Notes: generated from the sequence alone by a model not told the origin. A DNA stretch of 64,000 nucleotides from Trichormus sp. ATA11-4-KO1 (GCA_019358915.1 JAHHIM010000006.1:107340-171339); one strand, 5' to 3'; counted from the stretch's first letter, positions 1-64,000 are shown. Program-made: numbers and translations.

Positions 1-166
1 CGGCGGTGTCAGTTATCAGTTTTGATTCTAATTGAATCTTGGGTAAAAGATGTTGGCGCAGATAGCTATCGGCACTGGCAAATGAATTAATGGATGTTGT
101 ACAAGCCCAAAGAAAACTCAGGCATACTCCCATAATTAGCCAGGGTGTGAAACGTAATTTTTTCAT
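1..166 (-). CDS. Putative lipoprotein, N-terminal part only (runs off the window edge)
   Basis: Translated by hand from ATG at 166: MKKLRFTPWLIMGVCLSFLWACTTSINSF..., open to position 1. Basic N-terminus, hydrophobic stretch and LWAC lipobox. Starts 6 nt after the stop of the upstream ORF. Confidence 0.7.
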   Translation of the reverse strand, partial: MKKLRFTPWLIMGVCLSFLWACTTSINSFASADSYLRQHLLPKIQLESKLITDTA

Positions 167-172
167 GATTTT

Positions 173-823
173 TTAATTTTCTAAAAGTCCTTTTTCGTTG
201 TCAACAATCAGCATTTGTAATTGTTTAGAAATCAAATTAGGGGCATAGATTGAACGACGTTCTAGGGTTTCCAATGCAATTTGGTCGTGCAATTCCTGAA
301 GTTGGTCATGAGTTTGCTGGAGTCTTTTTCGACTTCTTTGTAACTTTCGTTGTGCCAATTCTTGATAGCGTGGTGTTTGCACTTTTTGAGTAACCTGTAA
401 TGCTTCCACTAGTTGCTCAACCAAATCTAAAACAGTGTGCAAAGTTTCCAGCAGGTCTGGAGTGAAGGTTGATTCTTGTTGAGCAATTTGTTTAGTAATC
501 TGCTGAATAGTTTGAGCTTGTTGCTGTACTGCTATCCATAGAGATAGAGAATTATCAGGAATTTGGTGATTTAAATGGTTGAGATGACTTAAGAAAACAT
601 CAGTTTGCAGTAAATTTGTAGAGGTAACTGAAGGGCTATTTTTTTGGCTTTTGAGTTGCACATACCAGGAAGCGATCGCTAAAACAATAATCACCGCACC
701 GCTAAATAAAACAGTCAAACGTATTCCTAGCCAAAAAACAAAGCCAAAATAACCAATCAATAAACCAGTTAGTAGAATCTGAGTGTGAGTTAGTCGAAAA
801 TAATAACGCTTTAGTTGAGTCAT
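173..823 (-). CDS. Two-TM membrane protein with a long coiled-coil C-terminus (XpaC-like architecture), function unknown
   Basis: ORF 173..877; ATG at 823 (MTQLKRY) is preferred because the degenerate copy at 2742-2850 aligns to this start. Two hydrophobic helices are followed by Q/E/L-rich heptads. Confidence 0.65.
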   Translation of the reverse strand: MTQLKRYYFRLTHTQILLTGLLIGYFGFVFWLGIRLTVLFSGAVIIVLAIASWYVQLKSQKNSPSVTSTNLLQTDVFLSHLNHLNHQIPDNSLSLWIAVQQQAQTIQQITKQIAQQESTFTPDLLETLHTVLDLVEQLVEALQVTQKVQTPRYQELAQRKLQRSRKRLQQTHDQLQELHDQIALETLERRSIYAPNLISKQLQMLIVDNEKGLLEN

Positions 824-880
824 AATTACTTTGTTGATAGTTTTGCGAGTGTCAAAATTGGTCACCGATAAAATCATTGG

Positions 881-983
881 TTATAGCGTTTCCTAATCTG
901 CTGAAGTACTGAGTACCTCGCTAAAAAAATTGGGCAATCTTTGCGTTCCTCTGCGCTACCTTAGCGTCCCTCTGCGTTGAAAA
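881..983 (+). repeat. About 103-bp dispersed repeat, copy 1 (copy 2 inverted at 36061-36164)
   Basis: TTATAGCGTTTCCTAATCTGCTGAAGTACTGA...CTTTGCG...GCGCTACCTTAGCGT...CTCTGCGTT aligns colinearly with the reverse complement of 36061-36164. Confidence 0.85.
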
Positions 984-993
984 TGTACCTCAC

Positions 994-1731
994 TTAAATG
1001 GGAATCGATATCATTTTTCTATGCAAATGCATCACAAAAAGCAATTGCTTTCTATATTGAGAATTAAGCTCCTCTTGTATTTTCTCAATTGCTTCATTTG
1101 CTTTTTGTACTGTTTCTATTTTTCCTTGCTGTTCAAACAATATAGAAGCTTTTTGTAAGTCGGCGATCGCACCTTCTTTATCTTCTAAAAGATAGCGAGT
1201 CAAACCACGAAAATAATGGGCATAAGCAATATTAGGAATAATTGACAAAGCTTTATCAAAATCTGCCTTCGCTGCTTGATATTCATTCAAACTAAAATAG
1301 CCCAATCCTCTACCAATGTATACATAAGGATTGTTAGATTCCATCTTTAAAACTTGGTTAAAATCTGTAATTGCACCCCGATAATCTTGTAAATCCATAC
1401 GATTTAAAGCTCGTTGATAGAGTATAGCGGGATCAGTTTTTAGTTGTTTATTGGTTGAAAAATCATTGCGGTTAACAGTACCGTTTGCGGATAGTTCTCT
1501 AACACTTGGTGATTGTACAACTTGAGCAACAGGTAGATTAGGAGTTTGTCCATAAACAGGGTTAAACATCACAAATTCTCCCATCGCACCCATCAACGGT
1601 AACAATAATTTAATTCCTAGCAAAAGTTTCTTTTTTTGCTGTTTGGGAAAATGAGTTAATTCTTGAAAATGACCTATTCCGCACAGGTGCAAGATATCAG
1701 TCAATAAACTTGCAGAAATTTTATTAGACAT
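994..1731 (-). CDS. Tetratricopeptide repeat protein
   Basis: Three TPR units (LYQRALNRMDLQDYRGAITDFNQVL, VYIGRGLGYFSLNEYQAAKADFDKAL, AHYFRGLTRYLLEDKEGAIADLQKA) preceded by a signal-like hydrophobic segment. Start is uncertain. Confidence 0.85.
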   Translation of the reverse strand: MSNKISASLLTDILHLCGIGHFQELTHFPKQQKKKLLLGIKLLLPLMGAMGEFVMFNPVYGQTPNLPVAQVVQSPSVRELSANGTVNRNDFSTNKQLKTDPAILYQRALNRMDLQDYRGAITDFNQVLKMESNNPYVYIGRGLGYFSLNEYQAAKADFDKALSIIPNIAYAHYFRGLTRYLLEDKEGAIADLQKASILFEQQGKIETVQKANEAIEKIQEELNSQYRKQLLFVMHLHRKMISIPI

Positions 1732-1850
1732 AAGTATAGACTCCTGTTAGTGTTAGGTGACAGCTAATAATTCAATACATTGTTATGTCTTAGTCGCAGT
1801 CCTGGCGGGTTGTGAACTGCTATAATGCCGGGAATATTGTTGATAAATTA

Positions 1851-2474
1851 TTATCGGTAATATCTTTGAAAAAATGCTCGCAACTGCTGCACAATCCATT
1901 GGATAAGAAGAAAAATAAAACCGAGAATGACTCTCATAGGGGCTAGTAGCATAGCCAATGCAAAAAAAGAACCAAGGATTGGTGGAAACCAGTTATATCG
2001 AACTGAAACAATCATTTTTTCTTGAGGATTTTCGATCAATTTGTTAAAGCGATAGTTTAAAGCTTCTAATTCAGGATCGTTGCGACGGGAGTAAGTCTTG
2101 ATTTTGTGATCGCCGAAGGCGGGGCTTTGCCCATCACCACTTTTAGAGCGTAATATGGCAACAAACTCTGTTTGACTTCCGCTTTCTGAGGAGGAATTAC
2201 GAATATCAATATCCATTTTTTGAACATCTTTAATTTCTTGTTTTGATGAGCGCAATAAAGCCTGATATTTAAGTGTGCAATCTATACGCATCAAATCTAT
2301 ATCACGACAAGTAATTTTGCTTGGTTCACCTATCCATAAATTGGAATACAAGTACAATCCATAACTCAATAAAAAACATCCAAGCCAGAAACAAGTAAGT
2401 GAAATACATATCCCCAATAGTATTTTTTCAGCTATCTTTTGACCTTGCGGTGATAATTTGGACATAGTAAGCAA
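1851..2474 (-). CDS. Hypothetical membrane protein (N- and C-terminal TM segments, soluble loop with a Cys pair)
   Basis: 207-aa ORF, hydrophobic at both ends, with ITCR...IDCTL in the loop. Likely ATG start at 2465. Confidence 0.65.
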   Translation of the reverse strand: MLTMSKLSPQGQKIAEKILLGICISLTCFWLGCFLLSYGLYLYSNLWIGEPSKITCRDIDLMRIDCTLKYQALLRSSKQEIKDVQKMDIDIRNSSSESGSQTEFVAILRSKSGDGQSPAFGDHKIKTYSRRNDPELEALNYRFNKLIENPQEKMIVSVRYNWFPPILGSFFALAMLLAPMRVILGFIFLLIQWIVQQLRAFFQRYYR

Positions 2475-2580
2475 AAAGATTATATTGACAGCAAACCTTC
2501 GACAAACGATAAAATCATTTGCACATCTGCAATTAAATTTTGATAATTCTGTTTTTGTGAAGGAATCAGGACAATTGCTT

Positions 2581-2648
2581 TTGATTCTGCTAAAGGTTTA
2601 TCGGTGGATAGGATGAAAACTAACGAAACATTTACATAAGTTTACAAA
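2581..2648 (-). promoter_or_regulatory. Bipartite motif copy A: HLR1-type direct repeat plus CCGATA box, upstream of 1851..2474
   Basis: Plus strand TTGATTCTGCTAAAGGTTTATCGG-N26-TTTACATAAGTTTACAAA. Near-identical boxes with the same spacing occur at 4461-4528. Confidence 0.7.
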
Positions 2649-2741
2649 ATTCTCTACTATGGCAAGATGTAAATAGCACAACTATCTAAAATTGATAAAA
2701 AGCCTGTAGCGTAAACTTTTTGGCTTCCAACTTGTGGTACT

Positions 2742-2824
2742 TCATAGCCAGAAAATAAAGCCAACATAACCAATTAACAAACCAGTTATTAATAACTGAG
2801 TGTAAGAAAACCGTGACTTTTCAT
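2742..2824 (-). pseudogene. Frameshifted, truncated paralog fragment of the 173..823 membrane protein
   Basis: Translates SRFSYTQLLITGLLIGYVGFIFWL*, versus RLTHTQILLTGLLIGYFGFVFWLG in the intact gene. The ATG at 2824 is out of frame by 1 nt. Upstream sequences are also similar. Confidence 0.8.
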
Positions 2825-2886
2825 AAATGTTAATAACTTTGCAAGTAAAATTTGGTGCGTTCAACCAATCGCCCAACACTCACTAG

Positions 2887-3483
2887 CTATTTTTGAAGCG
2901 CCTGCTGAAAAGTCTTGATGGCATCAACATGATTCACCATATTAATGCAATGTAACAACAAATCCAGATCGATCCCTTTGACTTCCTCACTACTGGAAAC
3001 CCTTTCATAATGAAGTCCGTCGCCCTCATAGCGCAGGTGATAAATTTCCAACACACCATCCTCCCAAAACCACACTTCAGGAATCAAGAGCCGCTTGTAT
3101 GCTTCCAGTTTGTTGATCCCACCACTGGTAAACACCACCTCTATCGCCAAATCGGGACGCACTCGACCAGGGGCAAGTTTATAAGATTCATCTGCTTCTC
3201 GCTTGACAGCGCCCGATTCACTTTCTAGGCTCATTGAGCCAGTTGGGGTAAAGTCAAACCCTGCCACAAGCAAGTACAGTTCCAGCAATGCGGCAATTCT
3301 CTTCTTAACTGTTTCGTGTGCTTCTCCTGGCATTCTTCGGATCTCCAATATTCCATCCAGGAAAGACAGGCGATATCCTGGGCGCTCTAGCAACTGCTCA
3401 ACTGCTTTGAATTCTCTCCAGGTCACTCCCTCAAACAACAGGGGTGATTCATGACGGGGTGTAGCGATCGCGGCTGGGGTCAT
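2887..3483 (-). CDS. Uma2 family (DUF820) endonuclease-like protein
   Basis: GVTWREF...LEIRRMPGEAHE...EADESY...PDLAIEV...KLEAYKRLLIPEVWFW, the typical cyanobacterial Uma2 pattern. Confidence 0.9.
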   Translation of the reverse strand: MTPAAIATPRHESPLLFEGVTWREFKAVEQLLERPGYRLSFLDGILEIRRMPGEAHETVKKRIAALLELYLLVAGFDFTPTGSMSLESESGAVKREADESYKLAPGRVRPDLAIEVVFTSGGINKLEAYKRLLIPEVWFWEDGVLEIYHLRYEGDGLHYERVSSSEEVKGIDLDLLLHCINMVNHVDAIKTFQQALQK

Positions 3484-3706
3484 TTGAGTCTCCAGTCTGT
3501 TTCCAGGTGAGCAAATAAAGATGGCGTAGTCGGGCAGTTTGCTTATTTTAACTTCTTTTTTGGTTCAGGGCGTTCACTTACTGCCAATCCCTAATCCTGT
3601 AGTAATTTAACCTTGTTCTGTTACTTTCCTAAGCATTCACTGACACTATCCCATTATCTACTTTTCCACTTTTACATAAATTGACACAACCGATTTTTCT
3701 TCAGAG

Positions 3707-4405
3707 TTAATCAATTAATCCTGCTTCTCTAGCACGAATTTTAGTGACAACTCTGATGTTTTTTCCTTGATTTTTTAATTCTTCGCAATCAATACCTAAA
3801 GCTGCTTGCAGCTGATCCCAGTAGTGGCGTACCATGCGTTCAGATACACAAATATGTGCGGCGATCGCTTTATCTTGTAATCCTTCATCAAAAGCTAGGC
3901 TGAGTAATTTTAATATCTCTGGTTTAAAGTTAAATTCTGAATAAATATCGGTAATCTCTTTGATGTGAGTAAATCCTTTTAACGCCCCATCTACTCTAGA
4001 TAGCATTTCTTTAGCAGGAAGACTTTTATCAGCGATTACAAAGCCTCCTTGATGGATGCTGATTGCAGATTTGATTTGCACAAGTCTTTGAATATAAGTA
4101 CTTTGTACCAGAATATTCAGGTTAGGATATTTATGCATTATTTGTTGTAAGAATTCAATACCTGTAAAAGTCCTTGCTTTCAATCCCAGCTTTTTTGACA
4201 GAAAAATATCCATAATTATCAAATTAGGCTGTGAATTCGAGATTTGATTGAAAGCTTCATCAGCCGTTTGAGCGCTGATAATTTTCATATTTGTATATTG
4301 ACTTTTTAACAATTTAATTGTTCCAGTCAAATAGACATCATAACTATCAACTATAACAACTTGTGGTGATGCCTTTTCTAATAACAATTGACTCATAGTG
4401 ACCAT
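3707..4405 (-). CDS. Response regulator, REC plus LuxR-type HTH
   Basis: VVIVDS, LIIMDI (phospho-acceptor Asp), LVQST and ADKS in the REC domain; C-terminal GLQDKAIAAHICVSERMVRHYW HTH. Confidence 0.88.
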   Translation of the reverse strand: MVTMSQLLLEKASPQVVIVDSYDVYLTGTIKLLKSQYTNMKIISAQTADEAFNQISNSQPNLIIMDIFLSKKLGLKARTFTGIEFLQQIMHKYPNLNILVQSTYIQRLVQIKSAISIHQGGFVIADKSLPAKEMLSRVDGALKGFTHIKEITDIYSEFNFKPEILKLLSLAFDEGLQDKAIAAHICVSERMVRHYWDQLQAALGIDCEELKNQGKNIRVVTKIRAREAGLID

Positions 4406-4460
4406 CTTTTAAGTTAAAAGTAAAAAGGCAAAATCCAGATGAAAGTTTAAAGTTACTTTC

Positions 4461-4528
4461 TTGACTCTGCTAAAGGACTATCGGAGTTTAAAGGCAAAAT
4501 TGTGCAAATTTTTACATAAGTTTACAAA
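4461..4528 (-). promoter_or_regulatory. Bipartite motif copy B upstream of the response regulator
   Basis: TTGACTCTGCTAAAGGACTATCGG-N26-TTTACATAAGTTTACAAA. TTTACATA-AG-TTTACAAA matches the HLR1 consensus (G/T)TTACA(T/A)(T/A)-N2-(G/T)TTACA(T/A)(T/A). Confidence 0.7.
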
Positions 4529-4533
4529 TAAAT

Positions 4534-7233
4534 TTATTGAGGATGAGGACAAGAATCATCTTTTACGAGATCGAACCTCAACTGTTCATTGACAGTGACG
4601 ATTCCCCTCGTGGTAATTTCTCGGCGATCGCCTCTAGCATCAAAACTAATCGATACGCCTTGGCTTGTCGCACTAGATGCTGCTACCCCCTTGATAATTC
4701 CTGTATTCGCCAATTTCTGCCGGATATCTTCTCGAGTTATGGGTGAGTCTGATAGTTTAATGGCTTGCAGTACCGCCTGAACAGCCTCATAAGCCAGGGC
4801 TGTCCGGCGATTTAAATCACCGCCCCAGTATTCGTTGATTTGTTGAGCAAAAGCTTGTGCGCCACATTGTTTTGGATGCCAATCAACCGCCAGGAATAAG
4901 CTATTTACTGTAGCATCTTTAGTCTGATCAATAACTTCTTGGAGGTAGAGGGGATTTGCTGCTAAAACTGGTTTTTTTCTCTCGTTTAATTTGATAATCT
5001 CAATCGCTTTTGCAAATGCTACATTATCATCAGTACCCCCATCTGCTAATACTGCCAGAGCATCTGCATCTTGAACTTGTGGCGGAAGTTGACCAATATC
5101 TAATTTAGGATCTGCAAGATCAAATTCAGCAACTATACTGCCTTTAAATGCTCTAAGTACCAAAATAAATTGCTCTAACAAGTCCTTACTAAATAATTCT
5201 TGAGAGTTGTAAAAAGCAACCACTTTTGGTTGAGGCTTTTTGAGAACCTCAACTAAATACTGCACTAGACTCTGAGCTTCTACTCGACTAGATGAAACAG
5301 TCCTGAAGAATACTTTATATGGGTCACCGCCACAAGCTGGACTGGATGGGAGATTAACAAGGCTGCTGGTAGGAGAAATCACTACAAGCGGGTGTGGTTT
5401 ATGAGAATAGACCTTCAAAGCTGCACAGGTATTGGGAGAGGTGTAGTGTCCTACCACAGCGAGAACGTTGGCATCTTCTTTGAGCATTTTTGCCACTCCT
5501 CTCGCTTGTTCGGTGTTGTTATTATCATTAGCAATCACAACTTGCAAATTAATACCTTGCTGAACCGCTACATCTTGTGCTTGAGCAACTCCAAATACGA
5601 TATCTAACCCAGCATTGAAATTTAGTGGTGCAGCAACAGCAATAGTGTAAATTGGCAAATCTGGGTTTTGGCTATGACGATGCATCACAAAGGCATTATT
5701 GCGAGAAATTAAAACTATGGGGTCTTGTAGTGCTGTAAAAGCTGCTTGGCTGATAGATGGAACCGCTTTATTTTGTTGTGCTAGATGACGCAACTGTTCA
5801 AAAATCTTTGCCGCATCTGCATATTGATTTTGAGAAAATGCTGTAATACCTTGTTGTTTTAATGAAAGATATGGCTCACTTAGTTGTACTTTGCTGTTAG
5901 CAATTGGTTTTTCACCAATACTGATATAGTCGTCTAATGGGGGAAGTGGACTGAGGCAAATTGAGGGAAAAATCTGACATCGGTGCATCGCCACTGGAGT
6001 AGCTACAGCGATGATTCCAGCTAAAACAACCCCCGTCATCAGATAAGGACGAGACAGGTAAGATTGACAACGAGAAAGTAGTGATGGCTCAGGCCACACT
6101 AATTCCGGCTGATTCGGATTCAGGCAAACGGCGGGTAGCCAGGAAGCGGCCGGGAACTCTATTCTTTGTATCGGTTCCAGGCGATCGCGTGCCTCCCGTA
6201 CTGCCCGAAAAAGTGGTATACCTTGAGAAAATTGCTGTAAAAAGTCGAGTAAGAATTGACAAGCAATTTCATCGGGTACAGGTTCTCGCATCACAATCAC
6301 CGCAGGTACTTTCAACCTTGCCAAAAAATCTGCAATCCCTAACCCATCACAAGAATTAAAGATTGCCAACTTTAACCCTCTGGTGACTGCTCTCCTTAAC
6401 CCTTGACGTAAATCATTTAATTTGAAAAAATCGCCATCACCAATTTGTATACCACTGTCTTCAATATTGGTTCTATCACTACAACTATGGCCAGAAAAGA
6501 GCAAGATATCCCAACTGTGATTAAATAACAAATCAGACAATTCTTGATCCGTCGGCTGTGATTTCAGAGTAATTTTTGCCCCCCGCTTTTGCAGGAGGTT
6601 TAATGCTGCTTGATCTTTTTCTAGTTGTAAACCACCATGAGAACTACCGAAAATGGCTAAAACTTTGACTGGTGCTTTCAGGGCAGGGACTTGTTTCGCA
6701 AATCCAGAGAATAATGTAAACTCAGCTTTAGGCAGTTCGGTAAATAAATCCCAAAGATGCCAAGGTAACCTGCGCAGCAGTTCATTGGGATTATGATTGT
6801 GTGTAGGGCATCTGATGATAATGGGGACAGATTGATCGTTGTTGACCCTGATATCTGCGATATCTGCCCGAATGCGATCGCTCAAACGCTCAAATGCTTC
6901 ATTATTAAACCAGCTTTTACAGTATTTTTCTAGGTTTCTCGTGCTTTCTGCCCAGGCTACGTTAGTTACCTGGTCTGGAACAGGTTCGAGTTTCCGGTTA
7001 CCTGGTTTATGTGACCATTTACGAACACGATCTAGTGATATACCTTGCCATTCTTTATACAACTGCGGCATTTCTGGCGCAGCAGGAAGACAAATAAAAT
7101 CCTCATATTCTTTGATAGTTTTAGCATCTTGCAATACCTTCAGCGTCACAGGAAACCCAGCATCGAAGCTACCGCCACTAATCTCCAGTACCACGGCGAC
7201 ATTTTGAGGATGTCTCAAGATAAAGTCAAGCAT
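4534..7233 (-). CDS. CHAT-domain (caspase/HetF-like) protease fused via a TM helix to a periplasmic LivJ-type (PBP type 1) ligand-binding domain
   Basis: LRRLPWHLWDLF, ILLFSGHS (catalytic His), AIFNSCDGLG (catalytic Cys), IVMREPVPD and AVREAR mark the CHAT domain. TM segment LMTGVVLAGIIAVATPVAM. IAVAAPL, NDNN, VLAVVGHYTS, VISPTSS, FFRTVSS and ALAYEAV mark the PBP domain. Confidence 0.9.
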   Translation of the reverse strand: MLDFILRHPQNVAVVLEISGGSFDAGFPVTLKVLQDAKTIKEYEDFICLPAAPEMPQLYKEWQGISLDRVRKWSHKPGNRKLEPVPDQVTNVAWAESTRNLEKYCKSWFNNEAFERLSDRIRADIADIRVNNDQSVPIIIRCPTHNHNPNELLRRLPWHLWDLFTELPKAEFTLFSGFAKQVPALKAPVKVLAIFGSSHGGLQLEKDQAALNLLQKRGAKITLKSQPTDQELSDLLFNHSWDILLFSGHSCSDRTNIEDSGIQIGDGDFFKLNDLRQGLRRAVTRGLKLAIFNSCDGLGIADFLARLKVPAVIVMREPVPDEIACQFLLDFLQQFSQGIPLFRAVREARDRLEPIQRIEFPAASWLPAVCLNPNQPELVWPEPSLLSRCQSYLSRPYLMTGVVLAGIIAVATPVAMHRCQIFPSICLSPLPPLDDYISIGEKPIANSKVQLSEPYLSLKQQGITAFSQNQYADAAKIFEQLRHLAQQNKAVPSISQAAFTALQDPIVLISRNNAFVMHRHSQNPDLPIYTIAVAAPLNFNAGLDIVFGVAQAQDVAVQQGINLQVVIANDNNNTEQARGVAKMLKEDANVLAVVGHYTSPNTCAALKVYSHKPHPLVVISPTSSLVNLPSSPACGGDPYKVFFRTVSSSRVEAQSLVQYLVEVLKKPQPKVVAFYNSQELFSKDLLEQFILVLRAFKGSIVAEFDLADPKLDIGQLPPQVQDADALAVLADGGTDDNVAFAKAIEIIKLNERKKPVLAANPLYLQEVIDQTKDATVNSLFLAVDWHPKQCGAQAFAQQINEYWGGDLNRRTALAYEAVQAVLQAIKLSDSPITREDIRQKLANTGIIKGVAASSATSQGVSISFDARGDRREITTRGIVTVNEQLRFDLVKDDSCPHPQ

Positions 7234-7311
7234 AACAGAGTCAGACTGTGTGGGAGGTAAAGAATTTATGTCTTAGATAAGCACGATTTAGCAAAGCTAG
7301 GCAATAGGCAG

Positions 7312-8433
7312 CTAAACCACAAAACTCTCAGTAAAACTGGCATTTTGGAGAACAACACTGACACTGAAGCGATCGCCTGGGTCAGCTGTAAACTTAAATT
7401 GTATATAGTCGTCTTGTGGACGTATTTCTACTTCAAAAAAGGAATTTCCGGTTTCGTCCAACCCGATTAATTTCAATCCTGATGGTAGCGAAGACGGTTT
7501 TTCTAGTTGATACAATCGCAAGAGAATTAACACTCTATTATCTAACTTGGGCAAAATACCCACCATCAGTAAGACAGGATATCCCAGCAGGTAAATGCCT
7601 AAATCTTTCCCACTGATTACCGGAGAGGCGGGATGTTGGGGATTAAGTTCCCACAGAACTTCAGCCGCTTGCCAACGAATTTCGTCATCTTGAGTAGTTT
7701 GGATGAGATTTTCCAAAGCTGCTGGGAAATCCAGGTTAACTGAAATGGGTTGTACCAAATTACGCGTATGTCGGCGATAGAGTTGTTCAACTCGTTGGCG
7801 AATGGGGTCATTACTGCGTTGTAGTTGCATCTGTGACCCACAAAATTTTAAAGTTGCTTTTTGGATATTATTCAGTAAATCTTTTGGGGGTTGCCAATCG
7901 GATTCAAATATGCGTTTGCGCCATTCTTGCAGTTGGACAATTGGTTGTGGCGATCGCTCTGAGGTCAAATGCTCTAGAAATACATCAAGTGGTTGAAAAT
8001 AACTGCGTGGTAATTCCGACACTGAGACGGATTCTACAAATCCTACAATTTGTCCCTCTTGGTAAGGTTCATCGAGTTGAATGATGACGTAGCCAATGCG
8101 TTCTGACCAAACTTCTGCGGGAATTAGACATTTGCGATCGCCTTGACGTAGGGAACGACACTCTAAAAAGCCTGACAATGCTGGAATATATAAATCAGCA
8201 ACGTTTTCTAACAGACGTTCTAGAGGATTCCAACTATGACTAACTTCTAAATCGGTATCAATTCCCAACAGTTGCAAACAACGCTGAGTCACCAACACAG
8301 CTAAGGTATTCCGATAAACTTGCTCTGATCGTTTTGGGGTTGGCTGTTGTTGAGCAAACTGATAGGCTTGTTGGCGATCGCTAGCTGTAATGGGAATAGC
8401 AATCGGGGTGAATTTTGTAGCGGTATCAATCAT
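7312..8433 (-). CDS. DUF1822 family protein (candidate anti-sigma factor / protease substrate)
   Basis: AYQFAQQQ...QVYRNTLAV...LGIDTDLEVSHSWNP...ADLYIP...LECR...IPAEVWSERIGYV...LPSGLKL...DDYIQFKF...GDRFSV signature, with a HEAT-like internal segment (DDEIRWQAAEVL). Alternative TTG start at 8445. Confidence 0.88.
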   Translation of the reverse strand: MIDTATKFTPIAIPITASDRQQAYQFAQQQPTPKRSEQVYRNTLAVLVTQRCLQLLGIDTDLEVSHSWNPLERLLENVADLYIPALSGFLECRSLRQGDRKCLIPAEVWSERIGYVIIQLDEPYQEGQIVGFVESVSVSELPRSYFQPLDVFLEHLTSERSPQPIVQLQEWRKRIFESDWQPPKDLLNNIQKATLKFCGSQMQLQRSNDPIRQRVEQLYRRHTRNLVQPISVNLDFPAALENLIQTTQDDEIRWQAAEVLWELNPQHPASPVISGKDLGIYLLGYPVLLMVGILPKLDNRVLILLRLYQLEKPSSLPSGLKLIGLDETGNSFFEVEIRPQDDYIQFKFTADPGDRFSVSVVLQNASFTESFVV

Positions 8434-8473
8434 GATTCGTATCAAAGAAAATATCTGGAAACTTTAGAGGACA

Positions 8474-9187
8474 TTATTCAGACAACAACTGTTTAAAAAT
8501 CCGGAAACAGCGTGTGCGACAAAATCTTTTCAGTGATGATGCTGCAACTCCATAATTTTGAGCGATCGTATCCCAAGAAAATTTTTCTGTTTCTGAATCG
8601 CGCAACACTATTAATATCTGCGTCAACACAATCTGACAGTTGACATGAGGATGTTTCTGCATTTGACAATTTTTGAGTAAATGCGGATTATTTTGCACTA
8701 ACTCTAGCCATTCTTTGATCGTTTGCTTCAAAGGAGGAAGAGGAGGCGGATAAATCCATTCGTTATCTTCTCTATCTGGAGGAAGACGTAAACGATTTTT
8801 CTCTTCCTTGGCTCTTTCTCGAATGACATCTAGAATCATCCATCTCAGCTTTTGGTTAAACCAGGTAACAAAGCTGGCCTTTTCTGGGTTATACCTCTGA
8901 CAAAAATCTTCTAAAAACCATACCCAAGTTCGTGATAGTGCTTCACTATAGACATCTGGTGATATCCTATTGCCACACCAAATCAATCGAGAAGAAGTCA
9001 TCATTGTGATGATAAAAGTCTTAACTTGATTTGGGTCATCAGGTTGACACGCTTGCTCAAATAGCCATTGACGAGCAGGAATATCGTTGATAATTTCCTG
9101 GAGCTTTTGACGGTGCTGTAATAGCCTGCTCTTTTCAATTGGGTCATTAAAAGCAGCTTGCAGTAAATCCCTCAAGTCATTACACAT
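8474..9187 (-). CDS. Sigma-70 family / HetZ-like alternative sigma factor
   Basis: Region-2-like YSEALSRTWVWF...YNPEKASFVTWFNQKLRWMILD and C-terminal HTH FSWDTIAQNYGVAASSLKRFC. Sits directly upstream of the DUF1822 and CHAT genes. Confidence 0.78.
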   Translation of the reverse strand: MCNDLRDLLQAAFNDPIEKSRLLQHRQKLQEIINDIPARQWLFEQACQPDDPNQVKTFIITMMTSSRLIWCGNRISPDVYSEALSRTWVWFLEDFCQRYNPEKASFVTWFNQKLRWMILDVIRERAKEEKNRLRLPPDREDNEWIYPPPLPPLKQTIKEWLELVQNNPHLLKNCQMQKHPHVNCQIVLTQILIVLRDSETEKFSWDTIAQNYGVAASSLKRFCRTRCFRIFKQLLSE

Positions 9188-9250
9188 AAGGGTTATCCAG
9201 ACCCAATCAATTCAGGTTTGAATTTCATGACAGTACCTAACCTCCCCTTA

Positions 9251-9315
9251 CTTGCCTAGTAGGTTATCGGAAGTAGAAACTGGAATATTCCCAATTGTTT
9301 ACAAAATGTTATTTA
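9251..9315 (-). promoter_or_regulatory. Bipartite motif copy C (degenerate) upstream of the sigma factor gene
   Basis: CTTGCCTAGTAGGTTATCGG-N27-TTTACAAAATGTTATTTA. The spacer contains GGGAATATT on the minus strand (9284-9292). Confidence 0.55.
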
Positions 9316-9361
9316 TTAAGGCGAGATAGGAGAAATGAGTGCCTTTCTGAGTGCTTCCTTC

Positions 9362-9405
9362 CTGAGTGCGCTTGCCCTGAGCGAAGTCGCAGGGGAGTGC
9401 TGAGT
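9362..9405 (-). repeat. 44-bp small dispersed repeat embedded in CTCAGCA STRR, copy 1 of 4
   Basis: Reverse complement of ACTCAGCACTCCCCTTCGACTTCGCTCAGGGCAAGCGCACTCAG with one mismatch. Confidence 0.9.
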
Positions 9406-9454
9406 GAGGAGTAGGAATTTAACCTCCTACTTCCCCCTATTCCCCACTCCCTAA

Positions 9455-10666
9455 CTAACGCAATGATTCAATTGTCGGTGAACCATCAGATTTAATCCAA
9501 GCAATTTGGGCAATACCGCGATCGCTTGCGTATTGCCTAATAGCTTGTGTATCTCTGCCGCCCAAGTCCATTTCTACACGTACCAAGTTAGTAGAATCAC
9601 GCAGTTTTTGTGCGTAGGCAAAGGCGGCAGCCTCAGCAGTTGGTGTTTCTGCTACTACTAACCAGTTACTCGCTGGGGTTGCCTGGGGTAATTGCTGAGT
9701 AGATAAAAGAACTTGGTATAAATCTTCGATGTTGAGGACAAAACCAATTCCGGGGATGTTTTCTCCTTGGGGATGATACAGTCCCAAAAGCTTGTCGTAG
9801 CGCCCACCGCGCCCTAAAACCCTTGCTTGCGACCCAGTATCACTGACAACTTCAAAGACTATACCTGTGTAGTAATCTATAGTTTGGATCAGGCTAAGGT
9901 CAAGAATTAAAGGAAATTCCCCTTCCGATTTTAATAACTCTACCAGAGATTTAAGGTTATTTACTATCTCTTGTTGTTCTGCGTCTAAACCTAAGCTACT
10001 AACTTTTTGCAAGACATCAGCACTGTCACCGCGCAGATCCATCATGATTCTGGCGCGATCGCGCAATTCATCGCTCAGGGGTAAAGTATCTATGGCAATG
10101 CGGTCGAGATGGGCGATCGCACTGCGAACTTTAGCTTGGAGATGAGCGGGAAAGGCATCAAGGAGCGATCGCGTGATTCCCGCTTCGCCTAGAATCAAAT
10201 GCCAATTCTGCAAACCCAGCGCTGACAAACAATTTGCCGCTAATAGCAGCACTTCTGCATTGGACAGCAATCCGCCGACACCCAACAACTCAACCCCAGC
10301 TTGATAAAACTCTTGCTGGCGATTGTGCCTGTTTTCCCAGGTACGGCGGAAGACGTTGGCATTGTAGTACAAGCGTTGCGGATAAGTAACACCTGCCATC
10401 CGCGTGACAACTGCACGAGCAATGGAGGCTGTCAATTCTGGACGCAATCCTAACTCTTCATCTTCAGTACTTTGCAGTTGAATCACCATTTGGCGTTGAA
10501 TTGCTTCCCCTGCCATCAATGTATCCATTCGTTCCAACGTCGAAGTGATAATCCTGTGATATCCCCAACGATGAAACACCTGCTGTAACCTATCTTCAAT
10601 CCAGCGTTTTTGAGCCACATCTAAAGGTAATAAATCCCTGGCTCCCGCTGCTGGTTGATACACCAT
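9455..10666 (-). CDS. hisZ: ATP phosphoribosyltransferase regulatory subunit
   Basis: HisRS-like motifs GARDLLP, LRPELTASIAR, EFYQAGVEL, DYYTGIVF and GGRYD. Confidence 0.93.
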   Translation of the reverse strand: MVYQPAAGARDLLPLDVAQKRWIEDRLQQVFHRWGYHRIITSTLERMDTLMAGEAIQRQMVIQLQSTEDEELGLRPELTASIARAVVTRMAGVTYPQRLYYNANVFRRTWENRHNRQQEFYQAGVELLGVGGLLSNAEVLLLAANCLSALGLQNWHLILGEAGITRSLLDAFPAHLQAKVRSAIAHLDRIAIDTLPLSDELRDRARIMMDLRGDSADVLQKVSSLGLDAEQQEIVNNLKSLVELLKSEGEFPLILDLSLIQTIDYYTGIVFEVVSDTGSQARVLGRGGRYDKLLGLYHPQGENIPGIGFVLNIEDLYQVLLSTQQLPQATPASNWLVVAETPTAEAAAFAYAQKLRDSTNLVRVEMDLGGRDTQAIRQYASDRGIAQIAWIKSDGSPTIESLR

Positions 10667-11616
10667 TATTTTTTCTTCCCACCAAACAAACCACCAAACA
10701 AACCGCCACCCCCAGACTTATCTGGTTGCTGACTTCCCACCGTCCGAGGTGAAGTCACTTTCGAGCCACTAGATTGTTGCCCCAAAGCCTTTTCTATTTT
10801 AGGTTTCCATGTCAACGCTATTTCATCTTTAGGGTCTAATTTCAGAGCATTATCAAAGTGAATTTTGGCCATTTTTAGCTGATTTTGCTTTAAATACACC
10901 AAAGCAATCAAACTATGACAATGACTATTCTTCGGTTCTAGCTTCAGAGCATCTTGTAACTCCACCTTGGCTTGGACAAATTGGTTTTTGTCAATCAAAG
11001 TTTGAGCGCGACGGATATATTGCTCTACAGCCGAATCTTCTTTTGGTGGGGCTGGTGGGGGTGGAGGTGCTGTATTTGGCTTGGGCACACTTGAGTTACT
11101 GGCAGATTTTGCAGGTGAAACTGGCGCTGTGGCAGCTTTGCCAGCACTCCGCATCAAGTAAACTAGATTTAATTCGCTGATTTGGGCTATGACTTGAATT
11201 GATTGCGGCAACGAGTCATATTGAGTTGCGGCCATTTTCGCGATCGCACTTCTATAGCAATGATCAATATTAGGCGCAGCAGCTAACTGTTTAGCTAAGT
11301 CGCTACTCAATTCCACCGAAGCAGATTCTTGAACCAAACGCTTGCCCATTTGAGACAAAACTATGATGTATTCTGCGCGACTGCTTTCTGCTGACAGTTT
11401 TTCGTAAGCTGGGTTAACCAACTTTGATAATAATTCATTAGCTAGCTGTTTTTCCGCCCCCGAGCTAATAGTGCTGCTATCAGGGTGCAGGCGGCGAGCA
11501 ATTTGCAGATAACGTTTGCGTATATCTTTTACATCCGCATCAACAGAAACACACAAAATTGCGTGATGGTCTATGAAATCATATTTAAACAATCCAATAT
11601 CTATTTTTAAAGACAT
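10666..11616 (-). CDS. DnaJ-domain protein with C-terminal TPRs
   Basis: IRKRYLQIARRLHPD (HPD motif), a Pro-rich linker and two TPRs. The stop codon overlaps the hisZ start. Confidence 0.88.
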   Translation of the reverse strand: MSLKIDIGLFKYDFIDHHAILCVSVDADVKDIRKRYLQIARRLHPDSSTISSGAEKQLANELLSKLVNPAYEKLSAESSRAEYIIVLSQMGKRLVQESASVELSSDLAKQLAAAPNIDHCYRSAIAKMAATQYDSLPQSIQVIAQISELNLVYLMRSAGKAATAPVSPAKSASNSSVPKPNTAPPPPPAPPKEDSAVEQYIRRAQTLIDKNQFVQAKVELQDALKLEPKNSHCHSLIALVYLKQNQLKMAKIHFDNALKLDPKDEIALTWKPKIEKALGQQSSGSKVTSPRTVGSQQPDKSGGGGLFGGLFGGKKK

Positions 11617-11739
11617 AGAGCGGTTTTGCACCAAAGGAGCCGTTAGATTTTTTCTAGTTTACTTCGCGTAAACGGTGATTTGTAAGGTGGGTAGGCATTG
11701 GGCATTGGGAAAATTATTTTCCCTATCCCCTTGTCCCCC

Positions 11740-12552
11740 TCACTTCCAGCTTGATAAGGGTGGAACTTTTACCAATTCATGACTTAGGTAGTCGTGGATT
11801 TTACCATTGGTTGCGAGAATTCTCCCTGATGCAATTTTGCAGGGAGTACCATCATAGGCAGTGACTTTACCGCCAGCCTCTTGTGGTAAAATTACACCAG
11901 CGACAACATCCCAAGGTGAAATTCCCCTTTCCCAGTAACCATCGACACGCCCACAGGCAACATAGGCTAAATCTAAGGCTGCGGAACCGCTACGCCTAAC
12001 GCCTTGGGTGAGATGGGTGAGGTGACAAAATTCCGCGTAGTTGTTATCTGATGTTTCCCGGCGATCATAAGCAAATCCCGTTACTAATAGACTTTTACTC
12101 AGTTCAGATGTTTCGGAAACCTTAATTGAGCGACGATTGCGCGTTGCACCCAATCCAGTTGCCGCCCGGAATAACTCATCGTGAAGAGGGTCATAAATTA
12201 CACCAACTTGCGGCATACCATTAATTAATAACCCAATGGAAACAGCAAAAGCGGGGTATTGGTGAGCATAGTTGGTTGTACCATCTAAAGGGTCAATTGC
12301 CCAGAGATACTCATTATCTTGATTTCCCAGTTTCCCCGATTCTTCAGCCAAAATAGAGTGCTGAGGAAAGTGGCGACGCAAAACTTCTAAAATCACCACT
12401 TCCGAGGCTTTATCGGCAGCAGTGACTAAATCACCAGGACGACCTTTTTCAGTAATGGCATCTTCTAATTTACCCAAATAATCCTGCAAAACCTTACCCG
12501 CAGACAGCGCCGCTTCCGTAGCAATATCGAGAAAAATTTGTAAATTAGTCAT
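11740..12552 (-). CDS. suhB: Inositol monophosphatase family protein
   Basis: DLVTAADKASE, WAIDPLDGTTNYAH, RRSGSAALDL and WDVVAG motifs. Confidence 0.9.
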   Translation of the reverse strand: MTNLQIFLDIATEAALSAGKVLQDYLGKLEDAITEKGRPGDLVTAADKASEVVILEVLRRHFPQHSILAEESGKLGNQDNEYLWAIDPLDGTTNYAHQYPAFAVSIGLLINGMPQVGVIYDPLHDELFRAATGLGATRNRRSIKVSETSELSKSLLVTGFAYDRRETSDNNYAEFCHLTHLTQGVRRSGSAALDLAYVACGRVDGYWERGISPWDVVAGVILPQEAGGKVTAYDGTPCKIASGRILATNGKIHDYLSHELVKVPPLSSWK

Positions 12553-12621
12553 TTGTCATTAGTCATTGGTCATTGGGCATTCTTCTTGTCTCCTACTCAG
12601 CACTCAGGAAGGAAGCACTTT

Positions 12622-13143
12622 CTATAGATTCCGCCGCCGAAACTCAGCAGGAGGGACACGCATGGGTTTTTCTGGGTGCCAAATTCCTTTTCCCATGAGT
12701 CTAGCCCATTGTTGAGCGCGTTCCAAGCGCTGGTCATATTTGTGGTTAGGCGATCGCCCCACAAACAACGCATACCCTTGTTTGACTACTTGTTCATTCA
12801 ATAACTGCTGATCTCTCCATACATAAGCCAAAGTCCGCCCAATTTTGTCTTTGGCTTCAAGATCAAATTCCAGGGTTACGGGTTTTTCTAGATCACCAAT
12901 TAACTTCTCTAAAAGTTGCCTGGCTTCATCTCCCCAAGGCTGTTGTTGCAAATCTGGTGCATCAATTCCCACTAATCGGACTCGGGAAATCAAATTTGGT
13001 TGTTCAGCCATGCCTAAAACTTCCAAACTTTGCCCACTGACTACCCGCGCTACTTTCACCTGCACCTGATTGCTTGCAGATTGATTGTTACCTTGACAAC
13101 TCACCAGCAGCAGCAAGCAACCTAAAATGACTATTTTTCGCAC
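12622..13143 (-). CDS. Thermonuclease (SNase-like) family lipoprotein
   Basis: LLLLVSC lipobox; VRLVGIDAP, DKIGRTLAYVW and LNEQVVKQGYA motifs. GTG start near 13143 is inferred because the ORF extension to 13227 runs through a CTCTGCGT repeat. Confidence 0.85.
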   Translation of the reverse strand: MRKIVILGCLLLLVSCQGNNQSASNQVQVKVARVVSGQSLEVLGMAEQPNLISRVRLVGIDAPDLQQQPWGDEARQLLEKLIGDLEKPVTLEFDLEAKDKIGRTLAYVWRDQQLLNEQVVKQGYALFVGRSPNHKYDQRLERAQQWARLMGKGIWHPEKPMRVPPAEFRRRNL

Positions 13144-13216
13144 CCAGAGATCCACAAGCGCCACCAGAGTTATAATTTTTACCTTTGCGTCTCTGCGTCT
13201 TTGCGCGAACAAAATC

Positions 13217-13585
13217 TTAATCCTCATCTAAAGGTAAACCCGCCTTAACTCTACCCTTAGCAAAATAGCGCCCAAACTGGAGTTCATAAACCTCATCCTC
13301 ATCTTGAGTTTCCACCTCCAAGTCAGAACGGGCATAACTCACACATAACAAAGCATAACCTTGCCGCCGCAACTCCGGTGACAATCCGACTGCCTCTGGT
13401 TGGTAAATTTCTCCAGACAATACTCTAACAGCACAAGTTGTGCAAGCTCCATTACGGCAAGAAAACGGTAGTTCCACCCCTTGCTGTTCGGCAGTGTGCA
13501 GGATGTAGCGGTCTTCTGGAACTTGGAGGGTAAATTCTTTACCAGTGGCGCGATCGCGGATTTTAATTGTGTATGTACGGGACAT
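13217..13585 (-). CDS. fed2: Plant-type 2Fe-2S ferredoxin with C-terminal extension (Fed2/FdC2 type)
   Basis: LPFSCRNGACTTC...LLC cluster motif and EDEVYELQFGRYF extension. Confidence 0.85.
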   Translation of the reverse strand: MSRTYTIKIRDRATGKEFTLQVPEDRYILHTAEQQGVELPFSCRNGACTTCAVRVLSGEIYQPEAVGLSPELRRQGYALLCVSYARSDLEVETQDEDEVYELQFGRYFAKGRVKAGLPLDED

Positions 13586-13648
13586 TTTGATTTGAGGTTG
13601 GGGAATTTAACTTTTCAGCTTTAATCTAAGTTATGTCTGCTTCTATCT

Positions 13649-13677
13649 TTGCATTTTTCAGGATTTCGTAGTACAAT
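13649..13677 (+). promoter_or_regulatory. Sigma70-type promoter of tRNA-Ser
   Basis: TTGCAT-N17-TACAAT ending 17 nt before the tRNA 5' end. Confidence 0.6.
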
Positions 13678-13694
13678 CGTAAATCGTGGCACCT

Positions 13695-13781
13695 GGAGAG
13701 GTGGCCGAGTGGTTGAAGGCGCAGACCTGGAAAGTCTGTTATGCGGAAACGTATACGAGGGTTCGAATCCCTCCCTCTCCG
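13695..13781 (+). tRNA. trnS: tRNA-Ser(GGA)
   Basis: Acceptor stem GGAGAGG/CCTCTCC plus discriminator G; D-arm GCCGAGTGGTTGAAGGC; anticodon arm CAGAC-CTGGAAA-GTCTG; long variable arm; GGTTCGAATCC T-loop. CCA is not encoded. Confidence 0.97.
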
Positions 13782-13855
13782 TTTTTAAATTTCTTACTAG
13801 ATCAGCATTCTAGCGAGTTTTCCACCAATCATTTTCATAACTTGGTTGGATGGGC

Positions 13856-13880
13856 AAAAGGAGGGGTATGATGCCCTCCT
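13856..13880 (-). terminator. Rho-independent terminator after 13903..14280
   Basis: Minus strand AGGAGGG-CATCATAC-CCCTCCT followed by TTT. Confidence 0.55.
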
Positions 13881-13902
13881 ACACTTCAACAAATTTAAAT
13901 CC

Positions 13903-14280
13903 TTACATTCCCAGTAAGCTAATTACCTCCTCTAAGTGATTCTTAGCTTTATAGATAGCAATCAGTTTTTCCTGGTCATATCTGGCTGGTATTGTCATTC
14001 TCCTGCCCTCAAATGAGATTCTTAGCAGTGCTGCTTGCTCTGTTGTGGGGCTACCCATCTCATCTAACGTGCTACCTATCTCTTGCAAGCTAGCAAATGA
14101 TGGTGATTTCAACCCTTCACCTTTTTCTAGTTGATGTATTGCTAATACTGGAAATGCCATCAGGGATGTGATGTAGCTGGTTTTGTATCCACCATTCCCA
14201 GTGGGTCGCAAACCGTATCGATTACAGAGAATTTTTAACTGTGGAACGCTCAACAGTTCAAGTTCAGTACGAGTGAACAT
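13903..14280 (-). CDS. Hypothetical protein with an N-terminal SAP/HeH-like motif
   Basis: ATG at 14280. LELLSVPQLKILCNRYGLRPTG..YKTSYITSL resembles the SAP/Rho-N helix-extension-helix pattern. Confidence 0.65.
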   Translation of the reverse strand: MFTRTELELLSVPQLKILCNRYGLRPTGNGGYKTSYITSLMAFPVLAIHQLEKGEGLKSPSFASLQEIGSTLDEMGSPTTEQAALLRISFEGRRMTIPARYDQEKLIAIYKAKNHLEEVISLLGM

Positions 14281-14409
14281 AGAATAGTAATGCCTCTTTT
14301 TAAAAGTGGTATCGGTAGGTAACAAGTTTCTCAGGCTGATTACCTACCGATTAAATAGTCTAATTAGTTGTGTACATCTGATTCAAGCATTAGTTATATT
14401 TCTAAACAG

Positions 14410-14601
14410 ATGCCCAATCCTAAAGGAACCCCAGAAAATTTAGAACCATCAAAACCAAAGGGTGATGAACCTATGACGGCAACTGTTAGCTTTAGATGTA
14501 CTGAATCAATGAAGGAAGCTGTTAAATCTCAAGCAGACCCTCCTGAATTTTGCCGTCAAGCTATCCAAGAGAAACTAGACAAGAACAAGTCTTCCTCATG
14601 A
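14410..14601 (+). CDS. Small ribbon-helix-helix (CopG/Arc-like) DNA-binding protein
   Basis: MPNPKGTPENL...TVSFRCTESMKEAVK...EFCRQAIQEKL: an alternating beta strand followed by two helices. Confidence 0.65.
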   Translation: MPNPKGTPENLEPSKPKGDEPMTATVSFRCTESMKEAVKSQADPPEFCRQAIQEKLDKNKSSS

Positions 14602-14637
14602 AGATGGGCGTAATTAGCCTGCTAATCACATTTGTGT

Positions 14638-14699
14638 ACTCAGCACTCCCCTTCGACTTCGCTCAGGGCAAGCGCACTCAGCACTCAGCACTCAGCACT
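14638..14699 (+). repeat. 44-bp dispersed repeat (copy 2) followed by CTCAGCA heptamers
   Basis: Identical to the 38072-38115 copy. Supplies the last codons and stop of the convergent hydrolase gene. Confidence 0.9.
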
Positions 14700-15592
14700 A
14701 AGTGTGGTAAAAACCGCCGAATTAATCCAATAGTCACTGCGGGTAGTTCCAACTGTGGCGTTAAACCCACATTTTCCAACGGTTGAAATACTCGGATAGC
14801 TTGGGGATTTTTCTCAGCTAGACGACGACCAATTTCGGGGCCAGTAAATTCTGACTGTTGTCCCCAAATAATTGCGGTGGGAATTGTCAACTGTTGAATG
14901 TATAAGGACAAATCAAAACACAAGTCGCCACGCACAAAAGATAACGCCGCATATTCAGCATTCGGTTGTAGGGCAGATTGTAAATAAGCCTCAACAATTT
15001 CTGCGTATATGCGATTGGGTTGGGCAAATTGCCGTTGCTCTAAAAAGCTACGAATACCGCCACTAGTGGCGATTCCAGTGCTGTAGAGCAAACGATCAAG
15101 CACCGGAACTTTGACTATTTGGGCAAACAAGCTGCGAGAATAATCTTCGCCAAAATCGGCAAGTCCGGCGGGTGTGACGAGAATTAAAGACTTGAATAAA
15201 TCAGGATGGGCGATCGCGACGCGAATTGTCAAGGCCGCAGTTAGAGAAGAGGCGATCGCTGTTACGGGGCCTGTACAAGTCTGCTGGAAAAACTCCCGAA
15301 TCGTCGTCAAATAATCGTCAATGCTGTAATTCCGTACTGGATGCTCAGACCTACCCCAACCTATTAAATCTGGTGCGAGGATGCGATATTCCGCCGCAAA
15401 AGCCGGATAAACTTTTGACCACTCATAGGCAGAAGACCCACCACCAAAGCCGTGCAGGAACACCAAAGTTTCTTTGTCGTCATTTTGGGAAGAGGCCTGA
15501 TCCTGCCAAGGTGAGCTAGTAGCAGTATAGTAAACCATCTTACCCAGTGAAGTTATTATGGAACGTTGCTCAAATCCTTGTGGCTGAAACAT
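14678..15592 (-). CDS. Alpha/beta fold hydrolase
   Basis: LVFLHGFGGG, APDLIGWGRSEHP and IIWG motifs. The nucleophile elbow is atypical (ASSLT). Confidence 0.88.
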   Translation of the reverse strand: MFQPQGFEQRSIITSLGKMVYYTATSSPWQDQASSQNDDKETLVFLHGFGGGSSAYEWSKVYPAFAAEYRILAPDLIGWGRSEHPVRNYSIDDYLTTIREFFQQTCTGPVTAIASSLTAALTIRVAIAHPDLFKSLILVTPAGLADFGEDYSRSLFAQIVKVPVLDRLLYSTGIATSGGIRSFLEQRQFAQPNRIYAEIVEAYLQSALQPNAEYAALSFVRGDLCFDLSLYIQQLTIPTAIIWGQQSEFTGPEIGRRLAEKNPQAIRVFQPLENVGLTPQLELPAVTIGLIRRFLPHLVLSAEC

Positions 15593-16056
15593 AATTATTT
15601 GTGAAATTTCTGTTATGTTTGCTGGGTGCTGCTGATAATTGCTTCACCCTAAAAAGCTTACTCATGCAAATCAAACTCCCCACAATTGTTATTATCAGCG
15701 AACCAATAATTTTGACACCTCTGGCCACCGTCAGATTAAGTAGATGTAAAATTACTGCCTCAGTTATAAAGTTTTAGTGATTTTTTTTTCAAGCTTCGGA
15801 AATCGATTTGCTTTTAATTACCAATATACAAAGGTTTTTGCGACTTTATACTAGTAAATAGTATCACCTATTAGAGAATTACTAGATGAATTTTCATGGT
15901 ACTCTATCAGAAAAATCACGGTTAATTTTCAACGTCCGAAATAGTCGCAATGCTCATCAAGAAAGGTTATTATTTATAGTTCTGCACACAAAAAGAATAG
16001 CTTTTAATTTAATTAATCTTTTTATATTTCTCTAGTTAATAAACAGGCGGGGTGTC

Positions 16057-16641
16057 ATGGTCAAACAGGCGACTCTTCAATCGAATAAAATTCCCACGGT
16101 TGAAGACGCCAAATTTTCACTTGACAACCATAATGTGCAAAATCAAGTCATTGCTTCCGCTAAACGGGGCGAGTTTGAGGAAGTCTTTGACGCCACTAAG
16201 GTAGATGTACCTACTTGTATTTGTCTAAATTTAGAAGATTTGAAATGTTTTGAAACTGTCGAGCGTCAGTATGAACACTGGGGTGTAATTTTTCATAATT
16301 CCCTAGCAATACAACCATCAAATCCAGCGTTTCCTACCCATTCAGGACTGACAGTATTGATGGGTTCACCCAAAGGCGGATTTTTAGAAGCGACATTCTT
16401 GCGTCCTGTTAATTGGGTTAGTGTTTTTGTTACCAGTTCGCAGAGGCTGGTTCTTTCCGCTTACGATCGCGATCGCCAAGTCCTGGCACAAACAATACTT
16501 CCCAGCGCCAACCTCGCCAATTCTGACTCAGTATTACCCCCCAATTCCCTCTTATCAATCACAGCCAAGAATATCCACTCTGTCACCTTCTGCGCTTTTG
16601 ATGGTCAATTCACCCTAGATAATTTTCGTTTTTGTATCTAA
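16057..16641 (+). CDS. Hypothetical protein
   Basis: 194-aa ATG ORF with SD-like GGCGGGG upstream and a beta-rich C-terminal part. Confidence 0.7.
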   Translation: MVKQATLQSNKIPTVEDAKFSLDNHNVQNQVIASAKRGEFEEVFDATKVDVPTCICLNLEDLKCFETVERQYEHWGVIFHNSLAIQPSNPAFPTHSGLTVLMGSPKGGFLEATFLRPVNWVSVFVTSSQRLVLSAYDRDRQVLAQTILPSANLANSDSVLPPNSLLSITAKNIHSVTFCAFDGQFTLDNFRFCI

Positions 16642-16739
16642 TCACAACTGGAAAAATTCAGCGAAAAACTTGCTTTTCCTCGCCCTAGCCCAGTTATTCT
16701 TATACATTAGACAATATTGTGATTAGGTAGGTAAACACT

Positions 16740-17507
16740 GTGGCAAAGGCTTCATTTTCTTGGCAGCAACTGGTCAACCAGATTCCCCACTGGTCACTTT
16801 TAGAGTTCAAGACAGGAAGCCCAAAGCAAAGACCTTTCAAGCCTTTCGCTGGACCAGGAGGCATTCTGGGCTTTTTGACAATTATCGTTGCCATGCTGTT
16901 GTGGAACTGGAAACTGCTGTTGGCACTGCTGGTTGGCGTGGGGGTAATGTTGTTAGTCTACTCAATGCAGAAATGGGACTGGCAACTATGCTGGTCACAG
17001 ATGCGGCAATTTTTCAATAGCCCCAACCATCGTTTAGCCTTAGCGGTTGGTAGTGGAGGTATCGCTACTGTTAGCACTTACATGGCAGCTGCCATTTGGG
17101 TCGACTCCAAAAGTTCTTGGATTGCTACTGGAATTATTTTGCAAGGTTTGGGGACGCTATTAACTTTAATTTTGTTGATATGGCAAATGGTCAGCTTTTA
17201 TGGCAACCAGGAAGAAGACAACTTTGAGCGGTTGTTGGTCAATTTAACAGCACAAGACCCCTTGAAGCGTTTGATAGCCATACGTCAATTAACTAAAATT
17301 ATCACTAGTAAGCGAATTGATTCCCAGATGCAGCAAGCAGCCGTCCCATGCTTGCAACTATTACTAACTCAAGAGAAAGAAGCAGTCATCAGAGATGCAG
17401 CTTTAGAAAGTTTGCAAGCCTTGGATTATTTGCCAGTGCAACCATCCAGCAAAATGGCAACTTTGATCCCTCTATCTACAAAATCTCAGGTTCGCATTTC
17501 TTCCTAA
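16740..17507 (+). CDS. Membrane protein with a C-terminal HEAT/armadillo-like region
   Basis: About four TM segments followed by DPLKRLIAIRQL and EKEAVIRDAALESL. Confidence 0.75.
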   Translation: MAKASFSWQQLVNQIPHWSLLEFKTGSPKQRPFKPFAGPGGILGFLTIIVAMLLWNWKLLLALLVGVGVMLLVYSMQKWDWQLCWSQMRQFFNSPNHRLALAVGSGGIATVSTYMAAAIWVDSKSSWIATGIILQGLGTLLTLILLIWQMVSFYGNQEEDNFERLLVNLTAQDPLKRLIAIRQLTKIITSKRIDSQMQQAAVPCLQLLLTQEKEAVIRDAALESLQALDYLPVQPSSKMATLIPLSTKSQVRISS

Positions 17508-17537
17508 TAAGCGGGCGAATTTGTATTTATTGAGATG

Positions 17538-18293
17538 CTAATGACTATGAACTCTTGGTGATTGTCGATCAATTCGTCCATTGCGGACTTGCACTACTGG
17601 ATGATTGCACCGACGCACTAGTTGTTCATCATGGGTAGTCACAATGACTGTTGCCCCAAAGGTATTTAACTTTTGGAGAATCTGCATTACTTGCCACGAA
17701 TTATCTGGATCGAGGTTGCCTGTTGGCTCATCTGCCAAAATTAAAGGTGGTGTTCCCACGATCGCCCGCGCAATACTTACGCGCTGTTGTTCTCCCCCAG
17801 ACAATTGATCAGGAAAACAGTCGGCTTTAGACAGTAAACCTACTAGCTTCAAAGTTGGTTCTAAACGCCGTTGAATTTCCTTGCGGGTATACCCTTGAGC
17901 TTGCAGGACAAAAGTGACATTTTCTGCCACTGTGCGCTGGGGAATGAGTTTGTAATCTTGAAATACAATACCAATGCGTCGCCGCAATAATGACAAGCGA
18001 TCGCCTCGCAAGGTTTTCACATTGCAGTCATCAACAATCACCTCGCCCTGTGTGGGTAGCTCTTCACCATATAACAGTTTTAAAAGAGTTGATTTACCAG
18101 AACCACTTGGCCCTGTGATAAACAGGAATTCTTTATGTTTAACCTCTAGACTCACATCCAACAAAGCATGACAGCCATTAGTATAGGTTTTTGTGATGGA
18201 GTGTAATTGCACCATGGCATTAGCACCACGGCTGTGTTGTTGAGTTTTACTATCCTCTGTTTCAGTAGTTCTGGGAGTTATTAATACTGGCAT
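17538..18293 (-). CDS. ftsE: Cell division ATP-binding protein FtsE
   Basis: [46 protein letters not shown] and [11 protein letters not shown] motifs. Confidence 0.88.
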
Positions 18294-18472
18294 TGCTAGA
18301 CTTTCCTCACATCCTCAATCACATAGTGGGAAGTTGGCGATTTGAAATTCACCTTAAAACAAGGATTCCCAGGCAGTACCAGGGAATCTCAAATCTCAAG
18401 TCCAAAAATGAAAATTTTTTGAAGCTCTGAATATTTAGTAAGTAATAACACTCAGAAAGGAAGCACTCAGCA

Positions 18473-19222
18473 CTAAATAGCACCCCTAACAGTCAACCGA
18501 TAAACAAAGGCTTTAACCGCAAACTCTGGCAAAGCCAACATCCGCCGCCAACGCCAGGGTTCTTGATAAAGCCGATACAGCCATTCCAAGTTATTATTTG
18601 CTAACCAAGCAGGAGCGCGAGTTTTTGTCCCCGACCAAATATCAAAACTGCCACCAACACCAATCCAAATCGCTTGGGGGCACAAATGGCGATTTTGGGC
18701 AATCCATAATTCTTGCCGTGGTACTCCCAAACCCACAAAAATCACTTGTGGCTGTAATTGAGCAAGTGTTTGTTTTAATTGCTCTTCTTCTTCTGGGGTA
18801 TGGTAGCCGGAGTTAGTACCTGCTAGGTTCAAACTAGGGATTTGTTGCTGCCAAAACTCTGCTGCTTTTGCCGCGACTCCCGGCGCTCCCCCATAAAAGA
18901 ATATTCTGGCATCTGTCTGCTGCCCAAGGTATTGCAATAAGGTTTCTGCTAGCTCAATCCCCGGACAACGTTGCACTTTTTGCCAGCAAAGCCACCGCAA
19001 ATACAGAACTACCCCTGCGCCATCTGGAATCACTAACTCGGCATTTTGAATTACTTGAGCGAGGGAACTATTTCGTTCTGCCTGCATAGTCATTTCTGCA
19101 TTGAGCGTGACTACATGAGTACCTTTGCTGTGTTGCAGGCATTCTCGCAACCAGCCTGGATAGTTACTCATAACATGAACTGGTATTCCCAGTACTGAAA
19201 ACACTTTAGGCTGTTTAGACAT
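18473..19222 (-). CDS. WecB/TagA/CpsF family glycosyltransferase
   Basis: VVTLNAE, IPDGAG, VGLGVPRQE, GVGGSFD, RAP and LEWLYRLYQEPWRWRR motifs. Confidence 0.92.
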   Translation of the reverse strand: MSKQPKVFSVLGIPVHVMSNYPGWLRECLQHSKGTHVVTLNAEMTMQAERNSSLAQVIQNAELVIPDGAGVVLYLRWLCWQKVQRCPGIELAETLLQYLGQQTDARIFFYGGAPGVAAKAAEFWQQQIPSLNLAGTNSGYHTPEEEEQLKQTLAQLQPQVIFVGLGVPRQELWIAQNRHLCPQAIWIGVGGSFDIWSGTKTRAPAWLANNNLEWLYRLYQEPWRWRRMLALPEFAVKAFVYRLTVRGAI

Positions 19223-19747
19223 GGCCTTATTCTTGATTAGACTCGCACCAAATTCCCTCGAACGATAGTCTATCAAATTTTTTAATAGGTTGTCTGTGGA
19301 AAATTTAGCTAATTGGCAGGGGAAAACTAGGTAAATTACCTACCTTATATGATTGCTTTGTTTACAATGCGACCGTATACTGAAAAATGAATATATAAAA
19401 ATATCTTATTATTTATCAATAAGTATTTATCAGCGATTTTTGACAAATTTCTGGCAACACAAACTAAAAAGTATGGGGTTGAGCTAGGGTTATCTCATAT
19501 TGTAAGTTCACACACCTGCCACAATAGAAATCAGAATTCAGTAAATTGGCACTATAAAAAGTGCTTCCTGCCTAAGTGCTAAGTAAAAATACTAGTCTTT
19601 AGCGTCTTTTTCATATTTGGGGTAAATGCCCACTAATTTTATTATTGAAGTGTTTTGTACAAATGACTTTAAACTGCATTTTCTATATAAGACTTTTGAA
19701 TGAACTCAATTTTAAAGTTAAGGTAATGTAACTTGCGGAAGCTGACT

Positions 19748-20467
19748 ATGAGTAAAATTCGGATTGCTCTGATTGAAGATCACGACCTTACCCGTGTAGG
19801 TATTCGGACAGCTTTACTACAAAAGGAAGAAATTGAAGTTGTAGGAGAAGCTGCTAATGCGGCAGAAGGTCTGAAAATGTTAAAAAAGCTACAACCAGAT
19901 ATTGCGATTGTAGATATTGGTTTACCAGATAAGGATGGTATTGAACTGACACGGGAATTGAAAGCTCTCACTAATGGTGGAGATTCATCAACAAAGGTGT
20001 TAATTTTAACACTTCAGGATAATAAAGAAGCCGTGCTAGCAGCTTTTGCAGCTGGGGCAGACTCTTACTGTATGAAAGATATCAAGTTTGATAATTTACT
20101 GGAAGCCGTGCGAGTAACTTACAATGGCAACGCTTGGATCGATCCAGCGATCGCACGCATTGTATTACAACAAGCCCAACAAAATCCCTCTAAACTAGAA
20201 ACGGTTGCCGCAGACCAAAAAAATCCTTCCCAGAACTTAGAATCTGAGGAGGATTTGGAAATGATAGACTCTTACACCCTGACAGAGAGGGAATTAGAAG
20301 TGTTACAGTTAATCGTCGAGGGTTGTAGCAATGCAGTTATTGCCGAACGCCTATACATCACAGTCGGAACTGTGAAAACACACGTCCGGAATATTTTGAA
20401 TAAGCTATGCGCCGATGACCGTACCCAAGCAGCCGTACGCGCCTTGCGTTCTGGATTAGTGGGATAA
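19748..20467 (+). CDS. NarL/LuxR family response regulator
   Basis: IEDHDL and IVDIGLPDKDG in REC; LTERELEVL...GTVKTHVRNILNKL HTH. Confidence 0.93.
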   Translation: MSKIRIALIEDHDLTRVGIRTALLQKEEIEVVGEAANAAEGLKMLKKLQPDIAIVDIGLPDKDGIELTRELKALTNGGDSSTKVLILTLQDNKEAVLAAFAAGADSYCMKDIKFDNLLEAVRVTYNGNAWIDPAIARIVLQQAQQNPSKLETVAADQKNPSQNLESEEDLEMIDSYTLTERELEVLQLIVEGCSNAVIAERLYITVGTVKTHVRNILNKLCADDRTQAAVRALRSGLVG

Positions 20468-20636
20468 ACTTTTGTATTTACTTGAGCAAACACCAGGAAG
20501 TTGAAAGCTTTAAGTAAATTTATCCGTTCAAAATGGGTAACTTATCTTTAAGGATTACTTTTTAATCTTTTAGTTATCGGGTGAGATAAAAATTGCACTA
20601 TCTCGCTATTTAATTATCAAAAATTTTAAAGTCAAT

Positions 20637-22310
20637 ATGACTGAGACAGAGATAGGCAAACTCAAGCTCATGGTAGTAGATGATGAGCTGGATAACTTAG
20701 ATTTACTCTACCGTACTTTTAGGCGAGATTTTCAAGTATATAAAGCTAATCATGCCCTGAGTGCGCTGGAAATTTTGGACAAAGAAGGCGAGATGGCTGT
20801 GATTATCTCGGATCAAAGAATGCCGGAAATGAACGGCACCGAATTTCTCAGTCGCACAGTGGAGCGCTTTCCTGATACAATCCGAATTTTACTGACTGGT
20901 TTTACTGATGTGGAAGATTTGGTGGATGCCATTAACTCCGGTCAAGTATTTAAGTACATCACCAAACCCTGGAGTCCCGAACAACTGAAAGTAATTGTTG
21001 ACCAAGCTACTGATACATACCGTGTAGTTAAGAAACGTACCCGTGAGTTGCGTCGCGCTCTGCGGCGAGAGTCTTTATTTAATGCGGTGACAACGGCAAT
21101 TCGGGAATCCCTAAATTATGACAGTATGCTGGAAAAGATTGTGGCCACAATTGGACAAACATTTGCCGCTACTTGTTGTTTACTCAGACCTGTGGAGAGC
21201 GATCGCTTAACAGAAGACCAATTTTGCTATCAAGATCCTCAATCTAGTTTACCTTGTTGTGCCTATAATCCCAGTCTTTTAATTGCAAAAGTTCTGGAAA
21301 CTCGCCATTATCAACTTACCCAAGATACATATGATGGTAATCCCTGTCACCACCTGGTTGTGCCACTTTTATACCAGCAACACCTGTTAGCTGTCCTAGC
21401 TATCTACCAGTGGGGAAACGAGCAACCTTGGCAAGACGAAGAAATTCAACTAATTGCAGGTGTTGCCGAACAAGCAGCCTTAGCCCTCTCCCAAGCCAAG
21501 CTCTATCAACGCCTCCAGGAAAAGCAACAACAGCTCAGCACTGAATTGGAGGTCGCCCGCCAAATTCAAAACAACTTGCTACGCCAAACTTTACCGGATA
21601 TTACAGGTGCCAAGCTACAAGCCTGCTGTTACCCGGCTCGTGAAGTGGGAGGAGATTTTTTTGAAGTGTTTATTCATCCCAAAGGCGATTTATGGTTGGC
21701 AGTCGGTGATGTTTCCGGCAAAGGTGTGCCAGCTGCTTTATTTATGGCTAGTGCTATTTCCGTATTGCGCCGGGAATTATCTCAAGAAACGCCAGCCGAA
21801 CCAAATGTGGTGGTAAGTAATCTCAACAGCGCTCTTTGTGATGATTTAATTGGCAATAATTGCTTTATTACCCTCGTCTTAGCCCGTTATACGCCTACTA
21901 CCAAAGAAATAGTCTACGCCAATGCTGGTCATATATATCCCCTGCTTTGGTCAGGCTCAGCCAATGTAGCCGCAAACCCCGATTATCTGAAGGTGCGCGG
22001 TATTCCTTTGGGTATCTTACCTCAGTGGCAAGCACAGTCTGGTCGGTTGGTTCTTGCTGCTGGAAATACTTTACTGCTAGCTAGTGATGGAATTACAGAA
22101 GCAATGGTATCTAATAAATTATTAGATACGGCAAAAACCGAGGGTAGCCTCCAGTCAATGAACCGTTCTATGCTGAATCAGGAAGGTCTTTGGCAACTTC
22201 TACAAAAGGAACCCCAACCGCTTTCTCTGAACAATTTACTAGCTCGCATCCAGGCAGATAATCACGTTCAAGAAGATGATCAAACTATACTTTCACTGGA
22301 GGTTTTGTAA
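20637..22310 (+). CDS. REC-GAF-PP2C (SpoIIE/RsbU-type) phosphatase, HmpU-like
   Basis: VVDDE and SDQRMP (REC), a GAF domain, then ARQIQ, VGGDFF, GDVSGKG, NAGH, SDGITEA and EDDQT (PP2C). Confidence 0.9.
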   Translation: MTETEIGKLKLMVVDDELDNLDLLYRTFRRDFQVYKANHALSALEILDKEGEMAVIISDQRMPEMNGTEFLSRTVERFPDTIRILLTGFTDVEDLVDAINSGQVFKYITKPWSPEQLKVIVDQATDTYRVVKKRTRELRRALRRESLFNAVTTAIRESLNYDSMLEKIVATIGQTFAATCCLLRPVESDRLTEDQFCYQDPQSSLPCCAYNPSLLIAKVLETRHYQLTQDTYDGNPCHHLVVPLLYQQHLLAVLAIYQWGNEQPWQDEEIQLIAGVAEQAALALSQAKLYQRLQEKQQQLSTELEVARQIQNNLLRQTLPDITGAKLQACCYPAREVGGDFFEVFIHPKGDLWLAVGDVSGKGVPAALFMASAISVLRRELSQETPAEPNVVVSNLNSALCDDLIGNNCFITLVLARYTPTTKEIVYANAGHIYPLLWSGSANVAANPDYLKVRGIPLGILPQWQAQSGRLVLAAGNTLLLASDGITEAMVSNKLLDTAKTEGSLQSMNRSMLNQEGLWQLLQKEPQPLSLNNLLARIQADNHVQEDDQTILSLEVL

Positions 22311-22313
22311 GTA

Positions 22314-22739
22314 ATGAAAAGTGAGCTTCATGTACCAAGTGACTTGAGTTATTTAAACATTGTTGAAAGCTGGTTGCTGGGATGCTTAAAAATTCAGCTC
22401 AAAGAATCGGTTGATTGGTCACGGCAATCAAGTCGTTTGCGGTTAGCTTTGGTAGAAGCATACTCAAATGTAGTCCGTCATGCCCACAAAGAACAGCCGA
22501 ATTTACCAATTCTACTGCGTTTGGAACTAAAAGACCGAGATATTGCCATAGAAATTTGGGACTATGGCGAAGGCTTTGATATGTCTACATATTTGCCGCC
22601 CAACCCTACAGAAAAACAAGAAGGCGGCTATGGTTGGCTAATTATGAATCGTTTGATGGATAATGTGGAGTACCAGTTACAAGTTAATGGCGCTAACTGT
22701 CTTAAGTTAGAAGCTACCATACCCGAACTAGTTAATTGA
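22314..22739 (+). CDS. RsbW-type anti-sigma / serine kinase, HmpW-like
   Basis: LALVEAYSNVVRHA, WDYGEGFD and EGGYGW motifs. Starts 3 nt after the phosphatase stop. Confidence 0.88.
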   Translation: MKSELHVPSDLSYLNIVESWLLGCLKIQLKESVDWSRQSSRLRLALVEAYSNVVRHAHKEQPNLPILLRLELKDRDIAIEIWDYGEGFDMSTYLPPNPTEKQEGGYGWLIMNRLMDNVEYQLQVNGANCLKLEATIPELVN

Positions 22740-22974
22740 CAATTTTGAATACTTAGATTGTGGATTACCGGACTTTGTAAGTATTCTCTACGCTCACTTG
22801 CAGAAAAATTCTGGTAAACCATCCACAGCAATTATCCTTTGATGACTAAGGCGATAAAAAGCTCTAGAGAGAGTTGCTGGAATCGCACCGTAGTGTCGCT
22901 GCTAGTTGATTTTTGGTCACGCATCGTTTGCCTATGTGTTCAAATGCAGTAAATATGCCGCTAATCAGATCTGT

Positions 22975-23211
22975 TCAGGTTGGTACAAGCTGCGGCTCTA
23001 ATGAACAGACCAACGCCTTGACACGTGATACAATCCGTAATTCATGAGGATAGCGAGGACGCGGGTCATTGACTAACCACACAGGCGGTACCATCATTGC
23101 TTCATAGAAGTCAATTACATAAAAGACTCCCGGTTGCGCTTTCAATTCTACAACCGATCCTGGTAGATACTCAAACGCTTCATCCCAATCGGTTGCTGTC
23201 TCAAAGTTCAT
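22975..23211 (-). CDS. Small hypothetical protein (78 aa)
   Basis: ATG ORF with protein-like composition (PPVWLVNDPRPRYPHEL), co-oriented with the upstream small ORF. Confidence 0.6.
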   Translation of the reverse strand: MNFETATDWDEAFEYLPGSVVELKAQPGVFYVIDFYEAMMVPPVWLVNDPRPRYPHELRIVSRVKALVCSLEPQLVPT

Positions 23212-23267
23212 AAATATTAAATCAAATTATTGATCTGTGAAGATGGCGATCGCTTTCCATCTGAAAA

Positions 23268-23516
23268 TTAACAGTAGAAATCACTTCTGTTTAACAGTAT
23301 TTCGCCGTGGCTAGGAACCCAAGCAATCCAAGTGTCCTGCGATTCCTGGCATAGTAGCAGTGCTTCGTCAAAACTATATTCATTGGGAAGTTGAAGCAAC
23401 TTGACCCACGAGTCGCGATTATAGGTAATTTTGCAGACAGGATTCCAGGTGGGCGCATTTGTATCCTGAATTTCTGGAAGCAGTGGGCAGGTTAGATAAG
23501 TGGATCGAAGTAGCAT
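23268..23516 (-). CDS. Small hypothetical protein (82 aa)
   Basis: ATG ORF with GAGG SD upstream. WVKLLQLPNEYSFDEALLLC...WIAWVP.HGE resembles conserved cyanobacterial small proteins. Confidence 0.68.
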   Translation of the reverse strand: MLLRSTYLTCPLLPEIQDTNAPTWNPVCKITYNRDSWVKLLQLPNEYSFDEALLLCQESQDTWIAWVPSHGEILLNRSDFYC

Positions 23517-23605
23517 TTTCTGCCTCTGTTTCGCTAAAGAAATTTGGCTTGAGGCAACCTACCCCACCGAGCTAAGGGACGAATTTAAGGCAGGTTGTTT
23601 TATTC

Positions 23606-23621
23606 TGTATCTATTGTTACA
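23606..23621. promoter_or_regulatory. Candidate NtcA-binding site
   Basis: TGTA-TCTATTGT-TACA, a perfect TGTA-N8-TACA match in a divergent intergenic region. Confidence 0.55.
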
Positions 23622-24005
23622 GTTTTTAGTTTATAAATTTTTTTCTTTTGCATAATTTTACAAACTGCCAAAAATTTCTGTGTGTGATGCCGAATGTTAA
23701 CGCATGACACAAGATTAAAACCCGCAATCACAGAGGACTAGAGCTAGTTTATTAATAAATCTTAATAAAGTTACTAATTTTTGCTAAATTTATTTGATTT
23801 ATCAGGAGCAATTATTAAATACTAAAAATATGAAGAGTGCTGAGTAAGATCAAGCCTTACTGCTGAATTTACAGCAGAAGACAAACTAATGCTTTGTTAA
23901 GACCAGAGGTAATTAGCAGCATATCCCTACAATCCTCAGTGTAGATTCTCAGGGTTGTCAATGGGTAAAAATAATCCTCAGTAAACCAAAGTCATGCCTT
24001 AATCT

Positions 24006-24446
24006 ATGGAAGCTTTATTTTGTTTGTCACCACGCTATCGCCTTGATGATGAATCACCTTGGCTAGAGGGTATCGACCCCAGTCGTCATTACTGGATTGC
24101 CGTGAATGGAGACAGGAATATAACAGTAGCTGTACCTGGGTTAGTAGTTGAGTCAATGAGCGAATTAGGACAGGCTATTCGCCAGTTTCGCTCTTTACAG
24201 CCGGGAGAACAAATGACTTTAAATAGAATTGCCAGAGCTTGTACTATTTACTGTGTCAGTTCCAATTGCTATGCAGTAGCAGACCAGATCAATGATGCTC
24301 CAGTTTGGCATCTGTTTGATCAAGAAACTTTAGATAGTTTATTGATGACAGCACACCCAGAGTGGCAATGTGCGCCATCAGATATTGAATTAGGTCGGAG
24401 ATTGCTATTGCGTTCTTTACAAGAACCAAGCGCCGTTAAGAAATAA
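24006..24446 (+). CDS. Hypothetical protein
   Basis: 146-aa ATG ORF convergent with the CTDH gene. Confidence 0.7.
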   Translation: MEALFCLSPRYRLDDESPWLEGIDPSRHYWIAVNGDRNITVAVPGLVVESMSELGQAIRQFRSLQPGEQMTLNRIARACTIYCVSSNCYAVADQINDAPVWHLFDQETLDSLLMTAHPEWQCAPSDIELGRRLLLRSLQEPSAVKK

Positions 24447-24460
24447 GAAAATTCAACATG

Positions 24461-24892
24461 CTATGCTTCCCGACGTAAGGAAAGTAAATCTTGGGGAGAA
24501 GCTATGAGTTTGATTTTGGCGCTGATAATTTGCTGTTGTTGGTTGAGGATAAATAGCCAAAGAACGTTGACACCACACCAAGAAGTTTGTGCCTTACCTG
24601 TGACTTGAACTTGGATTTGGCCATTTTCTAAAGTCTCAATAATTCCTTGACGGGGATGAGCTTGAATATTTCCAGCTTCTTGTTGTAAATAGGTAGCGAT
24701 CGCATCTGTCCCTACAATACCAGATTCAAAGGGCGGATACATCACACCGTCATCAGTAAATAAAGCAGCAGTCGCCTGAAATTCCCCAGCGTTGAGAGTT
24801 TCAAAGTAACCTAAGATGTTGGGTGCGGAAATGCCCTCAATTTGCAATTCTTCTTTGGCTGTAGTTGTCGTTAAAGATTCAGCAGCTGTCAT
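24461..24892 (-). CDS. CTDH/CCP: NTF2-like homolog of the orange carotenoid protein C-terminal domain
   Basis: YFETLNAGEFQATAALF...PPFESGIVG..AIATYL...VTGKAQTSWCGVNVLWLF...IKLIASPQDLL. Lies directly downstream of an HCP gene. Confidence 0.9.
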   Translation of the reverse strand: MTAAESLTTTTAKEELQIEGISAPNILGYFETLNAGEFQATAALFTDDGVMYPPFESGIVGTDAIATYLQQEAGNIQAHPRQGIIETLENGQIQVQVTGKAQTSWCGVNVLWLFILNQQQQIISAKIKLIASPQDLLSLRREA

Positions 24893-25011
24893 AGCATCAC
24901 CTTGATCACACTAGCTGAACATCTATTGGAATCCAAAATTAAATATAAAGCAAGTTGCTGTCGATATAGATGATCAATATTCCCCATGAAAGATGAACAA
25001 TTGCTTAAGAA

Positions 25012-25044
25012 AGAGTGTTTCCCAGGCGGACACCTGGGAAATAC
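25012..25044 (-). terminator. Hairpin/terminator between HCP and CTDH
   Basis: TTTCCCAGG-CGGACA-CCTGGGAAA perfect 9-bp stem, pyrimidine-rich downstream on the minus strand. Confidence 0.55.
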
Positions 25045-25086
25045 AAGTTGCACAACATTGAGGTTGGGAAGATATCGACAAATAAT

Positions 25087-25608
25087 TTAGTTATAGAAGG
25101 GGTCAGTACCCATCTCAGCTACTACCTGGCGAAGAACTGTGATTTGTTGACCAAAATCTAGTTGCTTGATTGCTTCGAGTACTTGTACTCCATCCCGAGA
25201 AAGTTGATAGCCAGCTGGCATGGGTACAACAAATCCTTGTACCATCAATTCTGATAACTCATACCAGAAAGCTAACTTGGTGTTATTGCTGAGAATACCG
25301 TAAGAGCGGGAAATTTGAGTATTTCTTTTAGCAGCCAGGTCACGCATAACATTTAATTGCTCTGCATGAGACATTTGCTTGATTTGATTGAGTAGACCTG
25401 CGGCTATTTGTAAACGAGCCGCACCTGTAGCGGCTGGTGTAATAGAACGTCCCATTTCTGTGTAAGCATACCAAAGCACTGCTAACTGGTCATCTACACT
25501 GAGACTTTGGAACACAGCCTTAGTGGAGGTAACAGCATCACCAGGCCGGTTACCGTAATTCAAAGCGTTAGACAAGCGAGTTGAAGCGGAATCAGAAGTG
25601 AATGTCAT
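25087..25608 (-). CDS. Helical carotenoid protein (OCP N-terminal domain homolog; CTDH-adjacent, HCP4-like by gene order)
   Basis: LSVDDQLAVLWYAYTEMGRSITPAATG, RSYG...TKLAFWYEL and QQITVLR..V.EMG motifs. ATG at 25608; the ORF extension to 26010 overlaps queG and is rejected. Confidence 0.92.
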   Translation of the reverse strand: MTFTSDSASTRLSNALNYGNRPGDAVTSTKAVFQSLSVDDQLAVLWYAYTEMGRSITPAATGAARLQIAAGLLNQIKQMSHAEQLNVMRDLAAKRNTQISRSYGILSNNTKLAFWYELSELMVQGFVVPMPAGYQLSRDGVQVLEAIKQLDFGQQITVLRQVVAEMGTDPFYN

Positions 25609-25827
25609 GATGGCACCACAATTGATGAGTTTAAGTAGGCAGGTAATCAATGTGAGGTTTACATTACCCTGGGTTACTTTACCTCTTTGTCTATATTCTG
25701 CATTATTTCTTAACAAATGGCAAATAAAATTTACATATAGGTATGGTAATGAATATTGAACAAAGTCAATGGATGCATAATGTATAAAGAAGCAGCCCAG
25801 AATTGCAGCCAAATTCAGATAAGCGAA

Positions 25828-26787
25828 ATGAATCAGTATTATGTCACCAGCAGCAGTATAGTCAAAGAAAAAGCCAAAGAATTGGGATTTCACAAAGTAG
25901 GAATTGCTGCTGTAGATAGGGGAGATAATACAGACGCACAGAGATTGCAAGCATGGATAACCCTGGGTTATCACGCTGATATGGAATGGATGAATAACCC
26001 GAAGCGTCAAGATATTAGCTTAATCATGCCAGAAGCGCGATCGCTAGTATGTGTTGCTCTCAATTACTACACACCAGATCAACGTCCTGAAGGCGAGGAA
26101 TATGCCAAAATCTCTCGTTATGGCTGGGGTAGAGACTATCATAAGGTGATGCACAAAAAGCTCAAGGCTTTGACTACCTGGCTAGAATCACTCAATCCAA
26201 ATGTTGAAGCTAGATATTATGCAGACACTGGCCCGGTACAAGATAAAGTTTGGGCACAACGCGCTGGCATTGGTTGGATTGCCAAAAATGGTAATGTAAT
26301 CACCAGAGAGTATGGCTCTTGGGTATTTTTGGGAGAGGTATTGACAAATCTGGAACTAGAGAGCGATCGCCCACATACAGAACACTGTGGAAGTTGTACT
26401 CGTTGTCTAGAAGCTTGTCCCACAGGTGCAATTACCCAGCCGTTTGTAGTCGATGCTAATCGCTGCATCGCCTATCATACCATCGAAAATCGGGCGGAAA
26501 ACTTACCAGAGACAATCACAGCCAATTTACAGGGCTGGGTTGCTGGTTGTGATATTTGCCAAGACGTTTGTCCTTGGAACCAGCGTTTTGCCCAGACAAC
26601 AGATGTGGTAGATTTTCAGCCTTATCCTGCCAATCTTGCGCCCCAGCTGATAGAATTAGCCCAAATCTCAAATGAGGAGTGGGATCAACAATTTCCGGCA
26701 TCAGCGTTGCGGCGGATTAAGCCAGAAATGTTAAGAAGAAATGCCCGTGCTAATCTTGACGCATCCGAACATAAGCATGACCAATAA
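25828..26787 (+). CDS. queG: Epoxyqueuosine reductase
   Basis: ISRYGWGRDYH, DTGPVQDK, CGSCTRCLEACPTGA and GCDICQDVCPWN motifs. Confidence 0.93.
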   Translation: MNQYYVTSSSIVKEKAKELGFHKVGIAAVDRGDNTDAQRLQAWITLGYHADMEWMNNPKRQDISLIMPEARSLVCVALNYYTPDQRPEGEEYAKISRYGWGRDYHKVMHKKLKALTTWLESLNPNVEARYYADTGPVQDKVWAQRAGIGWIAKNGNVITREYGSWVFLGEVLTNLELESDRPHTEHCGSCTRCLEACPTGAITQPFVVDANRCIAYHTIENRAENLPETITANLQGWVAGCDICQDVCPWNQRFAQTTDVVDFQPYPANLAPQLIELAQISNEEWDQQFPASALRRIKPEMLRRNARANLDASEHKHDQ

Positions 26788-27412
26788 AGTAATTATTTTT
26801 GATTTTGATGGCACGATTGCGGATACAGTAGATGCTCTAGTAAGTATTGCTAATCGTTTAGCTGTAGAGTTTGGTTATGTACAAATTACGCCAGAAGAAC
26901 TGGCATTGCTGAGAAATTTTACCTCTAGAGAAATTATTAAATATTCAGGCATTTCTCTCTTTAGAATTCCTTTTCTCCTCAAGAAAGTTAAAGGTGAATT
27001 AAAAAATAAAATTCAAGAATTTCAACCTATTCCGGGAATTCAAGAAGTTTTAATAGAACTCCAAAGTCAAGGTTATAGGTTGGGAATTATTACGTCTAAT
27101 TCTCAAGAAAATGTCAAAGCTTTTCTCAAAAACAACGAGTTAGATCAATTATTTGATTTTATCTACTCGGCAGTCACCATTTTTGGCAAAACCACCATAA
27201 TTAACAATGTACTCAGACAAAAGCAACTCAAACCGCAAGCCGTCATTTATGTCGGAGATGAAACCCGGGATATAGAAGCATCGAAAAAGGCTAACATTAA
27301 AGTAATAGCAGTGACTTGGGGATTCAATTCACCAGAAGTGTTAGCTAAACAAAATCCAGATTTTTTGATTCATCAACCCAGCGAACTATTAGAAGTTATG
27401 AAAATCTGTTAA
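26777..27412 (+). CDS. HAD-IA family phosphatase (phosphoglycolate phosphatase-like)
   Basis: IFDFDGTIADT, ITSN, YVGDETRDI and VTWGF motifs. Overlaps the queG stop. Confidence 0.88.
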   Translation: MTNKVIIFDFDGTIADTVDALVSIANRLAVEFGYVQITPEELALLRNFTSREIIKYSGISLFRIPFLLKKVKGELKNKIQEFQPIPGIQEVLIELQSQGYRLGIITSNSQENVKAFLKNNELDQLFDFIYSAVTIFGKTTIINNVLRQKQLKPQAVIYVGDETRDIEASKKANIKVIAVTWGFNSPEVLAKQNPDFLIHQPSELLEVMKIC

Positions 27413-27515
27413 ATTTGAAAGCGCCTTCACCCTGGAAGGGTGAGGCTGTATGTTCAAATTATGTTGACGCAGGATAAGCAGAGAAGAATTTATACTTTCT
27501 CAAACACAGAAAAGC

Positions 27516-27890
27516 TTACTTTTTCCCTTGACCTTTTTTCAAAGCCTTTTGGACTAAATCATCATTAACCCTAGTTACAGCCTCATCCTTTGAACCCCCA
27601 ACTTCCTTAGCCATTTCTACATAATCATTGGGGTTTCCGGTGGATTGCGCTTCAGTTTTTGTGGCTTCTGTGGCAGAAACTTCTTGTTTTGGTGCAGTTG
27701 CTGCTGAAGCGGCTGCTTTACCTTCATCTGTGCGGTCAATTTCACTAACACTAAATTCCTGGGCTGCTGCATAATCAGCATCAAAATCTACTTTTGGTGT
27801 TTTTTCTTCACCACTAGCCATATTTTCAGCAGCTAATTGTGCATCATGGGTAGAAGCTTCATTAACATTGGGTTTCACTTGATCATTCAT
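27516..27890 (-). CDS. Small acidic, hydrophilic hypothetical protein
   Basis: 124 aa from ATG at 27890; A/E/D/K-rich with few aromatic residues. Confidence 0.7.
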   Translation of the reverse strand: MNDQVKPNVNEASTHDAQLAAENMASGEEKTPKVDFDADYAAAQEFSVSEIDRTDEGKAAASAATAPKQEVSATEATKTEAQSTGNPNDYVEMAKEVGGSKDEAVTRVNDDLVQKALKKGQGKK

Positions 27891-28104
27891 AAATAAAAAC
27901 CTTGGGTAATTTTCCAACTGCTGGGGCGATTTTACCAAAGCCATTAGCAATACCCTTTCTCTCTTAGGAGATATTTGGATATCTATTAATGGTTAAGTAA
28001 AAACTTAAAGATTTAATTAATACAACTCTTTCTTGAGGAAGTAGATTCCATGTATGAAATTTTGATAATCATATAGTTAAATCTATGAATAATGGAGATA
28101 AATT

Positions 28105-28635
28105 GTGACTGCAAGTTCCAATCAAACTTTTTCTCAAGCTCAAAGTAACGAAACTTTGAAAGTAGTAGAAGCGTTTAATGCTTTAGATACCGATGCTAAA
28201 CTAGCTTGGCTATATTTTGTTTATGAAAAAATGGGTAAATCCATTACTCCAGCCGCGCCGGCTGCGGCTGAACCAGAACTTGCACCACTGCTTTTAGGAG
28301 ATTATTTAAAATTGTCAGATGAGCAACAACTGGCAATTATGCGGGATATAGTTAACTGTGAAGACACAGATTATTCTCGTGCTTATGGTGCGATTAAAGA
28401 AAATAACCAACTTTTAGTTTGGTATGCTTGGGCAGTAGCTATGGGCGATACAGTAGTGGGGATGCCAGATAACTACAAGTCAACTGATGCTATCAATAAT
28501 TTACTGTCCCAAATTGAGGGATTGGATTTTGAAGGGCAAATTTCAGTCCTGCGGACAATCGCTGGTGAAATGGGTTATAGCGATGTTAAGCCTATTGAAA
28601 CACAAGCACAAACAGGTAAAACACCGAGTTTGTAA
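28105..28635 (+). CDS. Second, divergent helical carotenoid protein
   Basis: LDTDAKLAWLYFVYEKMGKSITPAAP, QLAIMRDI, SRAYG and LDFEGQISVLR motifs. GTG start with GGAG SD. Confidence 0.88.
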   Translation: MTASSNQTFSQAQSNETLKVVEAFNALDTDAKLAWLYFVYEKMGKSITPAAPAAAEPELAPLLLGDYLKLSDEQQLAIMRDIVNCEDTDYSRAYGAIKENNQLLVWYAWAVAMGDTVVGMPDNYKSTDAINNLLSQIEGLDFEGQISVLRTIAGEMGYSDVKPIETQAQTGKTPSL

Positions 28636-28648
28636 TGCGGCTGGCGAG

Positions 28649-29413
28649 TTAGGACATAGCCAGTTGAGTTAAGTCGGTAGGAGTCAAGTTGGTGTGGATA
28701 ACTTCACCATCACGAAACCAAACGATGCGCTGGGTTTGACGGGCAACTTCGGGTTCATGAGTTACCATGACAACTGTAATTCCACTGGCATTTAATTCGC
28801 CAAAAATGTCCAATACTTCTTGCGTTGTGCGCGAATCAAGGGCGCCAGTGGGTTCATCAGCTAAGAGGACAACGGGACGATTGACAATAGCACGCGCGAT
28901 CGCTACCCGTTGTTGTTGTCCACCAGATAATTGATTAGGTTTATTATTGAGGCGGTTTTCTAAGCCGACTTTTTTTAATGCGGCGGCGGCGCGATCGCGT
29001 CTTTCTGTAGGATTAATACTTGCGTATACCATTGGCAAGATGACATTTTCTAATGCTGTCAGTTGGGGTAATAAGTGGAATTGCTGGAACACAAACCCCA
29101 GTTTGATATTGCGGATTTTTGCTAACTCTGCATCATCCATTTGTGCCACATCAACGTTATCTAAGTAATACTGACCAGCAGTAGGACGATCTAAACAGCC
29201 GATAATATTCATGGCCGTGGATTTGCCAGAACCAGAAGGCCCCATAATGGAACAATATTCCCCCTCATATATAGTCAAATTCACATCATTGAGGGCTTTG
29301 ACTTCGGTTTCACCACTGCCGTAGATTTTAAATATATTCTCCAGACGAATAATTGTTGATTGCGGTGCAGGATGAGGAACGAGAGAATCCGTAATTGTGA
29401 TCATGTTTGCCAT
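28649..29413 (-). CDS. ABC transporter ATP-binding protein (LolD/MacB-like)
   Basis: [43 protein letters not shown] and VTHE motifs. Confidence 0.92.
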
Positions 29414-29455
29414 AAGAATTGAGTTATATACAAGTTACTTAGTAAGCGATCGCCC

Positions 29456-29578
29456 TTGAGTTACGATAACACCTGCAAATATCTTGCCGAAACCTACCCT
29501 GCTGAATTTGCCAGATGGTTGCTATCATCTGATACCTCTGACATCCAGGTACTAAAAACAGAATTAACCCCAAGTTAA
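29456..29578 (+). pseudogene. Truncated N-terminus of an Rpn-family / DUF4351-type PD-(D/E)XK protein
   Basis: Translated by hand from TTG: MSYDNTCKYLAETYPAEFARWLLSSDTSDIQVLKTELTPS*. It stops where the family normally continues with ...EPIRADS. Confidence 0.7.
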
Positions 29579-29929
29579 GGTTGTGAGGCAGTTGTCAAGG
29601 GGATTTTAGAAGGTGCTTGAAAGAAAAATTCAGATGTGCCTCGTTGTTTATCAGGGAAGGATGCAACAATGAGCTTCATGTTTGGTTTTCGTTGTCGTTG
29701 TCGTTTAACAATGCCTAAATCTTGATTTTCTGGTGCAGCGAAATATTTGATAGGGTCAGTTGCCTTGCCTTTTTGATGAGCAACATGAATCAATTCAAAA
29801 TTCAAAATTCAAAATGAAATAAACAAGTCAAATCCTCTTCGCTTCTGCCTCCTGCCTCCTGACTTGTTTCTTGAAAGATGGTGTGCAAATCTCCTGCTAG
29901 AAAACAGACTTGCTCTTCCCTTATCCCCT

Positions 29930-32278
29930 CTAATCCGAGGCAGATGGGCTAGGTCTAAGTCTCTCTCTCCATGAGGGCTGGGGTGTAGCAGAACCAGAAC
30001 TATTACTGGTGGGGGGTAAAGACCGTCGAGTCCTAGATGGTGGCGTAGCCTCCGATTCTACTGTTCTACGCCGTCTAGAAGGAGAAGACACACTGGCAGA
30101 TGTGTTGGTATTTTGCTGTTGAGAACGTCTTCTATATCTTCTAGATGAACGGCTATCATTAGAACTGACAGCCGTTGTCTGACTCGTAGTAGAGGAAAGA
30201 GAACGATGCTGCACTGATTTAGGCTTGAGAGGTTTTGCCTTAATACTGCCTTTACGACCCTCTAGTTTAGGTCTTTCGGGAAACTTTTCTACAGGCATCC
30301 CTTCTATTGCTTTTTCCATAAATTCCCGCCAGGTGTAAGCAGCACTACCACTGCCTCCGGAAGTTGGGCGGTTGTTATCATTCCCTAGCCAAACCCCTAC
30401 TACTAGTTGGGGGATGTAACCAATGAACCACAAATCGCGGGCTTCATCAGAGGTGCCAGTTTTCCCAGCGACAGGTCTATTCTTTAATTGGGCAGGGCCA
30501 CCAGTACCGGCTTCTACGACGTTACGTAACATCCAGGTCATGATCCCAGCACTAGTAGGGTCAAGAACTCGCTGATGCTGGAAATCAGCTGACCAGATTA
30601 CCTGTCCTTGGCGGTCAAGGATGCGGCGAATGCCATGAGCTTCTACATACAATCCTTGAGTAGCAAAGCTACCATAAGCGTTGGTTAACTCTAGCAGATT
30701 CACTTCATTTGAGCCAAGAGCTAAGGAATAGGTCGGCTGGAGTTCCGATTTAATGCCTAAATTACGGGCAGTATTAATAATTGGCTCAAATCCTATATCA
30801 ATTAATACTTTCACCGCAATTATATTAATAGAACGGGTGAGGGCATCTCGCATAGTCATCGAACCCCGGAAGGTGTTGCCATAGTTTTTCGGTTCGTAGT
30901 CATCGACTACAAAGGGTGCATCTAAGTAGCTGTCATTGGGACTTTTACCAGTAGCTATGGCTGCGGCATAGACAAATCCCTTAAATGTTGATCCTGGTTG
31001 ACGCTGTGCCTGGGTAACCCGATTAAACTGATTCTTCTCAAAGTCTTTGCCCCCAACCATTGCTTGAATTTCACCATTGCGGGGGTCGATGGCTACTAAA
31101 GCTCCTTGAGTAAAGTTTTGCCAGCGTCCTTGCTCTTGCAAGGTTTTAGTAACTGCTGCTTCTGCTGCCTCCTGCCAAGTGGGATTTAAGGTGGTTTCTA
31201 CTACTAATCCTCCTTGTGTCAGTAAATCGGGGGATACATACTTGGGCAGTTCTTGCAAAACGTAACTGGCAAAGTAGGGAGATTCGACTTGTAATCGTTT
31301 GGGAAAACTGCTGTTGAGGGTTAGCGATTCTTGAGCAGCTGCCTGTCTTTCAGATGCTGTAATAAATTTATCTTCATACATCCGTTGTAATACTAAATTT
31401 CGTCGTTGTATGGCGGCGGCTGGATTTTGCGCTGGGGAGTACAAACTGGGGGCGGGAGCTAATCCAGCAATCATTGCCGCTTCCCCCAAGGACAGTTGGT
31501 CTACTGATTTACTGAAATATACCCAGGCGGCATCTGCTACACCATAAGCTCCAGAACCTAAGTACACTAGATTGAGGTAACGCTCGATAATTTGGTCTTT
31601 AGTCAATTCTTGCTCCATCTTCTGTGCCAGACGGACTTCTTTGAGTTTGCGCCAAATTGTCTGCTCTTGTTTGAGGAAAAGAATTCGTGCTAGCTGTTGG
31701 GTGATAGTACTACCACCTTCTACCACAGTCTGCGATCGCAAATTATTAAAAGCTGCTCTCAGTATTCCTTGAGGATCAATCCCCTGATGATGTGCAAACC
31801 TTCTGTCTTCTGAAGCGATGAAAGCTTGTTTGAGTTGATTGGGTACTTGCTCAAGTCTTAGCCGTTCTCTAGTGGCTTCACCTTGTTGTTGTAATATACT
31901 GCCATCAACTGCTTTGATAGTCAGTGTTCGCTCTCGGGTAACAACTTTTAACTGAGATTTATCCGGTAAAGTTTGGTCTATGGTGCTAATGAAGTAGTTC
32001 AAGGCAATGATGCCACCGCCTAAACTCAAACCTGCCCAAAACCATAGACGACGATAAAAAGGTCTATCGCGACTGGTAAATTGGGAAATAATTCCAGAGG
32101 GTACGCCACCCATCTGATTCAATAACTGCCTTGCTCTCATTAACTTTGTGGGTAATAAGCTCTCATGTGCGGGTTCCTCGTTCTCGTAATGATTACCAGA
32201 CGACAATCGCGGTTCCTCCTTGTCAGAGTCACTCAAATTGGTTGATCTTTGCTTGAACCAGGAGGTGAGCTTCCCCAC
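29930..32278 (-). CDS. Class A penicillin-binding protein (PBP1A family)
   Basis: TM anchor; EDRRF, GGSTITQQL and RKLKE transglycosylase motifs; QPGSTFK, SIN and KTGT transpeptidase motifs; Ser/Arg-rich tail. Confidence 0.95.
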   Translation of the reverse strand: MGKLTSWFKQRSTNLSDSDKEEPRLSSGNHYENEEPAHESLLPTKLMRARQLLNQMGGVPSGIISQFTSRDRPFYRRLWFWAGLSLGGGIIALNYFISTIDQTLPDKSQLKVVTRERTLTIKAVDGSILQQQGEATRERLRLEQVPNQLKQAFIASEDRRFAHHQGIDPQGILRAAFNNLRSQTVVEGGSTITQQLARILFLKQEQTIWRKLKEVRLAQKMEQELTKDQIIERYLNLVYLGSGAYGVADAAWVYFSKSVDQLSLGEAAMIAGLAPAPSLYSPAQNPAAAIQRRNLVLQRMYEDKFITASERQAAAQESLTLNSSFPKRLQVESPYFASYVLQELPKYVSPDLLTQGGLVVETTLNPTWQEAAEAAVTKTLQEQGRWQNFTQGALVAIDPRNGEIQAMVGGKDFEKNQFNRVTQAQRQPGSTFKGFVYAAAIATGKSPNDSYLDAPFVVDDYEPKNYGNTFRGSMTMRDALTRSINIIAVKVLIDIGFEPIINTARNLGIKSELQPTYSLALGSNEVNLLELTNAYGSFATQGLYVEAHGIRRILDRQGQVIWSADFQHQRVLDPTSAGIMTWMLRNVVEAGTGGPAQLKNRPVAGKTGTSDEARDLWFIGYIPQLVVGVWLGNDNNRPTSGGSGSAAYTWREFMEKAIEGMPVEKFPERPKLEGRKGSIKAKPLKPKSVQHRSLSSTTSQTTAVSSNDSRSSRRYRRRSQQQNTNTSASVSSPSRRRRTVESEATPPSRTRRSLPPTSNSSGSATPQPSWRERLRPSPSASD

Positions 32279-32460
32279 GTCAGTTCCTCACTCAAAGTAG
32301 CTGAAACCTAACCACCCGAATCAAATGTTGGGGTTAGCGCACCATGTTTGTGTTAGTATAATAGCTCATAAATAATTAACTGAATTCAGTAATACATAAA
32401 AATGTTTCTTGGGATTGATTGATAATTTTTTGTAATTATTTATACAATAGTTGAAAATAA

Positions 32461-32994
32461 TTGTTCCTAGCAGCAAGCTCATTAAATACATCTTGTATAG
32501 GTGCAGTAGCTAAATCTACTGTCATTGCCCTCGGTGGAAATATTGGTGATTCCCAGGCAATTTTAACAGCAGCCATAGAGATATTAGCTCAGACACCAGG
32601 TATTAAGTTACAAGCCAAATCCAGTTGGTATATAACTAAAGCTGTAGGGCCACCGCAACCAGATTACTTAAACGGTTGTGCCATATTGCAAGTAGAAATG
32701 CCACCGCAGCTATTATTAGAGACGTTATTAGCAACAGAACAAAAATTTGGGCGAGTGCGTCAACAACGCTGGGGCGCGCGATCGCTTGATTTAGATTTGT
32801 TGTTATATGATGACTTAATCATGGATACGCCCAACCTGCAAATTCCTCATCCCCGAATGCGAGAGCGTGCTTTTGTTTTAGTGCCACTTGCGGAGATTGC
32901 GCCAGATTGGGTAGAACCAATTTCTGGACGCGTGATTAAAGATTTACTCAAAGAGGTAGACTGTTCTGGTGTACATTTATTAGAGAGCAATTAA
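32461..32994 (+). CDS. folK: 6-hydroxymethyl-7,8-dihydropterin pyrophosphokinase
   Basis: IALGGNIGD, QPDYLN, RWGARSLDLDLL and IPHPRMRERAFVLVPL motifs. Confidence 0.95.
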   Translation: MFLAASSLNTSCIGAVAKSTVIALGGNIGDSQAILTAAIEILAQTPGIKLQAKSSWYITKAVGPPQPDYLNGCAILQVEMPPQLLLETLLATEQKFGRVRQQRWGARSLDLDLLLYDDLIMDTPNLQIPHPRMRERAFVLVPLAEIAPDWVEPISGRVIKDLLKEVDCSGVHLLESN

Positions 32995-33086
32995 AATTAC
33001 CAGTCATAAACGCAGAAAAAGACACTGATTTGATTAATCGAACAGTGTTTGTATGTATATGTAGGTAGACATAACAGAATTTTACT

Positions 33087-33638
33087 ATGCCATTAGGTAG
33101 AGAATTACCACAACTACTAAAACAATGCTTGTTTTATAAAGGTCGCAAGTTTGATTTTGAAGTCAATCGCTTGCGTTTACCTAACAAAGCAGAAGGAGAT
33201 TGGGAATGTATTCGTCATCCAGGCGGAGCCTTAGCAGTGCCCGTGACAGCAGAAGGTAAACTTGTACTTGTGCGCCAGTATCGTTTTGCCATTCAAGGCA
33301 GGATATTAGAGTTTCCCGCAGGAACTGTGGAACTCAGTGAAGATCCCTTGGAGACAATACAACGGGAAATTGAAGAGGAAACTGGCTATAGTGCCCAAAA
33401 ATGGGATAAATTAGGCGAGTTTTTCCTGGCTCCTGGCTATTCAGACGAAATTATTTATGCTTTTCTCGCACGAGATTTGGCAAAGCTGGAAAGCCCACCG
33501 AAAAAAGATGAAGATGAGGACATTGAAACTGTACTGATGACTCCCGAAGAACTGGAGAAAGCTATTCTCCAAGGTGAGCCGGTAGATGCGAAATCAATTT
33601 CTAGCTTTTTACTAGCGCGTCCTTTGCTCGTTTATTAA
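33087..33638 (+). CDS. NUDIX hydrolase (ADP-ribose pyrophosphatase-like)
   Basis: VRQYR and EFPAG...QREIEEETGY Nudix box. Confidence 0.9.
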   Translation: MPLGRELPQLLKQCLFYKGRKFDFEVNRLRLPNKAEGDWECIRHPGGALAVPVTAEGKLVLVRQYRFAIQGRILEFPAGTVELSEDPLETIQREIEEETGYSAQKWDKLGEFFLAPGYSDEIIYAFLARDLAKLESPPKKDEDEDIETVLMTPEELEKAILQGEPVDAKSISSFLLARPLLVY

Positions 33639-33645
33639 CATCTGA

Positions 33646-33683
33646 CAATCTCCTGTTAAGTACTGTTTGATAACGGGAGATTG
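33646..33683. terminator. Hairpin after the NUDIX gene
   Basis: CAATCTCCTGTTA...TAACGGGAGATTG, a 13-bp stem with one G-U pair. Confidence 0.55.
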
Positions 33684-33729
33684 CCTTTCACAGAAATTTT
33701 ATGTATAGCAGTTGCCACTTAGCTTAGCA

Positions 33730-33896
33730 CATATCTTGCACCTAGCCCCAACGAATGAAATTCGTGGCTATACAAACGAAGTCCGCGGCTCGACTGACTT
33801 GTACTGAGCCTTGTCGAAGTAGCCTTCGCCGAACTCTTGTCGAAGTGCGGGTTTTGTTCGTGTAGCCGCGACTTCAGTCGCTTGGTGCAAGATGTG
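33730..33896. mobile_element. MITE-like element containing nested small repeats
   Basis: Terminal inverted repeats CATATCTTGCACC / GGTGCAAGATGTG (12 of 13 match), internal arms GTGGCTATACAAAC / GTTCGTGTAGCCGC and repeated CTTGTCGAAGT modules. Confidence 0.7.
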
Positions 33897-33950
33897 AATT
33901 AGGTCATAAACTAATCATCAAATCAAGATACCAAAAGACTTTCAAGCCTA

Positions 33951-34607
33951 TCACCTGTCACCTGGCTCACGATTAATCCAAATACCCCTGAGTCCAGCAG
34001 CTTTAGCACCTTGATAGTCTTCTACAATGCTGTCACCAATATGCCATGCCTTTTCGGGTGGACAATTATGTTTTTCTAAAGCGATCGCAAAAATTTTAGG
34101 ATCAGGTTTAGCTGCACATACCTGGGTAGAAATAGTCACAGAGGTAAAATAACTACTCAGTCCTAAACTTTGCAATACCGAGTAAATTCGGGAATCAAAA
34201 TTGGACAGCACCCCTAGTTCAACTCCCTGTCGCCGCCAGTTCCCCAAGGATGACAAGACATCGGGATAAACAAACCACGGTTCCGCAGTCCCAAAGTGAA
34301 TATAAAGTTCGCTAAAAAAAGCGGAAAAATCAGAAAATTGCTGAAGAACGCCTGCACTTTCAAAAGTATTGAGGGCAATTATCCGCCACCAATCAAACTC
34401 TCGTTGGGGAATATCATGTGAGTCTGCATCTGGGAATATGGGTGGCGGTGCTGCTTTAAAGCTTTGGAGAAACTTTGTATTCAAGATTTCGGCTGAAACT
34501 TCAACATCAAATTCTTGGGCTATCTGACTATAAACTTCGCCCACACTACCTTTAACTCCAAAGAGTGTGCCCACAGCATCTAAAAAAATAACTTTCGGTC
34601 GTTCCAT
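33951..34607 (-). CDS. HAD-IA family hydrolase (REG-2/HDHD3-like)
   Basis: FLDAVGTL, SNFDSR, KPDPKIF and HIGDS..EDYQGA motifs. Confidence 0.9.
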   Translation of the reverse strand: MERPKVIFLDAVGTLFGVKGSVGEVYSQIAQEFDVEVSAEILNTKFLQSFKAAPPPIFPDADSHDIPQREFDWWRIIALNTFESAGVLQQFSDFSAFFSELYIHFGTAEPWFVYPDVLSSLGNWRRQGVELGVLSNFDSRIYSVLQSLGLSSYFTSVTISTQVCAAKPDPKIFAIALEKHNCPPEKAWHIGDSIVEDYQGAKAAGLRGIWINREPGDR

Positions 34608-34752
34608 CAAACTTTTTATAATTATGAATGTCTAATTTTAGATTTTGGTAAGGCAGTGTGATTTTTTTGGTTCCCCAAATGAGTGACTGCCGTAAGATAC
34701 CCGAAGGAAGGACTTATGAGAGTTTCAGTGATGAGGTAGCACCTATGACTGT

Positions 34753-35946
34753 TTACTTTGAAAGTGTATCTATAATAGGACGGACTAGCCAATTAAAACC
34801 AACTTTTAGCTGATGATCTAAAGTTGGCATGCGATACAGATAGGCAAGACGGCGGGCAATATATGCTAAAGAACCATCTAGTTTGATTCCTAAACCAGTC
34901 AAGGTAGCGTTGTCTTTTCCCAGTGTCATCATTTCCCCTAACTGCTGGTAACGGAAAGGCAGCAAAGGGCGATTAGTTAAAGAAGCCCAGATGTTCCAAG
35001 CAGTATAATCAGCTTGTTGAAAAGCAGCTTGGGCTGTAGCAGGGACTTGTTGTCCTTCAGTATCAAGACAGTCTGCTAAATCTCCCAAGGCAAATATTTC
35101 TGGATGATCTAAAACTTGCAGCGTCGGTGTAGTGCTGATTTGACCACGCTGATTTTGCTTGAGAGGAAGTGCGCGGACAACAGGTGCAACTCGCGTTCCC
35201 ACAGTCCAAATTACCAATTCTACGGGAATCGTATCTACTTGATTTTTGTACTCTAGAGAAATAGTATCTGCCCCAATTGATTCTACTTTGGTTTCTAAAT
35301 CTAGAAACACACCCCTTGCTTCTAAAGCTTTTTTGGCAGCTTCGCGGTTAAATTCTGGGGAAGTTCGTAAAATTTGGTCGCCGATTTCAATTAAGCGGAA
35401 ACGTCCTCTTTCGCCTAATCTGTCGGCTAACTTACAGGCTAATTCAACGCCACTGTAACCAGCACCCACAATTGCCACGCGAATTTTCTCTACATCCGAT
35501 TCTGCCAAAATTCGCAGACGTTCTTCCAAACGATAGGCATCAGTGATAGTGCGGAATGGGTAAGCGTAGGATGTAGCACCGGGAACCATATCTAGGGGGG
35601 TTTCCCCACCCAATGCCAAGATTAGTCGGTCATAGGGAATTTCCGGCCCATCCTGTAAGTGTACTCGTTGCTGGTCAGTGTCAATGCCAGACACCACAGC
35701 TTGATAAAAACGCACACCTGTGTTTTGTAAAAGTTCTGTAAACGGCGGGGCAATTTCCCAGGTTTGTAGTTCCCCAGTCAATAATTCGTACAGTAAAGGA
35801 GAAAATATAAAGCGATCGCTTTGATCAACTAGGATAATTTCGGGTTTTTGTGTATTTTCCCAAGGTAACTGGCTTAAGCGCAAGGCAGTGTACAGACCAC
35901 CAAAGCCTCCACCAAGGATACATATTCTCGCAGTTTGTTGAGTCAT
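34753..35946 (-). CDS. ndbB: Type-2 NAD(P)H dehydrogenase, NdbB/NDC1 type
   Basis: ICILGGGFGGLYTALRL, FSPLLYELLTGE..WEIAP, VGAGYSGVELACKLADRL and ATAQAAFQQADY motifs. Confidence 0.8.
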   Translation of the reverse strand: MTQQTARICILGGGFGGLYTALRLSQLPWENTQKPEIILVDQSDRFIFSPLLYELLTGELQTWEIAPPFTELLQNTGVRFYQAVVSGIDTDQQRVHLQDGPEIPYDRLILALGGETPLDMVPGATSYAYPFRTITDAYRLEERLRILAESDVEKIRVAIVGAGYSGVELACKLADRLGERGRFRLIEIGDQILRTSPEFNREAAKKALEARGVFLDLETKVESIGADTISLEYKNQVDTIPVELVIWTVGTRVAPVVRALPLKQNQRGQISTTPTLQVLDHPEIFALGDLADCLDTEGQQVPATAQAAFQQADYTAWNIWASLTNRPLLPFRYQQLGEMMTLGKDNATLTGLGIKLDGSLAYIARRLAYLYRMPTLDHQLKVGFNWLVRPIIDTLSK

Positions 35947-36060
35947 CGGTTCTATAGGACAGTCAATCCCAGGCAACTAACTTCAGTGTAATGATTTCTT
36001 TCGTTTTATTGCCATGAGCCAACAATCAGAATATTCTCCTTCATGCATACAGAACTAATA

Positions 36061-36164
36061 TTTTTTAACGCAGAGGCACGCTAAGGTAGCGCCGAGTTAC
36101 GCAAAGATTGTCAAATTTTATTCGCGATGTATTCAGTACTTCAGCAGATTAGGAAACACTATAA
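36061..36164 (-). repeat. About 103-bp dispersed repeat, copy 2
   Basis: Reverse complement aligns with 881-983. Confidence 0.85.
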
Positions 36165-36212
36165 GATGACCCAATTCAAGGTTGAAGGTTGGTCGACCAG
36201 TAAAACTATTAA

Positions 36213-37841
36213 TTACCAAGTTACGCGATCGCGCCATTTTTCTATCATTCTAGTGCTAATTCCTGGAACTTTTGTCAAATCTTGTAAAGATGTAAACTTT
36301 TGCTGCTGACGGACATTAATTATCCTTTGTGCCAATTGCTTACCAATACCTGGAAGAGTGATTAATTCTTCTAAGGTCGCTGTATTGATATTTATAATTT
36401 TAATTTCTAGATTTTCACTTGATGTTGGTGTTTTTATTTGGGGACACTTTTTCTCTGCTGCGGTAATTTTTTGCTGAACTGTTGGGGGGACACCCAGTCT
36501 AGCATTAGTATAAAGACGGGCAAATTCACGTACATAATGAGCAGCAATTGTGGGATTTTCAATTACTAAAAGTGTCTCATCGTTACCATGATTGGCTGAT
36601 GCTGACCAATTGTGAGAACCTGTAATTACTGTTTTTTGATCAATGACGGCAAATTTGTGATGTAATAAATCACCTTTAGCTAAAGTAGGTACACCGACAG
36701 TAGTAATGGGTTTCTTCCAAGGATGATTATCAACGTCATATTGACAATTATTACTCAGCGCCACTCCCATCATGTCCATGGCTTCGCTGTAAGGACGATA
36801 AGCAAATTGTGAGTCAATCAAGGCGCGGATGCTGACATTTTCTAAATGGCGATTTTCCAGAATAGTAGAAAGACGCTGTTCTGAAAAGACAAACAACGCC
36901 ATATCGATAGATTTAGTTGCTGTATTTAAAGTTTCACCAATTAAACCATTACCAGTTTTACTCCAAGGTTGAATTGGGGAAATAGGCGAAAAATGCACAG
37001 TAATTGTGGTTTCACCTAATGTAATTGTTTTTGGCGATCGCAGTGGTTTTTTTAAGCCAAATCTACTATCTGGTTTGCCACCTGGGCCATCACCCCACAT
37101 AATATTAAACTCTTCTGTAAATAAAGCTGCTAATTCTGGGCTATCAATCTGTAAAAAATTATTGGCATTACCTAAACTGCTAAGATTTGTATAATCACCG
37201 TGGACATCACTTAGAGTAAAATTAGCCGAAGTTGTTATCACAAAACGATTGTCTACAATCACAAATTTGTGATGCATCAAACTGCTACCTACTGAACCAT
37301 CAGCTTGATCATCTATCCAAGGAATTTGGGCATTTTGTAAAATTATCAAAGCATCTCGTTGATTAATTTCCTCTGGGCTAACTTGATGATCTTGATTAAG
37401 GTCAACAAATTTCTGAAATTCTTGATAATGTGCTTTTTCCCTAAGTGCTAAATTTTGCACTTCATCGGGTGATAAGCTACTCCAAGGGCGACTATAGTTA
37501 TTTTCTAAAATTACCCTGACTTTGATCCCAGCTTGCTGTTTATCTGCCAATGCTTGGACAAGGTTAGGTAACCGCAATTCTTGGATTGCCACATCTACAG
37601 TAGATTTAGCTTGAGAAATAGCATCGACAATATGCTGTTCTAAGTTATCTCCGGGGCGAGTTAGCCGACGGTAAGGTTCTTTGTATTCTGAGGACTGGGA
37701 ATGGTTAAAATAAACTTGAACTAATGGATCTTGTGGTAAAGCGGCTAGGCGTTGATTGGACGACTGGACTCGTTGACAAGCAGCGATCGCAAGTATTAGA
37801 CAAAAAATCAAAAAATACTTTCGTTGAGGAAAAATCTGCAC
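36213..37841 (-). CDS. comA: Competence protein ComA/ComEA-like: lipoprotein with two PLD (HKD) domains and a C-terminal helix-hairpin-helix
   Basis: IAAC lipobox; MHHKFVIVD and LHHKFAVID HKD motifs; ININTATLEELITLPGIGKQLAQRII HhH. Confidence 0.82.
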   Translation of the reverse strand: MQIFPQRKYFLIFCLILAIAACQRVQSSNQRLAALPQDPLVQVYFNHSQSSEYKEPYRRLTRPGDNLEQHIVDAISQAKSTVDVAIQELRLPNLVQALADKQQAGIKVRVILENNYSRPWSSLSPDEVQNLALREKAHYQEFQKFVDLNQDHQVSPEEINQRDALIILQNAQIPWIDDQADGSVGSSLMHHKFVIVDNRFVITTSANFTLSDVHGDYTNLSSLGNANNFLQIDSPELAALFTEEFNIMWGDGPGGKPDSRFGLKKPLRSPKTITLGETTITVHFSPISPIQPWSKTGNGLIGETLNTATKSIDMALFVFSEQRLSTILENRHLENVSIRALIDSQFAYRPYSEAMDMMGVALSNNCQYDVDNHPWKKPITTVGVPTLAKGDLLHHKFAVIDQKTVITGSHNWSASANHGNDETLLVIENPTIAAHYVREFARLYTNARLGVPPTVQQKITAAEKKCPQIKTPTSSENLEIKIININTATLEELITLPGIGKQLAQRIINVRQQQKFTSLQDLTKVPGISTRMIEKWRDRVTW

Positions 37842-38071
37842 AGTAATCTGCTAAAAGTGGATTGGGCATAAACACATTTATATTTCCCAAAATGGAGTAT
37901 GCCAAATTAAGTAGATAAGTAGCGACCAAAATCCACCCATTGAGGCAGAATTATTCAGAGTTTTTCCAGATTTACCAACTAACCTAATATGTGCTGAAAA
38001 TATAGGTAAGCCGTAGTCACATAGGTGAGAACAGTGTTAATTGCTTAAAGCAATGAAGTAACTGGGCTGAT

Positions 38072-38118
38072 ACTCAGCACTCCCCTTCGACTTCGCTCAG
38101 GGCAAGCGCACTCAGCAC
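38072..38118 (+). repeat. 44-bp dispersed repeat, copy 3
   Basis: ACTCAGCACTCCCCTTCGACTTCGCTCAGGGCAAGCGCACTCAG. Confidence 0.9.
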
Positions 38119-38133
38119 TTTATTATTGGTGAT

Positions 38134-39285
38134 ATGCAAATATATCTAGATTACAGTGCCACCACTCCTACTCGTTCAGAAGTGATCGCCGCGATGCAAG
38201 CAGTCCTCAATCAACAGTGGGGCAATCCTTCCAGTTTGCATGAGTGGGGACAACGGGCTGCAACAATTGTGGAACAAGCTAGAATCCAAGTCGCGGGATT
38301 AATTAATGCTACTGATCCAGAATCAATTATTTTTACTGCGGGTGGCACTGAAGCAGATAATCTGGCGATTATGGGTATTGCCCGATTGTATGCTGTGCCT
38401 CAACATATGATTATTTCCCAGGTTGAACATTCTGCTATTGCTGAACCATTAAGGTTATTAGAGATGTGGGGTTGGCAAGTGACACGCCTAGCTGTAGATG
38501 GTAAAGGCAGAGTCAATCCCCAGGATTTAAAAGCCGCATTGCGAGATAACACCGTTTTGGTTTCTGTAATTTACGGACAGAGTGAAATTGGCACAGTGCA
38601 ACCAATTACCGAACTAGGAAACATAGCCCAACAGCATGGGGTTTTGTTTCATACCGATGCCGTACAAGCCGGAGGACGCTTACCCATCGATGTACAACAA
38701 CTCCCCGTAGACTTACTTAGCCTTTCCAGCCATAAAATATATGGGCCACAAGGTGCTGGGGCGCTGTATGTGCGTCCTGGCGTGGAATTAGTGCCTTTAT
38801 TAAGTGGTGGAGGGCAAGAAATGGGATTGCGTTCTGGGACTCAAGCCGTACCTGCGATCGCGGGGTTTGGTGTCGCCGCACAACTAGCAGCCCAAGAACT
38901 ACCCAATGAAACACCCCGCTTAATTCAGTTACGCGATCGCTTGTTTGCTGAGTTAGCAGATATTCCGGGTTTAATCCCCACAGGCGATCGTCAACATCGC
39001 TTACCCCATCATGTCAGTTTCTCTCTAGAACATGCCGATGGTAAACAACTCAGTGGTAAAGCCTTAGTGCGGCAAATGAATCTGGCTGGTATTGGCATCA
39101 GTGCTGGCTCTGCTTGTCATAGTGGTAAACTTAGCCCCAGTCCCATACTTTTAGCAATGGGCTATACAGAAGCAGCCGCCTTAGGGGGAGTTCGCATGAC
39201 ATTGGGACGTGATACTACCACAGCTGATGTAGATTGGACGGCAATGGTGTTTAAGCAAGTTTTGCAGAGGTTGACTAAACCTTAG
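38134..39285 (+). CDS. Cysteine desulfurase (IscS/NifS family)
   Basis: YLDYSATTP, GNPSS, HTDAVQA, SSHKIYGP (PLP Lys) and SAGSACHSG (catalytic Cys). Confidence 0.93.
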   Translation: MQIYLDYSATTPTRSEVIAAMQAVLNQQWGNPSSLHEWGQRAATIVEQARIQVAGLINATDPESIIFTAGGTEADNLAIMGIARLYAVPQHMIISQVEHSAIAEPLRLLEMWGWQVTRLAVDGKGRVNPQDLKAALRDNTVLVSVIYGQSEIGTVQPITELGNIAQQHGVLFHTDAVQAGGRLPIDVQQLPVDLLSLSSHKIYGPQGAGALYVRPGVELVPLLSGGGQEMGLRSGTQAVPAIAGFGVAAQLAAQELPNETPRLIQLRDRLFAELADIPGLIPTGDRQHRLPHHVSFSLEHADGKQLSGKALVRQMNLAGIGISAGSACHSGKLSPSPILLAMGYTEAAALGGVRMTLGRDTTTADVDWTAMVFKQVLQRLTKP

Positions 39286-39327
39286 TGCTGAGTGCCTTTC
39301 TGAGTGCTGAGTGCTGAGTGCTGAGTA
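39283..39327 (+). repeat. TGAGTGC heptamer STRR array starting at the stop codon
   Basis: TAGTGCTGAGTGCCTTTCTGAGTGCTGAGTGCTGAGTGCTGAGT. Confidence 0.9.
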
Positions 39328-39501
39328 AGAAGAAGAATATTCAGTATTTTTGCACTCGGTAAATGCCTCACCCACAAGGGGATGGTTTTACGGCATCCTT
39401 GGGCTGCTATTAATCTTCGCCAGGAATTTTAAAAAGGCAAATCTCAGTAGGGATTCTGAGATATCCTTAGATAAGTGAGAGAATTGCCAAATAAATTAAG
39501 A

Positions 39502-40668
39502 ATGAAGCTGGCAGCACGAGTAAGTAAGGTGACGCCTTCTTTAACCTTAGCGATCGCAGCTAAAGCTAAGGCGATGAAGGCAGATGGTATAGACGTTTGT
39601 AGTTTTAGCGCTGGAGAACCAGATTTTGATACTCCAGCTCACATCAAAGCCGCAGCAGCGAAAGCTTTGGATGAAGGCAAAACCAAATATGGCCCGGCGG
39701 CTGGAGAACCAAAGTTAAGGGAAGCGATCGCCCACAAGCTGAAAACTGATAATGGTCTTGATTACAAGTCGGAGAATGTGATTGTCACTAATGGCGGTAA
39801 GCATTCTCTGTACAACTTGATGGTAGCGCTGATTGATTCGGGTGATGAGGTCATTATTCCTGCTCCCTATTGGCTAAGTTACCCCGAAATGGTGACTTTG
39901 GTAGGGGGCGTACCAGTGATTTTAAACACAGATGCATCAACAGCTTATAAAGTAACCCCCGAACAACTACGTCAAGCAATTACACCCAAAACAAAGTTAT
40001 TTGTGCTCAACTCCCCATCTAATCCCACTGGGATGGTTTACACACCAGAGGAAATTAAAGCACTAGCGGAAGTAGTAGTTGATGCAGATATCTTTGTCGT
40101 CTCTGATGAGATTTACGAAAAGATTCTCTATGATGGTGCTACACACATTAGCATTGGTTCTCTAAATCAAGAGATTTTTGCCCGCACTTTAATTAGTAAC
40201 GGGTTTGCCAAAGCTTACTCCATGACTGGTTGGCGACTTGGTTATTTAGCAGGGCCAGTGGAGATGATTAAAGCGGCAAGTACTATTCAAGGGCATAGTA
40301 CATCGAATGTCTGTACCTTTGCCCAATATGGAGCGATCGCCGCTTTGGAGGGTTCCCAGGATTGTGTAGAATCAATGCGCCAGGCTTTCGCTCAACGGCG
40401 ACAAGTAATGTTAGATCGGCTTAATGCCATTCCCGGCTTAAGTTGTGCTAAACCAGACGGTGCTTTTTATCTGTTTCCTGATATCAGTAAAACAGGTTTG
40501 AAATCCCTGGAATTTTGTAACGCCCTTTTAGAAGATTATCAAGTTGCAGTAATTCCGGGAATTGCCTTTGGCGCTGATCACAATATTCGCCTTTCCTATG
40601 CTACCGATATGGCAACCATTGAAAAGGGCATGGATCGATTGGAGAAGTTTGTGCGATCGCGGATTTAG
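39502..40668 (+). CDS. aspC: PLP-dependent class I aminotransferase (aspartate aminotransferase)
   Basis: [22 protein letters not shown] and [15 protein letters not shown] motifs. Confidence 0.85.
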
Positions 40669-40680
40669 TTAATCATCAAG

Positions 40681-40715
40681 TTAGGGTCTGCATTTCAGTC
40701 ATACCCTAATTTTTT
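40681..40715 (+). terminator. Rho-independent terminator after aspC
   Basis: TTAGGGT...ACCCTAA followed by TTTTTT. Confidence 0.55.
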
Positions 40716-41314
40716 AATATCTGTAAAAATTATGACAATTCCCTAATAATACAGGTTAAATAAAAATAAACATCACCTGATCACGACTGTAGTAGTATCA
40801 GTATTTCTGTGGTTGCAGTTGTGAAGATTTATGTGGTATTGTGAAGTTTATCAATCAATCTTTTAATTTTACGGTGATTACTGCAATGCCAGTAGTTATT
40901 CCCACATAGTGCAATGTTCAGGCTCAAAAAAACTTCACTCAATCTTGGTCAATGCAGTATTCCACCTTAGCATCAGTTGATTGGGATTAGCTTTTCAATT
41001 ATATTAATGTTAGTAGCATCAGGTTTTAGATGTAGTTAAAAGTAAATAGATGACATGCAAGATGGTGGTTTATTTACTTATTTAACTGATGAATAGTGGC
41101 AGGAAATAGTCGTTACAAAAGCCCGAAAAACTAGTTAAGTAATGCACATTTAACAACGGCAATTGAGCGAAATTTTGATGGTTAGGTTCATCAGAATTCA
41201 TGAGCGCCAAAAGCTTAAGCCAACTTTGCAACTTGCAGAAAGCAAAAGCAAAATAAAAAGGGTTTTTCTGTGTAGTTTCTTGTCTCCTGAATTAAACCTG
41301 AAGCGGAGGGTAAT

Positions 41315-42790
41315 TTGAACACAAAAGTTTTGCAAAGAGAATGGTTCTCTAATGCCAAAGCAGACATATTGGCAGGGACTTTAGTTGCATTAGCACTAAT
41401 TCCAGAAGCGATCGCCTTTTCGCTGATTGCAGGTGTTGACCCGAAAGTGGGTTTGTATGCCTCGTTTTTGATAGCTGTAATTACATCCTTTCTAGGTGGT
41501 AGACCGGGCTTAATCTCCGCAGCTACAGCACCAATGGCGCTGCTGATGATTAACTTAGTTAAGGATCACGGACTGCAATATCTGTTTGCGGCAACAATTC
41601 TCACTGGGATTTTACAAATTATTTGTGGCTGGCTAAAGTTAGGTCGCCAGATGAAATACGTGCCTAGGTCTGTAATGATTGGCTTTGTTAACGCCTTGGG
41701 AATTTCCATTTTCAGGGCGCAGTTACCACAGGTGATGGGCGAAAGTATTCCTTGGCAAGTCTATCCAATGGTGGTGGGAACTTTGGCGATTATCTATATA
41801 TTGCCCAGATTTACCAAAGCCGTGCCATCCCCCTTAGTCGCAATCATTATCGTCACAGCAATTTCCATTTTCGGCGGCATAACGGTTCCTACCGTCGGTG
41901 ACATGGGTGAAATTCCCTCAACCTTACCTGTTTTTCAGTTACCTCAAGTCCCTTTCAATATAGAAACATTGGGAATTATTTTTCCCTATGTACTCAGCAT
42001 GACTTTTGTGAGTTTAGTGAATACTTGGTTGGTGGTATCACTAGTTGACGAATTTACTGATACTCCTAGCAATAAAAACAGAGAAGCCGTAGGTCAAGGT
42101 ATTGCTAACATCGCCACCGGGTTTCTCGGTGGTATGGCAGGTTGTGCTATGGCTGGTCAGTCAGTGATTAATATCAAGTCTGGTGGACGGACTCGACTTT
42201 CGACTTTGTGTGCAGGAATTGTCTTAATTGTTCTCATTTTGGTAGTAGGCGATTGGGTAAAGCAAATCCCCATGGCAGCCCTAGTAGGGGTGATGATTAT
42301 GGTGTCCATTGGTACTTTTAACTGGAATTCCCTACGGACTATAAATTTAGTCCCAAGAACGGAAACAGCCGTCATGGTAACCACAGTTTTTGTCACCTTA
42401 CTCACCCGCAACTTAGGACTAGGTGTGCTGATTGGTATCGTTCTCAGCACAGTTTTCTTTTCGCGTGACATTGCCAGAGTTGTCTTTGTAGACTCAGTGA
42501 TTAGTCCAGATCAAACTTACCGGACATATAGCGTTGCTGGCCAATTATTCTTTTTATCGGTAGACGAATTTCTCGCAGCATTCAATTTTCAGGAAAACTT
42601 GCAGCGCGTCAAAATTGACTTAACCCATGCTCACATTTGGGATCAATCGGCGGTGACAGCTGTTGATAAGGTAGTGATTAAGTTTCGCCGTAATGGTGCA
42701 GAGGTAGATGTGGTAGGTATGAACGAAGCCAGCGCTACATTAATCAATAGATTGGCGGTTTACGACAAGTCAGCAACCGCCGACAACTAA
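41315..42790 (+). CDS. SulP/SLC26 family anion transporter with STAS domain
   Basis: [27 protein letters not shown] and GGMAGCAM motifs; STAS GQLFF...IDL..AHIWD. TTG start with GGAGG SD. Confidence 0.92.
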
Positions 42791-42809
42791 ATTATCCCAG
42801 TAATCACCA

Positions 42810-43670
42810 ATGAAAAGAATTCTTCTGTGTACGGATGGTTCTACCTTCTCCCAGAATAGCTATCAGTACGCCGCTTGGTTAGCTCCACAGTTACAAGCCT
42901 CTATTGAGGTACTTTACGTCAGTGATGTGCGTTCCCAAAAGGTTGTTTCTAAAGACTACAGTTCCAGCTTGGGTTTTGATGCTTCGCGTGAACTCTTAAA
43001 TCGCTTGGTAGAGTTAGAACACGAAAAAGCCAAAATTAACAAGCAAAGAGCTAAATTAATCCTAGAAACCGCCGGACAGTTTTTTGCCCAACAAGGAATT
43101 AGTGAAGTCAAACTCACCAATCATACTGGCTTTTTGGTGGATAGTTTCCAAGAATTTGAAGACCGTGCTGATTTAATCATGATGGGTAAACGGGGTGAAA
43201 ATGCTGAATTTGCCTCAGGACACCTGGGTGCAAATGTGGAACGGGTACTGCGTTCTACGAAAAAGCCTTGCTTTGTCACATCACGTAAATATCAGCCGAT
43301 TAGCCGAATTTTGTTAGCTGATGATGGCAGTCAGAGTTGCCAAAGGGCAATAGAGTTTTTAGTGAACTCACCTGCTTTTAAAGGGATGGAGTTACATGTA
43401 TTGACTGTGGTGAAAAAAGCGGGGGATGAAAAAGCACACGCCTTCTTAAAAGCTACCCAACAACAATTAGTTACAGGTGGTTACACGCCAAAGTGCGAAT
43501 TGTTACAAGGAGAATCAGAACAGGTAATCACCAAGTACATGGAAACTCAAAACATCAATCTACTGATGATGGGTGCTTATGGACATAGCCGGATTCGACG
43601 TTTAGTCATTGGCAGCACAACATTACAAATACTTCGCAGTACACACGTTCCTGTTTTAGTATTCAGGTAA
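42810..43670 (+). CDS. Tandem-domain universal stress protein
   Basis: ILLCTDGS, DLIMMGKRG, LGANVERV; second domain ILLADDGS and MGAYGHSRIRRLVIGSTT. Confidence 0.92.
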   Translation: MKRILLCTDGSTFSQNSYQYAAWLAPQLQASIEVLYVSDVRSQKVVSKDYSSSLGFDASRELLNRLVELEHEKAKINKQRAKLILETAGQFFAQQGISEVKLTNHTGFLVDSFQEFEDRADLIMMGKRGENAEFASGHLGANVERVLRSTKKPCFVTSRKYQPISRILLADDGSQSCQRAIEFLVNSPAFKGMELHVLTVVKKAGDEKAHAFLKATQQQLVTGGYTPKCELLQGESEQVITKYMETQNINLLMMGAYGHSRIRRLVIGSTTLQILRSTHVPVLVFR

Positions 43671-44106
43671 CACATACCCAGGCGATCGCTGGTCATTAGT
43701 ACTAATGACTAATGACTGACAATTCTCCGTGCTTCATGAATATTCGTAGATCTGTGCGGCTTGCTTGTACTTTTATTGCAAATTGTTACGACAACATGAT
43801 ATGCTGGCGTCACGTAATCAACGCTCTCGTAATTGTTAGTAAGCAGGTTTGGGTAATGTTACAAGTAACGATCTCTTCGGTCGCCTTAACCTTAAATAGT
43901 TGGAATTGTCCACCCTGAAGTGGCACTTGAGCCTTGCAGTAAACACAAGTATTTAAAGCTAATCATGCAGGAAACGAAGCAAACTCTAGTTCTGTTTTGG
44001 CGATTATTATATATGCAACAAATGGTATGACTTTTGAGGTTTATCTGAGTCATTGTTTGCCAAGAGATAGTGCACAAAAAAAGCGGACGATGAACCAGAT
44101 ATATCC

Positions 44107-44220
44107 AGGACTTACGCAAAATCATGAAAAAACGTTCGTGAAGCGTGCGCGCAGCGCATACCACGAAGGACACAAAGAGCAGAAGAAAAGAGGGTTTCAG
44201 AGAGTTCTTGCGTAAGTCCT
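44107..44220. mobile_element. 114-bp MITE-like element
   Basis: Perfect 13-bp terminal inverted repeats AGGACTTACGCAA / TTGCGTAAGTCCT with a non-coding interior. Confidence 0.75.
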
Positions 44221-44620
44221 AATATCTTCAGCGACATCGAGGCTTAACGTTAGGCTCGATGAACGTAAAAAATGGTTGCAAACAAATAGCAAATTTGAGA
44301 CGCTCTGTAGCCTCCTAGATGGTGAATCAGGAAAAGTGCTGGCTGGCTTCTTTTCTCCGTCAAAGACTCTATGCAGTAAGCGCAACTATGCCCGCAGGGC
44401 TTGATGAGACGCTGCGCGAACGCCAGCCGCAGGCATCGCTAACTGTAAATTACCCAACAAGATATCAGCCTTTTGCTAAAGGGAGATGACGGACATAGCC
44501 GCATTCGCCCTTGAGTGATTGATAGTAGCCCAAACATCTTGAGATTAGCCATATTTCTGCTATTGCCTTCATTCAACGCCATGAAAAAAGCTTGATTTCT
44601 TACATAGAGGAAAACCTTTC

Positions 44621-46327
44621 ATGCAAATAACCAATCAAATCCATTTCCGTAACGTCCAAGGAGATATCCTTGGGGGTTTAACTGCTGCGGTCGTTGCCTT
44701 ACCTATGGCACTTGCATTTGGTATTGCTTCCGGTGCGGGTGCTTCTGCCGGTTTATGGGGAGCAATATTAGTCGGATTTTTTGCCGCGTTGTTTGGTGGT
44801 ACACCTAGCCTGATTTCTGAACCAACAGGCCCAATGACAGTAATTGTCACCGCAGTCATCGCCGGACTAACAGCCAATAATCCTGAAAATGGTTTGGCAA
44901 TGGCATTTACCGTCATTATGATGGCAGGAGTATTTCAAATCATCTTTGGGGTATTGCGATTGGGGCGGTATATTACAATGCTGCCCTATAACGTCATTTC
45001 TGGATTCATGACAGGAATTGGTGTAATTCTGATTTTTATGCAAATAGCACCCTTTTTAGGGCAAGAAACTCCTAAAGGTGGTGTGATTGATGTCATCCAG
45101 AATCTACCAACTCTAGTTACCAATATCAACCCTTGGGAAACTATTTTAGGGGTAATAACTTTAGCAATTCTGTTCTTTTACCCTGCTCAATTCAAGAAAG
45201 TTTTGCCGCCGCAACTCATTGCTTTAGTTATTGGTACGGCAATTTCTTTAGTTTTCTTTAGTGGTGTGGAAATTCGCACTATAGCCACTATTGGAGAAAT
45301 TACTCCCGGTTTGCCTCAACTGCAAATGCCCACTTTTACCCCAGAAAACTTGCAGTTAATGTTTGTAAATTCCGTGGTTTTGGGCATAGTGGGTTCGATT
45401 GATTGTTTGTTAACTTGTCTGGTGTCAGATAGTCTCACTCGTACAGAACACAAATCCAACAAAGAATTAATTGGTCAAGGTATTGCTAATTTGATTACTG
45501 GCTTATGTGGGGGAATTGCTGGTTCTGGGGCGACCACTGCGACTGTAGTTAATATCCAAGCGGGTGGACGCACGGCATTATCTGGTATTAGTCGGGCTTT
45601 GGTGCTGTTAATCGTGGTTTTGTGGGCAGCCCCCTTAACTTCTGGCATTCCTCTGGCTGTGTTAGCTGCGATTGTTTTAAAAGTAGGTATCAATATTATT
45701 GATTGGGGTTTCCTCAAACGGGTTCACAAAATTTCTTGGAAAGCGGCAGGAATTGTCTATAGTGTGGTTGCACTGACGGTGTTTGTCGATTTAATGATTG
45801 CTGTAGCCGTCGGGGTGTTTATTGCTAATATCTTGACTATCGATCGCCTTGACCAACTGCAATCTAATTCTGTGAAAGCAATTACTGACGCTGATGATCA
45901 AATTGTCTTAACTGCCGAAGAAAAGCAATTTTTAGATTTAGCCAATGGGCGAGTTTTACTATTCCATCTCAGTGGGCCGATGATTTTCGGTGTTGCTAAA
46001 GCTATTGAGAGAGAACATCGGGCTATTGCTAACTATGATGTTTTGATTGTCGATTTAGGTGAAGTTCCTGTCCTGGGTGTAACTTCTTCTTTGGCAATTG
46101 AAAATGCCATCCAAGAGGCTATTGATGCCGGACGGGAAGTGATAGTTGTGGGAGCAACAGGAAAGGTAAAAAATCGCTTAGAAAAGTTGGGTATTGCTGG
46201 TTTAATTCCTGGAAACCATTGGATGGGCGATCGCCTGACTGCACTGCAACAAGGTTTAGCTTTAGTTCGTGAAAAGCAAGGCTATAGCTATGATGAAATT
46301 GACAAACCTTTTTCTTCTCTTTCTTAA
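44621..46327 (+). CDS. bicA: BicA-type Na+-dependent bicarbonate transporter (SulP family)
   Basis: MQITNQIHFRN..GDILGGLTAAVVALPMALAFG, GGTPSLISEPTGPMTV and LSGPMIFGVAKAI are characteristic of cyanobacterial BicA. Confidence 0.85.
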   Translation: MQITNQIHFRNVQGDILGGLTAAVVALPMALAFGIASGAGASAGLWGAILVGFFAALFGGTPSLISEPTGPMTVIVTAVIAGLTANNPENGLAMAFTVIMMAGVFQIIFGVLRLGRYITMLPYNVISGFMTGIGVILIFMQIAPFLGQETPKGGVIDVIQNLPTLVTNINPWETILGVITLAILFFYPAQFKKVLPPQLIALVIGTAISLVFFSGVEIRTIATIGEITPGLPQLQMPTFTPENLQLMFVNSVVLGIVGSIDCLLTCLVSDSLTRTEHKSNKELIGQGIANLITGLCGGIAGSGATTATVVNIQAGGRTALSGISRALVLLIVVLWAAPLTSGIPLAVLAAIVLKVGINIIDWGFLKRVHKISWKAAGIVYSVVALTVFVDLMIAVAVGVFIANILTIDRLDQLQSNSVKAITDADDQIVLTAEEKQFLDLANGRVLLFHLSGPMIFGVAKAIEREHRAIANYDVLIVDLGEVPVLGVTSSLAIENAIQEAIDAGREVIVVGATGKVKNRLEKLGIAGLIPGNHWMGDRLTALQQGLALVREKQGYSYDEIDKPFSSLS

Positions 46328-46393
46328 GAGAACTGTATTCATGCAGGAAGTGTTGCAATCAAGTATACATTGACAACATCCTCAGCTCAGCAC

Positions 46394-47587
46394 TCAGAAT
46401 TTAATCAATCCCATCTCTCGCAAACCCTGGCGTAGCTTGTTCGCCTCGTCTGGGTTTTGCTGCTCGTGAAGCAGGATGGCATTTTTAAAGGCTGTTAAAC
46501 TAGCTGAGACATTGCCAACTTTTAGCTGTACTACCCCTAAATTTTGATAGGCTTGGGCGTAGTTGGGATTTAACTTAATGGCTTTTTGGTAACAAGCGAT
46601 CGCATCGGTAAATAAACCCAAAGCCTTAAATACCATCCCCAGATTATAATGTCCGGCAGCAAAACTAGAATCAATCTTTAAAGCTGTTTCATAAGCTATT
46701 TTTGCCCCGTTTAAATCTCCAGAGGCTTTGAGTAAGTTACCCAAATTGTTGTATGCTCCTAACTTCAGCATGGGGTAAATTGGTAACTTGATAGCAGCTT
46801 GATAGTGAAAAACAGCTTGTTGGGGATTTTGCAAATGATTGTGGGCAATACCTAAATGGTAGTGCAGCTCATACAAAATCTCGTAGTTTTCCTCACTAGC
46901 AGCGATTCCTCTTTGTAATAACTGCATACCTTGGGCAATTTTGCCAGTTTCCACATATAAAGCTCCTAATTTACTGCAAACATAGGGATCATCAGGATGG
47001 CTAGCTAGAAATGCTTCCATTGTGGTTTGGGCTTTGGCATATTTATTATTTTGAGTGATCGCATTTTTTTGGTATCCTTTGTGTAAGATTGCTACTCCTT
47101 GTAAATAACCGATCTGCCAGTGGGTTTCTTTAGTCAAAATTGCGCTAACGCTATCATCTACCAAAGCATGGTAAGGGCGTTGAAAGTGAATATCAGGATG
47201 GTGGCGAAAGAGTCGAGAAACCAGAGAATAGGGAGATTGTTCTGCGCCAACTTCTTGGCGGACAAGGTTAATTAGCAGATATTCTTCACTGTCGATTGCA
47301 GACTTAATCTGTGGCACAATACTTGGTGTTAAAATTTCATCGGCATCTAATACCAAAATCCAATCACCAGTAACATATTTTAAAGCTGCATTGCGGGCAG
47401 CACTGAAGTCATTGCACCATTGAAAGTGATAGACTTTGGCACCGAATTGTTGGGCAATATCAGCAGTGCGATCGCTGGAACCTGTATCCACTACTACAAT
47501 TTCATTTACTACATTTTTCACACTACTAAGGCACTTAGGTAGTGTAGCTTCTTCATTTTTAACAATCATGCACAGACTAAGTTTCAT
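46394..47587 (-). CDS. Family 2 glycosyltransferase with TPR repeats
   Basis: LSLCMIVKNEE, VDTGSSDRT, DFSAARN and LDADE motifs; five or more TPRs. Confidence 0.92.
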   Translation of the reverse strand: MKLSLCMIVKNEEATLPKCLSSVKNVVNEIVVVDTGSSDRTADIAQQFGAKVYHFQWCNDFSAARNAALKYVTGDWILVLDADEILTPSIVPQIKSAIDSEEYLLINLVRQEVGAEQSPYSLVSRLFRHHPDIHFQRPYHALVDDSVSAILTKETHWQIGYLQGVAILHKGYQKNAITQNNKYAKAQTTMEAFLASHPDDPYVCSKLGALYVETGKIAQGMQLLQRGIAASEENYEILYELHYHLGIAHNHLQNPQQAVFHYQAAIKLPIYPMLKLGAYNNLGNLLKASGDLNGAKIAYETALKIDSSFAAGHYNLGMVFKALGLFTDAIACYQKAIKLNPNYAQAYQNLGVVQLKVGNVSASLTAFKNAILLHEQQNPDEANKLRQGLREMGLIKF

Positions 47588-47675
47588 ATAGGCAGCAATT
47601 TAGTAATTAAAAGACACCATGAATATTACATAATTCAATCTTTTATTAACATAAACTGGAAATTCGCCAAGATGC

Positions 47676-47711
47676 GGGGACTCAAACCCTTGCTTCCTTT
47701 GGTCGCGATTC
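47676..47711 (-). repeat. 36-bp dispersed repeat (other copy at 52470-52505)
   Basis: Reverse complement GAATCGCGACCAAAGGAAGCAAGGGTTTGAGTCCCC versus GAATCGCGACCAAGGGGAGCAAGGGTCTAAGTCCCC (32 of 36 identical). Confidence 0.8.
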
Positions 47712-47816
47712 ATCAGAGGATCATCCCTCGAACCTCGAACCTCTGACTTCTGACTTTGTTGAAGTTTAATATAGGCATCAGTTAAATTTATTTAAAAGTG
47801 GGAAATCAAAAATCAA

Positions 47817-49172
47817 ATGCAAGTACCCAATCAGCTGAAAACCCCCTCTGTTCTCCAGAGATTCCAATGGGTTGTTGACCCTGTAGGATATATGGAAAAT
47901 GCAGTTCAGCAATATCCTGATATTTTCACAGCGAATGTAATTGGTACTGGAAACGGCTTAGTATTTGTGAACCATCCCCAAGCAGTGCAAGAAATTTTAA
48001 CTAACGATCGCAAAAAATTTGCCGCCTTGGGTGAGAACAACAAAATTTTAAAACCCTTAGTTGGCGACTATTCAGTTTTTATGCTGGAAGGCGATCGCCA
48101 TCGTCAGCGGCGTCAGCTAGTTATGCCTTCTTTTCATGGCGATCGGATGCGAAACTACGGTGAGTTAATTCGCAGTATTACAGAAAAAGTCTGGAGTCAG
48201 TTACCGACAGATCAAACATTTACGGCTCGTAACGCCACACAAGATATTTCCTTGCAAGTGATCTTACAGGCTGTCTTCGGTGTGTATGAGGGAGAACATA
48301 GCCAACAATTGAGAAAACAACTAGCATTAATAGCGGATCTATTTCGCTCACCTGTCACTTCTAGTTTTCTATTTTTTACTTTTCTGCAAAAGGATTTAGG
48401 AAATTGGAGTCCTTGGGGCAAGTTTTTAAGGGATAGGCAGCAACTTGACGAATTGCTCTATGCTGAAATTGCTAAACGCCGAGAGCAGAACGATGCAGAT
48501 CGTATTGATATCCTCTCCTTGTTGATGTCGGCTCAAGATGAAGGCGGAAACTCCATGACAGACCAAGAGTTACACGACGAGTTGATGACTCTGCTGTTTG
48601 CTGGGTACGAAACCACCGCCACAGCAATGGCTTGGGCATTATATTGGATTCACAAGAAACCCGAAGTCCGGGAAAAACTGTTGCAAGAACTAGATACCCT
48701 TGGTGACCTATCAGACCCGATGAGCATTTTCCGGTTGCCTTATCTTACGGCTGTTTGTAATGAAACCTTGCGAATTCATCCTGTGGCGATGTTGACGTTT
48801 CCTAGGGTAGTACAAGAACCTGTGGAACTTCTAGGACATTCTTTAGAGCCTGGTACAGCATTGGCAGGCTGTATGTATCTGACTCACCAGCGTGAGGATT
48901 TATATCCAGAACCAAAGCAGTTCAAACCAGAGCGGTTTCTCGAACGTCAATTTTCTCCCTATGAATTTATGCCTTTTGGTGGTGGTGTCCGGCGCTGTTT
49001 GGGTGAGGCTTTGGCTGTGTTTGAAATGAAGCTAGTATTAGCAACTATTATGTCACGCTATGAACTCGCACTAGCTGACCATCAACCAGAAGTACCTCGC
49101 CGCAGAGGTGTCACCCTGGCACCTGCCCGTGGTGTGAAGATGGTAATTAAACAGAGGCGATCGCAACCATAA
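47817..49172 (+). CDS. Cytochrome P450 (CYP110-like)
   Basis: AGYETT, ETLR, PERF and the FGGGVRRCLG heme motif. Confidence 0.95.
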   Translation: MQVPNQLKTPSVLQRFQWVVDPVGYMENAVQQYPDIFTANVIGTGNGLVFVNHPQAVQEILTNDRKKFAALGENNKILKPLVGDYSVFMLEGDRHRQRRQLVMPSFHGDRMRNYGELIRSITEKVWSQLPTDQTFTARNATQDISLQVILQAVFGVYEGEHSQQLRKQLALIADLFRSPVTSSFLFFTFLQKDLGNWSPWGKFLRDRQQLDELLYAEIAKRREQNDADRIDILSLLMSAQDEGGNSMTDQELHDELMTLLFAGYETTATAMAWALYWIHKKPEVREKLLQELDTLGDLSDPMSIFRLPYLTAVCNETLRIHPVAMLTFPRVVQEPVELLGHSLEPGTALAGCMYLTHQREDLYPEPKQFKPERFLERQFSPYEFMPFGGGVRRCLGEALAVFEMKLVLATIMSRYELALADHQPEVPRRRGVTLAPARGVKMVIKQRRSQP

Positions 49173-49186
49173 TCTCCACTACTGGT

Positions 49187-49723
49187 TTACTCAAATACTG
49201 GCGACCATAATTCAGTAACTGGTACTTCCCAACCAGGTAGCAAGTCAGGAACTCTTAACACATCGCCGTCTTGTAAGATAACAGGGGTTTGCTCGTGTCG
49301 TCGAATTTCCACGGTGCGATCTTCTGGATTGACCAAAATCCCCACAATCGTACCTTGAGCTAAGAACTCGTCAATTTTATCCCGCAGATCATCAATATTA
49401 TCAGTCGGAGATTTTACCTCAACCATTAGATCAGGGGGAATGGTGGCGTAACCGCGAGGAGAACGGGGAAGACGTTCGGCGCGGATAAACGAAACATCAG
49501 GAGCGCGGGTATTGGCGAGACGAAACCCGGCGCTAGACCCTGTAATGCGTCCAAGTTGACGAGGTTCGACCCAATTCCACAGTTTCCCCCCTACCCGAAA
49601 GGCCACCTCATCAGACTCATAGCCAGAAGGACTCATAACAATAATTTTTCCATCAACTAGCTCCAGCCGATAGTCTGGATAATGCGCTTGCATGTTCTCT
49701 AAATCTTCGACGGTAAGTGACAT
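49187..49723 (-). CDS. Uma2 family endonuclease-like protein
   Basis: ELVDGKIIVMSP, RAPDVSF, PDLMVEVKSP and PDLLPGW motifs. Confidence 0.9.
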   Translation of the reverse strand: MSLTVEDLENMQAHYPDYRLELVDGKIIVMSPSGYESDEVAFRVGGKLWNWVEPRQLGRITGSSAGFRLANTRAPDVSFIRAERLPRSPRGYATIPPDLMVEVKSPTDNIDDLRDKIDEFLAQGTIVGILVNPEDRTVEIRRHEQTPVILQDGDVLRVPDLLPGWEVPVTELWSPVFE

Positions 49724-49958
49724 ATTGCCTCCAACCGATAATCTCCTTTTCTGCATTTATTGTGCCATTGTTTCCAGGTAATAGGATTTTAAGGTATTGT
49801 CTTGATTAGATCAGGAAATATCTTTAATCAACAACTGATGACCAGATATAACAATTAGTTATAGGCATAAATTTGTAAAACAACAGCGATCGCTCTATGC
49901 GAATGAGGGTCATTGCTCATACATTAAAAAAGAGCCTTTTGCATAGGTAAACCCCACC

Positions 49959-51596
49959 ATGAAACGAACCAGGAAGTCTTTGCTGCTAGCCTTGAACTGG
50001 GTGTTGCTTTCATTTGGCACATCACTGTTGATTATTCTGACACAACCAATAGCACCTGTTCCCGCACAAGAACCTGCTGAATCTGTAATTATTGAGACGA
50101 CGAAAGAATCCCCATCAGCACCTCAAGTACAAACAATACCCACTCCTGAAACTAACGATTCCCAGTCGCCAGAAGTTCAAACTGAAGAAACCCCACAATC
50201 AGAGTCGGTGGAGGAAGAACCTGCACCCAGTCCTGAGGAGATTGCTCGTCAGCAAAAACTCATAGAAGCGGATCAGCTTTATTTGGCAGGACAAATCGCC
50301 GCCGCAGAAAAACTTTATCGAGAGGTAAAAGAACCTTTTAGCAAAACAGTTACAGACCAGGAACGTAAAGCAGCAATACTTGACCCCACCCAACTTTCCC
50401 CAGCAGGTAAGGTTTATTGGCGGGAATCAGAGGCGGGAATTGCCAATAAGTTGCAAACCAGAACTATGGTTCCACTGCAACTATTAGTTGAGCAGTATCC
50501 AGAGTTTATCCCCGGTCATATTCGATTTGCCGAAGTACTCAAACAATACGATCGCTCCAAAGCAGCATTAGATGTCTTAGAACGTGCAGCTTCGCTTTAC
50601 CCCAATCAACCAACACTAATTAAAGCCAGAATCAGCGCTCTGGCTGAGGAAAAAAAATGGATGGAAGCATCTTTGGCGGCGCGTCAGTTTGCTCTTCTCA
50701 ACCCGAATGACCCCCAAGCACCTGAATTCGCCAATTTAGCAGAAGTTAATCTTAAGCGCTTCAAATCTCACATCCGTTCTGAGATTAGAGGTAATACTCT
50801 GGCAAATATTATCACAGGTGCATTAGGTTACGCCGTTACTGGCAGTCTTCTCGGCCCGTTTTCTGCCCTGGACTCGACAATCCTGCTGTTACAAGGTGAA
50901 GAAGCTATCGGCGAGTCGGTAGCAAAACAGGCAAAAAGACAGTTGAATTTAATAGAAGACGAAACTGTTACAGCCTACGTCAATGAAATCGGCCAAAAAC
51001 TTGTCAAAGTAGCAGGACGCGAAGAATTTAAATATGAATTTTTTGTAATTCCTCAAGAAAGTCTCAACGCTTTTGCTTTACCTGGAGGCAAAATCTTTAT
51101 TAATGCAGGTGCGATCGCTAAAACAAATTCAGAAGCAGAATTAGCTGGATTAGTTGGTCATGAATTAGCTCATACAGTTCTATCTCATGGTTTTCAATTA
51201 GTTACTCAAGGAAACCTCATTGCTAATGTTACCCAATATCTCCCTTTAGGTGGCACTATTGGTCAACTGTTTGCACTCAGTTACAGCCGTGATATGGAAC
51301 GTCAGGCTGATAATCTCGGTACGCGTTTGATTGTGGCTAGCGGCTACGCTGCTGACGGTTTGCGTAACTTAATGGTGACCTTAGAAAAACAACAAAAAAC
51401 CGCTATTCCCCGTTGGTTATCTTCACACCCAGGCGGTAGCGAAAGAGTTAGTTATTTAGAAAACTTGATTACTCGTGGTAGCTACAACCGCTACACCTAT
51501 GAAGGAGTCGAGCGACATACACAAGTACAAGCACGAGTGAAACAGTTACTGAAAGAGAAGAAAGCACAAGCACAAAAAAAGCAGGGTTCTGAATGA
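49959..51596 (+). CDS. M48 family metallopeptidase with a TPR-like region
   Basis: Signal/TM segment; NAFALPGG, HELAH, YSRDMERQAD and LSSHP motifs. Confidence 0.92.
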   Translation: MKRTRKSLLLALNWVLLSFGTSLLIILTQPIAPVPAQEPAESVIIETTKESPSAPQVQTIPTPETNDSQSPEVQTEETPQSESVEEEPAPSPEEIARQQKLIEADQLYLAGQIAAAEKLYREVKEPFSKTVTDQERKAAILDPTQLSPAGKVYWRESEAGIANKLQTRTMVPLQLLVEQYPEFIPGHIRFAEVLKQYDRSKAALDVLERAASLYPNQPTLIKARISALAEEKKWMEASLAARQFALLNPNDPQAPEFANLAEVNLKRFKSHIRSEIRGNTLANIITGALGYAVTGSLLGPFSALDSTILLLQGEEAIGESVAKQAKRQLNLIEDETVTAYVNEIGQKLVKVAGREEFKYEFFVIPQESLNAFALPGGKIFINAGAIAKTNSEAELAGLVGHELAHTVLSHGFQLVTQGNLIANVTQYLPLGGTIGQLFALSYSRDMERQADNLGTRLIVASGYAADGLRNLMVTLEKQQKTAIPRWLSSHPGGSERVSYLENLITRGSYNRYTYEGVERHTQVQARVKQLLKEKKAQAQKKQGSE

Positions 51597-51666
51597 ATCA
51601 AAACAACAAAATTATTCGTCACTTAAACTATCAATTCTTTACCTTCTTTTTGCTGGAGCATAATTT

Positions 51667-52449
51667 ATGTCCTCACAACCCCTAAAGTTTTTATGTTTGA
51701 GCAGTCTGGGCTTATCCTTATTTCTGGGAAATTCTGTAGCCTTGGCTCAATTTGATGACTCTACTACTGGGGATGTTGTCGTACCAACAATCCCATCAGG
51801 TGGTACATCAACCTCACCATTCCCCACAGACACATCAACCGGCACACCCACTTCACCTACTGTCACTAGTGGTACTCGGTTTACCTGTCAGTTTTACAAC
51901 GGTCAGTATACTGTCATGTATCAGCCACAAAATATACCAGGTCAATTCTTTCCCTGGGCAGCTCCTGCGGCTTTAGGTGGTGGTTGGACTCCCCAAAGAC
52001 GTTGTGAAGCGATCGCTAGTCGCTTAGAATTATATCGCCCAGATGGTTTACAAGAACTTCAGACAGGCAGAGAAAATAATGAAAACATTGTCTGCGTCAC
52101 GACTGAAGCTAACTCCTCATGTCGCATTATCTTAACAGTACCACGTGACAAAGACCCCTTTGTTGTCCGCAATGACGTTTTCCAAAACTTGGTTACTGCT
52201 GACAACGGACAGCAGACTGTAGCTGTCAATACTTATGGCGATCGCAATCGGGGAAGTGTAAACGAATTATACAACTTAGGTCGTACACTCCTAGGTGGTG
52301 GCAACAATCGAGTTTCATCATCTCGCAGTGGAATTAACTTGAAACCTTACCTTGCTCCTCAAGATGGCGGTACTCTGCGAAATAGCGGTGCAAGTAACCA
52401 GTCTCAGCCTCAAACCCCTACCCGTCTCAATCCTGGTAATTTCCGGTAA
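51667..52449 (+). CDS. COP23 domain secreted protein
   Basis: Signal peptide; RFTC and GGGWTPQRRCEAIASRL...IVC...C motifs. Confidence 0.8.
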   Translation: MSSQPLKFLCLSSLGLSLFLGNSVALAQFDDSTTGDVVVPTIPSGGTSTSPFPTDTSTGTPTSPTVTSGTRFTCQFYNGQYTVMYQPQNIPGQFFPWAAPAALGGGWTPQRRCEAIASRLELYRPDGLQELQTGRENNENIVCVTTEANSSCRIILTVPRDKDPFVVRNDVFQNLVTADNGQQTVAVNTYGDRNRGSVNELYNLGRTLLGGGNNRVSSSRSGINLKPYLAPQDGGTLRNSGASNQSQPQTPTRLNPGNFR

Positions 52450-52469
52450 TTAATGGTTTATTATTTAAC

Positions 52470-52565
52470 GAATCGCGACCAAGGGGAGCAAGGGTCTAAG
52501 TCCCCCGGTGAAATATTAATTTCACCGGAATTTATTTAGTGGGGGTTTAAATCCCCCACTAAATT
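52470..52565. repeat. Dispersed repeat plus two adjacent palindromes between convergent genes
   Basis: The 36-bp repeat is followed by CCGGTGAAAT/ATTTCACCGG and ATTTAGTGGGGG/TCCCCCACTAAAT hairpins. Confidence 0.75.
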
Positions 52566-52605
52566 CGTTCTTCTTCCTTCTTCCTCCTTCCTTATTTTTT
52601 AAGAA

Positions 52606-54672
52606 TTACGAAAAAGCCTGAATTAATGCCTTTGCTTTCAGAAAAGCTTCCTCAAATTCCGCTTGCGGATCGGATAGCGCGACAATACCACCTCCAATCC
52701 CAATGGAAGTTTTATTGGGAGTCAATAGTGCAGTCCGAATGACAATATTTAAATCTGCCGCACCGTTGAGTGCCAAAAACCCAATTGCACCTGAATAAAC
52801 TCCCCGTGCTTCTTGTTCTAGATTGTCAATAATTTTCATAGTTCTGATTTTAGGCGCACCTGTCATAGAGCCGCCGGGAAATACCATTTTGATGCAGTCA
52901 GTAGCCTTCATATCTGGACGCAAACAACCCCGAATAGTACTGACAAGTTGATGGACTGTTGCATAAGTTTCTACGTCCATCAATTTGGGAACGTGGATGC
53001 TGCCTACTTCACAGACTAGCCCTAAATCATTGCGTAACAAATCCACAATCATCAGATTCTCAGCCCGGTCTTTTTCGCTATTACGCAATTGTTCACGCAG
53101 TATCTTATCTTCTTCGGGAGTCTGACCACGCCTTAAAGTCCCTTTGATAGGCTTAGTTTCCACCCACCCTGCACAATCAATCTTCAAGAATCGTTCCGGA
53201 GACGAACAGGCAATAGCAATGTCACCAAAGCGCAGAAATGCTGCATGAGGGGCTGGATTAACTCGGCGTAAGGTGCGATAAAACGTCAGTGGATCAGGGG
53301 TAGTGTCTGTATAAAGTTTATTAGTCAGACAAATTTGATAACTTTCCCCCTCCTTAATTTCATGCAGGCACTTTTGAATATCATCTATGTAAGTTTGGTG
53401 AGAACGGCTGAAGCGAAAGATAATAGGTTCTTTGCTATCCCTCGGTACAAGAGGAGGAAGGGGAGCTAATGTGCAAAGTTGTTTCTCTATTGACTCAAAC
53501 CAAGCTTGTGCCTGTGTAGTTTGATGCTTGTTAATGAGGCATACCAAATAAGTAGCTTGTTCTTGGTGGTCGAAGACAATTATTTGATCAGCTAAGATAA
53601 ACATTGCATCAGGAAGCGATGCCAGATGCACTAGCTCAGATCCGCACTCTGCCTTGAGTTCATAACCGAAGTAGCCAACAAACCCACAGTTAAAATCGCA
53701 AGGTAATTCATCAGACTGGCAGTGTCGGTGATTAAGTTCACGTTTGAGATAGTCAAAAATACTTTCTGTGCTGCGTCTGACTGTACCTGACTGAGTGATA
53801 GTCAGTTCTCTAGTTTGAGTACGATACTGAACCAGTAAACTATTTAAACCACCACTTCCTCCCATAAAAGAGAAGCGAGAAAGACCAGGCTCAACTAAGC
53901 TACTGTCGAGCCAAAAGGCGTTGGTTTCTGACCCAAACAGATCGACAAACACTTGTTCTGCATCAGGATAGATATCCAGTTTTTTACTGCAAATTTGGTA
54001 TTGGGGATGAGAATAGGCAGGGGAGCAGGGGGGCAGGGGAGCAGGGGGGCAGAGGAGATTACTAGTATAATTTTTTGTTGATTGCTTCTGAGCAAATTGC
54101 CGAGTAATGTTTTGGAAGTTTTCTAAAAGGTTCCATCCGTATTCAGTACAGATAGATTCAGGATGAAACTGCACACCCCAAAACGGTAAATGTCGATGGC
54201 GCAATCCCATAACCAGTCCTTCTTCAGTCCAAGCTACTTTTTCTAGACAACTAGGTAACTCTTCGGCAACTATGAGGGAGTGGTAGCGCACCACAGAAAA
54301 GCAATTGGGAATGCCCTGAAATAATTCAGAACCATTGTGATAAATTTTACTGAATCTTCCGTGTCTAACTTCCGGTGCATGAATTACAGTTCCGCCATAT
54401 AAATAGGCAAGTCCTTGATGGCCGAGACACACACCAAGTAGGGGTACATTTACTTTTTGGATGACTTCTCGGCAAACACCGAAGTCTTGAGCTTTTTCCG
54501 GACGACCGGGACCGGGAGAAATGACAATATTATCGAACGTCAGTTTAGTTATGTCGTCCCAGTTAAGTTGATCATTGCGAATCACCAGGGGAAGTTGTCC
54601 ATTTACTTGGGCGATCATCTGATATAGGTTAAATGTATAAGAATCGTAGTTATCGATGATCAGCGTTTGCAC
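52606..54672 (-). CDS. pabAB: Fused aminodeoxychorismate synthase (PabA glutamine amidotransferase plus PabB)
   Basis: IDNYDSYTFN, SPGPG, GVCLGHQ and QFHPES (PabA); SSPERF, PIKGT, ENLMIVDLLRND and PGGSMTGAPK (PabB). Confidence 0.9.
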   Translation of the reverse strand: MQTLIIDNYDSYTFNLYQMIAQVNGQLPLVIRNDQLNWDDITKLTFDNIVISPGPGRPEKAQDFGVCREVIQKVNVPLLGVCLGHQGLAYLYGGTVIHAPEVRHGRFSKIYHNGSELFQGIPNCFSVVRYHSLIVAEELPSCLEKVAWTEEGLVMGLRHRHLPFWGVQFHPESICTEYGWNLLENFQNITRQFAQKQSTKNYTSNLLCPPAPLPPCSPAYSHPQYQICSKKLDIYPDAEQVFVDLFGSETNAFWLDSSLVEPGLSRFSFMGGSGGLNSLLVQYRTQTRELTITQSGTVRRSTESIFDYLKRELNHRHCQSDELPCDFNCGFVGYFGYELKAECGSELVHLASLPDAMFILADQIIVFDHQEQATYLVCLINKHQTTQAQAWFESIEKQLCTLAPLPPLVPRDSKEPIIFRFSRSHQTYIDDIQKCLHEIKEGESYQICLTNKLYTDTTPDPLTFYRTLRRVNPAPHAAFLRFGDIAIACSSPERFLKIDCAGWVETKPIKGTLRRGQTPEEDKILREQLRNSEKDRAENLMIVDLLRNDLGLVCEVGSIHVPKLMDVETYATVHQLVSTIRGCLRPDMKATDCIKMVFPGGSMTGAPKIRTMKIIDNLEQEARGVYSGAIGFLALNGAADLNIVIRTALLTPNKTSIGIGGGIVALSDPQAEFEEAFLKAKALIQAFS

Positions 54673-54710
54673 CTCATACTTCCCCTTTTGATCTATTACC
54701 TGAAGTTAGG

Positions 54711-54747
54711 AAAGGATGAGATGCCTGTGATAGACAACTCATCCTTT
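54711..54747. terminator. Hairpin downstream of ssb
   Basis: AAAGGATGAG...CTCATCCTTT, a 10-bp stem. Confidence 0.5.
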
Positions 54748-54793
54748 ACTTAATTCCACATCAATCAGCTTAAATTATCAGCAACAATGCTGC

Positions 54794-55348
54794 TTAGAAG
54801 GGAATATCATCCGGATCTGGTTCTTGCTCTTTGACTGGTGGATAAGTGGTTCGCTCCAAATTTTGGGGTTGGGGTGTGGGTACGAAGTTTGTCGTCTGAG
54901 GAACTCCGCTAACAGTAGTTGTAGGCGTAGTAGCTACTGGACGTGGTGACTCATAACTGGGAGCCTCGATTTGAGGAGATGGTGGTTGTGAGGAAGTTTC
55001 TGTGAATGTTGGAGTGATAGTTGTCGATAATGATGGGCTGAAACTACTTCCTAAAGATTGAATTTGTTGCACTGTCAATTCAGCCCGTTTTTCTTTAAAA
55101 CCTTCTTGACGCTCAACAGTATGCATCCCTAAGCGTCCTGCTATAATTACGCGATCGCCTTGGTGGTAATTTTGCTGAATTTCTGTAGCTAAATTTCCCC
55201 AACCAACAACTTTCAACGTAACTAACTGCTCTTCTGTGCGTTGAGAGTTGGGAAATTGCACCAGCATTTCTGTGACTGCTAAGTTATCGGCTGTATAGCG
55301 TAGTTGCGGTTCTTGAATGATTTCCGCCATTAAAACGCAGCTATTCAT
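54794..55348 (-). CDS. ssb: Single-stranded DNA-binding protein with Pro/Thr-rich linker and acidic tip
   Basis: MNSCVL..EI..EPQLRYT, VVGWGNLA, GDRV...GRL and C-terminal DDIPF. Confidence 0.88.
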   Translation of the reverse strand: MNSCVLMAEIIQEPQLRYTADNLAVTEMLVQFPNSQRTEEQLVTLKVVGWGNLATEIQQNYHQGDRVIIAGRLGMHTVERQEGFKEKRAELTVQQIQSLGSSFSPSLSTTITPTFTETSSQPPSPQIEAPSYESPRPVATTPTTTVSGVPQTTNFVPTPQPQNLERTTYPPVKEQEPDPDDIPF

Positions 55349-55557
55349 TAAATCCTCCTGACTGGAAAAGGTGCTGAGTGGGAAAGAGGGGTTTTTATTA
55401 CTTAAATTATGTTTAAATTGCCTGAATAAATTTCCTACATACACTTTCAGCTTTGAGTCTTTTTTAGCATAAAAGCCAAGCGATTGCTTTGAACAGCATG
55501 AGGAATGCTGCTTACCACTTTCGCTTGACTAAAACGAGCATTGAATTCTACATGAAT

Positions 55558-55571
55558 AGTATAATTGTACC
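55558..55571. promoter_or_regulatory. Candidate cyanobacterial LexA box upstream of ssb
   Basis: AGTATAATTGTACC has one mismatch to RGTACNNNDGTWCB and lies about 210 nt upstream of the ssb start. Confidence 0.5.
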
Positions 55572-55598
55572 ACTCTACAGTCGAAAAAATACTGGCAA

Positions 55599-56831
55599 TT
55601 AAGTTTGAACGTGAACTGGAAAAATCCCCAAGGCAATCAACCGTGCTGGGAGGTCACGTAAAATCGGCCAGCGCAACCAAGCAGGGGGCTGAAAGGTCTG
55701 TTCTGATCTGAGAGTTGGGGCGAAGACTCGTTTTTGAATGAAAGTCTGAAATGCTTGAATAATGCGTGTAGGTAATTCTCGTTGGCGCTGCACTTTTGCT
55801 AAATCACTCAGTTTTATATGTTTGTCCTTCAGTGGTTGACTTAATACATTCGCCGCCACTACAGCATCTTGGATGGCGTAATTAATACCCACTCCACCAA
55901 CTGGGGACATAATATGAGCCGCATCACCAATAAGTAGCAGTCCCGGACGATACCAGCGTTTGACACGGCTAGACTCGACTGAAAGAAAGGCTACCTGTGA
56001 CCAATCGTGTAAATTTTTTATGCACCTGCTTAAACTTGGCACAACTTCGACAACAGATTTTTTAAATTCCTCCAAGCCAGCAGCACGAATCTGTTGATAA
56101 CCTCCCTTAGGAATAGCATACGCAAGTTGCCACTCATCACCACGGTCAAGCATAGCCACAATGCGACCTTGACCAAAGTTTCCTATTCCTTCCTCTGGAT
56201 CTTCTGGTTGACGAGGGAGACGGAACCACAGGACATCCATTGGCGGTGAAGTACCAACTGACTCAAAACCACCTAATTGCCTGAGCTTTGAGTGGCGACC
56301 ATCTGCACCTACTGTCAATATTGCCCGTACTTCGTGCCAACCCCCGCCTCCCCGATAGCAGACACCTTGAATTACGCCATTTTCTTCAATTAATTCTTGT
56401 ACATTCGCACCCATAACTAAGTGAAAATTCGGATATTTTTGGGCTTCTTGGGTAATGAATTCTAGGAATTTCACCTGAGGCATCATTGTGATGTAGGGAT
56501 AGCGAGTTTTCAGGTGACTAAAATCTGCTAATGTGATGGTATCTTGAGGAGTGCGAATTTTTACACGGTGCATCTTAGCATGGGGTAGTTGCAGCAAGCG
56601 ATCGCTTAACCCCAATTCCTCCATAATTTCCATCGCCGAAGGGTGAATCGTGTCGCCGCGAAAGTCACGATCAAAATCTTTATGTGCTTCCAATAGCATC
56701 ACCGGAATGCCTTGACGTGCTAACAGCAACGCCAAAACCGCTCCAGCCGGGCCACCACCGACAATGCAACAATCTGTAGTTTGTACGTCTACAATTTCAT
56801 GGGTAGGATTTTCAGTTACATAGGTAGTCAT
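55599..56831 (-). CDS. FAD-dependent oxidoreductase/monooxygenase (UbiH-like fold)
   Basis: IVGGGPAG, DFRGDT, GADGRHS and IGDAAHIMSPVGGVGINYAIQD motifs. Confidence 0.9.
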   Translation of the reverse strand: MTTYVTENPTHEIVDVQTTDCCIVGGGPAGAVLALLLARQGIPVMLLEAHKDFDRDFRGDTIHPSAMEIMEELGLSDRLLQLPHAKMHRVKIRTPQDTITLADFSHLKTRYPYITMMPQVKFLEFITQEAQKYPNFHLVMGANVQELIEENGVIQGVCYRGGGGWHEVRAILTVGADGRHSKLRQLGGFESVGTSPPMDVLWFRLPRQPEDPEEGIGNFGQGRIVAMLDRGDEWQLAYAIPKGGYQQIRAAGLEEFKKSVVEVVPSLSRCIKNLHDWSQVAFLSVESSRVKRWYRPGLLLIGDAAHIMSPVGGVGINYAIQDAVVAANVLSQPLKDKHIKLSDLAKVQRQRELPTRIIQAFQTFIQKRVFAPTLRSEQTFQPPAWLRWPILRDLPARLIALGIFPVHVQT

Positions 56832-56849
56832 AACAATACCTATCCTAAA

Positions 56850-56888
56850 AGTGCTGAGTACTGAGTGCTGAGTGCTGAGTACTGAGTG
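56850..56888 (+). repeat. TGCTGAG/TACTGAG heptamer STRR array
   Basis: Five tandem heptamers. Confidence 0.9.
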
Positions 56889-57118
56889 GGTTAATTTTTT
56901 AGTCCCCAGTCCAGAATCCCCATTTACCAGTCTCTATTTCATGACTTGACTGTGAAACTGGTTTCATACTCCATACATCTAGGGTAGTTTGCTTTTTATG
57001 GTTCAAGCTATTTTTTTCACTTTTCGTAGTCACAGGTAACATGTATCATGGTCGCTGAATCTTCTGCTTGGCATCAGCTATTGTTAACTACTAACTATTA
57101 CCGTTACCCCAAATACTC

Positions 57119-58414
57119 GTGGCGCAAGTTGTTTTAGAAAATATTTATAAAAGTTTTCCCCCACGCAAAGGGGAAAGTGTGGCGGCTCAAACCTCTATGA
57201 GTCAGGGAAATAAAAGCGCTGCAACGCGAGAGCAAACAGAAAGCGTTAATGTTTTGCGGCGAATTAACCTGACGATCGCAGATGGCGAGTTTATGGTGCT
57301 GGTTGGCCCTTCTGGTTGTGGTAAAAGTACTTTGCTACGGCTAATTGCTGGCTTGGAAGCCATGACAGGAGGCAATATTTGGCTAGGCGATCGCCTGATT
57401 AATGACCTACCCCCCAAAGAGCGAGACATTGCAATGGTGTTTCAAAATTACGCTCTTTATCCCCATATGACGGTATATGACAACATCGCCTTTGGATTGC
57501 GTCGGCGGCAATTGGCGAATAGGGAAAATCAGCCAAAACTACCCCACTGGGTTAATAATCTGCTTGTAGGAATCACGCGATCGCTACCTAAAGGAATCCG
57601 CTACGTTTCTGATCAAGAACGGCAAGTAGAGGCACAGGTACGGAATGTTGCTCAATTGTTACAAATGGAAACCTTGCTCAATCGCCTACCCAAACAGCTA
57701 TCTGGAGGACAAAGGCAAAGAGTGGCATTAGGAAGAGCGATCGCCCGTAATCCCCAAGTGTTTTTAATGGATGAACCGCTTTCTAATTTAGATGCCAAAC
57801 TCCGGGCGGAAACCCGCACCCAAATTGTGAAATTGCAGCGTCAACTAGGCACAACGACAATTTACGTCACCCACGACCAAACAGAAGCAATGACAATGGG
57901 CGATCGCATTGCCATTATGAATCAAGGTCAAATTCAACAAGTCGCATCCCCATTAGAACTTTACAACCGTCCTGCTAACCGCTTTGTTGCCGAATTCATT
58001 GGCTCACCACCGATCAATTTTATTCCTGTGAAATTCCATGCCCCATTGTTAATTACCCATGACAATTTTCGTCTCACCCTCCCAGAAATTTGGGGAACTG
58101 CTCTGAGAAAATACGATGGGCAAACTATAATTTTAGGCATTCGTCCAGAACACTTGATTTTGAGTGTACCTGCAACTAAAAATTTGCCAGTCAAAGTAGA
58201 CTTAGTAGAAAACCTTGGTAACGACTCCTTCCTATCCGTGAGGATTGCTGATAGCTTACCTGAATCTCCAATTAACCCTACAGCCCATTTTCTCCAAGTA
58301 CGAGTCCCGCCAGATCGATTGGTAAGTGTTAATGAGCAACTCTGGTTATCGCTCAATCCAGAGAAAATTCACTTTTTTGATCCTGATACTGAGTTAGCGA
58401 TATTTCCTCTCTGA
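57119..58414 (+). CDS. Sugar ABC transporter ATP-binding protein (MalK/UgpC family)
   Basis: GPSGCGKST, MVFQNYALYPHM, LSGGQRQRVALGRA, DEPLSNLDAKLR and a TOBE region GIRPEH. Confidence 0.93.
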   Translation: MAQVVLENIYKSFPPRKGESVAAQTSMSQGNKSAATREQTESVNVLRRINLTIADGEFMVLVGPSGCGKSTLLRLIAGLEAMTGGNIWLGDRLINDLPPKERDIAMVFQNYALYPHMTVYDNIAFGLRRRQLANRENQPKLPHWVNNLLVGITRSLPKGIRYVSDQERQVEAQVRNVAQLLQMETLLNRLPKQLSGGQRQRVALGRAIARNPQVFLMDEPLSNLDAKLRAETRTQIVKLQRQLGTTTIYVTHDQTEAMTMGDRIAIMNQGQIQQVASPLELYNRPANRFVAEFIGSPPINFIPVKFHAPLLITHDNFRLTLPEIWGTALRKYDGQTIILGIRPEHLILSVPATKNLPVKVDLVENLGNDSFLSVRIADSLPESPINPTAHFLQVRVPPDRLVSVNEQLWLSLNPEKIHFFDPDTELAIFPL

Positions 58415-58468
58415 GTGCTGAGTGCTGAGTGCGCTAGCCCTGAGCGAAGTCGAAGGGGAGTGCTGAGT
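58411..58468 (-). repeat. STRR plus 44-bp dispersed repeat, copy 4, overlapping the stop codon
   Basis: CTGAGTGCGCTAGCCCTGAGCGAAGTCGAAGGGGAGTGCTGAGT, one mismatch to the consensus. Confidence 0.9.
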
Positions 58469-58696
58469 ATAAATCCAGTTGCTTCAGTGCTTTGAGCAAT
58501 CAATAGTAAGATAAGTTTTTAGCCTTAACCGAACTGTATTGGATGTTTCTGGTTCACCCGACTGGGTGAATGCGATCGCAGCATCAAGAATTACCCTGAA
58601 AGAAGAAACAGTTTTTATGCTATGAGCAGAATTGCTCACAATATAAAAACTGGCATCATTGCCACGCCAATGGTTTGTGTATCAAAGGGTTAAAGA

Positions 58697-60508
58697 GTGG
58701 ATGAAACTGTAAAATTTCTGCATCAATCAAGTTTTCCCCAAGGAACTCTGACTCTGTTGGAAAAAATTGCTGCCAATTTACCGGGGATGATTTGCCAATT
58801 CCTACAACAGCCGGATGGTTCTCAGCTATTCTTGTATGTCAGTTCTGGCTGTCGCCATCTATATGAATTAGAACCAGAAGTTTTACAGGCGGATTTTCAT
58901 TCGCTACACAAACTAATTCATCCCCAAGATTTGCCAGCCTTTATAGAATCTATGACTGGTGCTGCTGCTACTCTGAAACCTTGGCGTTGGGAAGGTCGGA
59001 TCATTACGCCTAGTGGTCAACTCAAGTGGATTCAAGGTACTGCCCAACTGGAACCACAGGTTAACGGTGATATTCTTGGGGATGGCTTGTTCGTTGATAT
59101 TACAGACCGCAAACAAACAGAAGCACAATTACGCCTCACAGCAGAACGCGATCGCTTGTTAACGCAAACGCTGGTGCGAATTCGCTCTTCGCTCAACTTA
59201 GAACAAATTTTGCAAACCACAGTGACAGAAGTCCGGCAATTTTTACAAGTAGAGCGGGTTTTTATTGCCACAAATGATGCCAACATAGGAGCAAAAACTG
59301 TTGCCGAATCAGCAGATCCTCACTATCCATCAATTTTAGGTTGGTCAACCAATGATCAAAATTATCTTCAAGAACTGCGAAATATATTAACAATTAATCA
59401 GGTGCGTGTAGTTGAAGATACTTCACAAATCTCAGTATCACCCAAGTTACAAGCACACTATCAGCAATTCCAAACAAAAGCTACCTTAGCTGTACCAATC
59501 ATGCTAGGTGAAGAATTATTTGGTGCATTGATTGCTAACCAATGTTCTGGCCCCCGTCATTGGCAACCAATAGAAATCGACCTCCTCAAGCAGCTGTCTG
59601 AACAACTAGCGATCGCGATTCAGCAAGTACAACTTTACCAAGAACTAGCTCAACTCAACACTAATCTAGAACATCAAGTAGCAGAACGTACCGCGCAGTT
59701 GCAGCAAAAAATGCAGGAACTAGAAGAAATACAACGAGTAAAAGACGTTGTTTTACACACAGTTGCCCACGATTTACGCACTTCAGTCATGGGTAACTTG
59801 ATGGTGTTACAGAATTTGCTAAAAACCCAGGGAACGGAGATAGGGAGACAAGGAGACAAGGGGACAAGGGGACAAGGGGAAAATACTTTCTCATCCTCCC
59901 CATCTCCCCATCTCCCCATCCCCGTCTCCCGCTCGATTATAGAGCGTATGACTCAAGGTAACGATCGCCAACTAGGAATGATTAACTCGTTGCTGGAAAT
60001 TCATTCCTGCAAAGAACAAGGATTGATTCTTCATCGTGAGATGGTTCAGTTTAGTACGCTGCTGCAAACAGTTATTCAAGACTTGCAGCCGATGCTACGC
60101 CAAAATCAAGCGACTCTAAATAACTTGGCTCCTGAGGATTTACCGTTAGTAATGGCAGATACAAAACGTTTGCAGAAAGTTTTGACTAATTTGTTTACTC
60201 ATGCCTTACAACACAATCCACCAGGATTAGTTTTTACGCTACAAGCCACGATTAAAGCTGGGCTGATCCGTACTCAAATTCAATATAACGGTACAACAAT
60301 GAGCAAATTAGAGTGCGATCGCCTGTTCAATCTATATGTGCCTAATCCTCAGGCCCCTTGTTCAGCCGACATTGGCTTAAAAATGTATCTTTGTCGGCAA
60401 ATTATTCAAGCACATGGTGGGGAAATTGGTGTCATTAGTAACCACAAATGTGGTTTGTCCTTTTGGTTTACATTACCCATAGCAACTTTAGGGGGAGTGA
60501 GGGAGTGA
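58697..60508 (+). CDS. PAS-GAF histidine-kinase-like sensor with a degenerate ATPase domain
   Basis: PAS (IHPQD, DITDRK), GAF (IRSSLNLEQIL, LIANQCSGPRHW) and H-box AHDLRT; N, G1 and G2 boxes are altered. Confidence 0.85.
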   Translation: MDETVKFLHQSSFPQGTLTLLEKIAANLPGMICQFLQQPDGSQLFLYVSSGCRHLYELEPEVLQADFHSLHKLIHPQDLPAFIESMTGAAATLKPWRWEGRIITPSGQLKWIQGTAQLEPQVNGDILGDGLFVDITDRKQTEAQLRLTAERDRLLTQTLVRIRSSLNLEQILQTTVTEVRQFLQVERVFIATNDANIGAKTVAESADPHYPSILGWSTNDQNYLQELRNILTINQVRVVEDTSQISVSPKLQAHYQQFQTKATLAVPIMLGEELFGALIANQCSGPRHWQPIEIDLLKQLSEQLAIAIQQVQLYQELAQLNTNLEHQVAERTAQLQQKMQELEEIQRVKDVVLHTVAHDLRTSVMGNLMVLQNLLKTQGTEIGRQGDKGTRGQGENTFSSSPSPHLPIPVSRSIIERMTQGNDRQLGMINSLLEIHSCKEQGLILHREMVQFSTLLQTVIQDLQPMLRQNQATLNNLAPEDLPLVMADTKRLQKVLTNLFTHALQHNPPGLVFTLQATIKAGLIRTQIQYNGTTMSKLECDRLFNLYVPNPQAPCSADIGLKMYLCRQIIQAHGGEIGVISNHKCGLSFWFTLPIATLGGVRE

Positions 60509-61004
60509 GGGAGTGAGGGAGTATTTTCCCCTTATCACCTTGTCCCCGTTCTCAAGGATTTTTGTATTTCGCTATACAATAATGATTATTTTTAAATTAA
60601 GATATTATTTACTAACTCCACTAATGAAAAAAATCATCACGTCATGATCATGAGTCATGGTGACTGACAACATAATTGGTTATACCTAATGGAGATTTTC
60701 CTGTTCCCTTTTAACAATGTCTGTCACTGAGTATCTGGGAATGTTATTGTTTATTAGTTATACGGTTATTCAAAACTTCGGGATTTTGGAATTTAAGGGG
60801 AATGGGTAATATTATAGTCAAGCCACACCGTCATGCTGATCAAACAATCTGTATAAAATTAGTTGATTTTACCAGTAGGCTAAAACCTGTATGAGTTAGA
60901 AAAAATACGTGTAGTGGCAAATTGTCCAGGTGGAAATGAAAATCTCCGGACACAAGTCTAAAATTTGATTAAGAAATATCAAGGTTTTGGCAAACTATAT
61001 TTAT

Positions 61005-62195
61005 ATGCCCAATCAATTTTCTACTCAAACTTTGTCTACTCAAACTTCTAGCTCGTTATTGACGCTGACGGTTGCCCCAGGCAAAATAATTCGTGGATCT
61101 GGCGTGTTGCAGGCAGTACCAGCAGAAATTGCCCGTTTGGGAAGTCGTCCTTTAATTGTGGCAGGCAATTCTACGCTTGCCATGTGCCAAAAGAGTTTGC
61201 AACCAATTTTAGACGAGCAAAAATTGTCAACTGTCTCAGCTTCCTATGGTGTGGATTGTTGTGAAACCAGCTTAAAAGTTCTCAGAAAAGCAGCTAAAGA
61301 ACATCAAGCCGATGTGATTATTGGTGTTGGTGGTGGCAAAGCATTAGATACAGCTAAATTAGTTGCTGATCAATTGCAATTGCCGATAGTGACAATTCCC
61401 ACATCGGCAGCTACCTGTGCAGCGTGGACTGCCCTCTCGAATGTTTATTCTGAGTCAGGCGCATTTCTCTACGATGTGGCGCTGTCGCGCTGTCCTGATT
61501 TATTGATCCTTGATTATGATTTAATTCAAACTGCACCACAACATACATTAGTAGCCGGAATTGGGGATGCGATCGCTAAATGGTATGAAGCCTCAGTTAG
61601 TAGTGGTAATTCCCAACAAACTTTAATTATTGCCGCAGTCCAACAGGCGCGAGTTTTGCGGGATATTTTATTACAAAAGGCAGCGATCGCTCTGAAAGAA
61701 CCAGGTAGTGAGGTTTGGCAAGAAGTAGTTGATGCTACCGTCCTGCTGGCTGGGGTAATTGGCGGATTAGGAGGGGCGCAGTGCCGCACCGTTGCTGCCC
61801 ATGCCGTACATAACGGTTTAACTCACATTTCCGGACACGGTAGTATACATGGCGAAAAAGTCGCTTATGGTATTTTGGTACAACTGCGTTTAGAAGAAAT
61901 GTTACAAGGCAATCAACTAGCAGCCTCAGCGCGGCAACAGTTGTTAAAGTTCTACGCAGAGATTGGACTGCCACAAAAATTAGAGCATTTGGGATTAGGC
62001 AACATTACACTAAGCGAGTTGCAAATAGCTGCGGAAATTGCTCTAGATCCTAATTCTGACATCCATCGACTGCCGTTTAAAGTGGCACTAGAACAGTTGA
62101 TGGCGGCGATGGTTTCTACAACTGCACCAACAGATAGTAGAGAGGTGACAAATCGTGTCTCCACTAGGGGAATAAGTGACGAGGTTTTAGAATGA
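61005..62195 (+). CDS. Iron-containing alcohol dehydrogenase family (glycerol dehydrogenase-like)
   Basis: GVGGGKALDTAK, IPTSAATCA, GIGDAIAKWYE, AAHAVHNGLT and HGEKVAYG motifs. Confidence 0.9.
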   Translation: MPNQFSTQTLSTQTSSSLLTLTVAPGKIIRGSGVLQAVPAEIARLGSRPLIVAGNSTLAMCQKSLQPILDEQKLSTVSASYGVDCCETSLKVLRKAAKEHQADVIIGVGGGKALDTAKLVADQLQLPIVTIPTSAATCAAWTALSNVYSESGAFLYDVALSRCPDLLILDYDLIQTAPQHTLVAGIGDAIAKWYEASVSSGNSQQTLIIAAVQQARVLRDILLQKAAIALKEPGSEVWQEVVDATVLLAGVIGGLGGAQCRTVAAHAVHNGLTHISGHGSIHGEKVAYGILVQLRLEEMLQGNQLAASARQQLLKFYAEIGLPQKLEHLGLGNITLSELQIAAEIALDPNSDIHRLPFKVALEQLMAAMVSTTAPTDSREVTNRVSTRGISDEVLE

Positions 62196-63403
62196 GCTTG
62201 AATTGGATTACCCCCGCAGAACGCATACAGAAGCTACCGCCTTATGTATTTGCCCGTCTGGACGAACTCAAGGCTAAGGCGCGAGAACAAGGACTGGATT
62301 TAATTGATTTGGGCATGGGAAACCCCGATGGTGCTACACCACAGCCTGTGGTAGAAGCCGCGATCGCCGCCTTGCAAAATCCTGCCAATCACGGTTATCC
62401 GCCTTTTGAAGGCACTGCAAGTTTCCGCCGTGCCATCACCAATTGGTACAATCGCCGCTATGGTGTGGATCTTGATCCTGATAGTGAAGCCTTACCCCTA
62501 CTTGGTTCTAAAGAAGGATTAACCCATCTAGCGATCGCCTACATTAATCCTGGTGATGTAGTTCTGGTTCCTTCTCCCGCCTATCCTGCCCATTTTCGCG
62601 GCCCGTTAATTGCTGGGGGGAAAATTCATAGCCTCATTCTCAAACCAGAAAACGACTGGTTAATAGATTTAGCTGCTATTCCCGACGCAGTGGCCGAACA
62701 AGCCAAAATCCTTTATTTCAACTATCCCAGTAATCCCACAGCTGCCACCGCCCCCCGTGAGTTTTTTGCAGAAATCGTGGCTTTTGCCCGTAAATACGAA
62801 ATTCTGCTGGTGCATGATTTATGTTACGCCGAGTTAGCGTTTGATGGATATCAACCCACAAGCTTGTTAGAAATTCCCGGAGCTAAAGAAATTGGTGTAG
62901 AATTTCACACCTTATCGAAAACCTACAATATGGCTGGTTGGCGCGTGGGTTTTGTAGTGGGGAATCGCCATGTGATTCAAGGTTTGCGAACTTTAAAAAC
63001 TAACTTGGATTATGGGATTTTTGCCGCCTTACAAACCGCCGCCGAAACAGCTTTGCAACTACCAGATGTGTATTTACATGAAGTACAACAACGCTACCGT
63101 ACCCGACGCGATTTCTTAATTCAAGGTTTAGGAAAATTGGGTTGGGATATTCCCAAAACTCAAGCCACAATGTATCTGTGGGTGAAATGTCCTGTGGGTA
63201 TGAGTTCTACGGATTTTGCCCTGGATGTATTGCAGCAAACAGGTGTTGTTGTCACCCCCGGTAACGCCTTTGGGATTGCGGGTGAGGGGTATGTGCGGAT
63301 AAGTTTGATTGCAGAGTGCGATCGCTTGGGTGAAGCTTTGCACAGATTTAAACAAGCTGGTATCCGCTATCAACCCGAAGCCGTAGTCTCTGCTTCACAA
63401 TAG
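62192..63403 (+). CDS. PLP-dependent class I/II aminotransferase (DapL/AlaC-like)
   Basis: LPPYVFA, DLGMGNPD, NYPSNPT, HDLCY and SKTYNMAGWRVG motifs. ATGA overlap with the upstream gene. Confidence 0.88.
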   Translation: MSLNWITPAERIQKLPPYVFARLDELKAKAREQGLDLIDLGMGNPDGATPQPVVEAAIAALQNPANHGYPPFEGTASFRRAITNWYNRRYGVDLDPDSEALPLLGSKEGLTHLAIAYINPGDVVLVPSPAYPAHFRGPLIAGGKIHSLILKPENDWLIDLAAIPDAVAEQAKILYFNYPSNPTAATAPREFFAEIVAFARKYEILLVHDLCYAELAFDGYQPTSLLEIPGAKEIGVEFHTLSKTYNMAGWRVGFVVGNRHVIQGLRTLKTNLDYGIFAALQTAAETALQLPDVYLHEVQQRYRTRRDFLIQGLGKLGWDIPKTQATMYLWVKCPVGMSSTDFALDVLQQTGVVVTPGNAFGIAGEGYVRISLIAECDRLGEALHRFKQAGIRYQPEAVVSASQ

Positions 63404-63424
63404 AAATAATCATATCCTCAAAAA

Positions 63425-63778
63425 ATGTCACTGATACCAACCCCCTCTGCTACCACTCATCATTTAATTGCTGCGGGCTTTCATGCTCTTTCTGATCCAT
63501 TGAGGATTAGTGTGCTGGAACTGCTACGAAAACAGGAACAGTGTGTGTGCGATTTGTGCGATGCTTTGGGGGTGAGTCAGTCAAAACTGTCTTTTCACCT
63601 CAAAACTCTCAAAGAAGCTGGCTTAGTTAAAGCCCGCCAAGAAGGACGCTGGATTTATTACAGTCTCCATGTATCTCAATTTGCCATTTTAGAACAATAT
63701 TTAGCTGATTATCGCCGCATTAGCCAAATCTCTCCCGCCCGTTGTTGTGATATGGAGGGGAACAGAGAACAGAGGTGA
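63425..63778 (+). CDS. ArsR/SmtB family transcriptional regulator
   Basis: ALSDPLRI, EQCVCDL, SQSKLSFHLKTL and GRWIYY motifs; C-terminal CC pair. Confidence 0.92.
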   Translation: MSLIPTPSATTHHLIAAGFHALSDPLRISVLELLRKQEQCVCDLCDALGVSQSKLSFHLKTLKEAGLVKARQEGRWIYYSLHVSQFAILEQYLADYRRISQISPARCCDMEGNREQR

Positions 63779-64000
63779 AGAAGCAGAGAGAGCGCAGTAG
63801 GTAGGTTGAATTAAACGGCGTTGCTGATTGATCGCCCATATCTCCACCTACTCCGGTAAACATTACAAATTAGAACCCACCTTCCGCACCCTAACTGTCA
63901 CACATCAACAAAAAGCTGACGGAGTAGTACATAAGAACTAAGTTAGATTCAAGATTCCAGAGACTTAATGAGAATAAGTAGTATTAAGTCTCTTGATTTG

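Follow-up and report, generated by a model that had tools for sequence, protein, structure and literature searches.

A transmembrane receptor protease may control a dedicated sigma factor in this cyanobacterial locus by cutting the factor's partner, a DUF1822 protein; from sequence, structure models and analogy with characterized systems, we place this reading slightly above an even chance. The window (the whole stretch of DNA analysed, 64,000 nucleotides from Trichormus sp. ATA11-4-KO1) was put through an ORF check, which recovered on the minus strand the four intact, co-oriented genes that a sequence-only reading had called there. These genes and the features associated with them are as follows.

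173..877, minus strand: protein with a hydrophobic N-terminus and a coiled coil, first gene of an SBP-vWA operon
994..1731, minus strand: TPR protein (TPR_1, E 1.8e-15), a loose associate
1851..2474, minus strand: probable membrane protein of 207 aa, family unassigned, with homologues in related loci L099 and L006
2599..2648, minus strand: promoter element copy 3, ahead of the 207-aa gene and not among the sequences that defined the motif
2887..3483, minus strand: Uma2-family gene (PF05685, E 1e-12)
3707..4405, minus strand: REC + LuxR-like regulator, 232 aa (Pfam Response_reg, E 1.5e-7)
4479..4528, minus strand: element copy 2, TGTAAA twice (period 10), N26, CCGATA, preceding the regulator
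4534..7233, minus strand: EACC2-CHAT-TM-helical hairpin-LivJ-type receptor protease, 899 aa (from Pfam, homologues and the model)
4564..5661, minus strand: type-I LivJ/LivK-like binding domain, predicted periplasmic (Foldseek, Pfam, Cys parity)
5986..6042, minus strand: single TM helix, residues 398-416
6109..6678, minus strand: CHAT caspase-like domain (H249 at 6487-6489, C295 at 6349-6351)
6694..7209, minus strand: EACC2 alpha+beta domain, residues ~9-180 (AF2 model)
7312..8433, minus strand: DUF1822 protein (PF08852, E 2.9e-77), 373 aa counted from an ATG, with an in-frame TTG at 8445; candidate protease substrate and anti-sigma factor
7315..7623, minus strand: DUF1822 C-domain, residues 271-373, Ig-like beta-sandwich (VIA-align), proposed docking module
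7645..7806, minus strand: DUF1822 helical middle insert, residues 210-263 (AF2 helices), found in this clade and absent from short members
7813..7818, minus strand: predicted cut site R206-S207
7954..8406, minus strand: DUF1822 N-domain, residues ~10-160, modelled PD-(D/E)xK nuclease fold, with N42, D80 and E91-C92-R93
8474..9187, minus strand: 237-aa divergent sigma factor, ECF/group-3-like (region 2 at residues ~78-125, region-4 HTH at ~203-230)
9265..9315, minus strand: candidate sigma-operon promoter, a degenerate repeat plus TGTAAA-N27-CCGATA, upstream of sigma

The receptor protease and its linked partners

The 899-aa fusion had been described as a CHAT domain, one TM helix and a LivJ-type binding domain; these parts held, and an N-terminal EACC2 domain and a helical hairpin between TM and binding domain (residues 455-522, AF2 model) had been overlooked. 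Pfam places CHAT at residues 208-358 (E 1.3e-14), and both catalytic motifs are intact as reported, FSGHS beginning at residue 246 (H249) and FNSCDG at residue 292 (C295). The His/Cys dyad is invariant in 99/99 fusions, its GH and SC motifs line up with those of HetF, and the motif pair occurs in 91 of 95 other EACC2-CHAT ORFs; a PDB sequence search with the CHAT half gave no match. Homologues numbered 623 under the E <= 1e-3 threshold; CHAT and PBP6 occur together in most of the 120 listed, and the alignment of fusions kept 98 of the 119 listed non-self homologues, with partial, kinase-fused and ~1230-aa forms dropped. The name EACC2 rests on position and on the description in section 9 of PMC8195603. 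A profile of residues 9-185 matches N-termini across CHASE2-, STAND- and PBP-fused proteins, and R80, within a disordered loop (residues 77-89, pLDDT < 50 in AF2), is kept in 95/99 fusions.

Residues 398-416 have a mean KD of 2.14, against 1.53 for the next-best segment; the TM segment reaches KD >= 1.6 in 93/99 fusions, with no segment >= 1.9 elsewhere. K/R residues are in excess before the TM compared with after it in 80/99 fusions, and the Cys count after the TM is even in 97/99. The combination strongly suggests one inner-membrane pass with EACC2-CHAT in the cytoplasm and the sensor in the periplasm, which agrees with the earlier proposal that the two lie on opposite sides. The sensor's assignment is likewise borne out by two methods, with Peripla_BP_6 matching residues 556-853 (E 1.7e-26) and Foldseek finding LivJ 4gnr (E 4e-17, target-normalised TM-score 0.81); S599, S623, R644 and T645 are conserved. 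The domain shares its fold and conserved Ser residues at pocket positions with LivJ/LivK proteins and Venus-flytrap receptors, and differs in being joined by one TM to a protease, with no permease gene adjoining. An ABC-transporter role was rejected for the same two reasons. Databases name these fusions 'ABC transporter substrate-binding protein', so the protease half is hidden.

The sigma-like call was weak for the single protein and good at the level of the family profile. Alone, the protein scores E 2.8e-4 and 20.5 bits against TIGR02937, below the cut-off of 42.9, whereas the profile of its divergent family aligns with the genome's own ECF factor (hhalign 95.4%, E 2e-8, 144 columns) and has region 2 followed by region 4. 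The top four rows of a PDB search were ECF sigma factors (E 0.012-0.017), with regions 2 and 4 aligning to SigE, and Atlas neighbours carry sigma-70 names. Position 85 is Ser in the window's clade and Gln in the family.

A neighbourhood survey bore out the expectation of a constant sigma-DUF1822-CHAT core with variable sensors. Across 80 related loci, 29 were direct triads and both partners were present in 54; among PBP-fused loci, 13/19 had the order sigma, DUF1822, receptor (11 by script, two by eye at split genes) and 3/19 were without either partner within 8 kb. In 41 related genomes, a listed DUF1822 gene lay within 200 bp of at least 46 of 91 full-length sigma matches (13 of 104 matches, partial or split, were left out) and a listed EACC2-CHAT gene within 600 bp of at least 81 of 150 listed DUF1822 genes, both being lower bounds among the matches listed (150 of 237 and 150 of 190). 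Sensors across the 80 loci include CHASE2, nSTAND1-WD40, NACHT, NB-ARC, iSTAND, ricin and PBP; the 69 non-PBP C-termini comprised 10 CHASE2, 28 nSTAND1, 8 NACHT, 17 with no match and 6 other. DUF1822 occurs in 40/41 of the genomes (up to 18 copies) and EACC2-CHAT in 38/41 (up to 21).

The system is not undescribed: Kaur et al. 2021 (PMC8195603) described computationally, in cyanobacteria, neighbourhoods of an ECF sigma factor, DUF1822 and an EACC2-caspase, and mentioned fusions to a number of domains that bind small molecules. That paper labelled DUF1822 a TPR protein, proposed autoproteolysis and read the family as counter-invader. Shared with its systems are the constant N-terminal alpha+beta domain plus caspase, the variable C-terminal sensor (TM-linked or intracellular) and the adjoining sigma and DUF1822 genes; different here are the LivJ-type sensor and a DUF1822 modelled as a nuclease fold plus Ig with a conserved Arg site. 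The source data of Figure 3 do not contain the string 'PBP', and Figure 3H or the bioRxiv supplements may list a PBP fusion; sections 8 and 9 give no promoter or cut site, for both of which we have candidates. The three-gene core with a variable sensor is thus already known, and what is added here is the DUF1822 fold model, the linker Arg, a sigma-linker-Ig fusion and a shared promoter element. No experiment on any family member was found in the literature searched, which included few subscription papers. Only Kaur 2021 was relevant among the matches listed for EACC2, a search on PF08852 found none, and broader topics gave only HetF, CRISPR-CHAT, DdvA and orthocaspase surveys.

DUF1822 and its candidate cut site

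The AF2 model of DUF1822 (mean pLDDT 84.8) points to a PD-(D/E)xK nuclease fold followed by an Ig-like domain, not the TPRs of the published label, which it would correct, and it raises the question whether a cut frees the sigma factor, a nuclease or both. In VIA-align the N-domain matched I-Ssp6803I (Z 9.4, rmsd 3.4, 115 aligned residues), the archaeal Holliday-junction resolving enzyme 1ob8 (Z 8.1), D212 (Z 7.3) and Hjc (Z 7.2); besides I-Ssp6803I, five nucleases among the top 50 rows covered this domain. A phage 'restriction endonuclease' also matched (E 4.6e-4). The C-domain reached Z 7.9 to many Ig-like domains. A PDB sequence search with DUF1822 gave no match, Foldseek on the model returned nothing at E <= 0.001, and in the Atlas the N-domain was without matches outside PF08852.

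Residues N42, D80, E91 and C92 are invariant in 49/49 DUF1822 proteins, and D80 and E91 lie on the AF2 strands on which a PD-(D/E)xK motif would be looked for; the mapping of D80, E91 and position 93 follows secondary structure, not a printed superposition. Position 93 is R in 40/49, I/L/C or another residue in 9/49 and never K, which leaves the triad incomplete, and D80 and E91 are lost together in 9/104 close homologues.

The linker between the domains (residues 193-207) is disordered (pLDDT < 50) and changes fast (identity 0.28 vs 0.72 in the domains), yet it carries R206 in 38/44 clade members (the best 43 DUF1822 matches plus the window's protein). R[SG] was found in 37/44, compared with a mean of 8.8 and a maximum of 18 over 2000 shuffles. 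Other DUF1822 members have a hydrophobic+R/K motif in 44/49, a loose pattern. The family's usual [FY]R site corresponds to F197-C198 in the window's clade, where it is lost, so R206 is a shifted candidate site; no clear change in the protease pocket was found to match a shifted Arg.

Two rearranged relatives bear on how the parts fit together. At L024:9260-10663 a sigma factor is fused directly to the linker and Ig domain, ahead of an EACC2-CHAT gene and with the Arg site retained, and type-B DUF1822 proteins, which have another N-domain, pair with a different 500-570-aa sigma-like protein; the Ig domain is the constant part in both. Sigma distances followed the N-domain (partial r 0.69) and not the C-domain (-0.02), whereas EACC2 distances followed the C-domain (0.40) and not the N-domain (-0.16), a pattern that linkage alone could partly yield because it follows gene order and kin are not independent.

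A candidate promoter element and the probable outputs

The strict motif TGTAAA-N26/27-CCGATA has six matches in the genome, three of them at this locus, intergenic, and the copy before the sigma operon is conserved in 7/7 aligned clade sequences. The element's spacer here exceeds the usual length by about one helical turn. Locus L099 has three copies and Calothrix NIES-2100 one before the regulator; in L099 and L248 the element stands ahead of genes of the same regulator family. In the STAND-fused clade, GTAAA-N17-GATA precedes 16/53 sigma genes vs 3/403 control ORFs, and again the protease gene in six loci. The element was not found in 21 sigma upstream regions, mostly of the CHASE2-type clade (one match being a repeat artefact), and these do not support a family-wide promoter. 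Five of eight cyanobacterial matches in a collection scan, in which 80 of 103 motif matches were examined, had no system gene within 4 kb, and a sigma-70 consensus scan gave 8 sites, fewer than the 14.3 in shuffles.

The sequence-only reading had counted the REC-LuxR regulator as part of the system. Its REC domain is confirmed by Pfam; its LuxR-type HTH, unmatched by Pfam GerE, we take from its motif, and it has D-S where its family has a D-D acidic pair. A place in the core was rejected, since no regulator was found in any of the 80 related loci; the family occurs in 27/41 genomes, most often adjoining a C39 exporter. The regulator is probably an output, because the promoter element is common to sigma, the regulator and the 207-aa gene. 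That last gene, whose homologues come after the cassette in L099 (43%) and L006 (45%), is probably a regulon member, and a TPR-like gene carrying the element comes after the receptor in L099. The Uma2-family gene, missing at the corresponding place in L099, is probably a passenger. The SBP-vWA first gene is found in 3/41 genomes, always downstream of the LivJ-fused receptor with whose clade it travels, and its product shows ~35% identity to the C-terminal portion in 11 EACC2-CHAT proteins, most of them from Pseudanabaena.

Proposed mechanism, characterized relatives and alternatives

We hypothesize that, in the strongly suggested arrangement of one inner-membrane pass with EACC2-CHAT cytoplasmic and the LivJ-type domain periplasmic, a small molecule resembling an amino acid makes the binding domain close and alters protease activity in either direction, probably via a dimer. 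The Ig-like C-domain would dock DUF1822 on EACC2-CHAT, a cut after Arg206 would release the sigma-holding, nuclease-fold N-domain for degradation, and the freed sigma would read the CCGATA box before its own operon, the regulator and the 207-aa gene, so that positive feedback and a second regulatory tier would result. The cascade first proposed thus survives in part: linkage, dyad, split topology, linker Arg and the sigma-linker-Ig fusion fit it; the core had already been described, the regulator is not part of it, and activation by ligand is unsupported. Ligand activation is not favoured because the CHAT domain of HetF is active on its own, separated from the TM and the periplasmic part (PMC9457339). 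Counting against our main model, the invariance of D80/E91 is more than a pure binding role would call for. More tentatively, and with considerable doubt, we envisage a large cyanobacterial family of one-step receptor proteases, at most ~20 per genome, in which a Venus-flytrap ectodomain gates a caspase-like protease, the protease cuts an anti-sigma of nuclease fold at an Arg in the linker, and the sigma thus freed reads a CCGATA box of sigma28-like type whose upstream GTAAA repeats lie one helical turn further out than the usual -35. In its boldest form, if true, the released N-domain would be an active nuclease, so that one cut would give both a transcriptional response and a filament cell-death output.

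HetF, which cuts PatU3 at R117-S118 (PMC9457339), shares with the receptor a cytoplasmic CHAT, a TM, a periplasmic sensor, an Arg-Ser linker cut site and a substrate encoded together with a regulator; it differs in having periplasmic TPRs, not a binding domain, and a gene that is not beside its substrate's. The HetF/PatU3/HetZ parallel drawn earlier holds by homology for CHAT (profile alignment with the genome's own HetF 98%, E 1.5e-13), with PatU3 and HetZ as analogues only: homology of DUF1822 to PatU3 was rejected (hhalign 0.1% vs 30 PatU3-like proteins), as was that of sigma to HetZ (9% vs 30 HetZ-like, HTH only). Arg206-Ser/Gly resembles the PatU3 site, whose Arg is invariant in 30/30 PatU3-like proteins, despite this lack of homology. 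The receptor is not a HetF orthologue (NF045509 11.8 bits vs a cut-off of 1200); the genome's own hetF lies at C8:370-2901 (NF045509 1469.9 bits), and its own hetZ is elsewhere too. Type III-E CRISPR systems share a CHAT protease, a cleavable sigma-binding protein and a sigma factor whose binding motifs occur in its own locus (positive autoregulation), and differ in being soluble and triggered by target RNA on Cas7-11 (PMC10028731). The sigma factor scored E 0.042 and 13.8 bits against CASP-sigma model NF041236, under its cut-off of 100, and inspection of ORFs in window positions 1-16000 found no CRISPR genes and no Cas7-11-sized ORF. DdvA/DdvS of Myxococcus xanthus (PMC11506125) also has a CHAT membrane protein controlling an ECF sigma; in DdvA, CHAT lies in the periplasm, its active site is incomplete and a single chain serves as anti-sigma too, whereas in the receptor here CHAT is on the cytoplasmic side, its dyad is complete and another protein is the anti-sigma candidate.

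Several other readings of the same parts were weighed. DUF1822 might be a latent nuclease effector, the linker cut freeing a PD-(D/E)xK domain whose damage to DNA or RNA brings cell suicide or dormancy in the filament, while sigma merely keeps a defence operon expressed; the N-domain's top structural matches are nucleases, D80 and E91 are invariant in the 49, many sister systems have STAND NTPase sensors, and the counter-invader interpretation of PMC8195603 points the same way. We think this unlikely, given that a catalytic Lys never occurs, Asn takes the place of the first-helix acid, D80 and E91 can be lost jointly, both are by eye missing from type-B members, and the L024 fusion lacks the whole domain. 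Rather improbable, in our estimate, is a different logic in which the protease is on by default and ligand turns it off, or in which DUF1822 or its N-fragment is a sigma co-activator that cleavage either activates, by untethering it from the membrane, or inactivates. HetF holds PatU3 below detection in the wild type and its bare CHAT is active (PMC9457339), the type III-E authors left open how cleavage frees CASP-sigma (PMC10028731), and the promoter here is without a conserved box where the -35 usually lies, a feature suggestive of a helper; however, in known protease/anti-sigma pairs cleavage releases sigma (PMC10028731), and the simplest view of the L024 fusion in cis is a sigma kept tethered until a cut frees it.

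Self-cleavage, as Kaur et al. proposed in section 9 of PMC8195603, would have the protease cut itself, for example at R80, with DUF1822 an uncut scaffold relaying the fragment's signal. The retention of R80 in a disordered loop would suit this, as would the self-cleavage proposed for DdvA (PMC11506125), but it leaves unexplained a conserved Arg in a fast-changing DUF1822 linker that is retained in the sigma fusion, and R80 could be a pseudo-substrate or priming site inside our main model; we regard it as decidedly improbable. Finally, the element could combine an RpaB (HLR1) site with a box for a host group-3 sigma, the regulator being co-regulated by the host and the cassette's sigma-like protein acting elsewhere or as a plain HTH regulator. 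Scored as a direct repeat of (G/T)TTACA(T/A)(T/A)-N2, the repeats match HLR1 in reverse, perfectly at two of the three sites (regulator and 207-aa gene), and would centre at ~-47 if CCGATA is the -10 box, within the activating range of -66 to -45 (PMC6525291). Intergenic elements like it also stand before unrelated genes in L177, L181 and L221, and the single-protein sigma score and Ser85 fit as well. Against this, these are the only two of 15 HLR1-like sites in the genome with CGATA after them, sigma and protease genes of the STAND clade are preceded, at normal spacing, by CGTAAA, which is not HLR1, and the sigma family profile aligns with ECF regions 2 and 4; we judge this alternative highly improbable, and RpaB and the cassette sigma could also act jointly.

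If our main model is right, a caspase-like receptor gated by a small molecule would offer cells a compact way of signalling alongside two-component systems. The version studied here suits a first test well, since the class of its ligand is constrained and it offers exact sequence handles, namely C295, R206-S207, D80/E91, R80 and the three promoter copies. A kinase, P0064, carries a similar ectodomain.

The cassette and its receptor protease

Four co-oriented genes had been proposed from the sequence alone, and the open reading frame calls agreed; the system in the window is real and intact, and the four frames are spaced by 40, 78, and 128 bases:

8474-9187, minus strand, sigma factor
7312-8433, minus strand, DUF1822 protein (Pfam DUF1822, E 2.9e-77)
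4534-7233, minus strand, EACC2-CHAT receptor protease (Pfam CHAT, residues 208-358, E 1.3e-14; Peripla_BP_6, residues 556-853, E 1.7e-26)
3707-4405, minus strand, LuxR-like regulator with a receiver domain (Pfam)

The nearest named relatives of the locus were Nodularia, Anabaena, and Nostoc records, and the host genome carries hetF and hetZ. The gene hisZ directly precedes the cassette in the window (9455-10666) and in several relatives (L003, L004, L006, L007), and in L003 and L004 the stretch from promoter to sigma gene contains short tandem repeats.

The receptor matched 623 proteins at E <= 1e-3, and CHAT and Peripla_BP_6 were both present in most of the 120 matches listed. The sequence-only reading held that both catalytic motifs were intact, that there was one transmembrane helix, and that protease and LivJ-type sensor lay on opposite sides of the membrane. 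The motifs place the catalytic pair at H249 and C295, which were invariant in 99/99 aligned fusions, and the single hydrophobic segment of the receptor spans residues 398-416; this segment had a KD value of at least 1.6 in 93 of the 99, none elsewhere reached 1.9, and no N-terminal signal was found in any of them. Basic residues were commoner before the helix than after it in 80 fusions, and the cysteine count C-terminal to it was even in 97, the pattern expected for periplasmic disulfides. Together, these helix, charge, and cysteine patterns support the predicted placement on opposite sides. An AF2 model of the receptor (mean pLDDT 89.9, below 50 in the transmembrane region) contained EACC2, CHAT, a helical hairpin (455-522), and a binding domain whose pocket serines are conserved and whose top structural matches were LivJ/LivK proteins. 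Broken members also occur: the receptor is truncated at 585 aa in L005:7962-9719, the EACC2 start is split in L021:6765-9771, and DUF1822 is split in L034:6827-7972.

The window system is a member of a family already described computationally. Kaur et al. (2021, PMC8195603) describe a constant EACC2 plus caspase domain whose C-terminal partner varies, with TM-linked CHASE2 and "several small-molecule-binding domains" among the examples; "PBP" is absent from its Figure 3 source data, a file that covers TRADD-N loci. Our literature search for DUF1822, PF08852, EACC2, and CHAT/sigma found no experimental paper, in keeping with the earlier remark that no functional characterisation of the PBP-fused version was known. 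The CHAT region aligned with the genome's own HetF (98%, profile alignment). HetF is likewise laid out as a cytoplasmic protease, a TM helix, and an outside part, and its cut in PatU3 follows R117 (PMC9457339). DUF1822 had no profile homology to PatU3-like proteins, which we identified by their place after hetZ and a Y-R-S motif and which keep R[SG] in 30/30 cases. The bare CHAT domain of HetF is active (PMC9457339), so ligand control of the receptor protease might be positive or negative.

DUF1822 fold, candidate cut site, and competing readings

The DUF1822 model (pLDDT 84.8) begins with an alpha/beta N-domain; residues 193-207 form a disordered linker, which leads into a helical insert and then a beta-sandwich. 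In a comparison with 48,161 structure chains, the modeled N-domain proved nuclease-like in fold, with I-Ssp6803I as best match (Z 9.4, rmsd 3.4, 115 aligned) followed by the Holliday-junction resolving enzyme 1ob8 (Z 8.1), D212 (7.3), and Hjc (7.2), whereas Ig-like domains were the matches of the C-domain (Z up to 7.9). Residues N42, D80, E91, and C92 were invariant in 49/49 members. At 17-19 positions C-terminal to W180, most members have a hydrophobic residue followed by Arg/Lys; the window's clade has lost that Arg and keeps R206, the candidate cut site, in 38/44 members. There, R[SG] occurred in 37/44 members, while 2000 shuffles averaged 8.8 and peaked at 18, a test that overstates significance because the sequences are kin, and the R206-bearing linker is only 28% identical.

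Overall, the reading in which a receptor protease acts on an anti-sigma/sigma pair is the best supported, and we favor it somewhat beyond even chances. The N-domain fold raises the alternative that DUF1822 is a latent nuclease, but position 93 is Arg in 40/49 members and Lys in none, and D80 and E91 are lost in 9/104 close homologues, so that nuclease activity is doubtful and this alternative, though the leading one, is unlikely. Next comes a reversed or co-activator logic, which we consider improbable, then self-cleavage of the protease, which we rate a shade lower; expression from host-driven promoters is the least probable of all. In L024:9260-10663, a single protein joins the sigma factor straight to the linker and Ig domain of DUF1822, upstream of EACC2-CHAT. 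Across 33 triads, divergence of sigma correlated with that of the N-domain (partial r 0.69), and divergence of EACC2 with that of the C-domain (0.40), correlations that gene order confounds. The interest of the system lies in a testable cut site, fold, and promoter, and not in the gene cluster itself.

Several DUF1822 variants were also seen. D80 is Cys and E91 is Trp in a subclade (P0191, P0193, P0195-P0197, P0200, P0202, P0203, P0206); type-B proteins, with another N-domain, come after a longer sigma-like gene; and the EACC2-CHAT protein following the L024 fusion bears a second CHAT domain.

Sigma factor and candidate promoter element

Regions 2 and 4 of the sigma family profile aligned with the genome's ECF sigma (95.4%), PDB matches were ECF sigmas with weak E-values, and residues 91-125 weakly matched FliA/WhiG (E 0.046). 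Region 2.4 (KLRWMILDVIR) is, we presume, sigma28-like; the sigma28 promoter is TAAA-N15-GCCGATAA. A conserved block lies upstream of sigma in 7/7 clade sequences, and its core, TGTAAA-N26/27-CCGATA, occurs six times in the 5.97-Mb genome, three of them intergenic at the window locus:

9303, promoter-element copy before the sigma gene
4516, promoter-element copy before the regulator gene
2636, promoter-element copy before the 207-aa gene (1851-2474, minus strand)

Only the first two of these sites served to define the motif. The 2636 copy was found afterwards, as were two further sites in L099 and one in Calothrix NIES-2100, which stands before a gene of the same regulator family, with a CHAT-PBP gene two genes upstream of it. 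In a STAND-fused clade, GTAAA-N17-GATA preceded 16/53 sigmas (the 16 being kin) versus 3/403 control ORFs, and recurred before the protease gene in six loci, five of them with CCGATA and the upstream repeat. Three findings weigh against the element as a promoter of this system: at two of the three places in the window its repeats match HLR1 perfectly in reverse, the motif was not found upstream of 21 other sigma genes, most of them CHASE2-type, and only three of its eight oxygenic-cyanobacterial matches (among 80 examined of 103) lay at this system, one repeating the L011 site. Many of the 103 pattern matches (L170-L249) came from Gastranaerophilales/Melainabacteria genomes, mostly intergenic. 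A different bipartite element, GGGTA-N25-ATACT, was seen in 7 of those 21 regions (L150-L169, upstream of CHASE2-type sigmas); its halves resemble SigF and SigJ boxes.

Distribution and neighboring genes

The suspected constant sigma-DUF1822-CHAT core with variable sensors emerged from the neighborhood survey: among 80 related loci, DUF1822 was present in 60, both partners in 54, and the direct triad in 29. The order sigma, DUF1822, receptor held in 13 of 19 PBP-fused loci; in three more, at least one partner was close by or at the edge of a contig, and the last three had neither. C-termini of 69 other EACC2-CHAT proteins carried nSTAND1 (28), CHASE2 (10), NACHT (8), iSTAND (2), and WD40, NB-ARC, ricin, or a second CHAT (one each), with 17 unassigned. 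Across 41 genomes, DUF1822 occurred in 40, sigma in 35, and EACC2-CHAT in 38, with at least 32 triads in at least 20 genomes; the window's own clade was patchy (3/41), and a search of a same-genus genome did not find it.

The regulator, which the sequence-only reading had counted among the four genes of the system, was found in none of the 80 loci; its acidic pocket is altered, and the most fitting reading is that it was recruited as an output. Its family occurs in 27/41 genomes; among 13 larger regulator loci it stands beside 716/464-aa genes in seven, after this cassette in one (L099), and before TPR-CHAT/DUF1822/EACC2-CHAT in one (L102). Pfam, run on L104 only, assigned the 716/464-aa genes to a C39 exporter and to HlyD and showed a CHASE2 kinase downstream. 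In this usual home (L104-L110), C39-peptidase ABC exporter, HlyD, a 236-aa unknown gene, regulator, and CHASE2 kinase-like gene follow one another, which suggests peptide signalling. Gene 173-877 and the following SBP-vWA gene may be part of a wider system, because they travel with the window clade (3/3 occurrences, 41 genomes) and 11 loci encode EACC2-CHAT proteins that carry the domain of 173-877 as a fusion.

The source genome has a paralogous system (L001:4907-19211, L002:3232-6381; contig C73) of sigma, TPR-CHAT, ~10 kb of other genes, DUF1822, EACC2-CHAT-CHASE2, and DUF928. The insert includes kdp-like genes and an ORF that we assume, from its motifs, to be Rep-like; a comparable gap, of 13 kb, separates sigma from DUF1822 in the same-genus genome G001. 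A third DUF1822 (C13:67095-69531), of type B, follows a sigma-like gene of 392 aa, and its neighborhood contains no EACC2-CHAT; its linker includes A-R-S, and it may be cleaved in trans. Elsewhere in this genome, a HetF-related CHAT-FHA protein adjoins a PP2C phosphatase (L113:4295-8321, contig C5). Two Band_7/SPFH genes lie upstream of sigma in the PBP-fused locus L019:2605-6047, and ORFs of about the same length occupy that place in L017 and L022.
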